Virus record (IMG/VR): IMGVR_UViG_3300032116_000001
Location: 310,001-374,000 of that record
DNA length: 64,000 bases
Direction: 5' to 3' (one strand)
The notes under the pieces were generated by a model, which did not search any database, was not told the DNA's origin, and worked only from the letters and a program-made list of their open reading frames with translations. Shown in pieces: positions 1 through 64,000 of this stretch (positions within the stretch are counted from its first letter, which is position 1; every line of letters starts with the position of its first letter). The position numbers and the translations under genes are program-made.

Positions 1-86
1 CTAACAATAGTCAATACTTATCGGTTGAATTTTTTAATGCCAATACATGTGAAATCCCGACCATAAAATCCTGTAATTCATTAGGT

Positions 87-428
87 ATGCATGTAATTCT
101 GGAGCTTATTGGATGCAACCCCAATAATATGAGCGGGGTTGAGAAAATTCAACAAGCTTTTCATGATGCAGCAAAGCTGGCCAAGTGCAACATCGTCACA
201 GAAGCGTTTCATGAGTTTGAGCCCCATGGCGTTTCAGGAGTTGTTGTAATAAGCGAGAGCCATTTGACCTATCATGGGTGGGATGAACATGGTTATGCCG
301 CGATTGATTTTTTCTATTGCAGCGATGAAGTGCAAATATCTTTGGCCATTGAACACATAATGAAGTTTCTAGAGGCCGAAAGTTATCAAATCACTGCAAT
401 CCCCCGTGGATTTAAAAACAGTGTATAA
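87..428 (+). CDS. speD: S-adenosylmethionine decarboxylase proenzyme
   Basis: FEPHGVSGVVVISESHLTYH (ES autocleavage site), GYAAIDFFYC. Confidence 0.9.
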   Translation: MHVILELIGCNPNNMSGVEKIQQAFHDAAKLAKCNIVTEAFHEFEPHGVSGVVVISESHLTYHGWDEHGYAAIDFFYCSDEVQISLAIEHIMKFLEAESYQITAIPRGFKNSV

Positions 429-439
429 TATATAATGCT

Positions 440-646
440 ATGTTAAGATTGTTTAAATCATTATTTAAGCGCGAAAAAATCTATCACAAATCTGAGCCCC
501 TAGTTGAAATCAACCCATCTGATGTTCAAGAGCCATGTGTAAGAATCACCGTAGGGAGAAAATCAATACTCTTATCAGGTGGACAGGCCAGAAGACTGTG
601 GGGCAAACTTGGATCGAACTTGGAAAAAATTACTCCTGATAAATGA
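440..646 (+). CDS. hypothetical protein
   Basis: 68-aa ORF in tandem, overlapping the next start. Confidence 0.55.
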   Translation: MLRLFKSLFKREKIYHKSEPLVEINPSDVQEPCVRITVGRKSILLSGGQARRLWGKLGSNLEKITPDK

Positions 647-1092
647 GCTATCAAGATCGATTGCTTAACATAGAACTTGTTCCAGAATCATCATGGTGCA
701 ATAATGTTCGATCTCATGTCAAGAAATCTTCATGGGACCGAATTAGAAAACAAGTTTACAAAGATTATCAGCATAAATGTGGCATATGCAACTCAAAAGG
801 CGCTCTTGCCGCCCATGAAATATGGAATTATGATGATTCGTCTTCAAAGCAGACACTAATTGGTATGATTGCGCTTTGTGGCTTGTGTCATCATGTTAAG
901 CACATTGGATTCGCTGAAGTTTTAGCCAATCAGGGAAAACTAAACTTTCAGCGTGTTGTTAATCATTACTGCAAAATCAACAAATGCACAAATGACGAAT
1001 TTTGGGCCGACAGAGAAGAGGCATTTTATGAATGGTCGAAAAGGTCTAGAAACACATGGTCGGTTGATATATCGTATATAGAGCGATATTAA
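643..1092 (+). CDS. HNH endonuclease family protein
   Basis: CGIC...AHEIW...LCGLCHHVKH zinc/HNH pattern. Confidence 0.75.
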   Translation: MSYQDRLLNIELVPESSWCNNVRSHVKKSSWDRIRKQVYKDYQHKCGICNSKGALAAHEIWNYDDSSSKQTLIGMIALCGLCHHVKHIGFAEVLANQGKLNFQRVVNHYCKINKCTNDEFWADREEAFYEWSKRSRNTWSVDISYIERY

Positions 1093-1146
1093 TTTGCGAA
1101 GAATTCTTGCGCTAATTTCAGATGAATTAATATCGTATTAAAGATA

Positions 1147-1527
1147 ATGCTATTTGATTCTAATCCACAACATGCTGAAAGATACAATGTTGTTTCGATA
1201 ATTTTGAATAACCAGCTTTGGTCTTTTGCCGAAGTTCCAGGTGTTAAAATCATGTCGCCTACTTTTCCGATTAAACACTTTGGCACCGCAACAAATAAAT
1301 CTTGTCCGTCTCCTGTGATTAGATATGCTGTAGATTCAGATTTAAACATCTGGATCGGCAACGATGAAAATGGCATCATGTTTTGCGATGATCAACATCA
1401 TGTTTTGAGCATCCTATTCTTGTACAATCCTTTGGCCTGGGCCTCTGTTTGCGAACAAATTGGAAACAATGCTGTACAAGAAATTATTAATTCATGCGAT
1501 TGGAGCATGACTGACGGTATAGAATGA
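1147..1527 (+). CDS. hypothetical protein
   Basis: 126-aa ORF co-oriented with neighbours. Confidence 0.55.
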   Translation: MLFDSNPQHAERYNVVSIILNNQLWSFAEVPGVKIMSPTFPIKHFGTATNKSCPSPVIRYAVDSDLNIWIGNDENGIMFCDDQHHVLSILFLYNPLAWASVCEQIGNNAVQEIINSCDWSMTDGIE

Positions 1528-1693
1528 ACCAAAACTCTGAACAACAAGAAATTTTTAATCGCCTTAATCGGTATCAAGAATGTTGCCCAAAAGATCATGA
1601 TGTTCAATCAGTGCTATTATTGTGCATACTTGAAGAAATGTCGTCTATTCGAAAATTCTTAGAAAAAATAACCAAAGAAAACAAGGACTAAAT

Positions 1694-2449
1694 ATGAATG
1701 TTATCACCAATGCAGACATTATGTCTGCTTACAAATATATAAAAAAAGACGGACAGGCTGATGGACTAACAAACTTCCCCGATGTTGTGCATGCATTAAA
1801 GGCCGACGAAGAATGCCAATATGTTTGGGGTTCTGATTCTATCATGAAAGTCCCAAAAGGGAGCTGGATTTTGGCCGAGAATGATAATGATTTTCCCAGG
1901 CTGCTAGACGATGAATTCTTTCATAAGTTATATGCCTTTGACAGGCAACAAATGGATTTGATTTTTGATGATATTATAAAAGATGCATTTGGAGACCAAG
2001 ACGCTCCCGATCCTGATGATTATTGCGCCGAAGAAGTGATAAAGTGCCAATGTGGACAACATATGATTTCTGTTTGGGGCGGAGGAAACAATGACGGGAA
2101 GATCGAAATGGCTTTTTGGAACTTCGGTCACGAAGGAAGCAAAACTAGCTGGACACAAAGATTACGCCAAATTTGGCAAATTATCACTCGCGGTCACCCC
2201 CACGCTGATATGGTTGTTTTAAATTCTGCCGAACAACTCAGGCTTATTCGTTTTATGGACGTGGCGCGATCTCTCACTGCTCAGTACAAAGATGCCAGGA
2301 GAGATTATGAAAGAAAAAATATTCCGAAAGAAAAAACTCATTATACCTTGGAAGAAGTTGTAGACATGGAGGCCAATCATGTAGCTGAACAACACGAGCT
2401 TTTGGCCACAATTGAGACGCTGACCAAAAAGCTCCGATCAAACAACTAA
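1694..2449 (+). CDS. hypothetical protein
   Basis: 251-aa ORF, RBS-like AAGGA upstream. Confidence 0.7.
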   Translation: MNVITNADIMSAYKYIKKDGQADGLTNFPDVVHALKADEECQYVWGSDSIMKVPKGSWILAENDNDFPRLLDDEFFHKLYAFDRQQMDLIFDDIIKDAFGDQDAPDPDDYCAEEVIKCQCGQHMISVWGGGNNDGKIEMAFWNFGHEGSKTSWTQRLRQIWQIITRGHPHADMVVLNSAEQLRLIRFMDVARSLTAQYKDARRDYERKNIPKEKTHYTLEEVVDMEANHVAEQHELLATIETLTKKLRSNN

Positions 2450-2523
2450 AAATATATAATATTAGATTAAAAAACTTAACAAATAAAAAAATGTTGAGTT
2501 TTTTGTTTATTTTTATAGAATGA

Positions 2524-2550
2524 TGCAACAAAATATTGCTCCTGATCGTA
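2524..2550 (+). promoter_or_regulatory. ECF-sigma-like promoter TGCAAC-N17-CGTA
   Basis: motif recurs with the same spacing upstream of several other units. Confidence 0.55.
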
Positions 2551-2679
2551 TAAGAGATGTAGGAATTATTTTCTGAAAATCAAAAAAATTGAAAATTCAG
2601 CAGGTTATATTCTTACAAAAATAGAAACAAGATCAAGTTCACCCTTTTTAGTGAATGTAATTTAACAAAGAGATAAGTT

Positions 2680-2811
2680 ATGAAGGCTATGCAAGTAAAC
2701 AATATGGAGATTATCGCCGCGGGCGCATTTAATGCTACCGCTGTGGTTTTCGCCATCCCAGCAAGCCCCTGGTATTTTGAACCAGGACGAAAGACCGAAA
2801 CTCTAACGTAA
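2680..2811 (+). CDS. putative 43-aa leader peptide of the tRNA array
   Basis: MKAMQVNNMEIIAAGAFNATAVVFAIPASPWYFEPGRKTETLT*, ending just before a terminator; not in the ORF track. Confidence 0.5.
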   Translation: MKAMQVNNMEIIAAGAFNATAVVFAIPASPWYFEPGRKTETLT

Positions 2812-2834
2812 AAAGCATTAGCTTAAAAGCGAAA

Positions 2835-2872
2835 AGGCTCGGTCTGAAATCAAAACAGATCGAGCCTTTTTT
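2835..2872 (+). terminator. intrinsic terminator / attenuator hairpin
   Basis: 12-bp stem AGGCTCGGTCTG/CAGATCGAGCCT followed by a T run. Confidence 0.8.
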
Positions 2873-2946
2873 GTTGCTTCGGGCAGGAGTTAACTCCGTA
2901 AAGACTACAACCTGCGGCATCTTTAAAGGGTGAACTAAAATCAAAT

Positions 2947-3033
2947 AGGGGTATAGTTTAATGGCAAAACACTGGTCTCCAAAACCAGGGACAGTTAATG
3001 CAAGTGGGGGTTCAAGTCCCCCTGCCTCTGCCA
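2947..3033 (+). tRNA. tRNA-Trp(CCA) with enlarged variable region
   Basis: anticodon arm CTGGT-ctCCAaa-ACCAG, T arm GGGGG-TTCAAGT-CCCCC, encoded CCA. Confidence 0.85.
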
Positions 3034-3113
3034 AATTATCGAAGAGATTCGTATGTATATTGAAAATTAAATAGGTTTAAATGTAATATGAGGGCAAAAG
3101 CCCTCAGTGATTT

Positions 3114-3484
3114 ACGTTGTGCGCAAATGGTATGTATTCAGTTCGATTCTGAAGTTCCCTTGGTGGGTGAGTGGTTCGAGTCCACAACAACATGATTTTC
3201 TGAGCCAACAGGAATGTGTTGAAAGGCAGCAAATAGCGGCGGCGCATGGGGTTCGATTCCCTAACGCACAACGTATTGGCAATTTGAAGGGGCTAAACGC
3301 CACGGAAGCACAACTTCTTTGCTGAGCAGCCGTTGTTAAATAGCCCCCGATGATATTTTCCGATAAAATCTGATCGGTAATCAGTTCGAAGAGAACTCTA
3401 ATCGGATGCGGAGGGGAAATGTGGGTTCGAGTCCCACGCAGGCACTTGTGTCTGGTCGTTTAATGGTAGGACGCCCCGTGGGGT
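3114..3484 (+). ncRNA. candidate structured RNA with four T-loop hairpins
   Basis: 10-bp closing helix 3114-3123/3265-3274; TTCGA(T/G)T-capped hairpins at 3137, 3171, 3247, 3421. Confidence 0.55.
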
Positions 3485-3570
3485 AGAGAAGGATCACGCA
3501 CGTGATCAGAAGTAAAACGCGGCGTCGCAATTCCACGCCGATCTTCGAAACAGTATGAGGAAAGTAAAGT

Positions 3571-3645
3571 GCCGTCGTAGCTCAGTGGTAGAGCACGCCC
3601 CTGATAAGGGCGGGGTCATAGGTTCGAATCCTATCGGTGGCACCA
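3571..3645 (+). tRNA. tRNA-Ile(GAT)
   Basis: canonical cloverleaf, CGCCC-ctGATaa-GGGCG, CCA end. Confidence 0.95.
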
Positions 3646-3694
3646 TGTTTGCAAAATCTTTTGTGAATTATGATCGTATTAAAGTTGGAACATT

Positions 3695-4105
3695 ATGAAT
3701 TTAAGAACCAAATACCAAAGTAATTTTATTGTAATGCCTGAACATTGCAATTTTAGGATGCCACAAATTTTTGGCGGAGCTTTTATGGCAAAGCTTGATC
3801 TTTGTGCAGCCGCGGCTTGTAGCGAACTTCTTCAGTTTTCAGAATCGTCCTGTGACAACGCAGTAACATATAAGGTATTGGAAATAACTTTTCACAAAGC
3901 TGCTCAGATGGGAGATCAAATTTTCTTCGAAGCTGAAATTATTGAATTAAGAAACAATTCAATCACAGTTCAAGTAGAGGCGTATCGACAACCAAGAGAT
4001 CAAAAATTCCCTGAACGCATTCACACGGCATCGGCAAAATTTGTGTTTGTGACATTGCAGGGGGACAAGTATACTCCGCATGGATTAAAGCTTACTTCAT
4101 CATAA
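3695..4105 (+). CDS. hotdog-fold acyl-CoA thioesterase (YciA-like)
   Basis: VMPEHCN...IFGGAFMAKLD, ITFHKAAQMGD, AKFVFV. Confidence 0.8.
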   Translation: MNLRTKYQSNFIVMPEHCNFRMPQIFGGAFMAKLDLCAAAACSELLQFSESSCDNAVTYKVLEITFHKAAQMGDQIFFEAEIIELRNNSITVQVEAYRQPRDQKFPERIHTASAKFVFVTLQGDKYTPHGLKLTSS

Positions 4106-4159
4106 AAACGTATTTGGTAGAGCATACCCCCGAAAGAGGGCGAGGTTTGTGTAACAAAT

Positions 4160-4236
4160 GGGGCATTGGTGTAATTTGGTGAGCACAAAGGTCTGAAAAA
4201 CCTTGGGTGAGGGTTCAATTCCCTCTAGCCCCACCA
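4160..4236 (+). tRNA. tRNA-Phe(GAA)
   Basis: AAGGT-ctGAAaa-ACCTT, T arm, CCA; two mismatches at the base of the acceptor stem. Confidence 0.85.
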
Positions 4237-4244
4237 AAATTTTC

Positions 4245-4321
4245 GGCCCCATCGTCTACGATGGCTGTGACACCACCATCTCACGGTGGAAAACGGAGAT
4301 CGACACTCCGTGGGGTCACCA
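4245..4321 (+). tRNA. tRNA-Glu(CTC)
   Basis: CCACC-atCTCac-GGTGG, T-loop ATCGACA, CCA. Confidence 0.85.
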
Positions 4322-4374
4322 AATTTTCATTTGTTAGTCTGGTGCTAATCTACTGATATGGAGAACATAATTAG

Positions 4375-4752
4375 ATGAACAGATGGGAATACGCAAACTT
4401 CGAAGTGCTGAAAGGCAAGACTTTGAGAGAGGTCTTTTACTCCAAGAAAGAGGAAAAAATCTCCTTTATAGTAGACGATCAGGAAGCATATCACATGTCA
4501 CACTTTCAGGATTGCTGCGAGGCAGTTTGGGTGGAAGACATATGTGGCGACTTGAACGATTTGGTCGGAACGCCGATTCTTTTCGCAGAAAAGTCTTCTT
4601 CGGAAGACACATCTGTAGAATGGACGTTCTATAGAATCGGTACAATCAAGGGGACGGTGGTGATTCGCTGGTGTGGCGAACTCGACACTTGCTACTCTAT
4701 CGAAGTGAGCTTCTATCGTACTTTTGGCGAAGACACACCGCCCAAGACTTAG
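4375..4752 (+). CDS. conserved phage hypothetical protein
   Basis: HFQDCCEAVWVEDICGDLNDLVGTPIL motif, recognised from phage proteins. Confidence 0.75.
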   Translation: MNRWEYANFEVLKGKTLREVFYSKKEEKISFIVDDQEAYHMSHFQDCCEAVWVEDICGDLNDLVGTPILFAEKSSSEDTSVEWTFYRIGTIKGTVVIRWCGELDTCYSIEVSFYRTFGEDTPPKT

Positions 4753-4857
4753 CAGTGATTAAACACCTACTGCGATGACTGATGGATAGACATCTGACCC
4801 GAGCGGAAAGGCGCTCAAGTCGGGGGAGGCGAGAAGGTGAAGCCTCCCTTATCGAGC

Positions 4858-4934
4858 GGCCCGCTCGTCTACGTTGGCTAGGACTCCGCGTTTTCAGCGC
4901 GGCAAACAGAGATCGACACTCTGGCGGGTCACCA
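4858..4934 (+). tRNA. tRNA-Glu(TTC)
   Basis: CCGCG-ttTTCag-CGCGG, T-loop ATCGACA, CCA. Confidence 0.9.
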
Positions 4935-5006
4935 TTTTTAATCAGATTTCATAAAATCGCTAATTTTTTGTGATTCTGATCGTATTATAGATAACAGAAC
5001 ATTTTC

Positions 5007-5082
5007 GGGGCCATAGCTCAGTTGGGAGAGCACCTGCTTTGCAAGCAGGGGGTCGAGAGTTCGAGTCTCTCTGGCTCCACCA
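5007..5082 (+). tRNA. tRNA-Ala(TGC)
   Basis: canonical cloverleaf with G3:U70, CCA. Confidence 0.95.
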
Positions 5083-5190
5083 CGAACGGTTCTAAGGTAG
5101 GACATTAAATATTGATGCGGGGCGAACGGACAATAAAAAGTCAATGTGCCAACCAAACCATGGAAGTCTGATGGCATCAATGAAAAAAAT

Positions 5191-5267
5191 CGGGGATTAG
5201 CTCAGTTTGGTGGAGCGGGCGCTTTGGGAGCGTCAGGTCGCAGGTTCGAGTCCTGTATCCCCGACCA
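5191..5267 (+). tRNA. tRNA-Pro(TGG)
   Basis: GGCGC-ttTGGga-GCGTC, CCA. Confidence 0.95.
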
Positions 5268-5316
5268 TTTTTCAAAAAATCTTTGTTCATATTATATTTA
5301 TTGTACAAAAAACAAT

Positions 5317-6078
5317 ATGAACAAAAAGACATCTATAATATGGACTGAATCCAAAGAAAATTTTCAACTTCGAGTTAATAATTGCACGAGCATTGCGGGC
5401 ATAATACGCAGCTTTGGCCTTTCTATAAGTGGTGCTCAACATAGCCGAATCAAACAGCGCATTGCTCAGGATTGTATAGATATTTCTCATATTCCTTTGG
5501 GTATCGGAGCAAGTAAAGGCTGCAAGAGATTAAATAAGCGAATTCCTTTGGAAGAATATTTATCAAATAATCGGCCCATTCAATCACACGATTTAAAAAA
5601 ACGATTGTTAAGAGAAAATATTTTTGTTTATGAGTGTAGTGAATGCAAATTAGGATCATTATGGAATGGCAAGCCGATTTCATTACAGCTTGATCATATT
5701 AATGGCAATAATTGTGATAACAGATTGGTTAATCTTCGAATTTTGTGTCCAAATTGTCACTCTCAAACTCCAACATTTAGCGGAAAACACAAAGCGAAGA
5801 AGTGTTTGGATTGTGGTGGTAAAATTAGCAGGCCTACATCTACAAGATGTAAAAAATGCCATATACACAACAATCGATCACAGCCACCAAAGCCTTCTAA
5901 GTACATAAAATTTGGATTAGAAAAAGAAGAACTTGAGATGATAATATGGAAAAAGCCAACTTGTCAAATTGCAAAAGAATTTGGTGTTTCAGACAAAGCT
6001 GTTGAAAAAAGATGTAAAAAGCTAGGAGTTTCTAAGCCTCCAAGAGGTTATTGGAGAAAGCTGGAAACCGCAAAATAA
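5317..6078 (+). CDS. free-standing HNH homing endonuclease
   Basis: CSEC...LQLDHINGNNCDNRLVNLRILCPNCHSQT; start moved to the ATG downstream of tRNA-Pro. Confidence 0.85.
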   Translation: MNKKTSIIWTESKENFQLRVNNCTSIAGIIRSFGLSISGAQHSRIKQRIAQDCIDISHIPLGIGASKGCKRLNKRIPLEEYLSNNRPIQSHDLKKRLLRENIFVYECSECKLGSLWNGKPISLQLDHINGNNCDNRLVNLRILCPNCHSQTPTFSGKHKAKKCLDCGGKISRPTSTRCKKCHIHNNRSQPPKPSKYIKFGLEKEELEMIIWKKPTCQIAKEFGVSDKAVEKRCKKLGVSKPPRGYWRKLETAK

Positions 6079-6084
6079 AAATGT

Positions 6085-6159
6085 GGGCGTGTGACGCAAT
6101 GGTAGCGTGGGTGCATTACAGGCATCAAGTTGCAGGTTCGAATCCTGTCATGCCCACCA
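6085..6159 (+). tRNA. tRNA-Val(TAC)
   Basis: GGTGC-atTACag-GCATC, CCA. Confidence 0.9.
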
Positions 6160-6251
6160 CCGATTAGTATAATTTTAAATAACCGAAAAGGTTTAGAACA
6201 GTAGCATCCAGGTAATTTCAGTTCAGGGCTCTGCTGCTGTTCTAAAAACGC

Positions 6252-6326
6252 GGGCGGTTAGCTCAGTGGTAGAGCACTACATTGACATTGTAGGGGTCAC
6301 AGGTTCGAAACCTGTACCGCCCACCA
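6252..6326 (+). tRNA. tRNA-Val(GAC)
   Basis: canonical cloverleaf, ttGACat loop, CCA. Confidence 0.95.
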
Positions 6327-6343
6327 AAATATTTTGTTTAAAT

Positions 6344-6421
6344 CTGGGCGTAGTTCAGTTTGGTTAGAATGCTACTCTGGGAGAGTAGAGGTCATTGGTT
6401 CAAATCCAATCGCTCAGACCA
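6344..6421 (+). tRNA. tRNA-Pro(GGG)
   Basis: CTACT-ctGGGag-AGTAG, CCA. Confidence 0.95.
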
Positions 6422-6486
6422 TTTTTACACATTGAAACAAAATTCAAACGGTATGCGTATAATAAATATACAAACAATTTGATTGC

Positions 6487-6565
6487 TTGACGGAAGTTTT
6501 GCGGATGAAACGCTGGGCCGATGCATACCCCCAGAGATCGCAGGTTCGAATCCTGCCTGTCTTGC
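6487..6565 (+). ncRNA. tRNA-like RNA with 12-nt anticodon loop
   Basis: D stem GTTT/AAAC, CTGGG-CCGATGCATACC-CCCAG, T arm GCAGG-TTCGAAT-CCTGC, partial acceptor stem, no CCA. Confidence 0.5.
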
Positions 6566-6569
6566 AATC

Positions 6570-6626
6570 GGGACCGAAGGTCAGACTTCTGCATCAGTCA
6601 TTGGTTCAACTCCGATAGGTCCCACA
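6570..6626 (+). ncRNA. D-armless mini tRNA-like RNA
   Basis: GGGACC/GGTCCC acceptor, GACT-TCTGCATC-AGTC arm, ATTGG-TTCAACT-CCGAT T arm. Confidence 0.5.
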
Positions 6627-6710
6627 AGTTTCTCGTACATTGCGGTCTGAGATGACCGCCCCGATCATAAAATAAAACAATCAATGGAAAGCGACTATCA
6701 CTATACCATT

Positions 6711-6802
6711 GGGTGATGACTCCCCTGCATGTCTGTAAAACATGTGCCGCATCAGAACGTGGGGAAATATGGCGAGAGGTGAAATTCCTCCATCACCCAC
6801 CA
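6711..6802 (+). ncRNA. non-canonical tRNA-Tyr(GTA)-like RNA (8/4 stem, no D arm)
   Basis: GGGTGATG/CATCACCC, CATGT-ctGTAaa-ACATG, GAGG-TGAAATT-CCTC, ACCA end. Confidence 0.65.
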
Positions 6803-6847
6803 CGACATTCAATGCGAAGGCATTAACGACCATAACAGATAAAGCAA

Positions 6848-6932
6848 GGGAGTATCGCATAGAGGCAATTGCGGGAGACTGTAAATCTCCTCTGGAAACA
6901 GTTCGTAGGTTCGAGTCCTGCTGCTCCCACCA
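6848..6932 (+). tRNA. tRNA-Tyr(GTA)
   Basis: GGAGA-ctGTAaa-TCTCC, long variable arm, CCA. Confidence 0.95.
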
Positions 6933-7217
6933 AAATTATAAACTATTATGAAAAATACAAATATTACGATTCGCATGCTTTAGTAAACTTCCTTAACGGA
7001 AGCTTCAGGAGCTTGCGAATTGAAACACAACCGATCATATCGTCGTCACCAATCCGAAAAGATTAAGAAAAAAATTCGTCGTCGCATTCAAGTGTCGATG
7101 AACATGCTTGATATCTTTGAGGATATGGGTTGTAAACTGTTCTGAAAAATCTACTAATTTCTAAAAAATTCTCAAATCATGCAGGAATACTTAGGGTATG
7201 TCCTTTAATAAACTAAT

Positions 7218-8396
7218 GTGATTGCAGTAGAAAGACATCATATTAAAGCAACGAAAGATTTACTCAGGCTGACAAGCCTGAGTAAAGAACTCTATAATAG
7301 ATGCAATTTCTTAATGAGACAAGCATGGTTTAAGAAAGAAAGACTGCCAGATATTAGCATTCTTATTAAAGAAACTCAACATTTGAATTGTTTCAAGAAT
7401 CTACATAATACAAAAACTGCAAAACAAACAATCCGTCAAGTATTGACGGATTGGAGTAACTATAGAAAGGCACTTACTGCCTACGGCAGAGATAAATCTA
7501 AATTCTTAGGATGTCCTAAGCCTCCTCACTATAAAAAGAAACTATCTCAAGTGATTTTCTATAATGAAACAATTAAAGGAGGACAGAGCGGAAAGCCAAA
7601 GGCTTTCCTTACTCCAACAAATAATTGCTTCAGTATTAAATCAGATAAACAGTACAAACAAGTAGTAGTTACTCCAAAAACTTTTGGTTTTATGATAGAA
7701 GTTCAATATGAACTTCCTAATATCCCAAAGCCGAAAACTAAGAAAAACAATTTTTGTTGCATTGACATAGGATTGAATAATCTAGCAACGATAACTTCAG
7801 ATAAGCATAGTCCAATACTTATCAACGGTCGTATAGTTAAATCATTCAATCAACAATACAACAAGAACGTCAGTAAGAAATCATCTCGAAAGAGATATTT
7901 TAGACTGGAAAATTACTTCCATCATGTCAGTAAAATCATTGTGGAAAATTGTGTTAAACACAATCTAGGAACTATTGTCATTGGCAAAAATGATGGATGG
8001 AAAACAGGGATGAAACTTGGAAAGAAAACAAATCAGAATTTCTGTTCTGTTCCCTTCTGTAATTTATTTCAGAAGATTCAGTACAAGGCTAACGCATTGG
8101 GAATTGATGTTATCTTTACTGAAGAATCCTACACAAGTCAAGCATCATTTCTGGATAGGGATGAAATCCCTGTCTGGAAGAAAGGAAGGCAGAATGAATA
8201 TGAGTTCTCTGGAACTCGTATTAAAAGAGGCTTGTATCGCAGTGCCGAAGGCACTCTGCTTAATGCAGATGCAAATGGCAGTGCAAACATTGGACGAAAA
8301 GTATTCCCAAACGACGCCTTCGGCGTTGAATGGGATAGGAGCGTTGCCGAAACGCCAGTTGTCGTTAATCCATTAAGACAAGTGTGCGCAGCCTAA
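7218..8396 (+). CDS. tnpB: IS200/IS605-family TnpB RNA-guided nuclease (no Zn finger)
   Basis: CIDIGLNNLA, IVIGKNDGWK, TEESYTSQAS, LNADANGSANI. Confidence 0.9.
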   Translation: MIAVERHHIKATKDLLRLTSLSKELYNRCNFLMRQAWFKKERLPDISILIKETQHLNCFKNLHNTKTAKQTIRQVLTDWSNYRKALTAYGRDKSKFLGCPKPPHYKKKLSQVIFYNETIKGGQSGKPKAFLTPTNNCFSIKSDKQYKQVVVTPKTFGFMIEVQYELPNIPKPKTKKNNFCCIDIGLNNLATITSDKHSPILINGRIVKSFNQQYNKNVSKKSSRKRYFRLENYFHHVSKIIVENCVKHNLGTIVIGKNDGWKTGMKLGKKTNQNFCSVPFCNLFQKIQYKANALGIDVIFTEESYTSQASFLDRDEIPVWKKGRQNEYEFSGTRIKRGLYRSAEGTLLNADANGSANIGRKVFPNDAFGVEWDRSVAETPVVVNPLRQVCAA

Positions 8397-8480
8397 CGGC
8401 TGCGAGCAACACACTTAGCTGATTAAGACATAAACTTGTAGATTTTTGTAGATTTACAGGAACGGTTATACGTGGGTCAA
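8340..8480 (+). mobile_element. putative omegaRNA / right end of the TnpB element
   Basis: hairpin GCAGCC-TAAC-GGCTGC flanked by GTGTG/CACAC overlapping the tnpB stop; no tnpA adjacent. Confidence 0.5.
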
Positions 8481-8776
8481 CAAGGCCTACAGAGACAAAG
8501 TTGTTAGAAATCATTATAAAAATGAAGGCAAAACAACGATATTAGGCTCTAAATGTCTTTGCGATTATTGCGAGTCAAACAGAACTATTCGCCAACAACA
8601 GGCTTTAGAAAAAGCACTTGATGAATGTGGTGAATATTTTAAAAATGGTGTTTATAATGAGGATCACAATCATGATGCTTACGGGCACCGAAAACACAAT
8701 CGTGGCCGTAAGCATGAAAATCGCTTTTACGGCATGGTGGATGAAAGATTCCACTAAGGACGAGGTATAGAAAACT

Positions 8777-8989
8777 ATGAAAACATATCTAGTAACATTA
8801 AAACCTGCGCCCAATGATCACAAGATTGGTCGTGCGCAGCTCTCGGCTACTCTTGACAAAATGGGAATATCCCATAACATAAAAGAATTTTGGTACTTTG
8901 GAAGACACAGGGCTGTCATTGAGATGCATCCCTCTTCTGCCAAAAAAGTTGAAAGTAGCGGCTTGGCCGAAAGTGTATGCTTTGCTTAA
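8777..8989 (+). CDS. hypothetical protein
   Basis: 70-aa ORF, GAGG RBS-like element upstream. Confidence 0.55.
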   Translation: MKTYLVTLKPAPNDHKIGRAQLSATLDKMGISHNIKEFWYFGRHRAVIEMHPSSAKKVESSGLAESVCFA

Positions 8990-8990
8990 T

Positions 8991-9017
8991 TGCAACTTTT
9001 TGCTTTCGGTTAACGTA
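8991..9017 (+). promoter_or_regulatory. ECF-sigma-like promoter TGCAAC-N17-CGTA
   Basis: exact motif and spacing. Confidence 0.55.
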
Positions 9018-9024
9018 ATATAAA

Positions 9025-9300
9025 TGTTGTCCGATCAGATCGTGGAAACACGATGGATGCTCAGTTGGCTGATTGTAGACTGGGACTTGAAGCGCAACAA
9101 GCAACTAATGGTCAAAAACGGTGTAATAAACCATATTGCGCAATATCCGTGACAGTTCGGAGAGACGAACAACCAGATTTACCAGGGCACACGCTAGGGA
9201 AAGATTTGGGGAATAGAGGCTCTCCGTTAGGGAGGGATGCTCACCGCGCTCCCCGTGCGGACCATGAAGAATGGATAGGCCCAAGCGCCTCATAATTGGT
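9025..9300 (+). ncRNA. candidate ~275-nt structured RNA
   Basis: GC-richer than flanks, several hairpins, between a promoter motif and tRNA-like genes, no convincing ORF. Confidence 0.4.
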
Positions 9301-9303
9301 AAA

Positions 9304-9386
9304 GCCCCGTTACCTCGAAGACAGCGATGTTGTTGAGGAGCTTACTGATAATACAGCACCTGGAGAATGACCAGGACGGGGCACCA
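9304..9386 (+). ncRNA. non-canonical tRNA-Ile(GAT)-like RNA
   Basis: GCCCCGT/ACGGGGC+ACCA, extended D arm, bulged anticodon stem with ctGATaa, T-loop AGAATGA. Confidence 0.6.
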
Positions 9387-9391
9387 ATTTT

Positions 9392-9460
9392 GCCGTTCGT
9401 AGCTCAGAGGCAGAGCGCCAGTGCACAGGGAGACGTGGTTCGAATCCGCCGACGGCACCA
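9392..9460 (+). ncRNA. tRNA-like RNA with collapsed anticodon arm
   Basis: intact D arm (GCTC/GAGC), T-loop TTCGAAT, GCCGT/ACGGC+ACCA; weak anticodon arm around TGC. Confidence 0.55.
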
Positions 9461-9498
9461 GTTTTAAACATTTAAACCTATTTATTCGAAAAGCCATT

Positions 9499-10158
9499 AT
9501 GAAAAAGTTCAAACAATTTGATGTTTTGGTGTCTGACACTATTGAGAAGGTTCTTGCTCAAATTGGATCACAAACAATCTTGGTGACTTCAGTAAAGGGC
9601 GATGTTGTTTCAGTTAAGGGCAATTCTTTAAGACTTCGAACATTTAAAGAAACGGGAGTGATGTGCCCACTCTGCGAAGCGCAGGCAACACATTGGGTAT
9701 TGACTTACACAAGTGAGGATAAGGCTCATTTAAATTTAATGGGGCCTGACGGGTTGTTATTCACACACGATCACGTAACTCCGCTAAACCAAGGCGGACA
9801 AGACAATCTTGCAAACTCACACACTATGTGCTTTGATTGTAATTACTTTCTTGGGGATAAGTCGCATTTTTATGGCGAGGCGTCCCAGAACATTAAATTA
9901 TTGCTTGAAACAACAAGAGTGGTCTATAATAGTGAAAATCAGGCCTGGCGCGTGAGTGTCAACAAGATGGGGCACACGGCGAGGCGACCCAAGAGGCTAT
10001 ATTCGGATTTTTATAGTTTTGGCGAGGCTTTTAAGTTTGCTAAAGACCTTGTTGATAACCCAAGAATAGATGAATTTATTGGACCTGTAATGTTGCGGCC
10101 AGAGCATACCCTTCGTGTTACTGCGCTTGAAGATTGGCTTAAAAATAATTCAATTTAA
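9499..10158 (+). CDS. HNH endonuclease family protein
   Basis: CPLC...FTHDHVTPLNQGGQDNLANSHTMCFDCN; start at MKKFKQ. Confidence 0.75.
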   Translation: MKKFKQFDVLVSDTIEKVLAQIGSQTILVTSVKGDVVSVKGNSLRLRTFKETGVMCPLCEAQATHWVLTYTSEDKAHLNLMGPDGLLFTHDHVTPLNQGGQDNLANSHTMCFDCNYFLGDKSHFYGEASQNIKLLLETTRVVYNSENQAWRVSVNKMGHTARRPKRLYSDFYSFGEAFKFAKDLVDNPRIDEFIGPVMLRPEHTLRVTALEDWLKNNSI

Positions 10159-10216
10159 ATATATACGCAATCATTTAGAGGGCGTGGTGCTATCGTAATT
10201 GAATTCAAAAGGTGTC

Positions 10217-12412
10217 ATGGGCGCAAACTACGTACCTTCTCAAATCACAGATATCAATGGGCTCAATGCAGCTTTAAAAGCTGGCTCATGGAGTGTTATT
10301 TCTAATAACCCGATTCGTCCGTCTGCTAGAATTTCCTCATCTTCTTTTTTTACAGAAACAGGAAGAATTGAAGTTGTCCCTCCGTTTGATATAGTCGCTG
10401 TAAGACTTGTGTATGCTAACTGGTATACGGGCGGCACTGGAGAAACCCCGAACACAAACCCAATCTGCATCACCGCTACTGTTCAACCAAGAGTCACCAC
10501 GGTCAATGAAGTCGCTGGCGATCCAACAATTCCTGTTACCTTTGGTGGCAAGAGTTATATTTGGCTGGGCCGTGGCAAAATTGCCATTTCTGACCCCGTT
10601 TATATAGGGGTTCCAGCTGGTCAAAGATTTTATGTTAAATCATCTCCCAACAATGCCCTCCCTGCTGCTCCCCCTGCCCCCACAGTAAACGTTAGTGGCT
10701 CAGGGAGTGCCTTTTCCTCAGGCAATACTTGTCATTTTTCTATAACTTATGTTTATCCTGATGGAATTGAAAGTCTTGCGTCGGCAACAACTTCTGCTTC
10801 CATTGCAAGTTCGGGTCAGAACTTTGTAGTAACCTCGCCAACTGCCGTTGCTGGCGCTATTGGCTATCGTGTTTGGATGAGTTATGTTGGTGCCACAACT
10901 CCTCAATATGATGCAGGGTCAGGTACGGTTCCATTTGGAACAAACTTCACTGTAACTCGCGGCTTGCCGAGTGCCACGGCACAAAACATTGAGCAGGTAG
11001 AGGGTGGTGGTCCATCTTATTACCCAGTCGGAAGTGGTGTTTTAGGCGGCACAGGTGCTGGTAGCGCTAATAATGGAGAAGGATTTACTAATGGTGTAAA
11101 CTGGACCCCCGACGGCAGAGCTGTTACAGCTCAAGGAGCTGGAAATAAATTTGGCCCCACCGCGGTCTTGGCCATTGCTGCAGATGGTGAACTGAAGAAG
11201 AGCGTGGGCCTTATCGGTGATTCAATCATGTCAGCCGCTGGCGATAATGGATTTGGCTGGCAGCGCGGCGGATTTATAGTAAGGGCAATAACAGGACAAT
11301 TAAGCAGAGCTTATGATGCAAATATTGTTCCAAATTTTGGACATGTCATGGTTGCGCAGGGGAGCGAATCCGCATCACAATTTGCAGGACCCGCAGGAAT
11401 GAAGCGCACACAGTTAGCGTCACTTTGTACTACGGTTGTTTCCAATTATGGCACTAATGATCTTTCTAATGGATCGGCGCAGGTTTGCGGTAATATTTGG
11501 ATTATTGGTAAGCGATTTACTGATCAGGGAAAGAAATTCATACAAACCACTTTGGACCCAAGAACTTCTCAGTCTCCTGCTAACGGATGGCAAACCATAT
11601 CGGGGCAAACCGTGACCGCAGTATCTGAAGGCGCAAGAAGAGCTATCAATAATTGGATTATTTCAAACACGGGACAAACCGTGATTACAAATGAGGCCCC
11701 CTTTAGAATTTATGCGGGCAGCCAAGGACCAGGTTATAATTTTTATGGTGGCAGTACAGGAACTATTGTTTCCTTTGCGACATCTCATCCATTTATCCAA
11801 GGCACCGAAAGTGTTACTGTAAATGGTGCCGAACAGGCCTTTACTTCAAACTATACATACTATCAAACCTTTACGGTAAATGGAATAAATTATGCAAGTG
11901 GTATCACCTTTACATCGGCTCCTGCTGATGGATCAGATGTACGAATAACTTTCACTAAAATGGCTGGTTTATGTCATTCTGGCAATGGATTAAGTGGTTT
12001 GGCCGATCACTGGGATACAGCATCTGCTGTTGAGGTTGATGCGAACGGTAATAATCTTTTAAATGGAGGTTGGGTCAAGCCCTTGACGACAATTCATGTT
12101 CCGTCAAGAAACGTCACGGCAGCGACATCAACAGTTATTACAGACTCAACTCAATCTTGGACCCAAGATCAATGGAGAGGATATTGCATGATGATTACGG
12201 CAGACTCTTCCACCCCTGCGGCAGTTGGGCAGGTAAGATGCATTCAGTTTAACTCAGCAACGCAGTTAACAACTAATACATCATTTTCTCCCGCGCCGTC
12301 CGCAAGTGCTCAATATGCAATCATATCAACAAATATGACAGACGGAACACATGTTAGCACAGAGGGGCATATTGCGAAAGCCCAAGTTGTTGATTTGACA
12401 AAAATTATGTAA
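10217..12412 (+). CDS. Gly/Ser/Thr-rich probable virion protein with SGNH hydrolase motifs
   Basis: LIGDSI, NYGTND and C-terminal DGTH blocks within a beta-rich protein. Confidence 0.65.
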   Translation: MGANYVPSQITDINGLNAALKAGSWSVISNNPIRPSARISSSSFFTETGRIEVVPPFDIVAVRLVYANWYTGGTGETPNTNPICITATVQPRVTTVNEVAGDPTIPVTFGGKSYIWLGRGKIAISDPVYIGVPAGQRFYVKSSPNNALPAAPPAPTVNVSGSGSAFSSGNTCHFSITYVYPDGIESLASATTSASIASSGQNFVVTSPTAVAGAIGYRVWMSYVGATTPQYDAGSGTVPFGTNFTVTRGLPSATAQNIEQVEGGGPSYYPVGSGVLGGTGAGSANNGEGFTNGVNWTPDGRAVTAQGAGNKFGPTAVLAIAADGELKKSVGLIGDSIMSAAGDNGFGWQRGGFIVRAITGQLSRAYDANIVPNFGHVMVAQGSESASQFAGPAGMKRTQLASLCTTVVSNYGTNDLSNGSAQVCGNIWIIGKRFTDQGKKFIQTTLDPRTSQSPANGWQTISGQTVTAVSEGARRAINNWIISNTGQTVITNEAPFRIYAGSQGPGYNFYGGSTGTIVSFATSHPFIQGTESVTVNGAEQAFTSNYTYYQTFTVNGINYASGITFTSAPADGSDVRITFTKMAGLCHSGNGLSGLADHWDTASAVEVDANGNNLLNGGWVKPLTTIHVPSRNVTAATSTVITDSTQSWTQDQWRGYCMMITADSSTPAAVGQVRCIQFNSATQLTTNTSFSPAPSASAQYAIISTNMTDGTHVSTEGHIAKAQVVDLTKIM

Positions 12413-12418
12413 AATATT

Positions 12419-13285
12419 ATGCCTACTTTTAACTACCCAATATCAGCATCTCTGGGATCATCTAAATCAGGCCTAACCCCCAATGTAGGCTTCAGGGTTG
12501 TTTCCGCTGATGATGTCGTTAGAATTTCAAGAACAACATCTGGTGTTGAAGAAATCCTTGACGCATTGGGTAATGCCACAACAGGGATATACAAAGCTGT
12601 AATAACTTTGAATTCTGATTGGGGATTAGTTAGAATTATATGGGATGTTGATGACCTTGATGGCGTTGTCGCTGAAGAAGTAGTCAACACCGCCGCGCCA
12701 TCAAACCTTTCATCCTATAACTATCAACAGCCATTAGTCGTTAGTTTTGGTTCTGCTTTTTCTGGTCTTGAAACTTTTGTTAGCTATCAAGTGATTAGTG
12801 CTGACGGCACGGTCAGAATATCAAGGACGAATTCTGGTGTTATAGAAAGAACCGACTGGGATGGGGCAGAAAGCACGGGTGTGTATGAAGTTACGGCCAC
12901 GTTCAATAGGGCATGGGGTGCTGTGCTGGTGGTTTGGGACATCACGGATGTTGAAAATGTTGCCGCAGTTGAGACCATCCTGGCTTCATCAGTTCGACCA
13001 AAACCAATTGACTCCGCTGCGGCACCTGGGGCTATTTGGGCGAACCCATATACAACAAATGTTCTGGGTAATTTTTACAGTGCGTGGGATCAATTGTGCG
13101 CTGAAGTTGATTTTATGAAAGCTTCCTTAGATGACCCAAGTCTCACGGACAATCAAAAAAATTATTTTGTTCAAATGTATTCGCCCAGGATAGAAAATGT
13201 TAAAAATATGTTTGTGAAAAGTTTTAAAATACTTCAAGATACAAATCCGCAAATACCACTTTCTAAAGATCAAGAATTATCTTAA
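12419..13285 (+). CDS. hypothetical protein with internal tandem domain duplication
   Basis: two ~95-aa copies (V[VI]SAD..VRISRT.SGV.E...TG[IV]Y...WG.V.[IV][IV]WD). Confidence 0.7.
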   Translation: MPTFNYPISASLGSSKSGLTPNVGFRVVSADDVVRISRTTSGVEEILDALGNATTGIYKAVITLNSDWGLVRIIWDVDDLDGVVAEEVVNTAAPSNLSSYNYQQPLVVSFGSAFSGLETFVSYQVISADGTVRISRTNSGVIERTDWDGAESTGVYEVTATFNRAWGAVLVVWDITDVENVAAVETILASSVRPKPIDSAAAPGAIWANPYTTNVLGNFYSAWDQLCAEVDFMKASLDDPSLTDNQKNYFVQMYSPRIENVKNMFVKSFKILQDTNPQIPLSKDQELS

Positions 13286-13299
13286 TTACAAGGAAAACT

Positions 13300-13611
13300 A
13301 TGAATATCAAATCTAAAGATCAATTTACAAACTTAATTGAAAAAGTTTCTTACGAAAAACCAGTGCTGTTTGATTTTTATGCTGAATGGTGTGGTCCTTG
13401 CAAAGCGCTTTCTCCGATCATTGACATAATCGGAGAAGAACTTGGTGATAATGCGGCGATTTTCAAAATTGATGTAGACGAATTTTATGAAATCGCGGAT
13501 AGCCTTGGCATTCGGGGTATGCCCACCATCATTATTTATCGCAATGGTGGAATCCAACATCAAGTAAGCGGCTTAATTTCAAAAGACAAAATATTGGAGA
13601 TGTTAAAATAA
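13300..13611 (+). CDS. trxA: thioredoxin
   Basis: DFYAEWCGPCK, IRGMPT. Confidence 0.95.
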   Translation: MNIKSKDQFTNLIEKVSYEKPVLFDFYAEWCGPCKALSPIIDIIGEELGDNAAIFKIDVDEFYEIADSLGIRGMPTIIIYRNGGIQHQVSGLISKDKILEMLK

Positions 13612-13904
13612 TGCATATTTTAGATGATCTTGTTTTGGACACTGGGGTCACTGTATCACACCATGAAGCCAAAGAAGTAAGATTTGAAATGGGCACGGGG
13701 TCAATTAATGTGATCGTTGATAGCTGGCTTAATACCACGACACGGCAAGAAGAAAGACCATCTGTAATTTCAAGAATGTTATCTTTGGATTTCAACCCTC
13801 AAGACGTAGCTGATATGATTTATAATGCTGATGGGAACATAGCCCTGGCAGTCTACAATGCGCTTTTGATTGTGTATTTTGAGAATGGAACTTTGATTTT
13901 GTGA
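13611..13904 (+). CDS. hypothetical protein
   Basis: TAATG coupling to trxA. Confidence 0.6.
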   Translation: MHILDDLVLDTGVTVSHHEAKEVRFEMGTGSINVIVDSWLNTTTRQEERPSVISRMLSLDFNPQDVADMIYNADGNIALAVYNALLIVYFENGTLIL

Positions 13905-13947
13905 AAATATAAAAACTTTTGCGTCTTCGCATTCGTATTATAATAAG

Positions 13948-14274
13948 ATGAAAAACCTGACAACATACAAAGAGGCTGTAGAAGAGGCTAATAAATTAAA
14001 CGCTGAGTCCAAAAAATATTGGGAAGGTATTTCGTTTTGGGATATGCACAAAAAGCGCAAAGAGGACCCATCGGCACCTTTTGAGGTATACCATGTACAG
14101 CAAGGCTTATATACTGCAAATGAAATTTGCGGCGATGTTTATTTGTCGATCCCAGGTGCTCTAGCTGGAGATTCAAGAATCAGAAATGAAGACGGCACGC
14201 TTTATGTTGTGACCGAAGAAGAAAAGAATGAAAAAATTTGGTCTATTATGGGAGATAATTATTCCGATTGGTAA
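13948..14274 (+). CDS. hypothetical protein
   Basis: 108-aa ORF after promoter motif 13911-13937. Confidence 0.6.
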   Translation: MKNLTTYKEAVEEANKLNAESKKYWEGISFWDMHKKRKEDPSAPFEVYHVQQGLYTANEICGDVYLSIPGALAGDSRIRNEDGTLYVVTEEEKNEKIWSIMGDNYSDW

Positions 14275-14308
14275 TCATTGTCTTTTGATTGTATAAGAAA
14301 AATCAACC

Positions 14309-14605
14309 ATGTCAGACCTTTATTCCATTGCCGTCGTCGGCCCTATGCTTGAATCAGAAATGTTTGATTTTCTTGAAAGTTCGGGTTTTAATAAGCGAGT
14401 TCATCAGTATATTTTGCATTATTGGGAACGTTTCACAAAGGATTTGACGCCTGAACAATTAGACGAAGTTCGGGAATGGTGGGGGCCAGGATGGCCAGCA
14501 CATTATCCCAGGGAAGTTCGAGGCTTGAGACAAGATTTCTATGACACCGCAAGCAAAGAGGCTCGGCAGGCAATCAGTTCTCTTATATCTTATGGATTGG
14601 GCTAA
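14309..14605 (+). CDS. hypothetical protein
   Basis: 98-aa ORF. Confidence 0.6.
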   Translation: MSDLYSIAVVGPMLESEMFDFLESSGFNKRVHQYILHYWERFTKDLTPEQLDEVREWWGPGWPAHYPREVRGLRQDFYDTASKEARQAISSLISYGLG

Positions 14606-14729
14606 AAAAATAAAAATCTGCAACTTTTATAATAAAAAAGGCGTATTACATATAAGCCCGAACAAATTAGTGGCTTATAAGAGTTAACGAAATGAGCGAC
14701 GATCACCATCACAGCACAAAACTTCATAT

Positions 14730-14804
14730 GGCGTCCGTAGCTCAATGGCAGAGCACCTGACTGTGGCTCAGGAAGCGCGGGTTCGATCCCCGTCGGACGC
14801 CCCA
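14730..14804 (+). tRNA. tRNA-His(GTG)
   Basis: G-1, CCTGA-ctGTGgc-TCAGG, C73, CCA. Confidence 0.95.
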
Positions 14805-14813
14805 AAAATCAAA

Positions 14814-15613
14814 ATGAGTATTAAAATTTATGATGGCTTTTTAATTAAGGCCAGTTCTTTACAAGAAATTACATCAATGCTAAAAGATTTCAAGTCGGAA
14901 GCTTTAGTATATGCCAAGAAAAAGGCTCAACAATACATAGCGAAAAATGTTTTTCACGGCATTGATGAACATTTATTCATGCAAAAAGATGGCTCGCCTC
15001 CGTCGTATTCAGATTTTGTCTTGCAAACAGTTGAAAAATTAAATTTGCAAGAATCCACAAATTCACGCAACCCAAGCATTGATTATTCATTCCATATTTC
15101 TGTAGCTCCTTTGGATGAATCAAATTGTCTTGCAATCCCATTTTTTGAACATTGTCACGATTACTCTGAATTGCTTGCTTCTATGCCTTGGCACATACCA
15201 TATGGATACTGGAACAATACAGACCCCCCCCCGATGACATTGATCAAGATGAATGGGACACCAGGCTTCAAAATTGGACTAAAATCTTGAGTCCTGAATG
15301 GGTTCCCTCAGAAACTATGTTTTCATTCACGATTGTCCCCGATAATTTCATTTTGTCCGCATGCCGATCCAGTCAAGAGCTTGTGCCTCATGCCCCATCA
15401 GATGAAGAAAGAATCGAGCACTTGTTATTTTTGGCGGTGGTAGACAAAGCAAGGGAACAATATATAAAAGAATATGCAAACTTTTATGAATTTCTCTGCT
15501 TTTTTGTTAAAGAATATTCTCCAGGCGGAACATTTTGGGAAATGAGACAAGGTTTTCATGAAAGCGTCACAAATTATGTGTGCAGCCATCCTGTTGCTGA
15601 ATTGGAAATTTAA
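14814..15613 (+). pseudogene. hypothetical gene split by a frameshift in a C9 tract
   Basis: frames join as WNNTDPP|DDIDQDEW across C run 15224-15232. Confidence 0.6.
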
Positions 15614-15651
15614 TATATAACTTTTGTTTCATTAACCAATTTAATAGTATC

Positions 15652-16749
15652 ATGATGCAACTTTTTGATACATCCATAGAACACATCCCGCATAGAATAG
15701 CACTAACTGGAGGCCCTCTCGCGGGCAAATCAACAGTTATGGAATTTCTTAGGCAAAATTATAGCCACAAAGCTGAATTTATGACCGAAGTTGCAAGTAT
15801 GCTGCTTTCCAATGGGTATCCTCAACCAGGAAGAGATATTGATTATTCCGAATCGTGGCTTGATTATATCAATAAAGTTATTTTGCCTACACAATTAAAC
15901 ATGGAAAATGGCCATCTTCACGCGGCGCAAGCAAAAAAGAAACCAGTTATTTTCTTTGATAGAGGGCTGCTTGACCCAGCTGCGTTTATGGACGGGGGCA
16001 AGCGGGTTCTTGTGGAAAAATATGGCCTAAACCTCGAAGCCCTTCATCATAGGTACAGCATGGTAATCCATATTGAGTCACTTGCCTGCATAAATCCTGA
16101 TGCGTATAATCAGCTTCAAGGCACTAATCCGTCTAGATACGATACGGCAGAAACTGCCATTCAAAGAGACAAAGCTCTTATAGAAGCATGGAAAGATCAC
16201 CCAAATTGGCACTTTGTTAGTGCGGAGGGAGGTATTGATGCTGTTCTTCAGCGAGTTATTGACTTACTCGCTCCGATCTTGGACGTAGAAATTGAGCGGA
16301 AATGGATTGTCACTTCCGAGGCAGCCTCATTTATTGCTGAATTACCATCCGAAAAAGTTAAGCAATACTATTTAAGACTGCCTCGCGAACAAACTGAATT
16401 GCGGTTAAGAAAGATTGGTGATAAACATTTTATTACAGCCAAAAGTGGCAAGGGCTTTAAAAGAACTGAATGGGAACAATTAATTCCGTCACATGTTTTT
16501 GACTTTTTGGTTGTCCCTAGCATGCCGCACATTTCAAAAACTCGTCATTACATGTGGCATGATGACCACAAATTAGAAATTGATGTTTATGATCGGCCAG
16601 AGGGATTAATTACGATTGAATGTGAATTTAACAGTGAACATGATGCTAATAAATTTAAACTACCAGATGTTTTCCATGGTTGTTCAAAAGATGTAACAGA
16701 TGTCCTCGAATACAAAAACTATTATCTGGCGATGGCTAATAGCCCCTAG
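15652..16749 (+). CDS. AAA_28/NadR-like P-loop kinase fused to CYTH domain
   Basis: IALTGGPLAGKST, FFDRGLLD; EIERKW...LRLRK...KLEIDVY...ITIECEF. Confidence 0.8.
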   Translation: MMQLFDTSIEHIPHRIALTGGPLAGKSTVMEFLRQNYSHKAEFMTEVASMLLSNGYPQPGRDIDYSESWLDYINKVILPTQLNMENGHLHAAQAKKKPVIFFDRGLLDPAAFMDGGKRVLVEKYGLNLEALHHRYSMVIHIESLACINPDAYNQLQGTNPSRYDTAETAIQRDKALIEAWKDHPNWHFVSAEGGIDAVLQRVIDLLAPILDVEIERKWIVTSEAASFIAELPSEKVKQYYLRLPREQTELRLRKIGDKHFITAKSGKGFKRTEWEQLIPSHVFDFLVVPSMPHISKTRHYMWHDDHKLEIDVYDRPEGLITIECEFNSEHDANKFKLPDVFHGCSKDVTDVLEYKNYYLAMANSP

Positions 16750-16790
16750 TAGCAACTTTACTTTGATTCAAACCGTATTAAAGTAAAGTT

Positions 16791-17180
16791 ATGTTATTTG
16801 TAGCGTTGATACCAATTGTTATTTCTGCAGTGTTATTTATTGTTGCCCTGTTTAAGATTTACCACCCGATTTATAAGAATATTGATCATGCCATTGGTTG
16901 CATTGTTTTTGGCGCGGCAATTGGATTTATGTCCATTTTGTTTCCCGCCCGTAGTCAATGGACAGAAGTCAAAAATTTCAATGTTGTTCGTGGGGAAAAA
17001 TTTGTAGTTGTTGAAATTGAAAATGAAAGAAAAATTTACACAAATTTAATGGTTGTGAATGGAATAGATGACGTTAAAACAATCTATGTTTTAAGAACGG
17101 TAAATATATGGAATTCAATGGCAGTAGAAAATTGGTATTTTGAAAAAGATGTCAATGCTTTGATCGAGGAGGCAGAATGA
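16791..17180 (+). CDS. membrane protein
   Basis: two N-terminal hydrophobic segments. Confidence 0.6.
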   Translation: MLFVALIPIVISAVLFIVALFKIYHPIYKNIDHAIGCIVFGAAIGFMSILFPARSQWTEVKNFNVVRGEKFVVVEIENERKIYTNLMVVNGIDDVKTIYVLRTVNIWNSMAVENWYFEKDVNALIEEAE

Positions 17181-18064
17181 AGCTTATTTCTAACGTTGAC
17201 CGCTCTGTTAATTTTGTTGAAGAGTCTTTACAGGGCTTTCTAGAAAGCCGATATGTTCGCAAGACAAGAGATTATTTCATTTGTTATCTATCATCGGCTT
17301 CTGCGTGCAACCTTGGTTGCCGTATGTGTCACCTCACGGCGACCAAGCAAACGAAAACAACATATACCCTTCCTGTAGATTATTTAAATCAGGCAAGCAA
17401 GGTTCTTAAACACTATCAGCAAGATGGAGAAAAAGCCGATTATATACACTATAATTTCATGGCTCGGGGAGAGGCCATGGCGAATCCTTACATGCTCAGT
17501 GAGGCTGATTCAATTTTGTATGATCTTGGCAAATTGGCAACATCATTTCAGCCCGATCTTGGAGTTAAATTTAACATATCCACGATCATGCCCAAATCAC
17601 TTGATCGTCCGTTAAAACAAGTTTTCCGCGTGGTGCATCCCACGATTTATTATTCACTTTATTCTGTTCGAGAAGATTTTCGCAAGAAATGGTTACCGCA
17701 AGCGATGCCAATCGACAAGGCTTTATCCATGTTGAAAGAATATCAAGACTTCTCTAAGAAAAAAATAAAAATTCATCATTGCTTCATTGCTGGTGAGAAT
17801 GATAGCGAGGCTGATGTAGAAAGTATGCTATACGCACTAGAGAGACATAATCTAGACGTTGAGTTTAATCTCGTGCGTTATAATCCATATTCTGAGGTTC
17901 AAGGAGCAGAATCGTCAGATGAAGTGATCACAAGAAATATACAGATGATTGATTCAGCTTTGCGAGGAAAAGTTCAAATAATTCCAAGAGTTGGCCCTGA
18001 TGTTCATGCGTCTTGTGGCACTTTTTATGAATCAGAAAAGAATGAAACTTTCCGTTCAGTATAA
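17177..18064 (+). CDS. RlmN/Cfr-like radical SAM enzyme
   Basis: SACNLGCRMCH (CxxxCxxC), FMARGE, C-terminal DVHASCG. Confidence 0.8.
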   Translation: MKLISNVDRSVNFVEESLQGFLESRYVRKTRDYFICYLSSASACNLGCRMCHLTATKQTKTTYTLPVDYLNQASKVLKHYQQDGEKADYIHYNFMARGEAMANPYMLSEADSILYDLGKLATSFQPDLGVKFNISTIMPKSLDRPLKQVFRVVHPTIYYSLYSVREDFRKKWLPQAMPIDKALSMLKEYQDFSKKKIKIHHCFIAGENDSEADVESMLYALERHNLDVEFNLVRYNPYSEVQGAESSDEVITRNIQMIDSALRGKVQIIPRVGPDVHASCGTFYESEKNETFRSV

Positions 18065-18079
18065 AATTCTTTGAAATAC

Positions 18080-19186
18080 TTAAACAGGAGTTAATTCATC
18101 CCATAATTTCCAATAAGGTCCAAATGGGATATATGGCTTAAAATCAAACATAAACTGGCGAAGTTCTCTCCAAAGCATCCAGAATTCATTGGCTTTTTCC
18201 GCAGACCATTTATTTTCGTAATCTAAGATATCATTAAGGGCCTGATTATATTCCTTGTTGAGTGGGTGCTTTGTGTCAAAAATATATTTATTTCCGTGTG
18301 CTTCGGCCTTCGCCTGCCACATTTGATTGAAATCATTACTTCTTGTCATTTGCATGATTGCTGATTCGCGTAAATCTTCCATCGCTGCATCTATTTCTGA
18401 TATTTTTTGTGCAAATGGCTCCACAGATGAACTTCCGCCAAGATAATCATCTCGTATCACTTTGAAAGTAGGTATGATTCTTTGCAAAAAGTAGCGTTGC
18501 ATTTCTTCAGCGGCAAATGCAATACCCTGAGAATGATCCAGCTGGTGACCGTGAAATTCTCTGAAATTTTCTCTCTTCTCATGAGGATTGATAACGGGGT
18601 CTTCTTGGGGAGGCGGTGGGTCCCAGGTTTTGACTTTGATTGCATGAATTCCATAAGGAGTCAGGTCTAATTCTTCCCCATTGGCAAAGGCTTTGCCCAT
18701 CGCCTCTAAGGCCTGATCTAATCTAACGTCTCTGTTAAGTTCATTCAAATCGTAATCATCTTGCTCCGAAGAAGATGCTTTCCGTTTACCAAAATTATTG
18801 TTTAAAACACTTAGGTCAACAATTTCCATAGTTGAGCCATCGGGGTCAGTTGTAATAATACCATCATAGCCATCTGCGATCAGAGCATTTGAAAGCTCTA
18901 AGCCAGTTTTATTATATCGGTCACGAAGTACTTGCTTCCAATTGTCTTTATCACTATACCCGCCTTGGCCCCAAGGAATGATTAAGGGATTGGTAAATTC
19001 AATTTCTCCGTGCTCCCAGCCCTCAACAGGAGAAGTGCCTTCCTCGATCTTTGTTACATATTTCCCATGTGGCTCAATATCTTGGCCATATGTATCTTTA
19101 AAATCAGGTGCGCTAATAGGATTCCGCTGGTACCTAATTTTGTAAGTATCTTTCTTTTGCTCTGACTGTGCCTTTTTATACCACAT
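18080..19186 (-). CDS. MWY-tagged protein, ART-like domain
   Basis: N-term MWYKKAQ; NPLII...GYDGII pattern seen in polyvalent-protein ADP-ribosyltransferase-like domains. Confidence 0.55.
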   Translation of the reverse strand: MWYKKAQSEQKKDTYKIRYQRNPISAPDFKDTYGQDIEPHGKYVTKIEEGTSPVEGWEHGEIEFTNPLIIPWGQGGYSDKDNWKQVLRDRYNKTGLELSNALIADGYDGIITTDPDGSTMEIVDLSVLNNNFGKRKASSSEQDDYDLNELNRDVRLDQALEAMGKAFANGEELDLTPYGIHAIKVKTWDPPPPQEDPVINPHEKRENFREFHGHQLDHSQGIAFAAEEMQRYFLQRIIPTFKVIRDDYLGGSSSVEPFAQKISEIDAAMEDLRESAIMQMTRSNDFNQMWQAKAEAHGNKYIFDTKHPLNKEYNQALNDILDYENKWSAEKANEFWMLWRELRQFMFDFKPYIPFGPYWKLWDELTPV

Positions 19187-19189
19187 GTG

Positions 19190-21757
19190 TTATCCTCCTT
19201 CGTATTTGTAATATGGATTTGCAGGTCTCCGACGAACACTGACTTCTTCAGAAGAATCTGGCCCTATGCTTTCTCTAAGCACCTTGCCAGTTTCTATGTC
19301 ATCAATAGAAACTGGCCCAATGTATTTTCGGGGATTGTGAGACTCAATGTAAAACTGCATTCTCTCAGCATCATCACCATAGGCATCATACAATCCTCTT
19401 GCTATTTCTTGAAGTGATGCTTTGTTCAGGTTATATGTTTCGACATGCTTGCCCTGCACCCGATGCCAACCAAAATTTTTAAGGGCGTATGTTCTGGGAT
19501 CGCGAAAACCATCCCAGTCTTTATCCATTTGTTCACGCGCTTCTTTGGGGTCTAATTTAGGGTTTTGTTTGAGTTTTTTCCAAAGCAAGTATTCATACAG
19601 GTCTGCATCTTCATGGGCGTTTTCAATCGCATCTCCATTTCCATTGTGAATACTTGTTAAATGCTGATTATAATCATCTAAGTCCCTAATATTATTTCTG
19701 AAAATATCATACGCATGCTCCCTTGTTATTGGCCACTCAGAATGATTTTCTATGTCAAAGCCAAGTCTATTGAGCATTTCCTCTTCGGCCAACATTTCAT
19801 GATTAATATCGCCAACATCACCGTCTGCATAAACAGCCTCGCCGTCTTTTAGCCACCATTCGTTAGCTGTGCGTTGCATTGACGTCACTCTTGTCATCAA
19901 CTGATCTGCCATGCGATACATACCCTTCTTATCACATGCGCTTGATAAAATCAACATTGATTGAATCTGATTGTAAAGGCTCCTCGGGATTTTATTTGCT
20001 TGGCGCAATTGTTTTCTTTTCGAATATTTCCATGTGCCATCGAATTTTTGATCAAACTTTGGATCATTCATATCCTGATCGCTTAAATCGTCAACGTGCG
20101 TAAATAATTTGGGGTAATCAGCAGAATTGATTTTCTTTATTTCAAGCAGTATTGGCAGTTGTTGGTATCCAGTTAATTCTTCAAACAAAGACATATATTC
20201 GTCATCTATAGACTCGCCCAACTGTGATTGGATTTCCATATCCAAGCCGTATGGAAGTGTACTGGTGATATATTGTTGATGTTCGGGGTTTGAATAAAGC
20301 TCAGCGGTGTTAATTCGATATTCTTTTTTATATTCATCAATACTTTTAATCGAATTATCATAAAGTGTTTTTACATTTGAAGTGTTCATCCACCAATATA
20401 TCCCACGTTCTTTATTGCTCTTGCTTTCCCAATCAGCAAAGTTTAATGCAAAGGGTTTGTGAATTTCATCTGGGTTTGCTATCATAGCAGACATATTTGC
20501 AATGTCAGATTTCATAGCAACTTCGATCATGGTTTTTGCAACGACATCCATGTTATTTGTGTACTTTATGTTTGTTGGCACTTGCTTTCGGGTTGTGGGG
20601 TCCCATTGCACATCAGTCAAGGCCTCGGAAACATTTTCGTATATTGTCTCAATGTCATTGTGTCTTATGTCTTTTTCAACTTGTTTATAAGGGATTCCAT
20701 AATCATCATCTACAACATCCTCGTCGTAATGAGCCCCGTAAGCGCTATCATATATTCCTGCCACAATAGATTCAATTTCCTTGCTACTACCCCAATCAAT
20801 TTCTTCTTCAAAGGGGCTTTGGCTCGACCATTCTGCGTCACCTAGATCACCGAACCACTCAGAAATTCGCTCCCGATCTTTTGAATCAGGGGTTTTATTA
20901 CCAAATCCCTTAATCTGTAGGATTGTATTGGTTTTTCCGTCCATTTCTATTGTTACGTGCGGCTTGTTGTCTGGGCTTCTGAGTGAAAATATTCTAATAT
21001 CTCCTCTTTCTACTTGATAACAATAAGAACCAACGCAGTGAGACATTTGATTGCCCTCTACAGCTAGGTCATTCTTATTTGTCACCATGGTCATAAACCA
21101 TCCGTCTTCCCATTGATACACTACACGCTCGTCAATAATTTCTCCATTTTCGTCTCTTTTTAATGGCGTGTAAATTTTACCTTCACCTTTACCAGCTATC
21201 ATCTGATGCCAATCGTTTGATTTCTCAAGTGCTTGAGAGAGGTTATAGCTCGTGATGTCTAGCCGTGGTGTTTCAATTTTTTGATTACGATACCAGTCGT
21301 ATATTTCCCCAAAAAGATTGTTGAAATTTTCATACACACCTTGACTATTCAAATTAGTAAACAATCTGTAAACGTATCCGCCATTTTCATCGGGCTCTAA
21401 TCTTAACTTTCTTAATTGAGTTAAGGCCCATTTTTGAAACAAATCATCGTATCTAGCCACGAGTTGTAATTCCATCGGAGTCCACGATGTTGCTTTGGAC
21501 TGGGGTACAAAAACAGATTGTTCAAGTGTATTCCAATCGAGGCTTGGGTCTTGGTTCAATCTGTTGACATAAATGGGCAGCTTGTCTTGTGGTAAATGCT
21601 TTAAATTTTCAATCACATCTGCTTTTGTTCCGCGAGCTTGCAAGTTGTCAATTAATTCTTGCAGACCAGCCACAATAACACGACCAAGCCTCATAGGCTT
21701 TGCGTCAGATGTTTTGTTTGCGCCAAGGACGCGAGAAAATTTAAAACTATGCTTCAT
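19190..21757 (-). CDS. PcfJ-like domain multi-module protein
   Basis: DLAVEGNQMSHCVGSYC...IFSLRSPDNKPHVTIEM...ILQIKG. Confidence 0.75.
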   Translation of the reverse strand: MKHSFKFSRVLGANKTSDAKPMRLGRVIVAGLQELIDNLQARGTKADVIENLKHLPQDKLPIYVNRLNQDPSLDWNTLEQSVFVPQSKATSWTPMELQLVARYDDLFQKWALTQLRKLRLEPDENGGYVYRLFTNLNSQGVYENFNNLFGEIYDWYRNQKIETPRLDITSYNLSQALEKSNDWHQMIAGKGEGKIYTPLKRDENGEIIDERVVYQWEDGWFMTMVTNKNDLAVEGNQMSHCVGSYCYQVERGDIRIFSLRSPDNKPHVTIEMDGKTNTILQIKGFGNKTPDSKDRERISEWFGDLGDAEWSSQSPFEEEIDWGSSKEIESIVAGIYDSAYGAHYDEDVVDDDYGIPYKQVEKDIRHNDIETIYENVSEALTDVQWDPTTRKQVPTNIKYTNNMDVVAKTMIEVAMKSDIANMSAMIANPDEIHKPFALNFADWESKSNKERGIYWWMNTSNVKTLYDNSIKSIDEYKKEYRINTAELYSNPEHQQYITSTLPYGLDMEIQSQLGESIDDEYMSLFEELTGYQQLPILLEIKKINSADYPKLFTHVDDLSDQDMNDPKFDQKFDGTWKYSKRKQLRQANKIPRSLYNQIQSMLILSSACDKKGMYRMADQLMTRVTSMQRTANEWWLKDGEAVYADGDVGDINHEMLAEEEMLNRLGFDIENHSEWPITREHAYDIFRNNIRDLDDYNQHLTSIHNGNGDAIENAHEDADLYEYLLWKKLKQNPKLDPKEAREQMDKDWDGFRDPRTYALKNFGWHRVQGKHVETYNLNKASLQEIARGLYDAYGDDAERMQFYIESHNPRKYIGPVSIDDIETGKVLRESIGPDSSEEVSVRRRPANPYYKYEGG

Positions 21758-22731
21758 GAGATATTCGATTTGCCCCCAGCTTTATCTGTGTATGTTGTGG
21801 TTTTTGGCTTCTTTCCATCGCCAGGCTCACGTTCCTTTCGCGATTTTTGCTTCATGCGCTCTTTGCGCTCCTTGTCAGACAGGCTTTTGGCTTTATTAGC
21901 GGGTGTGCAAACGGGCTTTTTGCCTTTGCTACTATCACTTCTGCCGCATTCTTCGTAGCCACCATCTTTTTTTGGTCGCCGTACATCCACCCACTTTTCG
22001 TTCTTAAACCAATCGTCTAAACCACCGTGGTTTTTGGCATATTTGTTGGTTATTAAATCTATAGCATCCGCAAGGTGGTGTTTGCCATAGCAATCGGCTG
22101 CCTGCGCAGTTTTTGCTAATTCATCTGACACGAAAGTGACATCATCGTTGTCGTCGTCATCGCCGTACCATTCCGTGCGTCGTTTTGCAGCCTTGTCAAA
22201 AGCGCCAAGACAATCACTTAAATATTCAGCTAATATAAAATCAGGCGTATCACTGTTGTTTTCTAGAGAAAATGAATTAATTAGGCTTTCAAGTTCTTTT
22301 CGGAAGGATTTATGATCGTTAGCTTCTTTAATGTCGTCGTCTGATTCCTGATCCCACTCTGATTGTGGTACTAAATTGATAATTTGAAATCCGACATCTG
22401 GCAATTCAAATGCAATGTGATTAGCGTCAATAGCTGCAGGAGCGTTCATTGCTTCATCAGGCATAGAATCAATAAATTCACCGATAGTGATCCATTCTTT
22501 TGAATCCCAATTTCCTTTCGGGTCTACGCGATAAAGATTTGAGTCATAATTGTTTAAAGCGTCTTCCAAGGTCATTTCGGACTCTATGACATCTTTGTGT
22601 TCCAAAAGTGATTTATTTTCTTTGGCAACACGAATAAACACATCATGAAGAGATGATGCTTCATGATGTAAACCAAGCCCTTCAATCAAAGACGCAGTTT
22701 GATGAATTTTTGCAAGCAAATTTTGATTCAT
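21754..22731 (-). CDS. modular phage hypothetical protein
   Basis: C-terminal WFKNEKWVDVRRPKKDGGYEECGRS...KPVCTP module recognised from phages; two copies of the helical tag. Confidence 0.7.
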   Translation of the reverse strand: MNQNLLAKIHQTASLIEGLGLHHEASSLHDVFIRVAKENKSLLEHKDVIESEMTLEDALNNYDSNLYRVDPKGNWDSKEWITIGEFIDSMPDEAMNAPAAIDANHIAFELPDVGFQIINLVPQSEWDQESDDDIKEANDHKSFRKELESLINSFSLENNSDTPDFILAEYLSDCLGAFDKAAKRRTEWYGDDDDNDDVTFVSDELAKTAQAADCYGKHHLADAIDLITNKYAKNHGGLDDWFKNEKWVDVRRPKKDGGYEECGRSDSSKGKKPVCTPANKAKSLSDKERKERMKQKSRKEREPGDGKKPKTTTYTDKAGGKSNIS

Positions 22732-22732
22732 T

Positions 22733-23299
22733 TTATTTACCCGTCATGTCCCCGACTGTTTTGCCTGCTTCCCACATTCGGCAAGACCAATATCTTGCCT
22801 TTGTCTTTGGGCCAGGATTATCACAATTATGTCGGGCGCGGAAGTTCTTTCGGCGCTCAGGATTGTCTCTTTTAATATCAGTCGTTGGATCGCCGAAATT
22901 AACTTTTTTAACCTTATCACCATCTTTGACATAGACAGAGAATTTTTTAGGCCCATCTGGGGTGCGAAAAGGCTTGTTTAGTGGTTTGTTGGACTTTGCC
23001 TGAGCTTCTCTTTGTGGAGATTTTTCCAATTTGATAATTTTATCAAAATAACCAATGTCAATAAGCCGAGGGTCATCAATGTATTTTTCCACCGCATCAT
23101 TAAACTCGGCTCTTGCTTCATAGTGTAGTGTTTCCACGTTTTCTTCAAAATCAAGCTCTTCTAACTCTTTTGAAGATGACCTTTGATTAGTTGTGTTGAC
23201 ATTTGCTATCCGACTCAAAACATCAGTAAGGATATCAGCTTCTTCGTGCAGGCCTAGTTTGTCCAATTCGTGTGCCACTTGAGCAATCTTTTTCAGCAT
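22733..23299 (-). CDS. modular phage hypothetical protein
   Basis: LNKPFRTPDGPKKFSVYVKD...FRARHNCD...ARYWSC module known from T4-like phages; start at MLKKIAQ. Confidence 0.75.
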   Translation of the reverse strand: MLKKIAQVAHELDKLGLHEEADILTDVLSRIANVNTTNQRSSSKELEELDFEENVETLHYEARAEFNDAVEKYIDDPRLIDIGYFDKIIKLEKSPQREAQAKSNKPLNKPFRTPDGPKKFSVYVKDGDKVKKVNFGDPTTDIKRDNPERRKNFRARHNCDNPGPKTKARYWSCRMWEAGKTVGDMTGK

Positions 23300-23300
23300 A

Positions 23301-23867
23301 TTAGTCCTCTTTTTTCCACTTACCGCCCTTAGCCTTGTATCGCTTACTTGCAGCCCCGAGTGCATAAGCTGATGGCCAGACGTCGTATTTGTCCTTGGCC
23401 CAATTTTTGCAGCTTTCCCAAAGCTCAGGATTAGTGGGGATATTTTCTTTTTCTTTAGTCTTGGCAACTCGAATAAAAACTTCATGCATTTGTGATGCTT
23501 CAGCTGTCATACCCCGATCCTCAAGCTCTTCAGTGATTTGAGAAATCTTTGTAAGGACGCTGGCCACAGCACTAGTTGTAATGTTTTCTTCATCTTCTTC
23601 GTCGTCGCTCTGCAGGTTGTCTTCAAGTTCAAAATAACGTCTTAAAATTAACAATTCTTTTCTTAACTGATCTATTTCTTCGGGATCGTAGATTCCGCGA
23701 TCAAGCCCCTGTAAACACTGATCGACTTCCATCATTCCTTCCCAGGGATAATGTGCCACACCTGTTGACGCAAAAGAGTACAATGCAGAACCTTGACCGC
23801 CATGCCAATCACTTGCAATGCGGCGAAGTTCCCCGATGCTATATCCACTAATATCAATTTCACCCAT
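23301..23867 (-). CDS. modular phage hypothetical protein
   Basis: WHGGQGSALYSFASTG module, helical tag, PTNPELW...VWPSAYA...YKAKGGKW module. Confidence 0.7.
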   Translation of the reverse strand: MGEIDISGYSIGELRRIASDWHGGQGSALYSFASTGVAHYPWEGMMEVDQCLQGLDRGIYDPEEIDQLRKELLILRRYFELEDNLQSDDEEDEENITTSAVASVLTKISQITEELEDRGMTAEASQMHEVFIRVAKTKEKENIPTNPELWESCKNWAKDKYDVWPSAYALGAASKRYKAKGGKWKKED

Positions 23868-24075
23868 GATAATTCTTTTTTACACTCTTTGAATCTCTTT
23901 CCCTGTTTTGTCGATGCTCATTGTAGGTTCAATTTCATTTAAAAAAAACTTTTTTTGAAAAAAGACAAAAAAGCTGCAACATTTTCTTTGGCCAATCGTT
24001 ATAAGTAGTGTAAGACGAATTGAAAAGAGCCAAAACGATCTGAAAAGCAAATTGAAAATTTTATAGAGGTTTGAG

Positions 24076-25032
24076 AAAAGCTGCGACGGCACGGAAAGAC
24101 GTGCGAGAGCAGATGGTAGAAATGAGCTAGGTTTGCATCTCCCCGATAGAGGAAACTCATTTCATCTGGTAACCAATCCAGATCGTAGCTTTTCTCGGCG
24201 GCATGGCGTCGATAGATATCGCACTGCAAAGTGCAGAAAGAGATCAGGCCACTTCACGGTCTCTCGCCTTTCTTAAGAAAGGTCAACCATGCAAGCCCAG
24301 CACCTGTGAGCTTCAGGCCCAAAACCTGGAGATATGGTGGAAGATGGAGGGAGAAGAGTCAGCGTTATCGAGGCAACCGTGTAGATAACAGTTTGATCGC
24401 CGTTGCAAGCGGCAATGCCCACGCAAGCCATCGACATCTAAGGAGCGAAGGGTAGTTATATTTGTCCGAGGTTTAAGCAGCCAAGGGCTATATAGCACGA
24501 TGAAAGGCGAGGCGGAGAAGATGGACTTCAATGCCGTATTAGTCTTGAAATCGCGTTGAGTAACCTAGCAGGGTGAAAGACATGAGGCGTGTCATATTTT
24601 GTATTGTAAAGCAATATGAAGTGGCTGGACGCGCACGTCTCGCGTGAAGTTGCAAACATAGCTGAATGGTACAGCACTGTTATCTGAACAGTAGATTATT
24701 GGTTCAAGTCCAATTGTTTATTAAAAATGCAAAAGTCGCGTCCTGTGTTAATTGAAAGCAGCGTATTTCCTGAGTGTGGGACAGTCAGGAGCATCGAAGA
24801 TGGCAAGTCTAAGATGTATCGTAGGATTCAAGACGTAGTATCTTAGCGGATATTCACGGCAGTAAAATGTCGGCGGCAAGAAGATCACGTAGAAGATTAA
24901 CATTAAACTGGAAAAGCCACCAGTATAAAAAGGCCGCTGTGTGAAGGTACTGCTGGCAACAGTAGTGGACAATTAGGCAAAGCACATCGCAAGTGTGCTG
25001 TACTCCTAAAAAGCCGTCACAAATCAGTTTTT
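24076..25032 (+). ncRNA. large ornate ncRNA, GOLLD-like
   Basis: ~960 nt without a credible ORF; 5'/3' helices AAAAGCTG/CAGTTTTT and GACGGC/GCCGTC; many GNRA-capped stems; promoter motif at 23975-24000. Confidence 0.7.
24652..24722 (+). ncRNA. tRNA-like domain embedded in the large ncRNA
   Basis: GCT-GAATGGTAC-AGC, ACTGT-TATCTGA-ACAGT, ATTGG-TTCAAGT-CCAAT; no U33, no CCA. Confidence 0.7.
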
Positions 25033-25310
25033 AGTCTACAAATTGAAACTCCCACATTAAATTTTAATGACTAACATTTTGTTAGTTGAATCCTAAATGA
25101 GTCCCAATCCAACAGGGGTTCTTGGTCAGATTTAAGTTCTGCTGGGAGACTCATACGATGTAATCCTCGGAACCGATGCTCTGGGACATTGAATGAAAGT
25201 TCAATAGTCATATGATCGCCGAGGCGAGAAGAAAAGAAGTTTTGGCTTTCTTCTTTAAAAAAGCCAATTAGATTTGCGCTCGAATCAACCAAGGACGCTT
25301 GGGAATATCG

Positions 25311-26432
25311 TCAACTACCACACGCACAAGGCGTGTGGCTTGCTACAAGCTCAGCCTTCGGCTGAGCGAACAATAGGGAGGTTGACTGCTCCCCTAAAGA
25401 ACCTATATTCTTACTGGCATTAAAGTCTGCATTCTCCGTGTGTCCGCAGGACATGCAGAGAAACACAGTTTGACTTTTTCTATTGGCTTTTTCACAATAT
25501 CCGCACTCACTACACGTCGCAGACGTGTAGTGAGCAGGAACAATAGCTAAAGGAACTCCATAGAGTTCAGCTTTGTAAGTAATGTAGCTTCTGAGTTGGG
25601 CGAATGCCCAACTCATTCTTTGACTTCTATTCACTCGCCTGACCGTTACTCTTTTGTTGATATGCGTTAGCTCTTCGAGAGCCAACGCATATCCGAGTGC
25701 CTTTGCTTTTGTTACTAAAAGTTTTGAAATGACGTGATTTGTGTCTTTTCTAAATCTGGATTCTTTTTGTCCACATTTCTTGATTCTTCTTTTTGCAGAG
25801 CGTGTTCCACGCTTCTGCAATCTTTGTCGATGAGAGTGATATTGTTTTCTTTTCTTCTCGATGTGTTCTCCCGAGAACACATCTCCTAAAGAACTTACAG
25901 CGATTTGTTTCACTCCTAAGTCTATTCCTATAACGTCTTTGGCGTTATAGGCTGATTCTGTTGGAATTTCTAAAGTACAAAGAAGATAGAACTTGCCATT
26001 TTGATAAACTAAATCAACTTGCCCCTTTCTATATTTGAAGCGTTCTTTGTCGTATATTTGGATTGGGATATTGATTCTTCCATCATTAGTCCAGATATTA
26101 ACTAAATCAGTTCCTTTAAAAGTGATTACTCTGTCGTCGTAGACGACAGCAGAAGTCTTTTTGAAGTAATTTGGATTTTTGCTTCTTTTCTTTTTATATG
26201 TAGCGGTAACCACATCAATAGCCCTTATTATTAATTGAGAAGAGAAGCTTGGATGCGTTTCACGCATCCCATGATATGCATTTCTTTGCAATTGAACTTT
26301 ATTATAAGTTTCTGTTGAATGAGCTATTGTTGAAAGCTCATTACAAACATCATTGAAAGTATTCATAGTGCGCAGAAGCGCACTATGATGAATCTCATTT
26401 GTATTGAGTTTCACTTTCAGAGTGATATTCAC
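25311..26432 (-). CDS. tnpB: IS200/IS605-family TnpB with Zn finger
   Basis: GIDLGVKQIA, LALEEL, YTSATCSECG...CMSCGHTENADFNASKNI; 3' hairpin CTCAGCC-GAA-GGCTGAG and GTAGTTGAC end. Confidence 0.92.
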   Translation of the reverse strand: MNITLKVKLNTNEIHHSALLRTMNTFNDVCNELSTIAHSTETYNKVQLQRNAYHGMRETHPSFSSQLIIRAIDVVTATYKKKRSKNPNYFKKTSAVVYDDRVITFKGTDLVNIWTNDGRINIPIQIYDKERFKYRKGQVDLVYQNGKFYLLCTLEIPTESAYNAKDVIGIDLGVKQIAVSSLGDVFSGEHIEKKRKQYHSHRQRLQKRGTRSAKRRIKKCGQKESRFRKDTNHVISKLLVTKAKALGYALALEELTHINKRVTVRRVNRSQRMSWAFAQLRSYITYKAELYGVPLAIVPAHYTSATCSECGYCEKANRKSQTVFLCMSCGHTENADFNASKNIGSLGEQSTSLLFAQPKAELVASHTPCACGS

Positions 26433-26586
26433 ATTATGTGTTTATGTGTAATGCGTTCTAACACCTTCGTGATTTTCAATTATTTTTACATATTATCGTA
26501 AATTCGATTCCTCCTATAAAATTGTCGTCTTGGCGCAGACGTTAAACGCGCCTTTTCTGTTTTAAAAATTGTACAAGGAAAGTGTA

Positions 26587-27372
26587 ATGAGATTAAAAAC
26601 GAAACAAGAAATTTCAAAGATGTTTATCACTGGGGCCATTTTAGCCGATGCCCTTAAAATCATGAAAGAGTCAGTGGTGCCAGGTATCACAACCTTGGAA
26701 ATTGATTCTATAGGAGAATCGTATGTTAAGAGTTGTGGTGCAGTGGCCGCATTAAAGGGATTTAAGCCCCGATTTTCCGATCATGTTTACCAGCATGCAA
26801 CTTGTATTTCAGTTAATAATCAAATTATTCACGCCCCGCCCTCCGACTATACGATAAAAAAGGGGGATATTGTAACCTTGGACATGGCTATATCTAAAGC
26901 TTATTGGTATGCCGATGCGGCTATCACTATCGTAGTAGAAGACAATGACAGTGATGAATACAAAGAGTCAAAAATACTATCTGAATATACACACTTGGCA
27001 CTTTTGTCAACGATTGAAAAAATTATGTCAGGAGACATAAAAAAAACAAGCGACATTGGAAAGCATATTCAGAAAATGGCCGATAAAAAAAACTTCGGCG
27101 TGGTATCTGCGGCTTGCGGTCACTCGATAGGTCAAGAATTACATGAGCTAGGAATACAGATTCTTAATTCTTATGAAGAAGGAGATTCGGGGGTAAATAT
27201 TGTGCCAGGAATGACATTCTGTATAGAACCTATTTTTACAATGGGATCGGGTGATATTACGAAAGACAAGCTTGATCCTTGGACGATATATACTTCTGAT
27301 GGCTCTCATTCGGCTCACTGGGAACACACCGTGGCAATTACAGAAAATGGCCCCTTAATATTGACATTATGA
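26587..27372 (+). CDS. map: type I methionine aminopeptidase
   Basis: CISVN...IHAPP, LD...YADAAIT, GHSIG...HE, IEP, SAHWEHT. Confidence 0.92.
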   Translation: MRLKTKQEISKMFITGAILADALKIMKESVVPGITTLEIDSIGESYVKSCGAVAALKGFKPRFSDHVYQHATCISVNNQIIHAPPSDYTIKKGDIVTLDMAISKAYWYADAAITIVVEDNDSDEYKESKILSEYTHLALLSTIEKIMSGDIKKTSDIGKHIQKMADKKNFGVVSAACGHSIGQELHELGIQILNSYEEGDSGVNIVPGMTFCIEPIFTMGSGDITKDKLDPWTIYTSDGSHSAHWEHTVAITENGPLILTL

Positions 27373-27507
27373 AACCAAAGATTAGACAATCCGTAATTTG
27401 CGCTCATGTATGCTTCGATTTTGCGATAGATAGCGGGAAAGCCCACGGCTTCAAATTTCTCCTTAAAAAATCCCCCATTTTTGAGATTCCATTAGCATAT
27501 AAAAGTT

Positions 27508-28311
27508 ATGCTAAAACAAAAACAAACTTATAGCAGCAAGTCTGTCGTCCACGTTGAATCCGAACTAGAGATTGTGCCTTTGGGACATCTTGATTTGCAT
27601 GCATACCGACTGGTTCAAAATTCAATCATTGATTCACAGGGCGATTATATTATTAGAGTTGACATACCCAAGTCTTCAACTACCGAAGGCATTGCTCATC
27701 TGTCGGATATTGAAAAATTTATCAACTCAGGAGAAGGTTATTCGACTAAATCAAATATTGATGGAAGAATTGATTCAAGTTATTGGGCCTTTTTGCCTAT
27801 GTCTGAAAGAAAAAGTGTGTTTAACTATGATAACTTTAGGCAGGCTGTGGTTGATAATCCATTTACTGCTTTTACGGGTGGCAAAGTAAGTAAAGATGAT
27901 CTAGTAACGTATAGTGGTGGGTATTTTTTTGATATTAACCTGAAACCGTTGCCACAACCAATTGTTTTGGATGCAAGCGGTATGTATACTGAACGTTTTT
28001 ACGACTTAGAAAAACTTATCAACATCCTTGGAAAAAGAAAAGATATTAAGTTTTATGATATAATGGGCAGAGAAATTGCGCATGCCGATGAAGATGCTAT
28101 CTTTTACTCTGACGGAGAAGATACTATTTTTGCGCACTGGCACCCATCGGCCAGTGACATGGAGTTGATTTGGGAAGAGTGTTGCCTGATCTTGCCGCCT
28201 AAGGAAGGCAAGAAACAAATTGACACCACTCCGTATTTCAGAATGCATGAAGCGATTTTGAATCGTGATTTGCTAGGCCTTCGGCGCAAAGGCGCTCGTT
28301 GGAGCCTGTAA
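27508..28311 (+). CDS. hypothetical protein
   Basis: 267-aa ORF. Confidence 0.65.
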   Translation: MLKQKQTYSSKSVVHVESELEIVPLGHLDLHAYRLVQNSIIDSQGDYIIRVDIPKSSTTEGIAHLSDIEKFINSGEGYSTKSNIDGRIDSSYWAFLPMSERKSVFNYDNFRQAVVDNPFTAFTGGKVSKDDLVTYSGGYFFDINLKPLPQPIVLDASGMYTERFYDLEKLINILGKRKDIKFYDIMGREIAHADEDAIFYSDGEDTIFAHWHPSASDMELIWEECCLILPPKEGKKQIDTTPYFRMHEAILNRDLLGLRRKGARWSL

Positions 28312-28354
28312 TTAAAAAGATAGCATTTGTACGACAAAATTAAAAGTTATACAA

Positions 28355-28792
28355 ATGCTATCGCAGTATAATAACTCTATGCGATCATTTTTATTCACTC
28401 TAGTCATTGGTCTTTCAAGTTTGTCTTTTTCACAAAATTCGTTTTTACCAAAAGACAAACTTGAAATGAATTATTCTTTCCAGTCCAGAGAGGGGCTTTC
28501 TATCACATGGAACAGTGTGCATCCTCTTGGCGCAGATATATGGGAGGCACCAAGCCAATACAGATTTAGATCGGATTATGGCTTTGGCTTCGGTGGCGGA
28601 AGACTGTCAATGTTCTTTGAGGATTCTGGCTCCAATTACTCCTGGAATGATCGTCAAAACTTTGGGTTTACTTATGGTTTTGGGTCGGTTAATACCAAGT
28701 TGGAAATCCAATTTTTTCGCAGAGAGCGCTCGGGAGCCTTTTCACGCGAAAATGGCACGGACATAAAAATTAATTTTTCAACAAAATTCTAA
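28355..28792 (+). CDS. putative secreted/outer-membrane beta-rich protein
   Basis: signal-peptide-like MRSFLFTLVIGLSSLSFSQ, alternating aromatic strands, terminal F. Confidence 0.5.
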   Translation: MLSQYNNSMRSFLFTLVIGLSSLSFSQNSFLPKDKLEMNYSFQSREGLSITWNSVHPLGADIWEAPSQYRFRSDYGFGFGGGRLSMFFEDSGSNYSWNDRQNFGFTYGFGSVNTKLEIQFFRRERSGAFSRENGTDIKINFSTKF

Positions 28793-28833
28793 AACAAGAA
28801 ACTTTTTGAGATTTTCATTCGTATTAAAGATAC

Positions 28834-28988
28834 GGCTACGATCATCCTTCCTTCTAAAAATTATCGGCTTGCCGCCAGGCGAGCTACTCCATAGAAAACT
28901 AGGGTGATTAATTTCCGTAAAATATATTGGCTATGGTGGAGCTTCCTTCTAAAAATTCATTGGTAGATAATCAGCTCCACCGCTTTCC
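28834..28988 (+). ncRNA. two-copy structured RNA motif in the 5' leader of the TerD-like gene
   Basis: each copy: GGCTA + 9-bp stem enclosing TCCTTCTAAAAATT + TTTCC. Confidence 0.6.
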
Positions 28989-28994
28989 AAAATC

Positions 28995-31088
28995 ATGAAT
29001 AACTCAATTTATATCCGAAGACGGAACAAGATTTGTGTTCCGTATGTTGCTCAAAGTGATTCTGTCACCAACGTTGCACATGTTGCATCTATTGTCAAAA
29101 ATGTAGAGACCCTTGGTTATACATTCTCGAAGAATCTTTTTGAGGCTCTTCAGGGATTGTCCCTAAAGCAGCTGTCTGATTTCTATGACAACTTTATGCC
29201 GATCTTTCGATATGCTCGTGGAGCACATCGTGATTACAATCCGATGTATCCCAATTTCCCCGATCAAGTAATGGAAGCGAGCGAAGCAGAGCTTTTTATC
29301 AATGCAATGATACATTATTGGTCTTCAGGGACCATCATGCCCGAATACAGAAAGAAAGAGCGGCTTCCCATTGCCGAAGACTCAAATCTTACGGTAATTG
29401 ATTTGGGAAACGAAGAAGAATTCAAGTCATTGTTTGCTCAAATTTTAGGTTCCAATACGTCACTGTCGGCTCAGGATAAGGAAGACATTGATTGGTATCT
29501 TAGATATTACGGACTGGATATTGACATGATGCCTTCTGAAATTCCTCAGAAGGAAAATCGCGCTTACGTTGCAAACTTGATCATGTTTTTGGTCGAATCT
29601 CCTGATGTTGCCACAGAATATTTGTTTAGATATTTTAGTACTCCCACGGATGTATTAAGATTGGCAGTAGCAATGTCCAATGGTGATGTTTCTTTGGCTA
29701 AGGCTTGCAAATTTAGAAATTTCAAGCGATCAGAGAGGGCTCTTTTATTGTCATTGCTTTCAAGGACAGTACATCCCGTTGAGGACATGCTAAAGTGGAA
29801 GAATCGTTGGATTCGCCTTGGCGAAAAACTTCACGTTGGCGAATATGCAGACAGATTCCCCAAGGCCTATGAAGCTTTTAGAATTCTTCGCAACAATGAA
29901 AAAGTAGAAACATTTAATAGTGTGGTTGAAAAGTCATTGCTTGATCGGGACATTAGCACAGCCGTAAGAAAGTTGGTTAAGCGACCTGGAGAACTTGCCC
30001 GCCGATTAGACCACTTGGTGAGAATTTCAACATTTGATCAGCGTGTGGAAATCGTGTCTGCGTTTTCTAGTGTTGTTGAGCAAATATCAACTCCCGTTCT
30101 TTTGCAAGTGCGACAGCACTTTGCTTCAAGAAACAATGAATCTAAGCTTCGTGTTTTCTTCCCTAAGGGAAATGTAGCAAAAGCAAAGATGATTGACAAT
30201 GATCTCCCTGTCATTTCTGAAGCGATTTGTTTTGCATTTGTAAGAACTTGCGAAGAAGCTCTGTCACAAAGATTTTCCGCAATGCCGTCGCTCGGAAATG
30301 TTTATGTGGATGAAGGCTTAAAGAATTATTTGCTTCCGTTTTCTCAACGATCAGCATCGAAGGCTTTAAAAACTCTTGTTCGCGGTAGCAAAGTTGATTT
30401 GGAAAGCAACAAGGACACATTGAGATTCTTTGTTTGGTGGATAAACGGCAATGGCCGCACGGACATTGACTTATCGGCTTCGACATTCGACAAGGATTTT
30501 AACTACATTGATGTTTTGTCTTACTACAATTTGCGAGGATTGGGTGGTTGTCATAGCGGGGATATCGTTGACGCTCCCGATGGAGCCAGTGAGTTTATAG
30601 ACATTTCTTTGTCTAAGATTGCTGAGTCTGGTGCGCGATATATTGTTATGACTCTCAATGTGTATAGGGGCGAAAATTTCGTCGAACTTCCTGAGTGCTT
30701 TGCTGGCTGGATGCTGCGCGAAAGTCCTCAGTCGGGGGAAATTTTTGAACCCAAGACTGTTCAGAACAGGTTTGATATCACCGCTGACATGCGCATTGCT
30801 GTGCCGCTGATCATCGACGTGGTTGAAAGACAAGTTATTTGGTGCGATTTGTCATTAAAGCATAATAACTTCTCGGCCAATCATGTTGAGGGCAATAAGA
30901 GGGGCATTAATGCAACATTGCAGTCAATGACTAGCCTAAACAAGCCCAATATGTATGATCTGCTTAGAATTCATGCGTCTGCTAGAGGCGTGATCGTTGA
31001 CTCGCCTGAAGAGGCCGATGTCGTTTTCTCTGTGGAAAATGACACCCCTCAAATGCTTGAAACTATCGCATCGGAGTACATGGCATGA
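28995..31088 (+). CDS. helical N-terminal domain plus C-terminal TerD-like domain protein
   Basis: RFFVWW...DIDLSA...SYYNL...HSGDIVDAPDGASEFIDI. Confidence 0.7.
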   Translation: MNNSIYIRRRNKICVPYVAQSDSVTNVAHVASIVKNVETLGYTFSKNLFEALQGLSLKQLSDFYDNFMPIFRYARGAHRDYNPMYPNFPDQVMEASEAELFINAMIHYWSSGTIMPEYRKKERLPIAEDSNLTVIDLGNEEEFKSLFAQILGSNTSLSAQDKEDIDWYLRYYGLDIDMMPSEIPQKENRAYVANLIMFLVESPDVATEYLFRYFSTPTDVLRLAVAMSNGDVSLAKACKFRNFKRSERALLLSLLSRTVHPVEDMLKWKNRWIRLGEKLHVGEYADRFPKAYEAFRILRNNEKVETFNSVVEKSLLDRDISTAVRKLVKRPGELARRLDHLVRISTFDQRVEIVSAFSSVVEQISTPVLLQVRQHFASRNNESKLRVFFPKGNVAKAKMIDNDLPVISEAICFAFVRTCEEALSQRFSAMPSLGNVYVDEGLKNYLLPFSQRSASKALKTLVRGSKVDLESNKDTLRFFVWWINGNGRTDIDLSASTFDKDFNYIDVLSYYNLRGLGGCHSGDIVDAPDGASEFIDISLSKIAESGARYIVMTLNVYRGENFVELPECFAGWMLRESPQSGEIFEPKTVQNRFDITADMRIAVPLIIDVVERQVIWCDLSLKHNNFSANHVEGNKRGINATLQSMTSLNKPNMYDLLRIHASARGVIVDSPEEADVVFSVENDTPQMLETIASEYMA

Positions 31089-31456
31089 AGTCCAAATACT
31101 CTATTGGTGATAGAGTAAAGACAAGATACGATGCCCAGGTGACAAAGGAAATTATGATTCCTGCGGGGACCATGGGCAAAGTAATTAGGGTTGATAATGT
31201 CGATCACAAATGGGGCAAAGTGTATCCCTGCACTAGACGGGGATACACCGCCTCTTGGGTTGAATTTGATAGCATTCCAATGTATTTTCTTATGTATAAT
31301 AGTCAGTTGGAGTGGCTTTCGAGTTCCCCGACTGACGACAGCTACACCACAGAAGTTATCGATGGCCATACTGTATTAAAGTTTCCTGACGGGACAGAAC
31401 TTTGGCACAAAGGCGAAACTCTTTATAACGGACTTGAAGCATTACCCCCCAATTGA
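31085..31456 (+). CDS. hypothetical protein
   Basis: ATGA overlap with the upstream gene. Confidence 0.6.
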   Translation: MKSKYSIGDRVKTRYDAQVTKEIMIPAGTMGKVIRVDNVDHKWGKVYPCTRRGYTASWVEFDSIPMYFLMYNSQLEWLSSSPTDDSYTTEVIDGHTVLKFPDGTELWHKGETLYNGLEALPPN

Positions 31457-31474
31457 ATTTAAATTGAAGTAAAA

Positions 31475-31795
31475 ATGGCACACGGCAGAGAAGCGTATAT
31501 TGAGCGGTTAAGGTCTGGCGAAAACGTCAGCTTTAGAGAAAGCGGAAATTCTATGACCCCGAAAATCAAACATAGACAAAAATGCACGTATTCACCTGTG
31601 CTTAGTCACGATGACATTCAAGTCGGGGATGCAGTGTTTTGCAAAGTTGGCTCATACTATTACACGCATTTAATTAAGGCCAAAAAGCAAGAAGGCGATG
31701 ATTATATTTATCAGATTGGCAACAATCATGGAAAAATTAATGGCTGGACCACTTTAAACAAGATTTACGGTAAGGTTATCAAAGTTCAAGACTGA
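31475..31795 (+). CDS. S24/S26 peptidase-like protein
   Basis: ESGNSMTPKI...VGDAVFCKV...YTHLI. Confidence 0.6.
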   Translation: MAHGREAYIERLRSGENVSFRESGNSMTPKIKHRQKCTYSPVLSHDDIQVGDAVFCKVGSYYYTHLIKAKKQEGDDYIYQIGNNHGKINGWTTLNKIYGKVIKVQD

Positions 31796-31831
31796 AAGGG
31801 CTGTTTTGCCACCACGCCGAATTCATTTAAT

Positions 31832-32719
31832 GTGTGGTATAGGTCAGCATCTGAGTCATTGAACAAATCGCGTTACAATCGCGATTTGTCTTCGATTATG
31901 CAAGACACTTTTTTCCACGGCACGGCTGAAAACTTTGAAGGTCCGCTTAAAGGCGGCGCATATGATAACATTATATGGACAGCAAATAATCCAGCTGTAG
32001 CACAAAATTACATTCCAGCTTCAGGAGCGCAATCGGGTTTTTCTCTTGACAAATGGGCTGAGGATCACGAGCCATATTCTCACTTTCGATATCATCGGGG
32101 CACGGACGTTGCACTTTTGAAACAAATGGGATATGGCTATCCTACTGATGAAGAATTATATCCGAATGGTGAGCTTAAAAACTATCGTATAAAAGATCGC
32201 CATGCAACACATGGAGAGATGCGGGAATATTTAAGATCGCTGGGATACGACCCAGAAGAAGATTTTTGGATTAACACAGAATATGTTGATGGTGACGAGA
32301 TTGTCCGCCCCAAGAATTACAAAATGCCAGGCAGGCTTTTTATTGGGCATCCTCAAAAGCCTTTGAATATTTTTGATACTACTGAGTATTTAGAAGGCGA
32401 TGAATCTAACCCAGCTTATCACATGCATGATGTTTTTAATCTTATTAAAGGCAAGGGATATCACGGCGTTAAAATACCAGATTTTGCTCAGTCAAAAAAC
32501 TGGGGAAATGTGCATCACGAAAGTGTTGGAATTTTCCCCGAATATGTTGATCATTTAAACTGGGATGTTATACCAGCGGTAAATTTTGACTGGGGAGATA
32601 ATCTTTTAGGTGTTTATTCGACGCCTGACTGGGATATTCATCATAAGCAACAGATACTTTCTGCTCATCAAAGTGGCGAAAAAGTTGATCCTCGATTATT
32701 AGACTGGGCTCAAAATTAA
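31832..32719 (+). CDS. MWY-tagged protein, ADP-ribosyltransferase-like
   Basis: GTG start MWYRSAS; FFHGT...IWTANNPAVAQNY...GYHGVKI. Confidence 0.55.
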   Translation: MWYRSASESLNKSRYNRDLSSIMQDTFFHGTAENFEGPLKGGAYDNIIWTANNPAVAQNYIPASGAQSGFSLDKWAEDHEPYSHFRYHRGTDVALLKQMGYGYPTDEELYPNGELKNYRIKDRHATHGEMREYLRSLGYDPEEDFWINTEYVDGDEIVRPKNYKMPGRLFIGHPQKPLNIFDTTEYLEGDESNPAYHMHDVFNLIKGKGYHGVKIPDFAQSKNWGNVHHESVGIFPEYVDHLNWDVIPAVNFDWGDNLLGVYSTPDWDIHHKQQILSAHQSGEKVDPRLLDWAQN

Positions 32720-33519
32720 ACGATTGACTGTCTTTCTGTTTTCTTTTCCCTTGTTGATTTTAACATTCTCCAGTTCTCTTTAATAAATTGAACAGCTTCT
32801 GAATATGTTTTTCCAGCTACTAATTCTCTTCCTGTATAATCCTCAACCATCCAGTTACCATAAACTTCTTTTTTCATCGGGAAAATCATTCCCTTGTTTA
32901 CGCTTGGCCCCCAAACAATAACTTGGGATTGCTGATCACCATGATGATCGAAAAGAATTCCTCCGCTATAAAACACAACTGCTTCGTTTCCATACTGCCC
33001 TGTAAAAGCAGTGTGCTCAGCGTCATTTGAATCCACTTGAAATGCAAAATTATAACCTGGGTCTTCCATGCGGTCTTCCTTCCAGGTTGATAGATGAACT
33101 CCCTCAATGTCAGGATGACCATATTTAAATCCTTCATTTTCGATATCTCTTGCATTTTCCGTGAAATGCACAAGCCAGTCGGGCCTGAGCGCTCTCTGAT
33201 ATTCTAATGAATTATATGCAGGACTTTCGTATGCATTTGAATTATCATATTGGTATCTTTCGCGAGAGTCATTTAAAAAACTAACAAATGCTTTGCGATA
33301 ATCATCAGGCGCATTGTTCAACCATGTATAGCCTCGTTCATCTGGGTAATCTTCCACGTCCTCCATGATGCTTGGGTCTAATCGGTATTCTTCGTGAGAA
33401 TCCAAAAAATTATCCACAAGAAAGGCATAATCATAAGGATTGGTTCCCTCTCGTACATAATCTCTCAAATAAGCAAGCTCTGTGCTATATCCCGCTTTTT
33501 TGATGCTTCTGTACCACAT
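32716..33519 (-). CDS. MWY-tagged hypothetical protein
   Basis: MWYRSIKKAG; WLVHFT...GYNFAF. Confidence 0.65.
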   Translation of the reverse strand: MWYRSIKKAGYSTELAYLRDYVREGTNPYDYAFLVDNFLDSHEEYRLDPSIMEDVEDYPDERGYTWLNNAPDDYRKAFVSFLNDSRERYQYDNSNAYESPAYNSLEYQRALRPDWLVHFTENARDIENEGFKYGHPDIEGVHLSTWKEDRMEDPGYNFAFQVDSNDAEHTAFTGQYGNEAVVFYSGGILFDHHGDQQSQVIVWGPSVNKGMIFPMKKEVYGNWMVEDYTGRELVAGKTYSEAVQFIKENWRMLKSTREKKTERQSIV

Positions 33520-33628
33520 AATGTTTTTTTCTAAGAATGTTTATTTTTAGCCTATAATTATCTAGGCTGATTCAATTTTTTAATTGAATTTAACATGTTA
33601 TAAGCTGTTATATCAGCTTGGGTTAATT

Positions 33629-34519
33629 ATGTGGTACAAACTTGCTCAGTTGGCATCTGTTGACGCTCCAGTTCTTGGAAACCAATCTGGCCCCGCTCAT
33701 TTAGGAAGCGGCCAGGAAATGCTTATTGAAGCAGGCGGAGATAGTGTTCAAGAAGTTGTTAGTAATTTTATGAATAGCAGCCAGCCTGTATTCTTTAGAG
33801 ATTCAAATGGCCAGCAATATCTGATTATTCATGGCTCGCCCGCACAAGACGGAGCTATGTATTTTGATGGTGGGGCAGCGGGGTCAATTAGGCATGATGA
33901 ATTAGGCGATTGGATGCGCACTCAAGGATATGATCCAGGTGCCACGAAAGTGATAGCATGTCATGGTGGCCAAATTATGACGCTAAACTCACCTGGCATT
34001 ACCCCTGCCTTCGATTACACTGGTCAACTTGAGATTGCCGCGCCAAATGATGGCAGCGGAGATTTCCTTTCAATTAGAGGAGCCTCTGCAAGATACGCGC
34101 TTTCCAAGGAGGGACGAGGCAAAGTTGACATAGATGGTATCAAGGTTTGGATAGAATATCCCAAAGGCTCAACTCGATCAGGCAAGGGCAAGGACGGCAA
34201 AGAATGGAGCCGAAAGATGGAGTGTGATTATGGCCGAATCATGGGAACAGTAGGGGCTGATGGCGATGCTATTGATATGTTCCTTGGGGGAAATCTTGAC
34301 GCCGATAAAGTTTTTATCGTAGATCAACTGAATTCTGATGGCGACTTTGATGAGCATAAATGTGTTATGGGGTGCGACACCTTAAAGCAAGCAAAAGAAT
34401 TATATCTCTCCAATTATCCAAAAGACTGGAAATGCGGGAAAGTTACAGAAATGAACATTTCTGAATTTAAGAAGTGGCTTAAAAAAGGAGACAAAAAAGT
34501 CCCAGCATCATCGGAGTAA
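33629..34519 (+). CDS. MWY-tagged protein with C-terminal inorganic-pyrophosphatase-like domain
   Basis: MWYKLAQ; IEYPKGSTRSG...DYGRI.GTVGADGDAIDMFLG...DEHK. Confidence 0.75.
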   Translation: MWYKLAQLASVDAPVLGNQSGPAHLGSGQEMLIEAGGDSVQEVVSNFMNSSQPVFFRDSNGQQYLIIHGSPAQDGAMYFDGGAAGSIRHDELGDWMRTQGYDPGATKVIACHGGQIMTLNSPGITPAFDYTGQLEIAAPNDGSGDFLSIRGASARYALSKEGRGKVDIDGIKVWIEYPKGSTRSGKGKDGKEWSRKMECDYGRIMGTVGADGDAIDMFLGGNLDADKVFIVDQLNSDGDFDEHKCVMGCDTLKQAKELYLSNYPKDWKCGKVTEMNISEFKKWLKKGDKKVPASSE

Positions 34520-34521
34520 TT

Positions 34522-36084
34522 ATGTGGTACAAGCAGGCTCAAAACACCGTTGAAGAAAATAAAAAGTCCAAGTCTTTTTATTCTCATATGCTTCGCGTCG
34601 TTGAAGAAAAAATGGGCTCAAAAATGCCTGCTCAAGACCTTAAAAGACTGCTTCAAAAATCTGGCGTCAGTGCCGAAGAAATGAGTTGGGTACACCTTGA
34701 CGAGTATTTGGAAAACAACCCTATTGTTTTTAAATCAGATTTGATAAATAGAATACAGTCAAAGCTGCACAATATTGTAGTTCACGAAATGGATTATGAA
34801 CAAGAACATGAAGACAATCGTGATACCACATGGGGAACGCAATTTGATGATGAAGATTACTTCAAGGGCTATGAAGACTATACTCTGCCCTACGGGGATG
34901 ATTATAAGGAGTTTTTAATTACAATCGGCGCGAAACCAGAAGATGAGTTTATTGATTATTTGATGAAGATAAATACTGGTTACGAGCGAATGGGTCGCGA
35001 AGCACTAAAGAAAAGCATTGAAGAGCATCCTGGTTCGTGGCGCAATCATTGGGGACATTGGAAGCGTTCTTTGGGGGAGGACTTCCCCGATTATGAATCT
35101 AGGCACTTCGAGGGTCATAAAAACCCCATAGCTCACATGAGAACGACTTCAAGAACGTCTAAGGACGGAAAGAAGTCTTTACATATTGAGGAAATACAAA
35201 GCGACTGGCACCAGGATGGGCGCAAACATGGATATGATCGGCCAGGACGTGCCAAAGATATAATCACAGTGTCGAAGCTGTGGGAGAAGGTTGCTGTTTT
35301 TAAATCGGCCACGGAAGAAGAAAAGAAAGAATATGAAGCTGCAAAAACAAGGTTAGAAAGAGATCAGTGGCGACCCGACACTGTCCCCCCTGGCCCATAT
35401 GCGAAAAACTGGCACGAATTGGCGATGAAGCATGCTATTGATATGGCAGTACGCGGCGGTTATGATCGCGTAACATGGAACACGGGTGATATTAGCCGAA
35501 ACATATTTGGGCTATCTAATGTTTTAGATAAATTAGAATTAACAAAAGATCAAAACGGAAGAATTTATATTCGTGGCTGGATGTCAGATAAAATAAAAGT
35601 TAACCAACAAGCTGTCGAGTCAAAAGAGCTTGCAAATTATATAGGCAAAGACCTGGCAGAGAAATTTTTATCATCGGGGCAAGAATCAATGGTTATTCAG
35701 GGTAAAGACTTGGAATATGGCGGCTACGGATTGCAAGCATTTTATGATCACATTCTGCCAAGCTTTACTAAAAAATACATTAAAAAATGGAACGGGGACG
35801 TTGGCGAGCATGAGGTGAATCAGGGTCAATACATGCACTACATTCAGGAAAGGCCAGCGCCTGATGGTTCGTGGATTGTCCGTCAATTTAGTCCATCAGG
35901 ATTAAATGAATCAACTGAATCTTTTCCGTCTTTAGAAGAGGCGAAAAAGTTTAAGGAAGAGAACAGAGTCAAATCTTGGGCGAAAGTTCACGGATTTGAT
36001 ATTACCCCCGAAATGCGAGAAGATATACAGAATAATGGACAGAGACTTGCCACATCCATTGTGGCCAGAAGAGTGAAAGGATAA
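34522..36084 (+). CDS. MWY-tagged protein with EEIQSDWHQ domain
   Basis: MWYKQAQ; AHMR...LHIEEIQSDWHQDGRK...PYAKNWHELAMK, recalled from large polyvalent/virion proteins. Confidence 0.65.
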   Translation: MWYKQAQNTVEENKKSKSFYSHMLRVVEEKMGSKMPAQDLKRLLQKSGVSAEEMSWVHLDEYLENNPIVFKSDLINRIQSKLHNIVVHEMDYEQEHEDNRDTTWGTQFDDEDYFKGYEDYTLPYGDDYKEFLITIGAKPEDEFIDYLMKINTGYERMGREALKKSIEEHPGSWRNHWGHWKRSLGEDFPDYESRHFEGHKNPIAHMRTTSRTSKDGKKSLHIEEIQSDWHQDGRKHGYDRPGRAKDIITVSKLWEKVAVFKSATEEEKKEYEAAKTRLERDQWRPDTVPPGPYAKNWHELAMKHAIDMAVRGGYDRVTWNTGDISRNIFGLSNVLDKLELTKDQNGRIYIRGWMSDKIKVNQQAVESKELANYIGKDLAEKFLSSGQESMVIQGKDLEYGGYGLQAFYDHILPSFTKKYIKKWNGDVGEHEVNQGQYMHYIQERPAPDGSWIVRQFSPSGLNESTESFPSLEEAKKFKEENRVKSWAKVHGFDITPEMREDIQNNGQRLATSIVARRVKG

Positions 36085-36114
36085 TTGTAATTTTAAACAG
36101 AAAAAGAGACTATC

Positions 36115-36861
36115 ATGAATCGTATCGCTGTCATAAAGTCATTAATTGCGATTGCTAACTCCTTGGAAGATCAGGAATTATCCTCTGAGGCCTCGCGATT
36201 AGATGCAGTAATTAGAAAAATCGCCAGCATTGATGATGAAGGGGGCCTTCAAGGTGATTTTAATATATCCCCTTCCATTATTAATTCTTTAGGCGGCGAT
36301 AGTGCAATGAATGAGCAAAATTCATCTGCCATGCAGCAAGCCGAGCGAATGATTAACGAGGCTGCAGGAGTCCCGTCTATGCGAGAGTTAGCTGTACGAT
36401 GGAGTGTTTCGCCAGGGTCAGCCCTTTGGATTTATGCTCAAACTGGCGAAGTAAATGATCTTGTACATCGCAAGGCGCTTTTAAAGGAAATTTCAGAAGC
36501 CATTGATAAAAATCATGACCCTCAAGAGGCTATTTTGCTCAATCAATTTTATAGCTTGATTTTGAAAACACTGCCAGTTGCAATAGGTCAAAACAAAGTT
36601 AATGTAAAGTCGGTAAATCATAGTCGCAAACCAAGTGATATTGGGGGAGAAGATATATTCTTAACTTTCACCACTGAAGATGATCATGTTGGCGGCATAC
36701 AAATGCATAAATCAGACAAGGGTCAAATTCAATTTGTTGGATCGGGTTATTTTAAAGATGGCAAATTTATGTCATGGGGATATAATGCACAAGACAGCAG
36801 CCTGCTTGCCAACGCACTTAACTCTTTTCTTATGGAGCAAGAAAGACAATCATATAGGTAA
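36115..36861 (+). CDS. hypothetical protein, tandem paralog A
   Basis: N-terminal ~50 aa similar to the next gene. Confidence 0.7.
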   Translation: MNRIAVIKSLIAIANSLEDQELSSEASRLDAVIRKIASIDDEGGLQGDFNISPSIINSLGGDSAMNEQNSSAMQQAERMINEAAGVPSMRELAVRWSVSPGSALWIYAQTGEVNDLVHRKALLKEISEAIDKNHDPQEAILLNQFYSLILKTLPVAIGQNKVNVKSVNHSRKPSDIGGEDIFLTFTTEDDHVGGIQMHKSDKGQIQFVGSGYFKDGKFMSWGYNAQDSSLLANALNSFLMEQERQSYR

Positions 36862-36871
36862 AAAAACAAAC

Positions 36872-37663
36872 ATGGATCGCATAGCTACAATCAAATCTTT
36901 AATTAAAATCACAAACGCACTGGAAAAAGGTGGGTTTTATAAAGAGGCCCAAACTCTTGACTATGTGATTCGTCGTATTGCCAGTATTGAGAACGAAGGA
37001 GGGCTTAATGGAGAATATGATATTTCTCGGGCCATTCTTAATGACATAGAAAACCCTAAGCTTTCCGACGATTTACCAAATTTTGATACTGCAGAAAACA
37101 TGATCGAAGAATTGCCAGATAGATTCTTGCAGGACAACATATTTGACGAAGAGGATGAAGAAATTGACCCAGAAGAAAAAGAATTAAGACTTCTGGCAAG
37201 TCGATGGAGCACAGGAAAGGAATCCGCTTTACACGGGTTTGCTGTTTCTGGCATGATCGTAGATTTAGATGATCATGCTAGGGCTCTTGAAGAGATTGAT
37301 CGAGCGCTGGATTTAAACACTGATCCAGAAGAATATATCAGATTAAGAGACCTTGAGGCACATTTAATAATGTCTATTCCTCTCATAATCCCATTTATTG
37401 GCTATGATAGCATCAAAGACATCAAAATACAACCTCGGAGCACGGAAAAAGGTCTTGACGTGATGTTTTTCTTTAGAACTGATCGAGGTTTTCGTGGTGT
37501 GCTTAATTGCAGCGTTGACCATCAAGAAAATATTATCCCGCGTTTTACGGGGCTTGAAGATAACGGTGAATACAAATCAATGCATTATTCCAACGATCAA
37601 ATTAAACAATTGGCTGAAGCTTTTTTTAGAAGATTACACATTGAAACAGGGGGAGATATATAA
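36872..37663 (+). CDS. hypothetical protein, tandem paralog B
   Basis: start reassigned to MDRIATIKSL. Confidence 0.7.
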   Translation: MDRIATIKSLIKITNALEKGGFYKEAQTLDYVIRRIASIENEGGLNGEYDISRAILNDIENPKLSDDLPNFDTAENMIEELPDRFLQDNIFDEEDEEIDPEEKELRLLASRWSTGKESALHGFAVSGMIVDLDDHARALEEIDRALDLNTDPEEYIRLRDLEAHLIMSIPLIIPFIGYDSIKDIKIQPRSTEKGLDVMFFFRTDRGFRGVLNCSVDHQENIIPRFTGLEDNGEYKSMHYSNDQIKQLAEAFFRRLHIETGGDI

Positions 37664-37665
37664 TC

Positions 37666-38031
37666 ATGCAGCTTATTAGCAAAATGCTCACCATGCAATC
37701 TCAACTTCGCATTTTTCATTGGCAATCAAAGACTTTTGCACAGCATGAAGCCTTTGGCAAGGCCTATGAGTCACTTGATGAATTGGTGGATGATTTCATA
37801 GAAGTATTTCAAGGGACTAGAGGTGTTGTAAAAACAAAAGGTAAATTCAATTTGCAACTTTGTAATCTTACCGATTGTGATCCCGTAGAATTGATTAATG
37901 AGCACATTGAATTTTTATCCAATGATTTGACAAATTTATTAAATGACAAAAAAGACACCGATTTGTTAAATTTAAAAGACGAAATGATCGCAGTTTTAAA
38001 CAAAACCAAGTATTTACTCAGATTAACCTAA
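37666..38031 (+). CDS. small ferritin/Dps-like four-helix protein (DUF5856-like)
   Basis: QLRIFHWQSKTFAQHEAFGKAYESLDELVDDFIEVFQG. Confidence 0.7.
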   Translation: MQLISKMLTMQSQLRIFHWQSKTFAQHEAFGKAYESLDELVDDFIEVFQGTRGVVKTKGKFNLQLCNLTDCDPVELINEHIEFLSNDLTNLLNDKKDTDLLNLKDEMIAVLNKTKYLLRLT

Positions 38032-38032
38032 G

Positions 38033-40057
38033 ATGAAATCATTAGCTATTTCGCGTGTGCAAACGATGCTAAGAAGTGCATCGAGTTTAGATAAAATTGG
38101 CAAGTATGCAAGTGCTGATATTTTATCTAATGCTGCGCATCATATGTTAAAAAAGATTTCTCAAACAAACATGTCAACAAGAATTCCTGCTGATTCATAC
38201 ATGGAAAAATATATGGATCAATACAAGGATTATTTTGGAGAGCCAACTATTGATAAAGATGGTTCTCCAAAATATTATACGGATCAATATGATGATATAG
38301 ACCATTCTTATGTCTTTGCGCTGAAAAATAACCCAACCGCGATAGATAATCTTAGACCAAGTGAATTAAAATACTGGCATAAAAGACAGACGCAGATGCA
38401 TGATTACGAGCCAGATCATCAAACGTGGGATCATTTAAAGCATTCTTTTGAAAGAGGAACTCCCGAATATGATCATTATCTTAGGCTTTTGTCTCGCGAT
38501 CCTGTTTACGAAAATATCAATCCCGATGATTTGATTAATTATGTGAAATCACAGCAAGATCAATATAGCCGTGGAGACTGGAGCAATCCAACGGACTGGA
38601 ATGTTGCTCATTCTCTTCTTCGAGCTGCTAATCACTATTTAATACATGATAATTTTGATTATAAAAATTATGTTTCTGACATCGAAAGTCCTTACAATCT
38701 TACAAGCCCCTTAAATCAGCAGCAAGTTGATGATCGCCGAGCCCTTAATTTAGTAATGGAACGAGATAAACCCATGGTCAAACTGCCTCCTACAGAGGCA
38801 TACAGACTGGGCGACGGATCATTGATCCATTTTAACATGGGTCGCAGAGACACTATATTAAGACATTTTACAAAAGATGATGTCGATAAGCCTTACGACG
38901 AACTAATTGCGCGAAGCCTGTTAAGCAATGATAAAGACATAGCAAGCGAAAAGCTCAACAGCATTAAAGAAAAAATGAAAAATATTTATCGGATGACCCC
39001 CGAAAACACAGAAAATTATTATCATTATCTGAAAGTTTTCGCTATGTATCCTAATTTAATCGGAACATCATTAAAAAACATTGATGAAATCGTATCTAAT
39101 CTAAATGAAGGGCAAGACGGGTCAAATGACATGGGAAGACTCATGGTTGTCTTTAATAAAAATTGGCGACAATGGGTGGCTAAATTTAATAATGATGTTC
39201 ACGAAGCTGCGCAAATCTTGCCAATGGGCAGTACACAGGACTTGCGCGGACTAGGCGATTTGCTAATGCAGTGGTATGGCAAGGTCAAAACTACAGATTT
39301 GTACACAATAGCCTCATATTGGCCAAATCTTACCGCAGAAGATAAATCACTTCCTATTGATCAACTAGCTGATCGAGTTCGATATTACAAAGTCAGGCAG
39401 CTTTTTAAAGCAGAAAGCATTAATCATCCTTCTTTTGCAATCGAGGCAGCCAAATGGTGGCAATCTGCCGAGGGCGACGAGGATGATGCATGGCTTAACA
39501 TTGATGAAGATGATGACACAGAGCCGTTCGATTATGAAAACATTGAAAAATTGTTTATCGACTCTCAAAATGTACCCCTCCCTGTTTGGGCTTCATACAC
39601 AGCAAGTATTGGTGGGTTGACTGGAAGATTTTTGCCTCGTTCAGACGTCCGCGGGTTGTTCCTGGGTCAATACAGCAATTCCTGTCAACATCCCTGGGGA
39701 GTTGGAGCAAGTTGCGCAATTCACGGCCAAACCTCGCCGCATGGAGCATTTTTTGTTGTTGAAGACCAGAAAGGCAACATCATCGCCCAAAGTTGGGTGT
39801 GGGAAGATTATGACGGAGATGTTGTTTTTGATAATGTCGAGGCGCTTGGCATTGGCGACAGAAGAATGCCAATAGTTCAGTCAATTTATAAAACTGTAGC
39901 GGAACAAATGGAAGGCCGTATAGTTCACATAGGAACGGGCGGAAGCGACTTGGATTTGGAACCATTTAAAGACACAGACTTTCGACTCGCGCCAAATGAT
40001 TATTATGGGTATCGAGACTCCACAAGACAAAAAATACTCGCAGACAACACTTATTAA
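38033..40057 (+). CDS. large protein with C-terminal PcfJ/GNAT-like domain
   Basis: LFLGQYSNSCQH...FFVVEDQKGNIIAQSWVW...FDNVE. Confidence 0.6.
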   Translation: MKSLAISRVQTMLRSASSLDKIGKYASADILSNAAHHMLKKISQTNMSTRIPADSYMEKYMDQYKDYFGEPTIDKDGSPKYYTDQYDDIDHSYVFALKNNPTAIDNLRPSELKYWHKRQTQMHDYEPDHQTWDHLKHSFERGTPEYDHYLRLLSRDPVYENINPDDLINYVKSQQDQYSRGDWSNPTDWNVAHSLLRAANHYLIHDNFDYKNYVSDIESPYNLTSPLNQQQVDDRRALNLVMERDKPMVKLPPTEAYRLGDGSLIHFNMGRRDTILRHFTKDDVDKPYDELIARSLLSNDKDIASEKLNSIKEKMKNIYRMTPENTENYYHYLKVFAMYPNLIGTSLKNIDEIVSNLNEGQDGSNDMGRLMVVFNKNWRQWVAKFNNDVHEAAQILPMGSTQDLRGLGDLLMQWYGKVKTTDLYTIASYWPNLTAEDKSLPIDQLADRVRYYKVRQLFKAESINHPSFAIEAAKWWQSAEGDEDDAWLNIDEDDDTEPFDYENIEKLFIDSQNVPLPVWASYTASIGGLTGRFLPRSDVRGLFLGQYSNSCQHPWGVGASCAIHGQTSPHGAFFVVEDQKGNIIAQSWVWEDYDGDVVFDNVEALGIGDRRMPIVQSIYKTVAEQMEGRIVHIGTGGSDLDLEPFKDTDFRLAPNDYYGYRDSTRQKILADNTY

Positions 40058-41523
40058 TTATTCGATGATGTTAGCTGCTTTCTGGCGTCATATAATTCTC
40101 TAAATTTTCTAATTTTTTCTCTGACTTGTTGATTATTTATTTTTAATCCGTTAATCAAAATTGTCAGGAATCTTGCGCGTAAATCGTCACGTTCCCATGA
40201 TGACATTTTGCGGTCGAGAAGTGAGTCAAACTGGCTTTGCCATTTTTCCATTTCCTCTTCATACTCATCTTCGTCTTCAAAATTATTCTCTGGCTCCTCT
40301 GGCATTAAATAATATATTTCGTCTTTCAATTCTTTTTCTGCCTTGTTTTTATAATCTTCAAAAAAACTGTCAACCTCATCGTATGAAGTTGTGTAATTCC
40401 AATAATATTTATCGAACTTACGCTTTTCGGCTAACTGTTCATCTCTTTTTGCTAAAATCTTTAGTAAACTATAAGCAGCATCATCAGCATAACGATCTTC
40501 TAACTGTCCCCACGTATTTTCAAATTTGTCCAGAGTGTTTTCCACTGCATATAATACATCTAATTTAGTGAAATCAGTGTCTTGAGCCAGTCCATATTGA
40601 TCTATTTCTGCCCCGTATTGATCGATATGATCGGCAACAGATTTCATGTCAACTCCGTCTAAATTAAATTCTTTTGTAATCAGCGATTCTTCCCATTTTT
40701 GCACTGGCAGATTTTCAACCCACTCTTTAATATATGATTGGTAATCTTCGCTTAGCACACGATTGGAGTGCCCCTTAATTTCAGAAATCTCCCCATATTC
40801 GTTCATCCTTATGGTCGCTACTGGATGATTTGTTTCGTCTCTTAGGGAAAATATTTGGTATTTCCCTTCTTTTACATCATCGCAGTATGTTCCAACGCAG
40901 TGATTCATTTTATTTCCCTCCGCTCTAAGATCATTCTCAGATGTGACTAACTGCATCGTGTACCCATCATCGTAATCGTAAACTACATTTGCGGGACTAA
41001 TTGGCTCATACATTAATCCAGAACCCTTGCCAGCCATCATTGTGTGCCATTCTTCGGACATTTTGACAGCCGAGGCCCAATCATAAGAAGAGAGCTGGAA
41101 TCTCGATTGTCCTTGGTCATCGAGGGGGTGACGTGCGATTTCGTAATTATACCAATCTTTAATCGCATCTGCCTGATTAATAATTTCCAGATTGTCAATG
41201 GCATATTTTCTACCATTGGGGTCCAACCTCATTTTCTTTACTTGAATCAAAAGCCATTTTGCAAATTGTGGAATATTTTGATAGCGCATGTAAAGATTAG
41301 ATTCAAAATTGCTTTGCTGATTTTGTTCAGTTTTGATATTAGCAAGATTTTGAATTTCTTCTATCGTGGCGTTTGGTTTGTTTCTGACAATATTCACATA
41401 AATTTTTTGGTGATCGGGGTTCTGATCACCAATCCACGCAATAACATGATCGGGAACACCAAGTGACTTTAAATATTCCTCTTGGGTCCCCGATATGCAA
41501 ACTTTTGCGTATTTATACCACAC
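40054..41523 (-). CDS. MWY-tagged PcfJ-like domain protein
   Basis: MWYKYAK; DLRAEGNKMNHCVGTYC...IFSLRDETNHPVATIRM; paralog of 19190-21757. Confidence 0.75.
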   Translation of the reverse strand: MWYKYAKVCISGTQEEYLKSLGVPDHVIAWIGDQNPDHQKIYVNIVRNKPNATIEEIQNLANIKTEQNQQSNFESNLYMRYQNIPQFAKWLLIQVKKMRLDPNGRKYAIDNLEIINQADAIKDWYNYEIARHPLDDQGQSRFQLSSYDWASAVKMSEEWHTMMAGKGSGLMYEPISPANVVYDYDDGYTMQLVTSENDLRAEGNKMNHCVGTYCDDVKEGKYQIFSLRDETNHPVATIRMNEYGEISEIKGHSNRVLSEDYQSYIKEWVENLPVQKWEESLITKEFNLDGVDMKSVADHIDQYGAEIDQYGLAQDTDFTKLDVLYAVENTLDKFENTWGQLEDRYADDAAYSLLKILAKRDEQLAEKRKFDKYYWNYTTSYDEVDSFFEDYKNKAEKELKDEIYYLMPEEPENNFEDEDEYEEEMEKWQSQFDSLLDRKMSSWERDDLRARFLTILINGLKINNQQVREKIRKFRELYDARKQLTSSNN

Positions 41524-41557
41524 GTAGTTTATATTAGAAGATCAGACTGTGTTATTC

Positions 41558-42823
41558 CTATCTTGAATTCAATAACACTCTTATTTCTTGCTGTGCCGCT
41601 AAAGTATCTTCAATTTCATACATGCGCGAATTCAACTCACCTGACACAACCTCACAATACAATCTGACCTCATCAAGCGCCTGCGTATTTTCTTCCAGCA
41701 GGGTGTTTGTGCTATCAATATGATCGTGGCCTCTCTTAATGAGAGCCATTGTATTAGACGCTTCATCAAATTTTTGAAGCAAATCAATTTTGCATTCTAG
41801 TATTTTTATATATTTAATAGCTTCTTCTTTCTGTTGCTTTAGTTTTTCATGTTGTTCCCAAAGTTGCGCAACGGTATTCTCAATTTCTTCTATCTTTGAC
41901 TGAGCCAGAATTATACTACCAGATGTATTCGCTTCTTGAAGCAAATCCATCTTAGATTTTAAAAACTCAACAAAAACTTGTATTCTTTTTGTTTGTCGGT
42001 CTTGGGTATTTTGTTGGTCTTGGGTATTTTTATTCTTACGATAATAAAAATGACCAAGTTGTAAAATGTCATGAGCCTTTTCTTTTTCTTCTTCACTGGC
42101 TCCTTCGAACACAACCTGAAAGCCTTTTTTATTCCAGTTATTCAAGGCTTTGTTGATTGCATCAAGATCATAATCACGGTCATAATCGTTAATATGAGGC
42201 CTGTAGCTTCTGGTCGCTGGGTAGTACCTATAATCCACATGGACACTCCTGGGGTGATTTATCAAAAACTCACATAATATGGTTTGATATAATTCGGATA
42301 TTAATTTATATTGATTATAGCTAAAACCCTCTGGCAATGATGATTGCTCTATGTTATTGGGCAAATCGTCGCCGAAAAATGAACACCGCTGGCGATTTTC
42401 TAAATTTACACGATTTAAATGATATCGCCAGCATGTAATTTTCTCTTGATTATTCAGTCTTGTAGCCAATGTTTTCGCTGTTTCCACAATATTGTCTTCA
42501 AATTCCCTTCCCTCTAATTCCCCTAGAAAAATATCTAAGATAATTTGATAATTTTGCGGGATTGTTTCCACAAGTTTATTCTTTGCTTTACCAAGACTAG
42601 AAATCAGTGAGACTGTTTGCGAACAGGCTTCTTTGGCTTTTGCCTCAATATTTTGGGACAACTTAATGATTGCGTTAATGTCAGACATTGCCTGCTCTGT
42701 GGGTGACTTTTTGAACATGTCAAAAAATGATTCAGGTTGATCCGATGACTGGATAGTAACTCCTGACGACTTGCGTCGAATGCGTGTAAATAATCGGTGA
42801 AAGAACAAAATAATTCTTCTCAT
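41558..42823 (-). CDS. coiled-coil hypothetical protein
   Basis: 421-aa ORF with heptad-rich ends. Confidence 0.65.
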   Translation of the reverse strand: MRRIILFFHRLFTRIRRKSSGVTIQSSDQPESFFDMFKKSPTEQAMSDINAIIKLSQNIEAKAKEACSQTVSLISSLGKAKNKLVETIPQNYQIILDIFLGELEGREFEDNIVETAKTLATRLNNQEKITCWRYHLNRVNLENRQRCSFFGDDLPNNIEQSSLPEGFSYNQYKLISELYQTILCEFLINHPRSVHVDYRYYPATRSYRPHINDYDRDYDLDAINKALNNWNKKGFQVVFEGASEEEKEKAHDILQLGHFYYRKNKNTQDQQNTQDRQTKRIQVFVEFLKSKMDLLQEANTSGSIILAQSKIEEIENTVAQLWEQHEKLKQQKEEAIKYIKILECKIDLLQKFDEASNTMALIKRGHDHIDSTNTLLEENTQALDEVRLYCEVVSGELNSRMYEIEDTLAAQQEIRVLLNSR

Positions 42824-42851
42824 GTCTATATCTACGATGAATACACGCAGA

Positions 42852-43454
42852 TTATCGCCTAAACTTAGTCGTCTTTAGTTCTTTATCCGATCTGGCAAAT
42901 TTAATTCCATCATTCAGTGCTTGAGATAACCTTTTATTCAGCGATGGCCTTTCTGATTCTATACGAATGCCTTTCTTTTTTGCTTCTCCAACACACATAT
43001 CAAATCGCGCCTTTGTTTCACGAGCGTCAACAATGGCGTTGTGTTCATTATCGCTCATTGATGGGAATTCTTCAATCCCTACAAGTTCTTTGAGTTGCTG
43101 AATGTCTCTGCAAAACATTGGCCAAGTATCAGGAAGGTGAATCATCTTTCCGTAAAGCTGGCAAAGAGCCACCCAGTCATATCCTGAGAAATCAGCCCAG
43201 AACTCTGGATGATCGCCAACGAAAGCAATAATATCTTTTGCTATCTGTGATTTAGTTTTCCATTCAGGTGAGCTTTTCGGGGGTAGTTGATTGATTACGT
43301 GCTGCTTTAACCAAGCATCTTTATTGATTTTTTCCCAATTGGCGTCTTTGACACAGGCATAATATTCACTCCCGTCTTCCCCGATTATAGCAATCGAAAT
43401 CAAATCAATAGAACTACCATCTTCCAAAAACTCTGTGTCAAAGAAAAACTTCAT
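42852..43454 (-). CDS. DEDD 3'-5' exoribonuclease (Rv2179c-like)
   Basis: FFDTEF...DLISIAI, GYDWVAL, HNAIVDAR. Confidence 0.85.
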   Translation of the reverse strand: MKFFFDTEFLEDGSSIDLISIAIIGEDGSEYYACVKDANWEKINKDAWLKQHVINQLPPKSSPEWKTKSQIAKDIIAFVGDHPEFWADFSGYDWVALCQLYGKMIHLPDTWPMFCRDIQQLKELVGIEEFPSMSDNEHNAIVDARETKARFDMCVGEAKKKGIRIESERPSLNKRLSQALNDGIKFARSDKELKTTKFRR

Positions 43455-43466
43455 TGAAAATATCCC

Positions 43467-44318
43467 TTAGGTTAAAACAATCTTCTTTTGATCCACTGTG
43501 ATTTTCAGGCCCTTGGCCACAGCTACATCGCGCACAAACACCCATCCCGCGCCCTTCTCGTCGATTTCAGCGATTTGAATTTGAGGTTTAATGTTTCCAG
43601 TGCCCCATGTGAGCACGCGACCACGAACCACCAAGGTGCCATTGGGATCGATAGCCATAAGAAAATCTCTAGCCCGAACCATCAAGCGACCATCTTTCAA
43701 TCGCGTGTTCTCAAAAGTCTTCCCATCAGGCAACACGATCACGAAATCATTGTCTTCCGTCGTGTCTTCAGGCACAGAAGTATTCATCAGTGCAGCTACA
43801 CGACTCACAACATCAGCCTTCGTCACTTTGAGGCCAGGACAGGTTTTCGTTGTCTTAGGATCGTCACGATGGAATTTGATCGTGTCTGCTTCGACACCAA
43901 GTGCTTCACACATGATCGCTAACGCAGCCATAGAATTATCTCGTACTTTTGCCCCACGACCAGTGTCGAAACTTTCCCTATCGTAGTATCCCAACATCTC
44001 AACACCCCAGCTGTTACGATTGAAACTCACTGCGTGAACACCACGACGATCCATGCGCTGGAACAGGATGATGCCGTCTCCCTGATCGTCCACAAACACG
44101 TGTGGCGCACCATTCCAATCCATTGTGTTTTCGTAATAATGCTTCAAATTCAGTAAGTGTTGATTGCTGAGGCCATTTGGACGATTGGCCAAATTAGGCT
44201 GACCAGTGTGGTGGAGTGTGACAAATCGGGGCTTAAAAGAACCAAAAGTCAGTGATTTCAAATATGATCTGAACTCTTCGCGAGTCATTCGTTTGCCGAT
44301 ATAAGGAATTGTGCCCAT
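43467..44318 (-). CDS. N-acetylmuramoyl-L-alanine amidase (amidase_2), probable endolysin
   Basis: TLHHTG, APHVFV, GVHA..FN..SWGVEM, KFHRD...KTCPG. Confidence 0.85.
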   Translation of the reverse strand: MGTIPYIGKRMTREEFRSYLKSLTFGSFKPRFVTLHHTGQPNLANRPNGLSNQHLLNLKHYYENTMDWNGAPHVFVDDQGDGIILFQRMDRRGVHAVSFNRNSWGVEMLGYYDRESFDTGRGAKVRDNSMAALAIMCEALGVEADTIKFHRDDPKTTKTCPGLKVTKADVVSRVAALMNTSVPEDTTEDNDFVIVLPDGKTFENTRLKDGRLMVRARDFLMAIDPNGTLVVRGRVLTWGTGNIKPQIQIAEIDEKGAGWVFVRDVAVAKGLKITVDQKKIVLT

Positions 44319-44368
44319 ATTTTAGATTTATTTTTTTATGGACACAATTCCTGCTTTGCGATTTTCAA

Positions 44369-45154
44369 CTATCGAAGCGGATTGTGTTTATTTTCTTTGT
44401 TATGCCTCATTAAAATGCTTGGCCAAAACGTTTCAGGCGGATATGATAGAATTTTTTTCTCAATTTTCTTTTTTAGAAAAATCTTGTGAAAATATGCAGT
44501 TAAAAACCTCCAGCCATCGGCTCTTATCACCACCAAGCATCTTCGCATAGGATCAAAATCCACAATCATAAAACGCTTTTTGTTTGACATTTTGGTTCCA
44601 GCCATGACGAAATTATACTTTTCGGGGCTCCATGTGTGAGACAGACAAGTATAATTAATTGGCAAAAGGTAAAAACCAGTTTTTGACTTAGGAATGCTAA
44701 TTTTGTAAGGTGGGTTCATTTTCATTTCAGTCTTAAAATATAAATATTTTGATTCCATTATGATCTTATCATACGTGTTTGCAAAGGTTTGAATGCCTCT
44801 GTGAAAAAGCCAACTGAGGCAGAATATACCGTCTGTTCGGGCTGTTAAGTATTGGAGTTTCTTGGGATCATTTCGGACAATTCTTATTTTCATATCAGTC
44901 CCGACTACCTTTGAGCCTTCTATTTTAAGAAACGCAGACGACATGTCCTGATATTTGAGTTCTGCCATTGCCCAAGGTTTTGTGGGCCAAAATAAATCAT
45001 ATGTCACTTTAACATGCGCTGGTTTAATAGCTAAATTGGGATCGAGTCCGATCACTTCAGGAGATACTTGATATTTTTTGGGGTCTATCAAAACATTTTC
45101 ATGTTTAGTGGGCACGAGAGTTATTGTTTTCATTTCCATATTATTAAATTCCAA
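44369..45154 (-). CDS. hypothetical protein
   Basis: 261-aa ORF. Confidence 0.6.
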
Positions 45155-46232
45155 GCATTTGTTTGAAGGGATCGTTTTCTTCGGAATAATTATTTTCTTC
45201 CCATTTTAACAACTCGCTATCTGTCAAAATACAATTATTCCAGAGTGACTCTATTTGTTTTTTGTCTATTCCTATGCCAATGAAAACGATTTGTGACATA
45301 GGAGTTTCATTTCCCCATGGCATGCAATACTCGACAACACGCTGGTTACCAGCTTGAGCAATGATATATTTGTAATTGGGATTTGAGCTTGTATAAAACC
45401 ATCCCTTAACGCGCAATGCGCCTTTCCATTCTTTTTTCATGGCTTCTGCCACTCTTTCAGATTTTAGGGGCATGTTCGTAGAAAAGACAAAACTACTAAA
45501 GCCGTATTCATCAATCTCAGATTCATGACCGTTATGAAGTTCTTCCCACCAGCCTGGATGTTGTGTTGCTTGATGCATGTTAAACAATTCAGTGTCCAGA
45601 ATTTCATCAATATTAACTTCTCCATTGGTGGCAGTAATTATCTTTGATTTCGGATTCATCTTTTTCACAAAAGACAAAACTTCTTGTTTCTTGTCTTCGC
45701 TTACAAGATCGCATTTATTCACAACAATGATGTCTGCAAATTCAATTTGATCGACAAGCAATTGGCTTAGGGGCTTTTCGGCTCCATCCGCTGCATGATT
45801 TTGTTTAAGATTTTCCACGATTGATGAAGCATCAACAACTGTCACCATAGCGTCTAGCCGCGCAATATCTCCAAGCACTCTATTGTCGTCAATTGGCATT
45901 GCAAATGTATTCGCCACGGGCATAGGTTCGGATATACCCGTGGATTCTACGATCAAATAATCATACTTTTCCTCAAGTGCCAATCGGGAAATTTCTTTTA
46001 GCAAATCTTGCCTTAAAGTACAACAAATACAACCATTTGTCAACTCAACAACATCTTCATCGGCTCTGACAATCTTGCCTTTAATAGACTCAGCATCGAT
46101 GTTAATTTCAGACATGTCATTAATAATCAAGGCAACTTTATATTTATTTTGATTACTAAGAATATGATTCAATAAAGTAGTTTTGCCCGCGCCTAAAAAG
46201 CCCGACAAAACTGAAACTGGCAATTTATTCAT
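45144..46232 (-). CDS. COG0523 (CobW/YciC/ZigA) G3E GTPase metallochaperone
   Basis: [27 protein letters not shown]. Confidence 0.92.
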
Positions 46233-46237
46233 ATTTT

Positions 46238-47188
46238 TTACTCCATAATTAGTCCAAAATCTTGTGGTTTTTGCTTTTTCTTCGGCTTTGGACCATCGGT
46301 GATTACAATCGATGTTGCGTGCAATACAGGCCGAACGTATACCATGCCTCCGACATCAGCCATCACGGCAAAATCAGTTGTGTCTGGCTCACCTTCTGCA
46401 GAATCAGTAACTACTTGAACTTTATAGCCATGCTGCACCAAAAGCTTTTGTGCAGCATACAAAAAGGCCGCATGACTGTTCTCAAATGTAAAAAACTTCC
46501 TCAATGCTTCTCTGAAATTTTCCAATTCGTCATTGTTGTTATTATCCTTAATGCTCCAGTTTTCTGGGTGCAACAACGCTAAATCAAACCGATATGGCGA
46601 ATCTTTTGCAAGTTGACTAGTTCCACTATTGGGTTCAGTGATTAATGCATTCGGCACGCTCTTAACGTAATCTATGATCTGCTTGAGTTCGGGGTCAATT
46701 TTATTTCTGTATTCATTCACCATTTTTTCAAGCTTTGAATTAATATCGTCCCATGATCGTGCTTCAGCTGACTCATCAAGACTGTACAAATCATCGAGTG
46801 TTGCAGCCAAGGCCTCGATGAATTCATTGGCCTCCTCTTCGCTGCGAAGAGTGTTTTCGGGCCACATAGATATTTTAGGAGCAACAATCTGCATTTCGTT
46901 TAACGATTTGATATTTAATCTAAAGTATCCCCATGCGGCATGGTCGATATTTAAGAAAATGTCATGGTACAAAGTGTCTCTTTCAGAAAACATATCCTGG
47001 GGAACAATCTGAAATGGATGATGCAGTCCAGAATCGCAAAGGCCCAGTGATAACGTCTTTTGAGATAAATTTTGCGCTAGTTTAACGAGGTCTTGATTGT
47101 CTTCCACCCAAACAGCAATTGATGCCATAAGCGCATATTGCTCATTGCGCTTTACTTTCTTATGAATTATTTTACCGATGTCGCTCAT
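46238..47188 (-). CDS. hypothetical protein
   Basis: start reassigned to MSDIGK. Confidence 0.6.
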
Positions 47189-47300
47189 AGTGAATCTGTT
47201 TAATATATTGGCAAAAACCAAATGGATTATACAGAAATAACAATGCGTGCAAGAAGGACATTGAGTTCGATCCGAATAATATTTGATTTGAGAGTGTCTA

Positions 47301-47837
47301 ATGATCAAACTGTCAGAAATCATTCAGCAATATGAAACAATTGGCGATCATAAAACCGCGGACATTCTTGATAATTTTCTATTTAGGCATGCGCGTGCCG
47401 TTGCTAATCGTCGCATGGCCCAATATGATCAAAGCGAAGAAATTGATTGGACCCAGCCCGATGCCTGGAAGCAAACCTTAAAAAATAAACAAACTGAAGC
47501 CTCTCCGATTAAAAACGAAGTTCAGCTTGAGTCATTGCCAAAAGACACAAGAAGAATGATTGAATTAATGAGATCAGGAAAAGTTCCAGGAGAATTATCG
47601 CGAAAAGAGTTTGAAAAAATAGTCAGATCACTGGGATTCGACGTTGCAGATACAACTAAGCACTTTGCTATATCGCACCCCGATCTGGTCGGGCATCCTA
47701 TTTTTGAAACAGGCGTGATCGCCTCTCTTAATGATCACGCTCATGGACAAAAGGGAAGAATGCATTTTAAAGCAATGGAAGACTTAAAAGATGCAATTAG
47801 ATATATGCATCCGCATTTTTTCAATAAAAATAAATAA
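47301..47837 (+). CDS. hypothetical protein with helical tag, possible HicA-like C-terminus
   Basis: YETIGDHKTADILD tag; KEFEKIVRSLGF...KHFAISHP. Confidence 0.5.
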   Translation: MIKLSEIIQQYETIGDHKTADILDNFLFRHARAVANRRMAQYDQSEEIDWTQPDAWKQTLKNKQTEASPIKNEVQLESLPKDTRRMIELMRSGKVPGELSRKEFEKIVRSLGFDVADTTKHFAISHPDLVGHPIFETGVIASLNDHAHGQKGRMHFKAMEDLKDAIRYMHPHFFNKNK

Positions 47838-47862
47838 AGTAAATTGTATAATTGTGATCAGA

Positions 47863-48096
47863 ATGGATAAATTCAATCATTTAGTCGGCAAAAAACTTGT
47901 AAACGCAAGTGAAGTTACATCACTTGAGGGAAGTCATATTGCACAGCAAACAGTAGAGCAACTGGCCATTAAAAATGGCCTAAAGTCTGTTAGAATCTGT
48001 GTTGACAATGGATTCACTGATATGGAATTTCGCGAAGATAGACTCAAAGTGACGACCGATGATCGGGGCATTATTAAGCGCGTGGGCGTAGGTTAA
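47863..48096 (+). CDS. I78/I13 peptidase-inhibitor-like protein
   Basis: TDMEFREDRLKVTTDDRGIIKRVGVG. Confidence 0.6.
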   Translation: MDKFNHLVGKKLVNASEVTSLEGSHIAQQTVEQLAIKNGLKSVRICVDNGFTDMEFREDRLKVTTDDRGIIKRVGVG

Positions 48097-48353
48097 CTAA
48101 GAGCCTTTCTTAAACGATCAGAAATGCTTTCCAAAGCATCATTCCAGCCCTTATGGTATTCGCTTGAGTTTTCTGATCGCTCTTCCTCGATTATCGCAAG
48201 CATTTCTTTAATTGCTTGCGATAATTTTTGATTTTCCTTGTGGATTGTTTCTGATCGTTTTCCTATAAGAAACATTTCATTCAGCAGTTCTCTTTTTTCT
48301 GCTTCGTGATTTTTGATCATTTGTTCTAAATGATTATTTTGCGGTAAGCTCAT
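48093..48353 (-). CDS. hypothetical protein
   Basis: 86-aa coiled-coil ORF. Confidence 0.55.
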   Translation of the reverse strand: MSLPQNNHLEQMIKNHEAEKRELLNEMFLIGKRSETIHKENQKLSQAIKEMLAIIEEERSENSSEYHKGWNDALESISDRLRKALS

Positions 48354-48427
48354 CGTTGAACTCCTTCGGGACTAATTTAGCCCTTTGGTATTTTTCTTCA
48401 AGTTTAATTGTGTTTTCCTGCATTATT

Positions 48428-49225
48428 TTACTTATCGTGGTTGCCAATCCAGTCAGGACATCCTTTCCATCCCTTGTTTTTGTATGTAAGGTGTGGACAT
48501 GACGGAATGTTATATGGTCTTTCTTCAGATGCAGAAAACTTATTCCAATCCTGCGAACTTTGGAGTCCCAGTGATCGAACATAATCCCGAGCAGATTCAA
48601 AATCAAGAAACTTTCCTCCTCTTCGCCTAGTTTTTGTACCAAGCCAATCACCATAGCCTTCCCATCCTTGGTTCTCATATTTTTTACAAGGCAACCACGG
48701 TATGTTATTGGGCTTTTGACCTGATTTGCAATAGGAAAACCATTCTTTCGCGTTTTTCAATCCCAGTGATCGAGCATAATCGCGAGCAGACTCAAAATCA
48801 AGATATTGGCGGTATCGATATGATACTGATTTAGTACCAAGCCAATCACCAAGAGAAACCCATCCTTTATCTTTGTAGATAGACCTTGGTGCTGAAGGTA
48901 TATTACTGGGCCTTTGACCAGATTTAATATAAGCTTCCCATTCTTTTGCATTTTTCAAATTCAATGACCGAACATAATCGCGAGCAGACTCAAAATCAAG
49001 GTATTGACGATTTCTTGGTGATAATCTATTATTTCCTAACCAATCCCCCCATCCTTTCCATCCTTGATCTTTGTAAACTGTGGTCGGTGAGCTAGGAATA
49101 TTACAGGGCTTCAGGCCCGATCTGCAATAAGATAGCCAATCTGTGAAACTTTTTAAATTCAATGACTGAACATAATCGCGAGCAGACTCAAAATCAAGAT
49201 ACTTGCTTGTTTTAGTAATTGACAT
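48428..49225 (-). CDS. protein made only of four phage-integrase-type repeat units
   Basis: 4x FESARDY.RSL.LK...W..Y...G..P.NIP..P...YK..GW....DW[LI]G. Confidence 0.8.
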   Translation of the reverse strand: MSITKTSKYLDFESARDYVQSLNLKSFTDWLSYCRSGLKPCNIPSSPTTVYKDQGWKGWGDWLGNNRLSPRNRQYLDFESARDYVRSLNLKNAKEWEAYIKSGQRPSNIPSAPRSIYKDKGWVSLGDWLGTKSVSYRYRQYLDFESARDYARSLGLKNAKEWFSYCKSGQKPNNIPWLPCKKYENQGWEGYGDWLGTKTRRRGGKFLDFESARDYVRSLGLQSSQDWNKFSASEERPYNIPSCPHLTYKNKGWKGCPDWIGNHDK

Positions 49226-49379
49226 AATTATTATATGATTGTGAAATAAATAAAAAGGGGATTTTTAAACTACAATCATATCCAAGAAAGCACTTTGTGA
49301 CAATAATCAATGCGCGAAAAAATTCCCCATTGTTTTAACATACGGAACATGGTACTAGAACAATGGGGAATTTTGAAGA

Positions 49380-50147
49380 TCAATCATCAATCGTTTCATA
49401 AGATGATCGAGCGCGAGGTTGATCTTGTGCTTGGGCCTTTTTTACCTCTTGCCCTCTTTTTGAATCATGCTCTAAGTTACGACGCTTCATGTTAAATTTA
49501 AACTTAATTACTTGCAGTCGCGCCCATTCAGTAAGACTTCCAAGAACTTTAACATCTTGATCAATCATGATATCAATTTTCTTCACCATGAGTGTTTTTG
49601 GCATCGCGCCATCAAGGGCTATGAAAACATTTTCGCTGAATTTTTTCATATTGGCAAGGCCAACGACGGGATGGTTAAATTTAAGATACGGATCACATTT
49701 TACAGTGTAAATTGCTTTAATCCTGCGGTAGCGGGTGCTGCCGAAAAGCCTTGCGTACCAGGGAACAATCATTTTGTCATAATCAAGGCGAGTGCTGAAA
49801 TGTATGTTTATAAGTTGATTTTCCCATGCCCCTCTCTTCATGGCGTCCATACTCTTGAACGTCACGGCCACTGACTGAATATGTCTATGACTTCGGGGAA
49901 CTGGTTCAGACGCTGCTGCACCCCACATACCTTGTGTCGCCGTTCTGATGGCAACTTCCATGTCTTTAAACGGCTGGTCTTCACTAAGCTCAACTCCAAT
50001 TTCTGCCCAGTTTTTGCGAATTTCTTTCCAGTGGTCCTCATTGATTGACGCAGCGGTCGCATCATGTTGTGAGTTGTTTTGAACGGGAGAAAATTTTATA
50101 TCTTTCTCCACAGTCTTTTTTGTCCTTTTGTTTTTATTTTTTGACAT
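49380..50147 (-). CDS. hypothetical protein, duplicate copy B
   Basis: paralog of 50266-51033. Confidence 0.7.
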   Translation of the reverse strand: MSKNKNKRTKKTVEKDIKFSPVQNNSQHDATAASINEDHWKEIRKNWAEIGVELSEDQPFKDMEVAIRTATQGMWGAAASEPVPRSHRHIQSVAVTFKSMDAMKRGAWENQLINIHFSTRLDYDKMIVPWYARLFGSTRYRRIKAIYTVKCDPYLKFNHPVVGLANMKKFSENVFIALDGAMPKTLMVKKIDIMIDQDVKVLGSLTEWARLQVIKFKFNMKRRNLEHDSKRGQEVKKAQAQDQPRARSSYETIDD

Positions 50148-50265
50148 GTTTTTACATACCTTTGTTTTTTATGGGCTCGTCAATGCCATTGTTCCACAAT
50201 AAAATCCATAAGCAATTGTAATTCGAAAGCCCCGTATTACAGGGGCTTTCAGGGATTTCTGAAGA

Positions 50266-51033
50266 TCAATCATCAATCGTTTCATAAGATGATCGAGCAT
50301 GGAGCTGGTCTGGCGCTCGACCTCTTTTCACATCATGCTCTGCTTTGCGACGCTTATTGTTAAATTTAAACTTAATTACTTGCATTTTCATCCATTTGGT
50401 AAGATTGCCCAAGCCTGTAACATCTTGATCAATTTTGACATTAATCTTCTTTATAATGAATGTTTTAGGAATCGTGGCACTGATGGCTTTATAAGCATTT
50501 TCGTGAATAGTTTTTGCATCAGAATTAATAGTTATAGGATGAAGCAAATCAAGATATGGTTCAAATCCCACAGTGTAGACTGCCTTAACACTGCGAAAAC
50601 GCTTAAAGTTGAAAATCCTTACATGCCACGGCATAATCATTTTATCATATTTAAGCCCAGTGTTAAAGTGTATGTTCATGATTTGTGTCTCCCATTCACC
50701 TTTTTTTAAGCCCTTTGGGCTTGTGATTTTGACGTTCACCAATTTTCTACCCTGATGGGCTGTTGAGTTGTTTATCATCTGAGTTTGTCTTGTCACGTCC
50801 CACAATGGTTCCGCCGCACCGCTAATGGCATTTTTCATGTCTTCAATAGGCTTGTCCTCGCTAAGTTCAACTCCGTGTTCTGACCAAGACTTACGAAGTG
50901 ATGACCAGTGTTCCTCATTATGACTTAGCAACATGGGAGTCGCACCGTGGCGCGAATAGGCTTTAGAAACAGGAATTGTTACCTTATTTTCGACAGATTT
51001 TTTTGTCGCTTCGTTATTTTTATTTTTTGACAT
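50266..51033 (-). CDS. hypothetical protein, duplicate copy A
   Basis: start MSKNKN; shared C-terminus ARSSYETIDD. Confidence 0.7.
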   Translation of the reverse strand: MSKNKNNEATKKSVENKVTIPVSKAYSRHGATPMLLSHNEEHWSSLRKSWSEHGVELSEDKPIEDMKNAISGAAEPLWDVTRQTQMINNSTAHQGRKLVNVKITSPKGLKKGEWETQIMNIHFNTGLKYDKMIMPWHVRIFNFKRFRSVKAVYTVGFEPYLDLLHPITINSDAKTIHENAYKAISATIPKTFIIKKINVKIDQDVTGLGNLTKWMKMQVIKFKFNNKRRKAEHDVKRGRAPDQLHARSSYETIDD

Positions 51034-51121
51034 GTTTTTACATCCCTTTGTTTTTATAGGCTTGCCAATACCATTATTCCACAATAAAATATATAAACGA
51101 TTGTGATTCGAAAGCCCCGCA

Positions 51122-54100
51122 TTACAGGGGCTTTCTTGCTGTTACATAAAGGAATTGGTATCTAATTTCCTGTTCTTCGATCACAAATCCAGCTGATTCA
51201 ATTTCCTGAATCAATTCTGACACACAATCGGACCAGCGATCCTTTGGCTCTGCGATCATAAGTGTCCCGCCGTTCGCAAGGCAACGATGAGCTTCTGTTA
51301 GATACTCTCCAAGATTGCATCCCATGAGCGAAAGCGAGAATACAGCAACGTCAATATCGCCGTTCATCAAAGGAATTTTAGATATATCACAAGATACAAC
51401 GTCTTCATTGATCGCGATATGATCGAAGCTGTGAACTCGATGATTTGGCAATGCCTTGGCAAGCAAGGCCTCTCCACACCCGAGATCAGCCACTACTAAT
51501 CGCTGTGACATTTGATTGATTTTCTCAGCAATCTTTTCGTAAGGAATCTCTTCCCAGTTCTTTCGTTTGTCCCCATAGAGCGTGTGATACAGATACCATT
51601 CCGATGGGTCATCTTGAAGCCGCTTGTGTGTTTTTTGTGAATTCGTGATGTTCCATCGACGATTCATTTCACTAAAATCACCATGGCGACGTTTTGCTTC
51701 TATTTCTACTTCGGGCGGAAGCGGAATGATCAGCATGGAGCGATCAATTAGCATAATCTCGTCGTTTTCCAGTCGCTCAACCCACTTATCAAGAGCTTCT
51801 TGCGACTTCTTAAGCATCTTAGAAGGATCAGCAAGCTCACCCTTCGCAACAGTGCCATCTACGGCACAATCCGCAAGTGTTCGTTTATAGTGGATACGAC
51901 CAAGGCGAGACTCGTCATAGGACCAGCGCAAAGGCTTAATGCCTCCTTCCACGAAGCCTTCCACGTAAACCACGGGGATCACAATGTCTACACCTTCATC
52001 AGTAAACTTACTGCCCTGGCGATGGATGCGACCAATTAGCTGATGGTATTCTGCCGCAGTCCAGGGCAACGATGAAATCACCATTCGGTTGGAGACATGT
52101 TGCAATCCATCCACACCCGTAGACACAGGCTTGCTACCAACGAGAACATCTACCTTGCCATCGCGGAACAAGTCCACGCCCGTATTGTCTTCACCCGTGA
52201 AAATACCAACCTTTAACTTAAGTTTAGCGCGAATCTCGTCAGCAATCATTTGTGTGAGTTCTCCCCCACCGACGTAATGCGAATAAACAATCGTACCTTT
52301 TTTAATATTGGCCAATAGTGTAGGCATTTTGATTTTGAGCAATGCTCGTTCCATCGCCACAACATCGCCCTTGGGTACTTTAAGCAAATTATCGATATGA
52401 TCGGAAGCATCAATTTCAGGATGATGTTCGCGAGGCTGATCCATATACGAAGGGCGGTAACGAATGCCATTAATCACCAAGTGGTAATGCAGCCTTAAGG
52501 CGTTGTTCACGTTCGACTTGTGCATCAAATCTTTGTATTCATGGCCAGTTACAAATTCTAGAAGCTTTTTGCCCTCCATCAAATTATTGATCACAGGCGT
52601 CGCACTCATGCCTAATACCTTGAGTTCTGGATTATTTTCCTGGGCTTGAACCCGAAGGGCGCGAAGAATCTGCAATCGCTTCGATTCGTCTTCTGATCGT
52701 TGCTTAATGTTATGAATTTCATCGATCACAAGGAAGTCAATACTCGCGCTTTCCAATAGTTTTCGCACATAATTACTTGAATTTGGCTGTTGGAAAGATT
52801 CAAAGTTCAGAATAACATAGTTGTGCTTGTCTCTATCAAAATCTACTGTATCAAGGTCTTTCGTAAACACAACGCTATCGGGGAATGTGTTCTTGATAAC
52901 AGATTCCCAGCCGCTTAAAGTAGCGTTCATGGCTACGATCACCGTGACACGAGCATCGATCACGCGACTAGTGAAAACCGCGCTGAGAGTTTTGCCAGCC
53001 CCTGTGCCGCTCATATTCAAAACGTAGCTTTGATTTTGCACCAAAACCGTCGTCAGGCGTTGCATCATATTAGGAAGTGTGATTTCCGTTTGCCCCTTGA
53101 GTCTGAATTTATATCCGTCAGGAATGGGAATGTTTTTCGCCTGTTCTAGCTGTGTCAAAAACTTGTTAACGATGACTTGATAATATTCACCCTTATCGGA
53201 ATAACTCAGCACTTCCTGAATATCAGGAGCGTTGATGTCTTCCCCGTTATTCAGAAAAGCGTTCCACAATCGCTGAGTGCGATTGGCAATCATGAAGCCA
53301 ATCGCTTCACCGTCGGCCATCGCAGGAATATTTCCCACAAGGTTATCGGGCGTGGAAAAGTCGCGGCTCTTAAGCGGCTTGATAGGATGATTCGCTGTCA
53401 GAGCAGCAATGCCCGTGGCACGAGGGCCATTTGCTTCATCATCGGCTACTGTATCAACCACTTGATAATCATCAAAGTCATCAAAATCATCTAATTCTTC
53501 ATCCGTGATTTCGCCGTTCTCGATGGCATCTTCAGTATCCTTAATAATTTCATCTAATATAGCTTGCTTCTCTTCATCTGACTTATTGGAGTCGATGATT
53601 TCCTCTAGTCTTTTAATAAGTTTAGAGGCTTTAGATGTGCCTAAAGATGCCGCCTTGGCGAGCCCGCTTTGCATTTGTATCAAGTAAAGCTCGCTGGCGT
53701 CCAAATACGGAGCAAGAGACTGAATGGATTTCAAGAATCCCAAATATGATCGGGAGTTCCAATGGCCCTGATAGCCAAGGAAATCTGACCAAGAAGTCCA
53801 TCCCCGATCTTTATAGGACTTAGAGGGATCACCAGGAATATCATCGGGCTTTTGTCCTGATTTACAATAGGGTGACCATTCACCTTGTGACTTCAATCGC
53901 AATGATCTAGCATAATCACGAGCATCTTCAAATGGCCTAAAAACACGATCTTGAGGGGCGACAGTTCCAGTTCCCAACCAATCACCCATCCCAATCCATC
54001 CCTGATCTTTATATGACTGATGAGGAGCGACAGGAATATCATCAGGTTTTTGCCCTGATTTACAATAGGATTTCCATTCCTCAAGATTCTTTAATCCCAG

Positions 54101-55351
54101 TGATCTAGCATAATCACGAGCATCTTCAAACGGCTTGTAAACACGATCTTGAGAGGCGATAGTTCCCGTTCCTAACCAATCACCATATCCATTCCATCCC
54201 TGATCTTTATATGATCTATCGGGATTAGCAGGAATATCATCAGGTTTTTGTCCCGATTTGTAATAGGATTTCCATTCCTCACGATTCTTCAGCCCCAATG
54301 ATCTGGCATGATCGCGAGCATCTTCGAATGGCCTAAAAACACGATCTTGAGGGGCGACAGTTCCAGTTCCTAACCAATCGCCATATCCATTCCATCCCTG
54401 ATCTTTATAAACGTGATCGGGAGCGGCAGGAATATCATCAGGTTTTTGCCCTGATTTACAATAGGATTTCCATTCCTCAAGATTCTTTAATCCCAATGAT
54501 CTGGCATGATCGCGAGCATCTTCAAACGGCCTAAAAACACGATCTTGAAGGGCGATAGTTCCAGTTCCTAACCAATCGCCATATCCATTCCATCCCTGAT
54601 CTTTATAAACGTGATCGGGATGGGCAGGAATATCATCAGGTTTTTGTCCCGATTTACAATAAGAATACCATTCATCACGATTCTTCAATCCCAATGATCT
54701 AGTATAATCGCGAGCATTTTCAAACGGCTTGTAAACACGATTAAAACTGGCGATAGTTCCAGTTCCCAACCAATCACCCATCCCAATCCATCCCTGATCT
54801 TTATATGACTGATAGGGAGCGGCAGGAATATCATCAGGTTTTTGTCCCGATTTACAGTAGGATTCCCATTCACGTAGTGATTTTAATCCCAATGATCTAA
54901 CCTGATCGCGAGCATTTTCAAACGGCTTGTAAACACGATTAAAACTGGCGATAGTTCCAGTTCCCAACCAATCACCCCATCCTTTCCATTCCTGATCCTT
55001 GTAGGACCTATCGGGATTATAAGGAATATCATCAGGTTTTTGTCCCGATTTGCAATATGATTTCCATTCACGTAGTGATTTTAATCCCAATGACCTAGCA
55101 TGATCGCGAGCATCTTCAAACGGCTTGTAAACACGATCTTTAGGAGCGATAGTTCCAGTTCCTAACCAATCACCCCATCCTTTCCATCCCTTATCCTTGT
55201 AAGACCTATCGGGAGTAGTAGGAATATCATCAGGTCTTTGTCCCGATTTGCAATAAGATGACCATTCCTCACGATTCTTCAATCCCAATGATCTAGCGTA
55301 ATCCCGAGCAGATTTGAAGTCTAAAAATTTTCTTGTTTTAGTAATTGACAT
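51122..55351 (-). CDS. 8x repeat domain + SF2 (SNF2-like) helicase + class I SAM methyltransferase
   Basis: SGTGAGKT, DEIH, SATP, QLIGRIHRQG; VADLGCGEA...AVFSLSLMG. Confidence 0.88.
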   Translation of the reverse strand: MSITKTRKFLDFKSARDYARSLGLKNREEWSSYCKSGQRPDDIPTTPDRSYKDKGWKGWGDWLGTGTIAPKDRVYKPFEDARDHARSLGLKSLREWKSYCKSGQKPDDIPYNPDRSYKDQEWKGWGDWLGTGTIASFNRVYKPFENARDQVRSLGLKSLREWESYCKSGQKPDDIPAAPYQSYKDQGWIGMGDWLGTGTIASFNRVYKPFENARDYTRSLGLKNRDEWYSYCKSGQKPDDIPAHPDHVYKDQGWNGYGDWLGTGTIALQDRVFRPFEDARDHARSLGLKNLEEWKSYCKSGQKPDDIPAAPDHVYKDQGWNGYGDWLGTGTVAPQDRVFRPFEDARDHARSLGLKNREEWKSYYKSGQKPDDIPANPDRSYKDQGWNGYGDWLGTGTIASQDRVYKPFEDARDYARSLGLKNLEEWKSYCKSGQKPDDIPVAPHQSYKDQGWIGMGDWLGTGTVAPQDRVFRPFEDARDYARSLRLKSQGEWSPYCKSGQKPDDIPGDPSKSYKDRGWTSWSDFLGYQGHWNSRSYLGFLKSIQSLAPYLDASELYLIQMQSGLAKAASLGTSKASKLIKRLEEIIDSNKSDEEKQAILDEIIKDTEDAIENGEITDEELDDFDDFDDYQVVDTVADDEANGPRATGIAALTANHPIKPLKSRDFSTPDNLVGNIPAMADGEAIGFMIANRTQRLWNAFLNNGEDINAPDIQEVLSYSDKGEYYQVIVNKFLTQLEQAKNIPIPDGYKFRLKGQTEITLPNMMQRLTTVLVQNQSYVLNMSGTGAGKTLSAVFTSRVIDARVTVIVAMNATLSGWESVIKNTFPDSVVFTKDLDTVDFDRDKHNYVILNFESFQQPNSSNYVRKLLESASIDFLVIDEIHNIKQRSEDESKRLQILRALRVQAQENNPELKVLGMSATPVINNLMEGKKLLEFVTGHEYKDLMHKSNVNNALRLHYHLVINGIRYRPSYMDQPREHHPEIDASDHIDNLLKVPKGDVVAMERALLKIKMPTLLANIKKGTIVYSHYVGGGELTQMIADEIRAKLKLKVGIFTGEDNTGVDLFRDGKVDVLVGSKPVSTGVDGLQHVSNRMVISSLPWTAAEYHQLIGRIHRQGSKFTDEGVDIVIPVVYVEGFVEGGIKPLRWSYDESRLGRIHYKRTLADCAVDGTVAKGELADPSKMLKKSQEALDKWVERLENDEIMLIDRSMLIIPLPPEVEIEAKRRHGDFSEMNRRWNITNSQKTHKRLQDDPSEWYLYHTLYGDKRKNWEEIPYEKIAEKINQMSQRLVVADLGCGEALLAKALPNHRVHSFDHIAINEDVVSCDISKIPLMNGDIDVAVFSLSLMGCNLGEYLTEAHRCLANGGTLMIAEPKDRWSDCVSELIQEIESAGFVIEEQEIRYQFLYVTARKPL
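53773..55330 (-). repeat. eight 198-bp (66-aa) coding tandem repeats
   Basis: unit YKPFEDARDHARSLGLK...GDWLGTGTIA...RV. Confidence 0.92.
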
Positions 55352-55869
55352 AATTATTATATGATTTTGAAATAAATAAAAAGGGTATTTTTTAATTTTC
55401 TAGCAACAGGGCCTCGCCAACGATCCCCGAACAGAATATGAAATTGTTCAGCGATTATATGGCCTTTCGTTTATATAATGTACATCGTGTTAATATAGAT
55501 CATTCCCATCAAGGCGGATGATCGCGAGCAAATTATTAATGTGATGTTTTAAGCCGCGGTAAGATTTTTCATTCTTAATGACTTTATAAAACTGTTTTAC
55601 TAAGGCCTTCCGCAATCTTCATATCCCGCCGCAATAAACGATATAAAATCGGCATTAAACATTACAATTGGTGATCGCCCAAACTCATTAATCCCAAAAT
55701 GCGTATCAATGTAATGGCCATAAACGCCAGTGAAGAACACGTCTCCGTGTTCGTTCCAAATTCTGTTGACCAACACGGGAATATCCGACATATACATTGC
55801 CTTCTGTCTAATATCTCGATAACTACTGAATTCATAAACACCATAGTGATTAAAGACTTCTGTGTAAAT

Positions 55870-56196
55870 TTAAGTATATTTCCAAGCATAAGGATGGGCC
55901 TGTATAGTTGACAGCAAGTCTTTTGCAGATTCAGGAGCAGATTCAACTACACGCAAGTATCTTTGAGCCTGCACATTGGCCATGTTGTAAACTTCGTCCA
56001 ATTTAAGTTCCTTATGAACTCGCGGGCAAGAAGTAAAACCCGCTCGCCAGACTGAGTAATTACCTGATGCCCGAGCCAAACGAACAATCATATCGATTGT
56101 TTCGCCCGTGGGGTCTTCTGTGTATTTTTTATACATTTCTTGGACCATATATCCAAGAGTTTGTTCTCTGGTATTAAATTTGTAAAAATCTTTCAT
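55870..56196 (-). CDS. hypothetical protein
   Basis: 108-aa ORF. Confidence 0.55.
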   Translation of the reverse strand: MKDFYKFNTREQTLGYMVQEMYKKYTEDPTGETIDMIVRLARASGNYSVWRAGFTSCPRVHKELKLDEVYNMANVQAQRYLRVVESAPESAKDLLSTIQAHPYAWKYT

Positions 56197-56217
56197 ATCT
56201 TATATATCCGATCATTC

Positions 56218-56622
56218 TTAAGAAAACAAATCATCCTCTTCAATAAGATCAACAGAACTCGACATCTTATCAGCATCTTCAAAAGACGGCAGTGATCCAT
56301 TTTCAGCAAAGTATTGTAACACGGGAAGCAATTGGCGCACTTGGTTTTGAGTTAAATGCATGCTTGTGCTAATTAGAACTTCTTTCGGGATTGGATATGT
56401 AACCCATCCGCTTTCGCCCTTGGTATCAATTCCAAGCTTTTTCGCGTCAGAAGACATGATTTTAGGATCGGGACACGTGATTCCAAGCCAAATTGCATCA
56501 AAGCATGCCGCACTGGACTTTTGGATTCTACATTCGCATCCGCACTGATCGTGGAACTTCAATCCACCAAAACCACGAACATCATAGGGGGTTTTAAAAA
56601 AACTTGATTCATTCATAATCAA
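56218..56622 (-). CDS. conserved phage hypothetical protein
   Basis: RGF...FHDQCGCECRIQKSSAA...AIWLG...MHLTQNQV. Confidence 0.7.
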   Translation of the reverse strand: MIMNESSFFKTPYDVRGFGGLKFHDQCGCECRIQKSSAACFDAIWLGITCPDPKIMSSDAKKLGIDTKGESGWVTYPIPKEVLISTSMHLTQNQVRQLLPVLQYFAENGSLPSFEDADKMSSSVDLIEEDDLFS

Positions 56623-56699
56623 TTGTTTCTACGATAGTGCGAATGCTTTTGACAGCACTATCGTAGGCCTAAGTGCCTTGATGATTTTTAAGAAACAGC

Positions 56700-57654
56700 C
56701 TAATCGGGAAAGTATTCTTCACCGTTTAGATAATAGCGTTTGGTGCCATCAGAGTAAAGCACCGCGGGAAGATTATTATCTCGATGTATTCTTCCTTTAC
56801 GCATCCAAAATCTGGTGCCGCTGCCCATAATAATAGCAGGCTTATCTTCATCGCGATGGATTTGTCCATTCTGATACCACTTTTGATTTCCGTTGGAATC
56901 TATGATCGCGGGCAAATCATTGTCTCGATGAATAACGCCGCTTCTGTACCACACTTGTCTTCCGTCCGCGTACAATTCAGCGGGCAAGCTTTCGTCAACT
57001 CGGCCTGTTTTTCCATGTTGACACCACTTTTGATAACCATCTAAACATACAATGGCGGGCAAATCATTACCTCGATGAAACTTTCCATGTATGAGCCAAA
57101 ATTGACTAAAATCTGCCGAAATTACTGCGGGCAAATCATTACCTCGATGCCTCACGCCGTCTTTATACCACGCTTGATACCCACTAGCCATTGTTATAGC
57201 TGGTTTATCTCCGTCGCGATGAAGCTTTCCGTTTTGAAGCCACTTTTGGCATCCATTACTGTAAATTATTGCTGGGAGGTCATTGTCTCTGTGTATAAAT
57301 CCATCTTTAAAATAAATTTGATTCCCGTCGTATTCAATTTTATCCACGGGAGGCATCAATCTCATTTTTTTCACGCAAATAAAATGCTCATCATCCTCAA
57401 GTTGAGAATATCCGTTGTCCCAGTCAATTTCCACAGGAAAAATCCTATCCACATCTAAAATCCATGGAGTGGGATGATCCGTAACATAAAACCCTTCTTC
57501 CCCCCCAATCTTCATCCCCTGCAACATACTCGCTCCATTTTGCGGGCTTATTATTTTCGGGTATATAAAGTTTTTTTCCTTCTTCCTCACTTAGCGTATG
57601 GTTTTGGAACATGACGTAAAATTGTTTGTTTCTAAGTTCGTTCATAATATTCAC
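56700..57654 (-). pseudogene. HRxxDLPA (MORN-like) repeat protein, frameshifted in a G7 tract
   Basis: about eight ~24-aa repeats; frames join EDW|GEEGFY across 57500-57506. Confidence 0.65.
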
Positions 57655-58139
57655 TGTTTTGTTTGTTTTACAGATTCCTTCATATAGTTTTGTTTAGAAT
57701 AATATCGGCCTTGATGTATCCAAATTTCACCACTTTTGATCATGTAAAGTATCCACAAGGATAACATATCTTTGTTAACTGTGGGAAAATTGGCGCTCAC
57801 CGTGTCGTGACAAATCCCCCTGGGCGCGGGCTTCAGCATGTCAAGCAAAGTCTTTCGAAATTCTTCTTTGGTGAATTCTTGTTCTTTAGAGTCTTGTTTT
57901 TCTAATTCTGGCAGAATTTTAAGTTTAACAATATCACCATTTAAAGACAATCTTTCCATGTATTTTTTCGCCATAACACGACTAGAAAATCCAAGGATTT
58001 CCCCCTCACCATCATTGTCATTGTTTAGTAAAAATTCGCCATCAACCTTGATGAAATAAATTTCACTCATATCTTTGCATATGTCTTCGCCAATGCTAAG
58101 ATTCCGTCCATCCCAAGTGATTAAAATTGGTTTTGTCAT
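57651..58139 (-). CDS. hypothetical protein
   Basis: 162-aa ORF, 4-nt overlaps. Confidence 0.6.
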   Translation of the reverse strand: MTKPILITWDGRNLSIGEDICKDMSEIYFIKVDGEFLLNNDNDGEGEILGFSSRVMAKKYMERLSLNGDIVKLKILPELEKQDSKEQEFTKEEFRKTLLDMLKPAPRGICHDTVSANFPTVNKDMLSLWILYMIKSGEIWIHQGRYYSKQNYMKESVKQTKQ

Positions 58140-58363
58140 TTTTGCTCCATAAAATATTCTTCCACATCCCTGCTTGCGCCATTTGTGTTAATTAATTCGT
58201 CAATTTCTTCTTTCCAGTAATTTATCATGTCATTAATAGCGCCACTGTCCTCGCCACCAGCGACGGCCCAGCCGTCAACATCACGAGACACAGTGTAATA
58301 TATTAGTTTTTTTGCAAAGCTTTCAACAGTTATGGTGAACCCTCGATGATAATACACAGTCAT
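58136..58363 (-). CDS. hypothetical protein
   Basis: 75-aa ORF in operon. Confidence 0.55.
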   Translation of the reverse strand: MTVYYHRGFTITVESFAKKLIYYTVSRDVDGWAVAGGEDSGAINDMINYWKEEIDELINTNGASRDVEEYFMEQK

Positions 58364-58364
58364 T

Positions 58365-58730
58365 TTATGATTTTCTCCGCAATAGATTTTTAGCCGTGCC
58401 GCTATTTTCTTTTCCTGGTCTTACCCAGGCAATATCTTCGTCAGAGGCCAATGTCATAGCTTCGTCCCGATCAGTATCCGATTCATATCCCCCTTTGGTT
58501 GGAAAACCAGGGTTGTATCTCGGGGAATCAAACATATGAAATATGGTGACTTTTAATCCTGATGCTGATCGAAGAGACCAAAGATAATCAATCGCCATGC
58601 GATCAGTTCCTGGGGCATCGCCGATCACAAAATGATCGCCATTTACCACAGAACTAAAAATTTTCCCAACATAATGTTTTTCAAATTCTTTCGGAGTAAT
58701 ATCCAAATGACCGCTAATGAATTTGATCAT
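58365..58730 (-). CDS. SLOG/DprA-like Rossmann-fold protein
   Basis: FISGH...FVIGDAPGTDRMA...RDEAMT..SDEDIAW...SGTAKN. Confidence 0.5.
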   Translation of the reverse strand: MIKFISGHLDITPKEFEKHYVGKIFSSVVNGDHFVIGDAPGTDRMAIDYLWSLRSASGLKVTIFHMFDSPRYNPGFPTKGGYESDTDRDEAMTLASDEDIAWVRPGKENSGTAKNLLRRKS

Positions 58731-59683
58731 AAAAACACCCCCTTTTCCAGCGCGGAAAGTTCCCATTCCACATTTGCCCTGGCCGTGCTTTCCATCGTAG
58801 GAGTTGCAGCACGACTAGTATAAATCTTTGGACGATCAAGCATGCCCTCAAGGAAGTTTATTCGTCCCTTTCTATAATCGGGGTCTGATATGTGGCCGTA
58901 CTCTTTTCTTATAGCGCGAGCATATCTCATATACTTATTTGTTGATGTTGAAAATACTTCCATATCCGCATCTAAAAGCATGGCAACAACTGGGCTTTCC
59001 GTTTTATGATGCTTTGTTGCCATGATGCCACGTTCATGATTTCTTCCAGGCCAGAGATCAAGAATACTTGGTAATTCGTTTTTATTTAACCCCGCGCCCA
59101 TTGAATTCACTTGGCGAAAATAATTAATATCATTCATATTTGATAACATGAATTCAGCTGAATTTTGCTCATTATTCATATCTCCGATTTGATAACAAAT
59201 ATCGTGATACAAGGCGTCAATCAAAAGCCAAGGATAGTTTATCCCCGAGTGCTTAAGTAAAAACAAAACAACTTCTCGCATGTGCTTTTCATTGTGCCAA
59301 AACCTATGAGGTTCTGAATAACAAGCGCTGATGTTTCTGGCAATTGCTTCAATGTTTTCTTTGCATACGTATCTATCAAAAACCATATTAAAAACATCGG
59401 ACGCATTTGGTAAAAGCCAATCAACTTTAGGGTCATTGACGCAAAATGCTTCAACCTGGCGATATATAGTGTGTCTGAGGCTGAAATTTGCGGGGGATAC
59501 TTCAGAATAATTCAACCATCTGGATTTAGAAGCTCCAAAACAACTGCACCGAACCTTGACCTTTTCTCTCGATTTTCGATTATCGACAATTTCTCCGATA
59601 TTTAGCGCATATCTATGCCTACTATCGGGATCAGTAAACACGAACGGGGTGTTTACCGATACTATTTTCTTTACATCCAGCAT
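58727..59683 (-). CDS. HD-superfamily phosphohydrolase (COG4339-like)
   Basis: YSEPHRFWHNEKH, LYHDICY, NEQNSA, ATKHH, LLDADM. Confidence 0.8.
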   Translation of the reverse strand: MLDVKKIVSVNTPFVFTDPDSRHRYALNIGEIVDNRKSREKVKVRCSCFGASKSRWLNYSEVSPANFSLRHTIYRQVEAFCVNDPKVDWLLPNASDVFNMVFDRYVCKENIEAIARNISACYSEPHRFWHNEKHMREVVLFLLKHSGINYPWLLIDALYHDICYQIGDMNNEQNSAEFMLSNMNDINYFRQVNSMGAGLNKNELPSILDLWPGRNHERGIMATKHHKTESPVVAMLLDADMEVFSTSTNKYMRYARAIRKEYGHISDPDYRKGRINFLEGMLDRPKIYTSRAATPTMESTARANVEWELSALEKGVFL

Positions 59684-59691
59684 ATTATTCC

Positions 59692-60552
59692 TTAATTGTT
59701 ATTTTTAAAATCATCAGGCAAAGATTCCATAAGCGGATACGGAAGATTTTCTACATCCACCCATTCCCATCGATCACACTTGTCTGGCTCTTTGTTTTCC
59801 AGAACTCCTCCCGCTAACTTACAAGCAACGTAAAGGGTGATATAATGCTTTTTAAGATCATGGTATATTGTTTTTGTGTATCCATATCTTCGAGAATTAT
59901 TATCGGGAATTACTACAAGCCCAGTTTCTTCTAATGTTTCTCTTATAGCCGTTTCTTCTGGTGTTTCTCCCCACTCCATATGTCCTCCAGGGAACGCCCA
60001 GCACCCATCGCCAAGCTTGGATTTTCTCAATCCCATAAGGACTTGTTTGCGACTATCGTCTTTGAAAATAATTGCACCTACTCCTACAAGCGGGCCTTCG
60101 GGGACAATAGTTTTTCCTCCGAAGGCCTCGGAGTCCATAAAGGCATTTAACAACAAGGAATACACTCGCGAATTGGGTCTTCGCCGCTCGTAAAATTCAC
60201 GATCATTGCCATTATAGAACTTGGAAATTGCGGCCCCGATCCCAGCCGACCTTGAAATGCCAGCCTCACAATGAACTACGATGGTTGTCAATTCAGGCCA
60301 TAACTTCACGAAATTTACAATTTGACTTGCGTCACTTTCCGTAAACAAAACCCCGCCCCTATCTGAAGAATAATCCAAGTCATGGAATTGAAGGCTCAAA
60401 ACATCAAGTCTATTTGGGCATGATCTCAAAGAAACACGCTTGCTACCAGGATCGGAAACTGAAATAACAATATAGGGATCATTCAACTGAAAATGACTCA
60501 TGTCATGTCTTGATAAGACGTGAATGTGACGGATGCTTCCGCGAAACAACAT
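59692..60552 (-). CDS. PTP-like (CX5R) phosphatase fused to Nudix hydrolase
   Basis: VHCEAGISRSAG; PGGHMEWGETPEETAIRETLEETG. Confidence 0.88.
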   Translation of the reverse strand: MLFRGSIRHIHVLSRHDMSHFQLNDPYIVISVSDPGSKRVSLRSCPNRLDVLSLQFHDLDYSSDRGGVLFTESDASQIVNFVKLWPELTTIVVHCEAGISRSAGIGAAISKFYNGNDREFYERRRPNSRVYSLLLNAFMDSEAFGGKTIVPEGPLVGVGAIIFKDDSRKQVLMGLRKSKLGDGCWAFPGGHMEWGETPEETAIRETLEETGLVVIPDNNSRRYGYTKTIYHDLKKHYITLYVACKLAGGVLENKEPDKCDRWEWVDVENLPYPLMESLPDDFKNNN

Positions 60553-60587
60553 ATCTGTTCTACGAAAGAAATCAACTATTGTTTCTT

Positions 60588-60836
60588 TTAATATTCCCAG
60601 TCCCAGGAAATTTTACTACTCAGCCCGCCAAGATGCAGAACTACAGATTTTAAACTAATGATATCGCCGACTTCTAAACACCACGATTTGGGCAAATTAA
60701 CTCTGATTCTACGCCCCTCATTAATATAGTATCTTCTAGGGCCGAAAAAATGTTCGACAGTGCATTCTTGATATTTTGCGGCTTCTAACACAACACTGTC
60801 CCACAAAACTCTGTTATGAATTTGTTTTACAACCAT
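60588..60836 (-). CDS. hypothetical protein
   Basis: 82-aa ORF. Confidence 0.5.
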   Translation of the reverse strand: MVVKQIHNRVLWDSVVLEAAKYQECTVEHFFGPRRYYINEGRRIRVNLPKSWCLEVGDIISLKSVVLHLGGLSSKISWDWEY

Positions 60837-60844
60837 ACGTATAA

Positions 60845-60895
60845 TACGTTAAAATAGGACGATAGTTAACAAAACTGTCGTCCTATTTTAACGTA
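60845..60895. terminator. long hairpin, probable terminator
   Basis: 21-bp stem TACGTTAAAATAGGACGATAG/CTGTCGTCCTATTTTAACGTA with one G-T. Confidence 0.6.
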
Positions 60896-60903
60896 AGCAA
60901 TGT

Positions 60904-61782
60904 TTATTCTTTCAGCGCATCAATTTCGGCCTGAACCTTGGCTTTCTTTAATGCAAGAAGCTCAAGTTCAAGGCGAATTAGTTCTTCGCGCTCAGACTGA
61001 ACACGTGGATCAACATCTGTTGATTCTGATACTTCTAAAATCGGCGCACTGCGCTTGTCGCCATGCACTATTCTAGCCGCTGTTCTTACAGAAGGCTTGT
61101 GCGAGGGCTTTTGCACCACCAATGTTAAGCTGATCGTCGTATATGCGCTTTCAATTTCCATGGGAATCTCAGAAAACTTTTGATCAGAATGTTCGCCTTC
61201 AACGGTGCAGCCAACTTCATACTTTTCAGAAGTAAATTGTTGCGACTTAGAAGTAGAAGCGCTATAGTAAGAAGCGCATTGAACGCCCCTAAGACTATTG
61301 CCAGGATCGTGGCCCCAAGTCATATAGGGCTTGATTCCAATCGGTTCACGATAGGGAGGATACCACGGCTCGTGAACAGGCTTGCGCAGATAATCTTGAA
61401 GTTTTTTAATTGCTTCATCGATATTGAGTGACCGTTGATAATGCCATCTCACTTCAATTTTGCCCATACTTTTGTCTGAGCTATTGTTTTTCCCAAATTC
61501 AATAGCCTCAGGTGAATCAGTGGAAACAAATTTAAATTTAACAGCCTTGTCAAGAGGTCTTTCAAGGTCAACATATTTGTTTTTATCTACAACAATTCCG
61601 TTCGGAGTAACAAGTTCTCCGTCAATGTAAACAAATGCGACAGCATTGCGCTCTTTGTTTTTGTTGCGAAGATGGATCGAATATTCTGACCCATCGGGGA
61701 TGATTACTGAGCCGTTAGAAAGCTCTCTTTGTGCGACATTGCCTACTTTAATGGCAACAACGAAGTTATTACAGTACACCAT
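60904..61782 (-). CDS. conserved hypothetical protein
   Basis: GSEYSIHLRNKN...AFVYIDGE...IEVRW. Confidence 0.7.
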   Translation of the reverse strand: MVYCNNFVVAIKVGNVAQRELSNGSVIIPDGSEYSIHLRNKNKERNAVAFVYIDGELVTPNGIVVDKNKYVDLERPLDKAVKFKFVSTDSPEAIEFGKNNSSDKSMGKIEVRWHYQRSLNIDEAIKKLQDYLRKPVHEPWYPPYREPIGIKPYMTWGHDPGNSLRGVQCASYYSASTSKSQQFTSEKYEVGCTVEGEHSDQKFSEIPMEIESAYTTISLTLVVQKPSHKPSVRTAARIVHGDKRSAPILEVSESTDVDPRVQSEREELIRLELELLALKKAKVQAEIDALKE

Positions 61783-62014
61783 TTTTCTCCTTTTTCGTCT
61801 TTACCCTCATTCAGACCGTTTGACGCTTCAATGGTTTTTAGCATCGAGGGAAGTGTATTTACGAAATTAAATTCCGCAATTGTATTTATACAACATAATT
61901 GTTATTAATCCTTCGCAAATACAATTTTAATACGGCAGTGGAATCATTATTGTTCCCGAGTGTTACAAAAAATCCACCCGTTTTTCGGGTGATGTCACCC
62001 GCTTTTCGGGTGGA

Positions 62015-62308
62015 TTAAAGTTCTTTTCGCCACTTAACCCAGGCATATTTTGGGCCACAGTCTTTTGCATTTCCGTTGGAACCAACGATCATTGTCCTTT
62101 CTTTTCTAAGGCTCGCAACTTTTCTTTTTAGTCTAGAAAGACTTAGAAAAGGCCCCGAATTGAGCACACGTTGTTCAACTGAAAATGCCTTCGCAAAAGA
62201 CCTTGATGTTTTCATCGACAAATAATATCGGGGCTCATTATTTTTGTAAGCCTGATAATACCGCTGTTTAGTCATCCTCTTCTTTTTGATTGTTTGATTC
62301 CCAAACAT
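62015..62308 (-). CDS. hypothetical basic protein
   Basis: 97-aa ORF. Confidence 0.45.
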   Translation of the reverse strand: MFGNQTIKKKRMTKQRYYQAYKNNEPRYYLSMKTSRSFAKAFSVEQRVLNSGPFLSLSRLKRKVASLRKERTMIVGSNGNAKDCGPKYAWVKWRKEL

Positions 62309-62469
62309 CTACAAAAACTTGGGCTCGACGAAAAGATTCCTTTGCCAAGGACTTAAGATCGTCATCAGAAAGCGAAGAAGGCTTGTTGCTCATCATCGAA
62401 ATATAAATCTCAGACGCAATGGCTGCGCAAGAATCTTGTTGCAAACTATTATTCATATGCTTTTCAAAA

Positions 62470-62545
62470 TGGTGCGGGGGAGGGATTCGAACCCATCGAG
62501 ACTCCAGGGTATGAACCTGGCATGATACCTCTTCACCACCCCGCA
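62470..62545 (-). tRNA. tRNA with CAT anticodon (Met or Ile2)
   Basis: CCAGG-ttCATac-CCTGG, TTCGAAT loop, 3' CCA; irregular T stem/acceptor register. Confidence 0.8.
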
Positions 62546-62586
62546 TTTGTTATACGCTTTGTGTTACACAAAAATTAGCATATGAT

Positions 62587-63945
62587 TTACTTTTTCCATT
62601 TTTTAAAATTAAAACTCATCCTTGCTTGATAAAATGGTTCAGTTTCATCTCTAAAAATAGCATCATATCCTGGTCTTTTTGTCGGAAAATCTAATTCCAT
62701 GTTTTTAGGCTCTTCTAGAGTTCTTCCGCCTTGTGGCCCTTGCGACCAATTAAAATCGGCATTTGAAATGTGCTGTAGCTCTTGATAATTTAATGGCTCT
62801 GCGGTTGGCGCATAAACCTGTGGTATCTCTTCGCCATCTTTTGTGGTTAATGTTGCGGGCGGTTTCCAGTTGTGATCAGCCACAACATAAGACATATTTT
62901 TAAGTTCTCTCGTGATAAAATTCATAATGACCGACTGAATAGAACTGTCTATTTCAAAGTCATACCCACCGTTAAGTGCTTTAAATTTCATTGCCTTAAG
63001 TTTCTTTAACTCATCTTGATGGTTTTCTTTACTGTTGTCCCCGTCTTCTGAATCAATTTGCTCTACAATTCTTAATTGCTCTTCGTAATACTTGATTTTT
63101 TTAATGATGTCAAGAAGAACTTCTCTTCGGCGTTGACGAGCTGATTCCATAAGGTGAGACATTACTTTCTGCTTAGCTCGCTCCACCCTTTTATTCGCGG
63201 CTTCGATGGGATTTTCAGCATAATTATATGGATATTGTCCGTCATTGAGTTTTTTGTATTCATTAATTGGATGAATACCGCCCATCGCGGCGTAAGATTC
63301 ATGCATCATAAACTGTTCTGTTATTTCCTCTAAAACAGCCTCTTTAACAATTTCAGTGTCGCGCAGTCGCTCAATTTGTTGCGTAAGAACACTTCGCCAT
63401 TTTGGCATTTCACCATAGACACGCGCCAAAATTTCAGTGTAAGATGTTAAATATTGCCTTGATCTGTTCTTACTTTGGTACTCAGGGTTTTCTCGAACAA
63501 ATTCTCCGCCTGTGGCAAGATAATTTAGCGCATGAGCTATCTCGTGCGAAACAATTGCGTCCATAACTTCATCACTAGATATGTTAAGTATTTTTAGTAT
63601 GGGCATGTCTTTGTACTGAGAATTAATTCGATCCTGGCGAACAAAAATGGCAGGTATGCGCTTGTTTACGTTTTCATCTTTATTAAAAGATGGAATAAAA
63701 ACACCAAGAAAATTCAAATCATTAAGATTATCGTACTTCAAGGATTTTGTTTCTTGAAGTTCATTTTCAAAATCAGAATTAGTGACCGTATACACTTGGA
63801 TAAAGTTAGCCCAACGCCGCACAATATCGGGGTCTAATCTTAGTGACTCTCCAATTTTCAGAGCCATGTCTAAATATTTCCCGTTCGCGGCCTCTGATAG
63901 GGGCTCATGCACAATCGACCCCTTATTGATGTGCCTCTGCATCAA
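62587..63945 (-). CDS. zincin-like (HExxH) metallopeptidase domain protein
   Basis: VSHEIAHAL followed by YLTSYTEILAR. Confidence 0.6.
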   Translation of the reverse strand: MMQRHINKGSIVHEPLSEAANGKYLDMALKIGESLRLDPDIVRRWANFIQVYTVTNSDFENELQETKSLKYDNLNDLNFLGVFIPSFNKDENVNKRIPAIFVRQDRINSQYKDMPILKILNISSDEVMDAIVSHEIAHALNYLATGGEFVRENPEYQSKNRSRQYLTSYTEILARVYGEMPKWRSVLTQQIERLRDTEIVKEAVLEEITEQFMMHESYAAMGGIHPINEYKKLNDGQYPYNYAENPIEAANKRVERAKQKVMSHLMESARQRRREVLLDIIKKIKYYEEQLRIVEQIDSEDGDNSKENHQDELKKLKAMKFKALNGGYDFEIDSSIQSVIMNFITRELKNMSYVVADHNWKPPATLTTKDGEEIPQVYAPTAEPLNYQELQHISNADFNWSQGPQGGRTLEEPKNMELDFPTKRPGYDAIFRDETEPFYQARMSFNFKKWKK

Positions 63946-64000
63946 TGATGCATTGGCTTCTTCTTTTGCTTTTTTCTCTCTCTCATTTAATGCTCGGCTG

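What the first reader, a model, noticed from the sequence alone, without database searches (positions are those of the whole stretch)
24076..25032. ~960-nt end-paired ornate RNA (GOLLD-like)
Seen: its own promoter motif, 5'/3' long-range helices, and GNRA-capped stems (GCACT-GCAA-AGTGC, GCCGTT-GCAA-GCGGC, CTG-GCAA-CAG, GCACG-GAAA) with no credible ORF. Known: GOLLD and ROOL are giant phage-associated ncRNAs of unknown function, often linked to tRNAs. The GOLLD assignment is from recalled resemblance only; it could be a long variant or a new class.
Basis: partly seen in the sequence, partly recalled or inferred. Interest (0 to 1): 0.75.

Follow-up and report, generated by a model that had tools for sequence, protein, structure and literature searches.

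The report
Divergent GOLLD RNA in jumbo phage
This is a real, abundantly expressed 979-nucleotide non-coding RNA of a 379-kb freshwater jumbo phage; it is an unusually divergent member of the known GOLLD family of cage-forming phage RNAs, and it carries a degenerate tRNA-like module in its internal linker.

Summary
The RNA is real. Four independent lake metatranscriptomes each contain one 967-998-nt contig, 100% identical to the window, covering 24077/24087 to 25052/25055. The flanking genes have zero coverage. Ten RNA runs from at least 8 studies hold 98-100% of its sampled words.

It belongs to the GOLLD family. Rfam RF02032 matches 24582-25043 over the whole model (127.9 bits, E 5.5e-35), below the curated 150-bit cutoff; 37 ordinary GOLLDs score 192-283. 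A model I built from 12 other GOLLDs finds only this site in the window. Our sequence keeps 26 of 27 consensus pairs there, 17 through changes on both sides.

The layout is the published GOLLD layout: a 505-nt 5' region, the P14 hairpin, a linker with a tRNA-like element (24652-24722), then P15-P27.

The 5' half has no detectable relative except a 99%-identical strain, so its fold could not be tested by covariation. The embedded "tRNA-Arg(UCU)" is the only one of 34 phage tRNAs with A33. It also has a mispaired acceptor top and no CCA.

Its "end-paired" helices are not, because both 3' arms belong to family-conserved helices. The promoter claim is unverified.

Verdict: a new, outlying member of a known kind.

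The parts
24077..25055 (+). Full-length GOLLD-family transcript (979 nt)
   Evidence: One contig per run in 4 independent metatranscriptomes: 24083-25052, 24077-25055, 24081-25054 (runs into an Illumina adapter) and 24087-25053. There are 0 mismatches, word depth is 11-80, and flanks 22100-24039 and 25400-27900 have depth 0. Ten RNA runs hold 0.98-1.00 of its words. Strand is inferred from the covariance-model and tRNA hits.
23868..24076 (+). Upstream A/T-rich spacer that must hold the promoter (not identified)
   Evidence: It lies between the start of the minus-strand gene 23301-23867 and the RNA 5' end. RNA depth here is zero. No sigma-70-like site was found on the + strand and no recurrent motif. 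AAAAGCTGCRAC occurs at both 23969 and 24076.
24077..24581 (+). 5' region (505 nt), lineage-specific; presumed counterpart of the GOLLD 5' 'cap' domain
   Evidence: Not covered by RF02032. GC is 0.50 and the MFE z-score is -3.18. No homolog was found by nhmmer, a profile or a CM in 69 viral, 6 metagenome and other loci. The only relative is the 99% strain L103, with 5 differences here.
24077..24192 (+). 5'-terminal subdomain closed by a local 9-bp helix (24077-85 / 24184-92), containing the hairpin 24089-24104
   Evidence: The helix has ensemble probability 0.87 and the hairpin 0.99 in the full transcript. This is thermodynamic prediction only, with no covariation.
24582..24643 (+). P14 hairpin (Rfam model positions 1-62), first element of the conserved 3' region
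   Evidence: cmscan alignment with PP mostly *. It aligns with the same hairpin in L018, L022, L108 and L109.
24644..24724 (+). Variable linker (J after P14) carrying the tRNA-like element
   Evidence: Falls in the unstructured variable stretch of the Rfam model. In env-38 the equivalent linker is disordered and faces the cage lumen (PMC12286853).
24652..24722 (+). Embedded tRNA-like element, nominally tRNA-Arg(UCU), degenerate
   Evidence: Found by ARAGORN and by Rfam tRNA at 45.1 bits. It is the only one of 34 phage tRNAs with A33. GC is 0.35 against 0.46-0.66. The acceptor top is G1.U72 plus C2xA71, no CCA is encoded, and the D-loop GG and T-loop are kept. A canonical tRNA-Arg(UCU) with CCA exists at genome 31084-31159. 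RNA contigs run straight through the element.
24725..24758 (+). Universal GOLLD core: AAAUGCAAAAGUC, 16 nt, GAAAG, starting 2 nt after the tRNA-like element
   Evidence: Motif located. The same junction, with the tRNA 3' end within 3 nt of the motif, occurs in L018, L022 and L108; in L109 the gap is 36 nt.
24744..24904 (+). Long-range helix 24744-53 / 24895-24904 enclosing P16-P22
   Evidence: 9 of 10 pairs are canonical, with several both-side changes against the Rfam consensus. The enclosed stretch around 24836-24894 (model positions about 215-285) aligns poorly (PP 3-5, most non-canonical flags), so this sub-region is the most divergent part of the 3' domain.
24940..25021 (+). Closing helix UGUGAAGGU (24940-48) / GCCGUCACA (25013-21), enclosing the P25 hairpin (24949-55/24960-66, GCAA loop) and P26 (24973-77/25005-09)
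   Evidence: In CM alignment A3 all these pairs but one in P26 (C24978xU25004) are canonical in ours, and the family shows both-side changes at 23 of 25 pairs. P is 0.5-0.87. The L103 change G25013A keeps the pair with U24948.
24982..24998 (+). Extra hairpin GCACA-UCGCAAG-UGUGC inserted in loop L26
   Evidence: Shown as an insertion relative to both the Rfam model and my model R2. It is absent from the 12 other GOLLDs aligned.
25025..25045 (+). P27 hairpin CAGUUU / AAAUUG with 9-nt loop UUAGUCUAC
   Evidence: 6 of 6 pairs are canonical in ours and the helix covaries across the family. The loop differs from the family-invariant UA.UCUCA.

Best explanation
The locus encodes a 979-nt stand-alone non-coding RNA (24077-25055, + strand) that is a highly divergent member of the GOLLD family. 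Shown here: it is made as a discrete, abundant RNA in natural lake communities while neighbouring phage genes are silent. Its 3' 474 nt are homologous to the GOLLD 3' region (P14-P27) and keep that region's helices through compensatory changes. Its order of parts is the published GOLLD order: 5' region, P14, variable linker, conserved core. Its linker holds a tRNA-shaped element that stays in the full-length RNA. Inferred from solved GOLLD structures (env-38 14-mer; S. agalactiae 12-mer): the 3' regions of several copies join through loop-loop and A-minor contacts into a ring. The 5' regions cap each half-shell and set the copy number. Two half-shells close into an RNA-only cage with the linker, and so 10-14 tRNA-like modules, facing the lumen. 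Because this element has A33, a mispaired acceptor top and no CCA, and the phage has a normal tRNA-Arg(UCU) elsewhere, I infer it is a permanently tethered tRNA mimic or stored, processing-resistant tRNA. I do not think it is a tRNA gene meant for release. The likely biological role is in the phage's takeover or protection of the tRNA and translation apparatus during infection. That last step is speculation, as it is for the whole family.
For: Transcript. Homology: RF02032 covers model 1-416 at 127.9 bits, E 5.5e-35, and is the only hit in the 379-kb genome, with 0 hits in 14 control genomes. Independent model R2, built without this sequence, gives one hit in the window at 24902-25060 (23.2 bits, E about 0.003) and none in three chance-motif loci. 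Ours keeps 26 of 27 consensus pairs, 17 changed on both sides. Family covariation: 96.7% of cells paired against 60.5% in shuffles, 0 of 500 shuffles as high. Architecture and the linker tRNA junction are shared with L018, L022 and L108. tRNA outlier status. Phage context with 34 tRNAs and a 12-tRNA array 17-21 kb upstream. No ORF or Pfam hit. Family properties (conserved 3' region, variable 5' region, lumen-facing linker, tRNAs in the linker, cages of 12-14 copies, rise during lysis): PMC12286853 and PMC12990946.
Against: The Rfam score is below the curated cutoff (127.9 against 150) and far below 37 ordinary GOLLDs (192-283). R2 scores it at only 23 bits. The family-invariant L27 loop sequence is altered. 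The P19-P21 sub-region, which in env-38 carries inter-subunit kissing loops, aligns poorly. The 5' half has no detectable homolog, so its fold, and any cap function, rest on thermodynamic prediction alone. Oligomerisation was not and could not be tested here. Assembled contigs show that the unprocessed form exists but cannot exclude that a fraction is cleaved at the tRNA. Contigs carry no strand information.
Confidence: 0.8

Rival explanations
1. It is chiefly a tRNA precursor. A long primary transcript has the job of delivering tRNA-Arg(UCU) after RNase P/Z processing, and the GOLLD-like flanks act as a processing or timing scaffold ('inhibited storage' followed by release).
For: A cloverleaf with an intact D/T elbow and a UCU anticodon is present. 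The review literature proposes storage of embedded tRNAs (PMC12990946). L108 carries a fully canonical tRNA-Glu with CCA at the same position.
Against: A33 is unique among the 34 phage tRNAs. The 1-72 and 2-71 positions are mispaired, no CCA is encoded and GC is 0.35. The phage already encodes a canonical tRNA-Arg(UCU). In four runs the dominant assembled RNA is continuous across the tRNA, with no break at 24652 or 24722.
Confidence: 0.1
2. It is a new class of large ncRNA that shares only a few short motifs with GOLLD by convergence or by acquiring a module, and it works differently (no cage).
For: The score is below Rfam's cutoff. The 5' half is unique. P19-P21 is divergent, the L27 loop is altered and L26 carries an extra hairpin.
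Against: The match is full-length and co-linear at E 5.5e-35. An independent model hits the same place, with 26 of 27 pairs kept by compensatory change. The P14, linker and core junction are the same as in other GOLLDs. 5' regions fail to align even between bona fide GOLLD subgroups, as the literature says.
Confidence: 0.05
3. It is not an independent RNA gene but a by-product of neighbouring elements: a UTR or antisense RNA of the flanking genes, or guide/omega RNA of the adjacent TnpB.
For: A TnpB gene lies 255 nt downstream on the opposite strand. A weak CRISPR-DR2-like match overlaps 25027-25049 on the minus strand.
Against: RNA coverage stops at 25055 and starts at 24077, with zero coverage over both neighbouring genes. 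The related strain L103 has the identical RNA but lacks this TnpB unit. The structure hits are on the + strand while the neighbours are on the - strand.
Confidence: 0.02
4. It encodes one or more small proteins, possibly under an alternative genetic code, since the phage has two tRNA(CUA) suppressors.
For: Several 61-76-aa ORFs overlap the region. The genome carries amber-suppressor tRNAs.
Against: The longest frame is 84 aa under the standard code and 116 aa with TAG as sense. There are no Pfam hits. Covariation-supported RNA helices span the 3' half.
Confidence: 0.02

Closest known systems
GOLLD RNA (Rfam RF02032; Weinberg et al. 2009; cryo-EM of env-38 in PMC12286853 and of S. agalactiae GOLLD reviewed in PMC12990946)
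   Same: The RNA is large (979 nt) and phage-encoded in a tRNA-rich genome. The order of parts is the same: 5' region, P14, variable linker, conserved core GCAAAAGUC...GAAAG, P15-P27. The conserved helices are kept by compensatory changes. It is expressed as a discrete abundant RNA.
   Different: It scores 127.9 bits, below the 150-bit cutoff and below all 37 GOLLDs I scored (192-283). The host genome is a 379-kb freshwater jumbo phage rather than a 35-45-kb (pro)phage. The 505-nt 5' region has no detectable similarity to any other. L26 carries an extra hairpin, the L27 loop sequence is altered and P19-P21 is divergent. Cage formation is untested.
GOLLDs with a tRNA in the linker (Mycolicibacterium GOLLD with tRNA-Phe in J13/15, PMC12990946; loci L018, L022, L108 and L109 found here)
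   Same: A tRNA-shaped element lies after P14, and in L018, L022 and L108 its 3' end abuts the A-rich GCAAAAGUC core as in ours (36 nt away in L109). In L018, L022 and L109, as in ours, the 1-72 pair is mismatched and no CCA is encoded.
   Different: The anticodon identity differs (Arg UCU here; Pro, Gln, Asn, Glu and Phe elsewhere). Ours also has A33 and a second mismatch at 2-71. The 5' regions are not alignable with ours. Those RNAs that I scored reach 192-226 bits on Rfam.
ROOL RNA (Rfam; cage-forming phage lncRNA)
   Same: It is a phage-encoded, tRNA-associated, ~600-nt ornate RNA that forms RNA-only cages with a lumen-facing linker, so the likely mode of action is the same.
   Different: No ROOL match appears even at E<=10 over 23800-25400. 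ROOL's 5' and 3' halves are intertwined, whereas this RNA has the two-domain GOLLD layout.

Membership tests
GOLLD (RF02032) | Statistically significant, full-length, co-linear match of the conserved 3' region (P14-P27) to the family covariance model | tested here: met
   24582-25043, model positions 1-416 of 416, 127.9 bits, E 5.5e-35. It is the only hit in the 379-kb genome, with 0 hits in 14 control genomes.
GOLLD (RF02032) | Score at or above Rfam's curated gathering threshold (150 bits). This is an operational annotation cutoff, not a biological feature. | tested here: not met
   127.9 against 150. 37 other GOLLDs score 191.7-282.7. The shortfall comes from the 71-nt tRNA insert, the L26 insert and a poorly aligned P19-P21 stretch. 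Rfam-based annotation would therefore miss this RNA.
GOLLD (RF02032) | Consensus helices of the 3' region kept through compensatory base changes | tested here: met
   Model R2 was built without this sequence. In its alignment ours forms 26 of 27 consensus pairs, 17 with both sides changed. The helices covary across the family (96.7% paired against 60.5% shuffled). The long-range helix is 9 of 10 canonical. Caveat: the alignment is fitted to the model's structure.
GOLLD (RF02032) | Universally conserved sequence blocks (AAAGCAAAAGUC, GAAAG, GUGGA, AAAG, L27 UA.UCUCA) | tested here: inconclusive
   GCAAAAGUC, GAAAG, GUGGA and AAAG are present. The L27 loop reads UAGUCUAC instead of the UA.UCUCA that is invariant in the 12 aligned GOLLDs, and AUAAGG reads UUAGG.
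GOLLD (RF02032) | A several-hundred-nt, poorly conserved 5' region preceding P14, in the same transcript | tested here: met
   505 nt (24077-24581) are transcribed contiguously with the 3' region. They are unalignable to other GOLLDs, as 5' regions also are between bona fide GOLLD subgroups. The fold of this region is untested.
GOLLD (RF02032) | Variable linker after P14, sometimes carrying a tRNA | tested here: met
   The linker is 24644-24724, with a tRNA-like element at 24652-24722. The same junction is seen in L018, L022 and L108. Literature: PMC12286853, PMC12990946.
GOLLD (RF02032) | Encoded in a phage or prophage, typically near tRNA genes | tested here: met
   The source is a virus record of 378,848 bp, CheckV 100%. 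It has 34 tRNAs plus a tmRNA. A 12-tRNA array lies at window 2947-6932 and tRNA-His at 14731.
GOLLD (RF02032) | Accumulates as a discrete abundant RNA (during lytic growth in L. brevis) | tested here: met
   A discrete 967-998-nt contig at depth 11-80, with silent flanks, appears in 4 metatranscriptomes, and 10 RNA runs hold the RNA. Timing relative to infection cannot be told from these data.
GOLLD (RF02032) | Self-assembly into a closed dihedral RNA-only cage (12-14 copies) | not testable with these tools
   The complex predictor takes RNA chains of at most 300 nt. This needs cryo-EM or mass photometry of the in vitro transcript.
ROOL / OLE / other Rfam large ncRNAs | Any match to the family covariance model | tested here: not met
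   No hit appears at E<=10 on either strand of 23800-25400 other than GOLLD, tRNA and four insignificant matches.
Functional elongator tRNA (for the embedded element) | U33, a paired acceptor stem and a 3' CCA, encoded as in most of this phage's tRNAs | tested here: not met
   The element has A33 (33 of 33 other phage tRNAs have U33), G1.U72 plus C2xA71, and no CCA (30 of 34 encode it). CCA could be added by the host enzyme, so this is suggestive, not proof of non-function.

The most novel reading that the evidence does not exclude
The unalignable 505-nt 5' region is a structurally new cap domain that gives this GOLLD a cage geometry or copy number different from the known 12- and 14-mers. The linker element is not a tRNA gene at all but a permanently tethered tRNA mimic (A33, unprocessable acceptor end). 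It would be displayed 10-14 times inside the cage, for example as a decoy or trap for a host tRNA-directed factor such as an anticodon nuclease or a modification enzyme. Degenerate acceptor ends in three of four other linker-embedded elements hint that this may be a general feature of tRNA-bearing GOLLDs.
Probability: 0.2. Interest if true: 0.75.

Novelty: new member of a known kind. Interest (0 to 1): 0.45.

Why it matters
GOLLD RNAs are among the largest structured bacterial and phage RNAs. They form RNA-only nanocages, and their function is still unknown. This example extends the family in three ways.

First, it extends the family to a 379-kb freshwater jumbo phage. I found no such report in the searched library.

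Second, it shows that standard Rfam annotation misses real family members.

Third, it supplies field evidence: a defined 979-nt species with ends mapped to a few nucleotides, dominating transcription of its neighbourhood in many lake metatranscriptomes.

It is also a natural experiment for two open questions. One is how the variable 5' domain sets cage stoichiometry. The other is what linker tRNAs are for. Here the 'tRNA' looks unfit for decoding and is retained in the mature RNA, which favours a mimic or storage role over simple tRNA supply.

Tried and rejected
1. Covariation for the 5' half. I looked for relatives by several routes:
- blastn against 50,697 phage records: no match.
- nhmmer against 69 viral GOLLD loci: no match to the 5' half.
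- A T-variant core-motif scan of IMG/VR: only 2 loci I already had.
- A three-block pattern in metagenome contigs: 6 loci, none sharing the 5' half.
- The same pattern in GTDB genomes: 1 chance hit in a Bacteroidia MAG, in a coding region with no Rfam match.
- An nhmmer profile from the canonical cluster: core only.
- CM R1 of 24077-24196 against 32 loci: nothing, best E 0.77 on the wrong strand.
- Synteny through neighbouring proteins: this gave only L103, at 99% identity with 6 differences in the RNA. More distant PcfJ-protein contigs are densely coding, with no GOLLD core.

2. Promoter. There is no sigma-70 site upstream, no recurring upstream sequence, and no enrichment of the Bacteroidota -7 box. 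Only TATA-like 7-mers and AAATCCC are enriched upstream of ORFs.

3. GNRA enrichment as evidence. It is not significant.

4. Host or phage typing through the terminase. There are no Terminase_6N or 6C hits, and I dropped this line.

5. A quick script first reported badly mispaired acceptor stems in other embedded tRNAs. ARAGORN drawings corrected this to a 1-72 mismatch, plus 2-71 in L018.

6. A first pass of helix coordinates was off by 1-2 nt and was redone by string search.

7. TnpB omega-RNA as an explanation of the region. I rejected it because L103 keeps the RNA without the TnpB unit.

Full report
**Observation**

The region 24076-25032 lies between two minus-strand genes: a 188-aa ORF at 23301-23867 and a TnpB at 25311-26432. 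It is richer in G+C than its flanks, 0.48-0.51 against 0.36-0.42. Its longest open frame is 84 aa, or 116 aa if TAG is read as sense, which I checked because the phage carries two tRNA(CUA) genes. None of six small ORFs hits Pfam.

**Transcript evidence**

The window is part of a 378,848-bp virus record rated 100% complete. Public freshwater metatranscriptomes hold the sequence. I laid four of them, from four studies, on 22100-27900. Each gave a single contig of 967-998 nt with no mismatch:
- 24083-25052
- 24077-25055
- 24081-25054, which continues directly into an Illumina adapter
- 24087-25053

Word depths were 11-80. The roughly 1.9 kb upstream (22100-24039) and the stretch 25400-27900 downstream had depth zero in all four runs. 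That pattern rules out DNA carry-over and shows a discrete RNA of about 979 nt. A second search with the RNA alone found ten RNA runs from at least eight studies (2015-2018) holding 98-100% of its sampled words, and four 2025 runs holding about 70%. The 3' end lies about 20 nt beyond it.

**Identity**

At Rfam gathering thresholds the window shows only tRNAs. With E-value reporting on the region alone, the GOLLD model RF02032 matches 24582-25043 over all 416 model positions at 127.9 bits, E 5.5e-35. That is under the curated 150-bit cutoff. It is the only such hit in the whole phage genome, and 14 control genomes give none. For scale, 37 GOLLDs from 35-72-kb phages and proviruses, retrieved through the core motif, score 191.7-282.7 bits.

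So as not to rely on Rfam alone, I built a covariance model (R2) of the P24-P27 part from 12 diverse GOLLDs, excluding this one:
- It scores those GOLLDs at 104-138 bits.
- It gives no hit in three loci that matched the core motif only by chance.
- It gives exactly one hit in the 64-kb window, at 24902-25060 (23.2 bits, E about 0.003).

In the resulting alignment our sequence forms 26 of 27 consensus pairs, 17 of them with both nucleotides changed relative to the commonest pair. Across the family these helices covary strongly: 96.7% of cells are paired against 60.5% in shuffles, 23 of 25 pairs show both-side changes, and pairing falls to 32-44% when partners are slid. The alignment is fitted to the model's structure, which favours pairing, but the margin is large. 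The long-range helix 24744-53/24895-24904 is 9 of 10 canonical.

Homology with GOLLD is therefore secure, and so is strong sequence divergence.

**Architecture**

According to the literature, GOLLD has a universally conserved 3' region (P14-P27) and a poorly conserved 5' region. A disordered linker after P14 points into the cage lumen and sometimes contains a tRNA. In env-38 the 5' region is residues 1-420 and the 3' region 421-833 (PMC12286853; PMC12990946).

Our RNA has the same order of parts:
- 5' region, 24077-24581 (505 nt)
- P14, 24582-24643
- linker, 24644-24724, with a tRNA-like element at 24652-24722
- core AAAUGCAAAAGUC-16 nt-GAAAG, from 24725
- P15-P27, up to 25045
- about 10 further nt to the 3' end

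Departures from the family are:
- an extra hairpin (24982-24998) inside L26
- an altered L27 loop, UAGUCUAC where all 12 aligned GOLLDs have UA.UCUCA
- a poorly aligned stretch at model positions about 215-285, the region that carries inter-subunit kissing loops in env-38

**The 5' half**

I could not find any relative of the 5' half other than strain L103. L103 is a 10.2-kb ENA contig, 99.07% identical over 19000-25310, with six differences inside the RNA and the same 126-bit GOLLD hit. All other routes failed: phage database blastn, nhmmer on 69+6 loci, a family profile, a CM of the first 120 nt, pattern scans of viral, metagenome and genome collections, and synteny through neighbouring proteins.

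This is in character for the family. Even bona fide GOLLD subgroups in my sample do not align with each other in the 5' region. It does mean the 5' fold rests only on thermodynamics: z = -3.2, against -1.9 to -2.4 for coding controls.

**End pairing**

In the real transcript they have ensemble probability 0.000 and 0.002 and cost 6.3 kcal/mol to enforce. A local helix, 24077-85/24184-92, has probability 0.87.

More decisively, the 3' arms are already used in family-conserved helices:
- GCCGUCACA (25013-21) pairs with UGUGAAGGU (24940-48) in the family's covarying closing helix.
- CAGUUU (25025-30) is the 5' strand of P27.

The one natural substitution there, G25013A in L103, preserves the family pair with U24948 (G.U to A-U). 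I therefore reject the end-paired architecture.

**The embedded tRNA**

ARAGORN and Rfam call it tRNA-Arg(UCU). Among the phage's 34 tRNAs it stands out in four ways:
- It is the only one with A33. All 33 others have U33.
- It has the lowest G+C, 0.35 against 0.46-0.66.
- It has G1.U72 and C2xA71 at the top of the acceptor stem.
- It encodes no CCA, while 30 of 34 do.

The phage also has a canonical tRNA-Arg(UCU) with CCA at genome 31084-31159. The D-loop GG and the T-loop are intact, so the tRNA elbow shape is probably kept. The RNA contigs run through the element without a break.

Four of 59 other GOLLD linkers in my loci also carry a tRNA-like element. In L018, L022 and L108 its 3' end lies within 3 nt of the core motif; in L109 it lies 36 nt away. 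In L018, L022 and L109 the 1-72 pair is mismatched and CCA is absent. Only L108's is canonical.

I infer a retained tRNA-shaped module rather than a tRNA gene meant for release. Contigs cannot exclude partial processing.

**Mechanism**

Shown:
- a discrete abundant RNA
- GOLLD 3'-region homology with its helices preserved
- the GOLLD domain order
- a retained tRNA-like linker element

Inferred from solved relatives:
- self-assembly into a dihedral RNA-only cage
- the 3' regions forming the ring and the 5' regions the caps
- the linker modules facing the lumen

Speculative:
- a role in tRNA or translation takeover, or as a decoy

In L. brevis the GOLLD RNA accumulates during lysis but is dispensable (cited in PMC7567579).

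**Novelty**

The family, its variable 5' region and its linker tRNAs are all known, so this is a new member of a known kind, though an outlier that Rfam thresholds miss. In the searched library no paper reports a GOLLD in a jumbo or huge phage; the two co-mentions of GOLLD and 'jumbo' found do not concern one. The promoter claim remains unverified.

Noticed in passing
window 25311-26515 (minus strand); L103:1-824: The TnpB unit (OrfB_IS605 plus Cas12f1-like TNB, ORF 25311-26432) is an indel polymorphism. The 99%-identical strain L103 matches up to 25310, exactly the base before the tnpB stop codon, and resumes at 26516. About 800 nt of unrelated, apparently non-coding sequence lies between. 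The unit is single-copy in the genome, and a second distant TnpB-like frame lies at genome 144749-145393.
   Followed up: partly
window 25095-25282: One metatranscriptome (X10) has a separate 188-nt contig here at low depth (3.1). It lies between the GOLLD 3' end and the tnpB stop and overlaps a 73-aa minus-strand ORF with no Pfam hit and a terminator-like hairpin (25267-25242, minus strand). Its strand and nature are unknown.
   Followed up: no
genome 294065-294858 (outside the window): The phage encodes a tmRNA (tag AENNFAFAA) and two tRNAs with anticodon CUA (amber suppressors). Reading TAG as sense raises the number of frames of at least 150 aa from 301 to 355. This is a weak hint of TAG recoding in part of the genome and was not tested.
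   Followed up: partly
window 23969-23980 and 24076-24087: The 12-mer AAAAGCTGCRAC occurs twice 107 nt apart, and the second copy is exactly the RNA's 5' end. There is no RNA coverage at the first copy. This may be chance or a duplicated start-site element.
   Followed up: no
L018, L022, L109 (tRNA-like elements just upstream of the GOLLD core motif): Linker-embedded tRNA-like elements in other GOLLDs (Pro AGG, Gln CUG, Asn GUU) also have a mismatched 1-72 pair and no CCA. This suggests that processing-resistant tRNA mimics may be a recurring feature of tRNA-bearing GOLLDs. Only L108's tRNA-Glu is canonical.
   Followed up: partly
L108 (Ga0326513_10000389) 656-3962; L109 394-560 and 1366-1508: L108 has a GOLLD core sitting inside an array of 25 tRNA genes within 3.3 kb. 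L109 carries two GOLLD 3' regions about 960 nt apart on one 1.56-kb contig.
   Followed up: no
window 2947-6932, 14731-14804, 62471-62545: A 12-tRNA array, a lone tRNA-His and a minus-strand tRNA-Met lie in the window. tRNA-Ser(CGA) at 3113-3195 has acceptor mismatches and no CCA, and it was not reported by Rfam at gathering threshold.
   Followed up: no
whole genome, 150 nt upstream of ORFs: TATA-like 7-mers (ATATATA, TATATAA) and AAATCCC/AAAATCC are enriched 3-4-fold upstream of ORFs of at least 120 aa. These are possible phage promoter or translation-initiation signals. The Bacteroidota -7 box is not enriched.
   Followed up: no
sequencing runs X2-X8: Besides freshwater metagenomes, seven DNA runs labelled 'fungus metagenome' (2019) hold the locus at 96-100% of its words, which is an unexpected sample label for this phage.
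   Followed up: no

What the first reader, a model, noticed from the sequence alone, without database searches (positions are those of the whole stretch)
53773..55330. Eight 66-aa repeats with hypervariable positions: possible modular nucleic-acid recognition code
Seen: an invariant scaffold with variation concentrated at four sites: after LGLK (NRE/SLR/SLR/NRD/NLE/NRE/NLE/SQG), after DDIP (TT/YN/AA/AH/AA/AN/VA/GD-P-DRS/DRS/YQS/DHV/DHV/DRS/HQS/SKS), GW-xGx and A-xxx-R. Variants recur in different combinations, implying recombination between units. Known: the unit resembles the phage-integrase repeat family of unknown function. Inference: a TALE/PPR-like targeting array for the helicase-MTase.
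Basis: partly seen in the sequence, partly recalled or inferred. Interest (0 to 1): 0.65.

Follow-up and report, generated by a model that had tools for sequence, protein, structure and literature searches.

The report
Repeat array on phage helicase-methyltransferase
A freshwater jumbo phage encodes a helicase–methyltransferase whose N-terminus is eight copies of a small, uncharacterised 66-residue domain (Pfam INT_rpt); comparison with thousands of relatives suggests a swappable nucleic-acid-binding/targeting module, but not a TALE-like one-residue-per-base code.

Summary
ORF 51122-55351(-), 1409 aa, starts with eight in-register 66-aa units (window 53747-55330), then an acidic linker, an SF2 helicase and an Rrp8-type methyltransferase. 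The units are Pfam INT_rpt (function unknown).

About 17 of 66 codons vary at roughly the neutral rate (dN/dS ~1). The other 49 are strongly constrained (0.06). Variants are mosaic between units (recombination test p<=0.0006). No reverse transcriptase is encoded in the genome, so a DGR is not the source.

The same helicase-MTase core occurs in over 1100 proteins with 0-12 INT_rpt units. Cores that are 93-99% identical carry unrelated arrays, and identity collapses exactly at the array boundary. Other members carry zinc-finger arrays (DUF4379, DUF723-like) in the same position.

Across 6363 clusters INT_rpt arrays are fused to helicases, Mrr, Vsr-like and GIY-YIG nucleases, an integrase and TIR. 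A shape search also finds the unit fold in LAGLIDADG endonuclease and IS66 transposase clusters.

AlphaFold gives confident, independent small helical domains on flexible linkers, not a solenoid. No solved fold matches.

Verdict: a swappable nucleic-acid-binding or targeting array is plausible. A TALE/PPR-like code is not supported: variable sites form a continuum, and several are core positions.

The parts
51122..55351 (-). Whole gene (P0001, 1409 aa): INT_rpt array, then linker, SF2 helicase and Rrp8-type methyltransferase.
   Evidence: ORF list and translation; Pfam domains. The start ATG is supported by the shared N-terminus MSITKT..(F/Y)LDF with paralog P0272.
55133..55330 (-). Repeat unit 1 (aa 8-73); its N-terminal edge diverges from the other units.
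   Evidence: Register from the RSL[GR]LK spacing of 66 aa.
54935..55132 (-). Repeat unit 2 (aa 74-139).
54737..54934 (-). Repeat unit 3 (aa 140-205).
54539..54736 (-). Repeat unit 4 (aa 206-271).
54341..54538 (-). Repeat unit 5 (aa 272-337); this unit was used for the single-unit AlphaFold model.
54143..54340 (-). Repeat unit 6 (aa 338-403).
53945..54142 (-). Repeat unit 7 (aa 404-469).
53747..53944 (-). Repeat unit 8 (aa 470-535). It is the most divergent unit (59-67% nt identity to the others), and its tail runs into the junction region.
53057..53746 (-). Junction helix plus acidic linker (aa 536-765; net charge -19, pI 4.3). A motif of the type ..FL.S...L.P.L...ELY.I...SGL follows the array and is also found after the alternative arrays of relatives.
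   Evidence: Charge; consensus after the DUF4379 arrays; N-terminal sequences of relatives.
52004..53056 (-). SF2 helicase/translocase core (aa ~766-1116). The Walker A GxGAGKT, DEIH, SAT and QxxGRxxRxG motifs are all retained.
   Evidence: Pfam ResIII, DEAD and Helicase_C; invariant columns of family alignment A5; weak PDB profile matches to Hel308, reverse gyrase and XPB helicase domains.
51158..51703 (-). Class I SAM methyltransferase of the Rrp8 type (Methyltransf_8; aa 1217-1398). The motifs DxGCGE and FSLSLMG are retained.
   Evidence: Pfam 150.7 bits; human RRP8 structure 2zfu at E=1.9e-29 with the single sequence and 3.7e-51 with the family profile; invariant columns.
48428..49225 (-). 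Paralogous array-only gene (P0272, 265 aa, four INT_rpt units, pI 9.5). It has the same MSITKT N-terminus and lies 1.9 kb downstream of P0001. It is the only other carrier of the repeat in the 379-kb genome.

Best explanation
The eight units are independent small helical INT_rpt domains strung on short conserved linkers. They act as a modular, exchangeable nucleic-acid-binding array, most likely for DNA, that anchors or targets the attached SF2 translocase and Rrp8-type methyltransferase.

Specificity or affinity would come from the complement and number of units. This is closer to zinc-finger arrays or the NUMOD modules of homing endonucleases than to TALE or PPR solenoids. Arrays are re-assorted by unit duplication, loss and recombination rather than by point hypermutation.

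Shown:
- the repeat anatomy;
- family membership;
- intact helicase and MTase motifs;
- the predicted bead-on-string architecture;
- the array as the fast-turnover, swappable part of the family;
- the partner spectrum.

Inferred:
- that the ligand is nucleic acid;
- that units differ in preference;
- what the methyltransferase modifies.
For: 1. Domain partners. In 61 non-repeat segments from the 150 best of 6363 INT_rpt clusters, the partners were SF2 helicases (27), Mrr_cat_2 (8), Mrr_cat, MTES_1575 and DUF559 Vsr-like nucleases, GIY-YIG, an integrase, and TIR. The unit fold also recurs in ESM-Atlas models of phage LAGLIDADG endonuclease and IS66-type transposase clusters (TM by query 0.82-0.83, rmsd 0.9-1.1 A over 59-60 residues).

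2. Positional equivalence. The same helicase-MTase core carries 0-12 INT_rpt units. In 58 of 59 INT_rpt-less N-termini it carries arrays of DUF4379 treble-clef zinc fingers, with DUF723-like zinc ribbons in phage contigs and Sigma70_r4 (Pfam match) in 12 of the 59. The N-terminal module type changes at least 27 times on a tree of 208 cores.

3. Turnover.
- Cores 93-99% identical carry arrays with different unit numbers, whose units are only 37-77% identical, no better than paralogs.
- Identity falls from 98-100% to 30-60% at the array boundary.
- In the Pseudanabaena-clade loci, core dS is 0.17-0.32 but best-matching units have dS 0.55-1.6, so old units are re-assorted.

4. Chemistry. Family units carry a mean net charge of +2.75, with conserved basic columns 3, 9, 13, 18, 28, 32, 45 and 66.

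5. Structure. Unit pLDDT is 87-95, linkers dip to 58-80, and array pTM is 0.43.

6. Trans-encoded arrays. A related jumbo-phage locus has six array-only genes directly upstream of an array-less core gene, and this phage has its own array-only paralog.

7. Enzyme parts are intact.
Against: - No binding experiment or nucleic-acid co-fold was possible.
- The unit has no solved structural relative: the VIA wide search gave a best Z of 2.8, Foldseek found none, and the profile search of PDB sequences found none. The fold therefore gives no functional anchor.
- The phage array itself is nearly neutral in charge (+5 over 528 aa; units -2 to +4).
- Variable codons have dN/dS ~1, and their combinations form a continuum. 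Unit-specific recognition is therefore not demonstrated, and neutral surface drift fits as well.
- Array-less cores of about 800 aa are common, so the array is dispensable for the enzyme.
- The methyltransferase is closest to an rRNA m1A enzyme, so the substrate could be RNA.
- TIR fusions are also typical of protein-sensing defence proteins.
Confidence: 0.45

Rival explanations
1. Sequence-independent avidity tether. Each unit binds the nucleic-acid backbone weakly or a generic feature, the array only adds valency, and the variable residues are unconstrained surface positions. Array differences between relatives reflect the inherent instability of tandem repeats, not selection for new targets.
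For: - dN/dS is ~1 at the variable codons and 0.06 elsewhere.
- In Pseudanabaena-clade units, variable-column dN/dS is 0.3-1.3.
- Variable-site combinations form a continuum.
- Unit number ranges freely from 0 to 12.
- Linkers are flexible.
- The array is sequence-stable in the phage population across four independent freshwater studies (12 studies hold the locus, 2017-2025), with no unit-number joints.
Against: - In the few co-linear ortholog pairs, the variable columns stay 76-84% identical (versus 29-32% between paralogous units) at 87-90% core identity. This suggests some unit-specific constraint, but it is indirect because no DNA was obtainable.
- The sharp identity break at the array boundary between 98-100% identical cores looks like module exchange.
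- One phage keeps six different array genes next to one core.
Confidence: 0.25
2. Protein or other-ligand sensor. The array recognises a protein of a competing phage or of the host, or a non-nucleic-acid polymer or small molecule, as repeat sensors do in STAND/Avs-type defence proteins. It thereby switches on the helicase-MTase or other effectors.
For: - Fusions to TIR and to Mrr-type nucleases, and many array-only proteins.
- Fast array turnover typical of conflict genes.
- Bacterial copies sit alone among toxin-antitoxin and transposase genes.
- The domain is aromatic-rich, with invariant W23.
Against: - Most partners are enzymes that themselves need a DNA-binding module: homing endonucleases, an integrase, transposase, Vsr-like and GIY-YIG nucleases.
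- The array is positionally replaced by zinc-finger or zinc-ribbon arrays and Sigma70_r4.
- Conserved basic columns are present.
- PADLOC models of known defence systems give only marginal helicase hits.
Confidence: 0.15
3. One reading: a true TALE/PPR-like code in which each unit reads one base or short element through a handful of hypervariable residues, so the target can be read off the array.
For: - Variation is concentrated in the first turn of helix 2 (columns 19-21, 24) and the 38-43 loop and short helix, which are polar family-wide.
- The same columns are the most variable across the family (Spearman rho 0.40, p=0.0007).
- Variants recur in new combinations.
Against: - No solenoid is predicted, and the unit is twice the length of TALE, PPR or PUF repeats.
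- About 17-24 variable columns exist, not 2-3.
- Hundreds of combinations occur, without dominant states.
- dN/dS is ~1.
- Some variable columns are core-type hydrophobic positions.
- Pfam TAL_effector matches seen on relatives are summed sub-threshold echoes inside DUF4379 units.
Confidence: 0.07
4. Assembly artefact: the array or its mosaic pattern is a chimera produced by short-read assembly of a repeat.
For: Short-read assemblies break inside the array. Only 82-256-bp pieces are recovered there, and another assembly's gene call starts inside unit 6 (P0002).
Against: - All unit-specific pieces recur with 0 differences in four independent studies, apart from one piece in run X7 with 3 differing letters.
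- P0002 independently confirms units 6-8 and the rest of the protein (1057 of 1058 residues identical).
- The reading frame is intact across 1.6 kb.
- Relatives show the same architecture.
Confidence: 0.02

Closest known systems
Pfam PF14882 INT_rpt ('Integrase repeat unit', formerly PHINT_rpt)
   Same: The sequence family is the same. Matches are above the gathering score, and the same predicted fold is found in Atlas INT_rpt clusters (TM 0.95-0.98).
   Different: Pfam gives no function or structure. The only paper found that models it reports no usable template (PMC8078820). Here the repeat is attached to a helicase-MTase, not an integrase.
TALE repeats (PF03377), PPR and PUF arrays
   Same: They are tandem repeats with a conserved scaffold and variable positions, fused or coupled to effector functions, and arrays evolve by recombination between units.
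   Different: Those repeats are 33-36 aa helical hairpins that form a rigid superhelix, with 1-3 code residues and a few dominant states. Here the units are 66 aa, are predicted as independent domains (array pTM 0.43), have about 17 or more variable columns and show a continuum of states. There is no Pfam match.
C2H2 zinc-finger arrays (e.g. PRDM9 or KRAB-ZNF) - functional analogy only, from general knowledge
   Same: Small independent domains are joined by short conserved linkers. The arrays are encoded by minisatellite-like DNA. Units duplicate, are lost and undergo gene conversion. The array diverges much faster than the attached enzyme domain.
   Different: There are no metal ligands: the single Cys per unit is not conserved in the family. 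The fold is all-helical. DNA contact positions are unknown, and positive selection is not shown.
NUMOD-type modular DNA-binding domains of homing endonucleases
   Same: The partner spectrum is the same (GIY-YIG, LAGLIDADG and other nucleases), and tandem use is similar. The first half of the unit (helix, Gly-containing turn, helix) gives sub-threshold echoes of I-HmuI_NUMOD-like and HTH_50.
   Different: The matches are below Pfam cut-offs for single stretches and arise by summation over repeats. No structural match to HTH proteins was found. Homology is not established.
Rrp8 / NML (Methyltransf_8, PDB 2zfu), eukaryotic rRNA m1A methyltransferase
   Same: The C-terminal domain of P0001 matches at E=1.9e-29 (single sequence) and 3.7e-51 (family profile), with the SAM motifs retained.
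   Different: Rrp8 is a stand-alone nucleolar enzyme. Here the domain is fused to an SF2 helicase and a repeat array in a phage and in bacteria, and the substrate is unknown.
Helicase-methyltransferase restriction or defence enzymes (Type ISP and Type III R-M, DISARM DrmD/DrmMI, BREX, Dpd, Hma)
   Same: An SF2/SNF2-like translocase is combined with a methyltransferase and a variable recognition module. Bacterial copies lie in variable regions with toxin-antitoxin and transposase genes.
   Different: Only marginal helicase-motif hits were found: PADLOC 12-24 bits; NCBIfam 15-28 bits against cut-offs of 470-1100. There is no nuclease domain and no (D/N)PPY-type DNA MTase. There are no conserved partner genes in the four bacterial contexts inspected.

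Membership tests
Pfam INT_rpt (PF14882) | HMM match above the curated gathering score (26.5 bits) | tested here: met
   34.0 bits for the whole protein; 46.3 bits for aa 1-540; 34.3 bits for paralog P0272.
Pfam INT_rpt (PF14882) | Tandem units sharing the F..A....L.L....W / P.DIP..P...Y...GW..WGDWLG scaffold | tested here: met
   Eight units at exact 66-aa spacing. The same nearly invariant columns appear in 141 diverse units.
TALE repeats | 33-35-aa repeat matching PF03377 | tested here: not met
   Unit length is 66 aa, and there is no TAL_effector hit in P0001 even at E<=1. Hits in relatives are artefacts of DUF4379 units.
TALE repeats | Variation essentially confined to a two-residue RVD with a few recurrent states | tested here: not met
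   About 17 variable columns in the phage. There are 221-311 distinct triplet combinations among 433 family units.
TALE / PPR / PUF | Units pack into a continuous superhelical solenoid | tested here: inconclusive
   AlphaFold2 gives confident units (pLDDT ~90) but linkers at 58-80 and array pTM 0.43, suggesting beads on a string. This is a prediction without ligand, and coordinates were not inspectable.
C2H2 or other zinc-finger arrays | Conserved Cys/His metal ligands in each unit | tested here: not met
   There is one Cys per unit (column 27; Tyr in unit 6), and the family consensus at that column is Ala.
NUMOD / HTH DNA-binding modules | Significant sequence or structural match to a NUMOD or HTH family | tested here: inconclusive
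   Only summed sub-threshold Pfam echoes were found (I-HmuI_NUMOD-like 16.7-31.4 bits with 0 passing stretches; HTH_50 23 bits). No HTH structure reached Z>=3.
Rrp8-type methyltransferase (Methyltransf_8) | HMM match above cut-off, match to a solved Rrp8 structure, SAM-binding motif retained | tested here: met
   150.7 bits against a cut-off of 27; 2zfu at E=1.9e-29 and 3.7e-51; DxGCGE and acidic motif residues are invariant in A5.
Rrp8-type methyltransferase (Methyltransf_8) | N1-adenine methylation of rRNA | not testable with these tools
   This needs a biochemical assay.
SF2 helicase/translocase | Walker A, DExH, motif III and motif VI present | tested here: met
   Pfam ResIII, DEAD and Helicase_C. 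The invariant columns G-x-G-A-G-K-T, D-E, S-A-T and Q..G-R..R-Q include P0001.
Known anti-phage systems (DISARM, BREX, Dpd, Hma, others in PADLOC) | Full-length match to a system protein model and the system's partner genes nearby | tested here: not met
   The best PADLOC hit is 24 bits over 60 residues. NCBIfam DpdE and DrmD give 15-28 bits against cut-offs of 500-950. Neighbours have no known defence families.
Diversity-generating retroelement target | Reverse transcriptase and template repeat in the genome | tested here: not met
   No RVT_1 match in the 378,848-bp genome. The repeat occurs only in P0001 and P0272.

The most novel reading that the evidence does not exclude
INT_rpt is a new class of modular nucleic-acid-recognition domain. 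Each unit would read a short DNA or RNA element through the exposed face of helix 2 (columns 19-24) and the 38-43 loop. Phages and bacteria would retarget a translocating Rrp8-type base methyltransferase, and also nucleases, an integrase and TIR effectors, by re-assorting units or whole arrays. In some jumbo phages this would draw on banks of array-only genes next to the core gene. That would make it a natural, programmable targeting scaffold alongside zinc fingers, TALEs and PPRs.
Probability: 0.12. Interest if true: 0.85.

Novelty: new variant of a known kind. Interest (0 to 1): 0.5.

Why it matters
INT_rpt is abundant but has no known structure or function. It occurs in 6363 clusters at 50% identity and in arrays of up to 17 units.

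This analysis ties it to one consistent role. It is an exchangeable N- or C-terminal module on DNA-acting enzymes, interchangeable with zinc-finger arrays on a widespread helicase and Rrp8-like methyltransferase core. That core is found in at least 218 bacterial and archaeal species and in jumbo phages.

If binding is sequence-specific, the domain would be a new modular recognition scaffold, and it would explain how these enzymes choose targets. If binding is not sequence-specific, the family is still an uncharacterised single-protein helicase-methyltransferase with the evolutionary signature of a conflict gene, and is worth testing as a defence or counter-defence function.

Tried and rejected
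- DGR as the source of variation: no reverse transcriptase in the genome.
- Repeat-number polymorphism from P0002 (1058 aa, 3 units): it is only an N-terminally truncated gene call of the same protein.
- Polymorphism in reads: four runs from four studies show identical array pieces and no joints. Contigs cannot show rare variants or unit order.
- Fold identification. All of the following gave nothing above noise, so the unit fold stays unassigned:
  - Foldseek with the whole array;
  - Foldseek with a single unit;
  - VIA-align against about 48,000 PDB representatives (best Z 2.8);
  - phmmer and a profile search against PDB sequences.
- TALE-like repeats in relatives: the Pfam TAL_effector, DnaJ and DUF1818 hits are summed sub-threshold echoes inside DUF4379 units, with 0 passing stretches.
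- Known defence systems: PADLOC and NCBIfam gave only marginal hits.
- Close phage relatives for an ortholog test: none were found with the single protein in IMG/VR or in the phage records. The profile search found only relatives at 24-45% identity.
- Codon-level test on co-linear orthologous arrays (P0034/P0035, P0037/P0038): DNA for one member of each pair could not be fetched, so only protein-level figures are given.
- Homology of the conserved C-terminal tail of the L098 array genes to the P0001 junction: BLASTP aligned only the units, so no such claim is made.
- Silent donor cassettes in a bacterial genome: Pseudanabaena CP101416 has only the one array gene plus a fragment.
- Literature: no paper on INT_rpt function or on helicase plus Methyltransf_8 fusions was found in the searchable library.
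- Solvent exposure of the variable residues could not be computed, because model coordinates are not exposed.

Full report
**Where it is**

The window is bases 310001-374000 of a 378,848-bp IMG/VR virus record that CheckV rates complete. It is a jumbo phage with a cluster of tRNA genes and mostly unknown ORFs. The same locus occurs almost unchanged in 20 runs from 12 studies, mostly freshwater metagenomes (five are labelled fungus metagenome), dated 2017-2025.

The finding lies in one long ORF, 51122-55351 on the minus strand, 1409 aa (P0001).

**Checking the observation**

- Tandem Repeats Finder reports a single array at 53797-55310, with period 198 bp, 7.6 copies and 85% matches.
- In the protein, RSL[GR]LK recurs exactly every 66 residues, eight times. 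The units are aa 8-535, window 53747-55330.
- 29 of 66 columns are identical in all eight units.
- Nucleotide identity between units is 71-90% for units 1-7 and 59-67% for unit 8.

So the repeat is real and far beyond chance. Three details need correcting.

1. Variation covers about 17 columns (2, 3, 11, 12, 19-21, 24, 38, 39, 41-43, 50, 52, 63, 64), not four sites.
2. The scaffold is not frozen at the DNA level. Nei-Gojobori dS among units 2-7 is 0.36-0.41.
3. The 17 variable codons have dN 0.63 and dN/dS 0.97. The other 49 have dN/dS 0.06. Because the variable class was picked for being variable, a ratio near 1 shows no positive selection. It says these positions change at about the neutral rate on a strongly constrained frame.

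599 of 1326 pairs of informative sites are incompatible, and nearby sites are more compatible than permuted ones (p=0.0006 for all units; <0.0002 for units 2-7).

No reverse transcriptase is encoded in the genome, so a diversity-generating retroelement is not the source.

Contig pieces of 82-256 bp from four independent studies match the array with no differences, apart from one piece in run X7 with 3 differing letters (one reported as a variant, A>G at 54524). There are no joints indicating other unit numbers. The local variant combinations are therefore genuine and stable in the population. Unit order over the whole 1.6 kb could not be verified. The apparent 3-unit version P0002 is only a truncated gene call from another assembly.

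**Anatomy of the protein**

- The array matches Pfam PF14882 INT_rpt above its cut-off (34 bits for the whole protein; 46 bits for the array alone).
- Next comes an acidic linker (aa 536-765, net charge -19).
- An SF2 helicase follows, with ResIII, DEAD and Helicase_C matches and all core motifs.
- The C-terminal domain is Methyltransf_8. It matches the structure of human RRP8 (2zfu) at E=1.9e-29, or 3.7e-51 with a family profile, and its SAM motifs are conserved.
- PADLOC and NCBIfam give only marginal helicase-motif hits to DISARM, BREX and Dpd proteins.
- The only other carrier of the repeat in the genome is a 265-aa protein of four units (P0272, 48428-49225, minus strand). It has the same MSITKT N-terminus and lies 1.9 kb downstream.

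**Structure**

AlphaFold2 on the array, with an alignment of 46 homologous arrays, gives mean pLDDT 88 but pTM only 0.43. Confidence is 90-96 inside units and 58-80 in the linkers.

A single unit modelled with 141 diverse units gives pLDDT 87 and pTM 0.67. It has two main helices (columns 5-14 and 20-29) and two short ones (40-43 and 52-56).

This is a string of independent mini-domains, not the continuous solenoid of TALE, PPR or PUF proteins.

No solved structure resembles the unit:
- VIA-align against 48,161 chains gave a best Z of 2.8.
- Foldseek found nothing.
- Sequence and profile searches of the PDB found nothing.

The only literature hit for the family is a modelling survey that also lacked a template (PMC8078820).

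Model coordinates are not exposed to me, so burial was judged indirectly.
- Columns 19-21, 24, 39, 41, 42, 63 and 64 are polar family-wide. They sit on the face of helix 2 opposite the conserved W23/Y26, or in loops.
- Columns 2, 11, 12 and 52 are at least 97% hydrophobic family-wide and are probably core positions. Columns 38, 43 and 50 are 60-70% hydrophobic.

**The wider family**

A library-wide HMMER search with two units finds 6363 clusters at 50% identity (4037 at E<=1e-10). Of the best 150:
- about half are nothing but arrays, up to 17 units;
- the rest carry the array at either end of other domains.

In 61 such non-repeat segments, Pfam finds SF2 helicase domains (27), Mrr_cat_2 (8), Methyltransf_8 (3), MTES_1575 and DUF559 nucleases, Mrr_cat, GIY-YIG, a putative integrase and TIR.

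A shape search of ESM-Atlas models finds the unit fold at TM 0.81-0.98 in several kinds of cluster:
- INT_rpt clusters;
- helicase clusters;
- DUF723-plus-INT_rpt phage proteins;
- DUF559 nucleases;
- a cluster of phage LAGLIDADG endonucleases;
- an IS66-type transposase cluster.

This partner list is that of a modular DNA-binding accessory domain.

Family units are basic on average (+2.75), with conserved Lys/Arg columns. The phage's own units are close to neutral.

Weak Pfam echoes of NUMOD-like and HTH families in the first half of the unit are below threshold. They are leads only.

**The helicase-methyltransferase family**

A word-indexed search with aa 560-1409 gives 1149 proteins at E<=0.001. 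A pattern scan finds the core in 218 species genomes and in 19 viral contigs, among them jumbo phages. The bacterial and archaeal taxa include:
- Cyanobacteria;
- Chloroflexota;
- Planctomycetota;
- Verrucomicrobiota;
- Chlamydiota;
- Bacteroidota;
- an archaeon.

Among the best 120 proteins, the number of INT_rpt units runs from 0 to 12, and protein length climbs in 66-aa steps.

Members without INT_rpt are not bare. 58 of 59 long N-termini are arrays of 6-14 DUF4379 treble-clef zinc fingers. Some phage contigs have DUF723-like zinc ribbons instead, and 12 of the 59 also match Pfam Sigma70_r4. The Pfam TAL_effector, DnaJ and DUF1818 matches reported for those zinc-finger arrays have no stretch that passes on its own and overlap the DUF4379 units. 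They are artefacts, not TALE repeats.

On a FastTree of 208 cores the N-terminal module type changes at least 27 times, where the minimum possible is 4. Some 'none' or 'other' labels may be truncated genes.

In the four bacterial contexts inspected the gene stands alone, with no recurrent partner. In one it lies among toxin-antitoxin and transposase genes.

**Array turnover**

This is the most informative result.

- Proteins whose last 780 residues are 93-99% identical carry arrays with different unit numbers (4 vs 5; 5, 7 and 9; 4, 6, 7 and 8). Their units are only 37-77% identical, no closer than paralogous units within one protein.
- Along pairwise alignments, identity is 98-100% through the core and falls to 30-60% at the array boundary.
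- For Pseudanabaena-clade genes with DNA, core dS is 0.17-0.32. The best-matching units have dS 0.55-1.6, with dN 0.35-0.68 at variable columns and 0.04-0.10 at conserved ones.

The arrays therefore do not diverge by local hypermutation. Old, already diverged units are re-assorted, duplicated, lost or exchanged.

A few pairs keep co-linear arrays (P0037/P0038 and P0034/P0035). There the variable columns are 76-84% identical, against 29-32% between paralogous units, at 87-90% core identity. This hints at some unit-specific constraint. DNA for a proper test could not be fetched.

That is unlike the few dominant states of a TALE code.

**A related locus**

In two jumbo-phage contigs (L098 and L099, 501 and 308 kb), an array-less core gene is preceded on the same strand by six array-only genes.
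- They carry 3, 8, 5, 3, 4 and 3 units.
- Some have interspersed zinc ribbons.
- Most end in a conserved ~50-aa tail.

So arrays can be encoded apart from the enzyme, as in this window's P0272. Whether they act in trans is unknown. BLASTP did not link the tail to the P0001 junction.

**Interpretation**

The best-supported reading (about 0.45) is that the INT_rpt array is an exchangeable nucleic-acid-binding module, most likely for DNA. It anchors or directs the translocase-methyltransferase. The complement of units sets affinity or preference. In its logic it is closer to zinc-finger or NUMOD arrays than to TALEs.

- Shown: the anatomy, the family, the intact enzyme motifs, the bead-on-string prediction, the swap with zinc-finger arrays, the partner spectrum, and the turnover.
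- Inferred: the ligand, any sequence preference, and the methylation target. Given the Rrp8 relationship, the target could be RNA as well as DNA.

The rivals are:
- a sequence-independent avidity tether with neutral variable residues (0.25). dN/dS ~1, the continuum of states and the free range of unit number fit it well;
- a sensor of proteins or other ligands in a conflict system (0.15);
- an assembly artefact (0.02).

**Novelty and score**

The repeat family is catalogued but uncharacterised, and no literature on its function or on this fusion was found.

The phage gene is one member of a large family. The picture of a helicase and Rrp8-type methyltransferase with interchangeable domain arrays and sharp array turnover appears undescribed. 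I rate it a new variant of a known kind (modular binding arrays on nucleic-acid enzymes), with interest 0.5.

The most novel reading not excluded is a new programmable recognition scaffold. I give it a probability of about 0.12, and it would deserve about 0.85 interest if true.

Noticed in passing
L098:2-9148 (+), identical in L099: Six consecutive array-only genes (3, 8, 5, 3, 4 and 3 INT_rpt units, some mixed with DUF723-type zinc ribbons) sit directly upstream of an array-less helicase-MTase core gene in a 501-kb phage contig. Most end in a conserved ~50-aa tail (YLSEEEF..FI ... WW..N.P..LPK...YYNK) of unknown role.
   Followed up: partly
window 48428-49225 (-): An array-only paralog (P0272, four units, pI 9.5) has the same MSITKT N-terminus as P0001. 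Two ORFs without any family match (49380-50147 and 50266-51084) lie between the two genes.
   Followed up: partly
window 2947-6932, 14731-14804, 24652-24722, 62471-62545: Fifteen tRNA genes, twelve of them in one cluster interleaved with small ORFs, as is typical of large phages.
   Followed up: no
window 7218-8396 (+): A TnpB-like ORF (OrfB_IS605 plus the Cas12f1-like TNB domain) lies next to the tRNA cluster of the phage genome.
   Followed up: no
window 19190-21757 (-) and 40054-41523 (-): Two large ORFs with a PcfJ-like domain.
   Followed up: no
window 45144-46232 (-): A CobW/HypB/UreG-type metallochaperone GTPase with the CobW_C domain, encoded by the phage.
   Followed up: no
window 58727-60552 (-): Adjacent phosphohydrolase-like and NUDIX hydrolase genes (PHROG matches).
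   Followed up: no
L022-L086 N-terminal regions (e.g. L077:3425-6871): DUF4379 zinc-finger arrays of 6-14 units give Pfam whole-protein E-values down to 4.5e-22 for TAL_effector, and similar for DnaJ and DUF1818, although no single stretch passes. This is a trap for automatic annotation of repeat proteins.
   Followed up: yes
L004 (Pseudanabaena CP101416.1, 2207422-2226643): A half-unit fragment of the array lies about 1.3 kb upstream of the helicase-MTase gene, beside a DDE transposase gene. This suggests an IS insertion clipped the array's N-terminus.
   Followed up: partly
phage records OP883945, OP752703, MN047793, AP018399, LR745208: INT_rpt arrays also occur in cultured Stenotrophomonas and Xanthomonas jumbo phages (CM1, RAS14, Xoo-sp13, XacN1) and in a 485-kb uncultured phage, where they are annotated as hypothetical proteins. 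These could serve as experimentally tractable sources.
   Followed up: no
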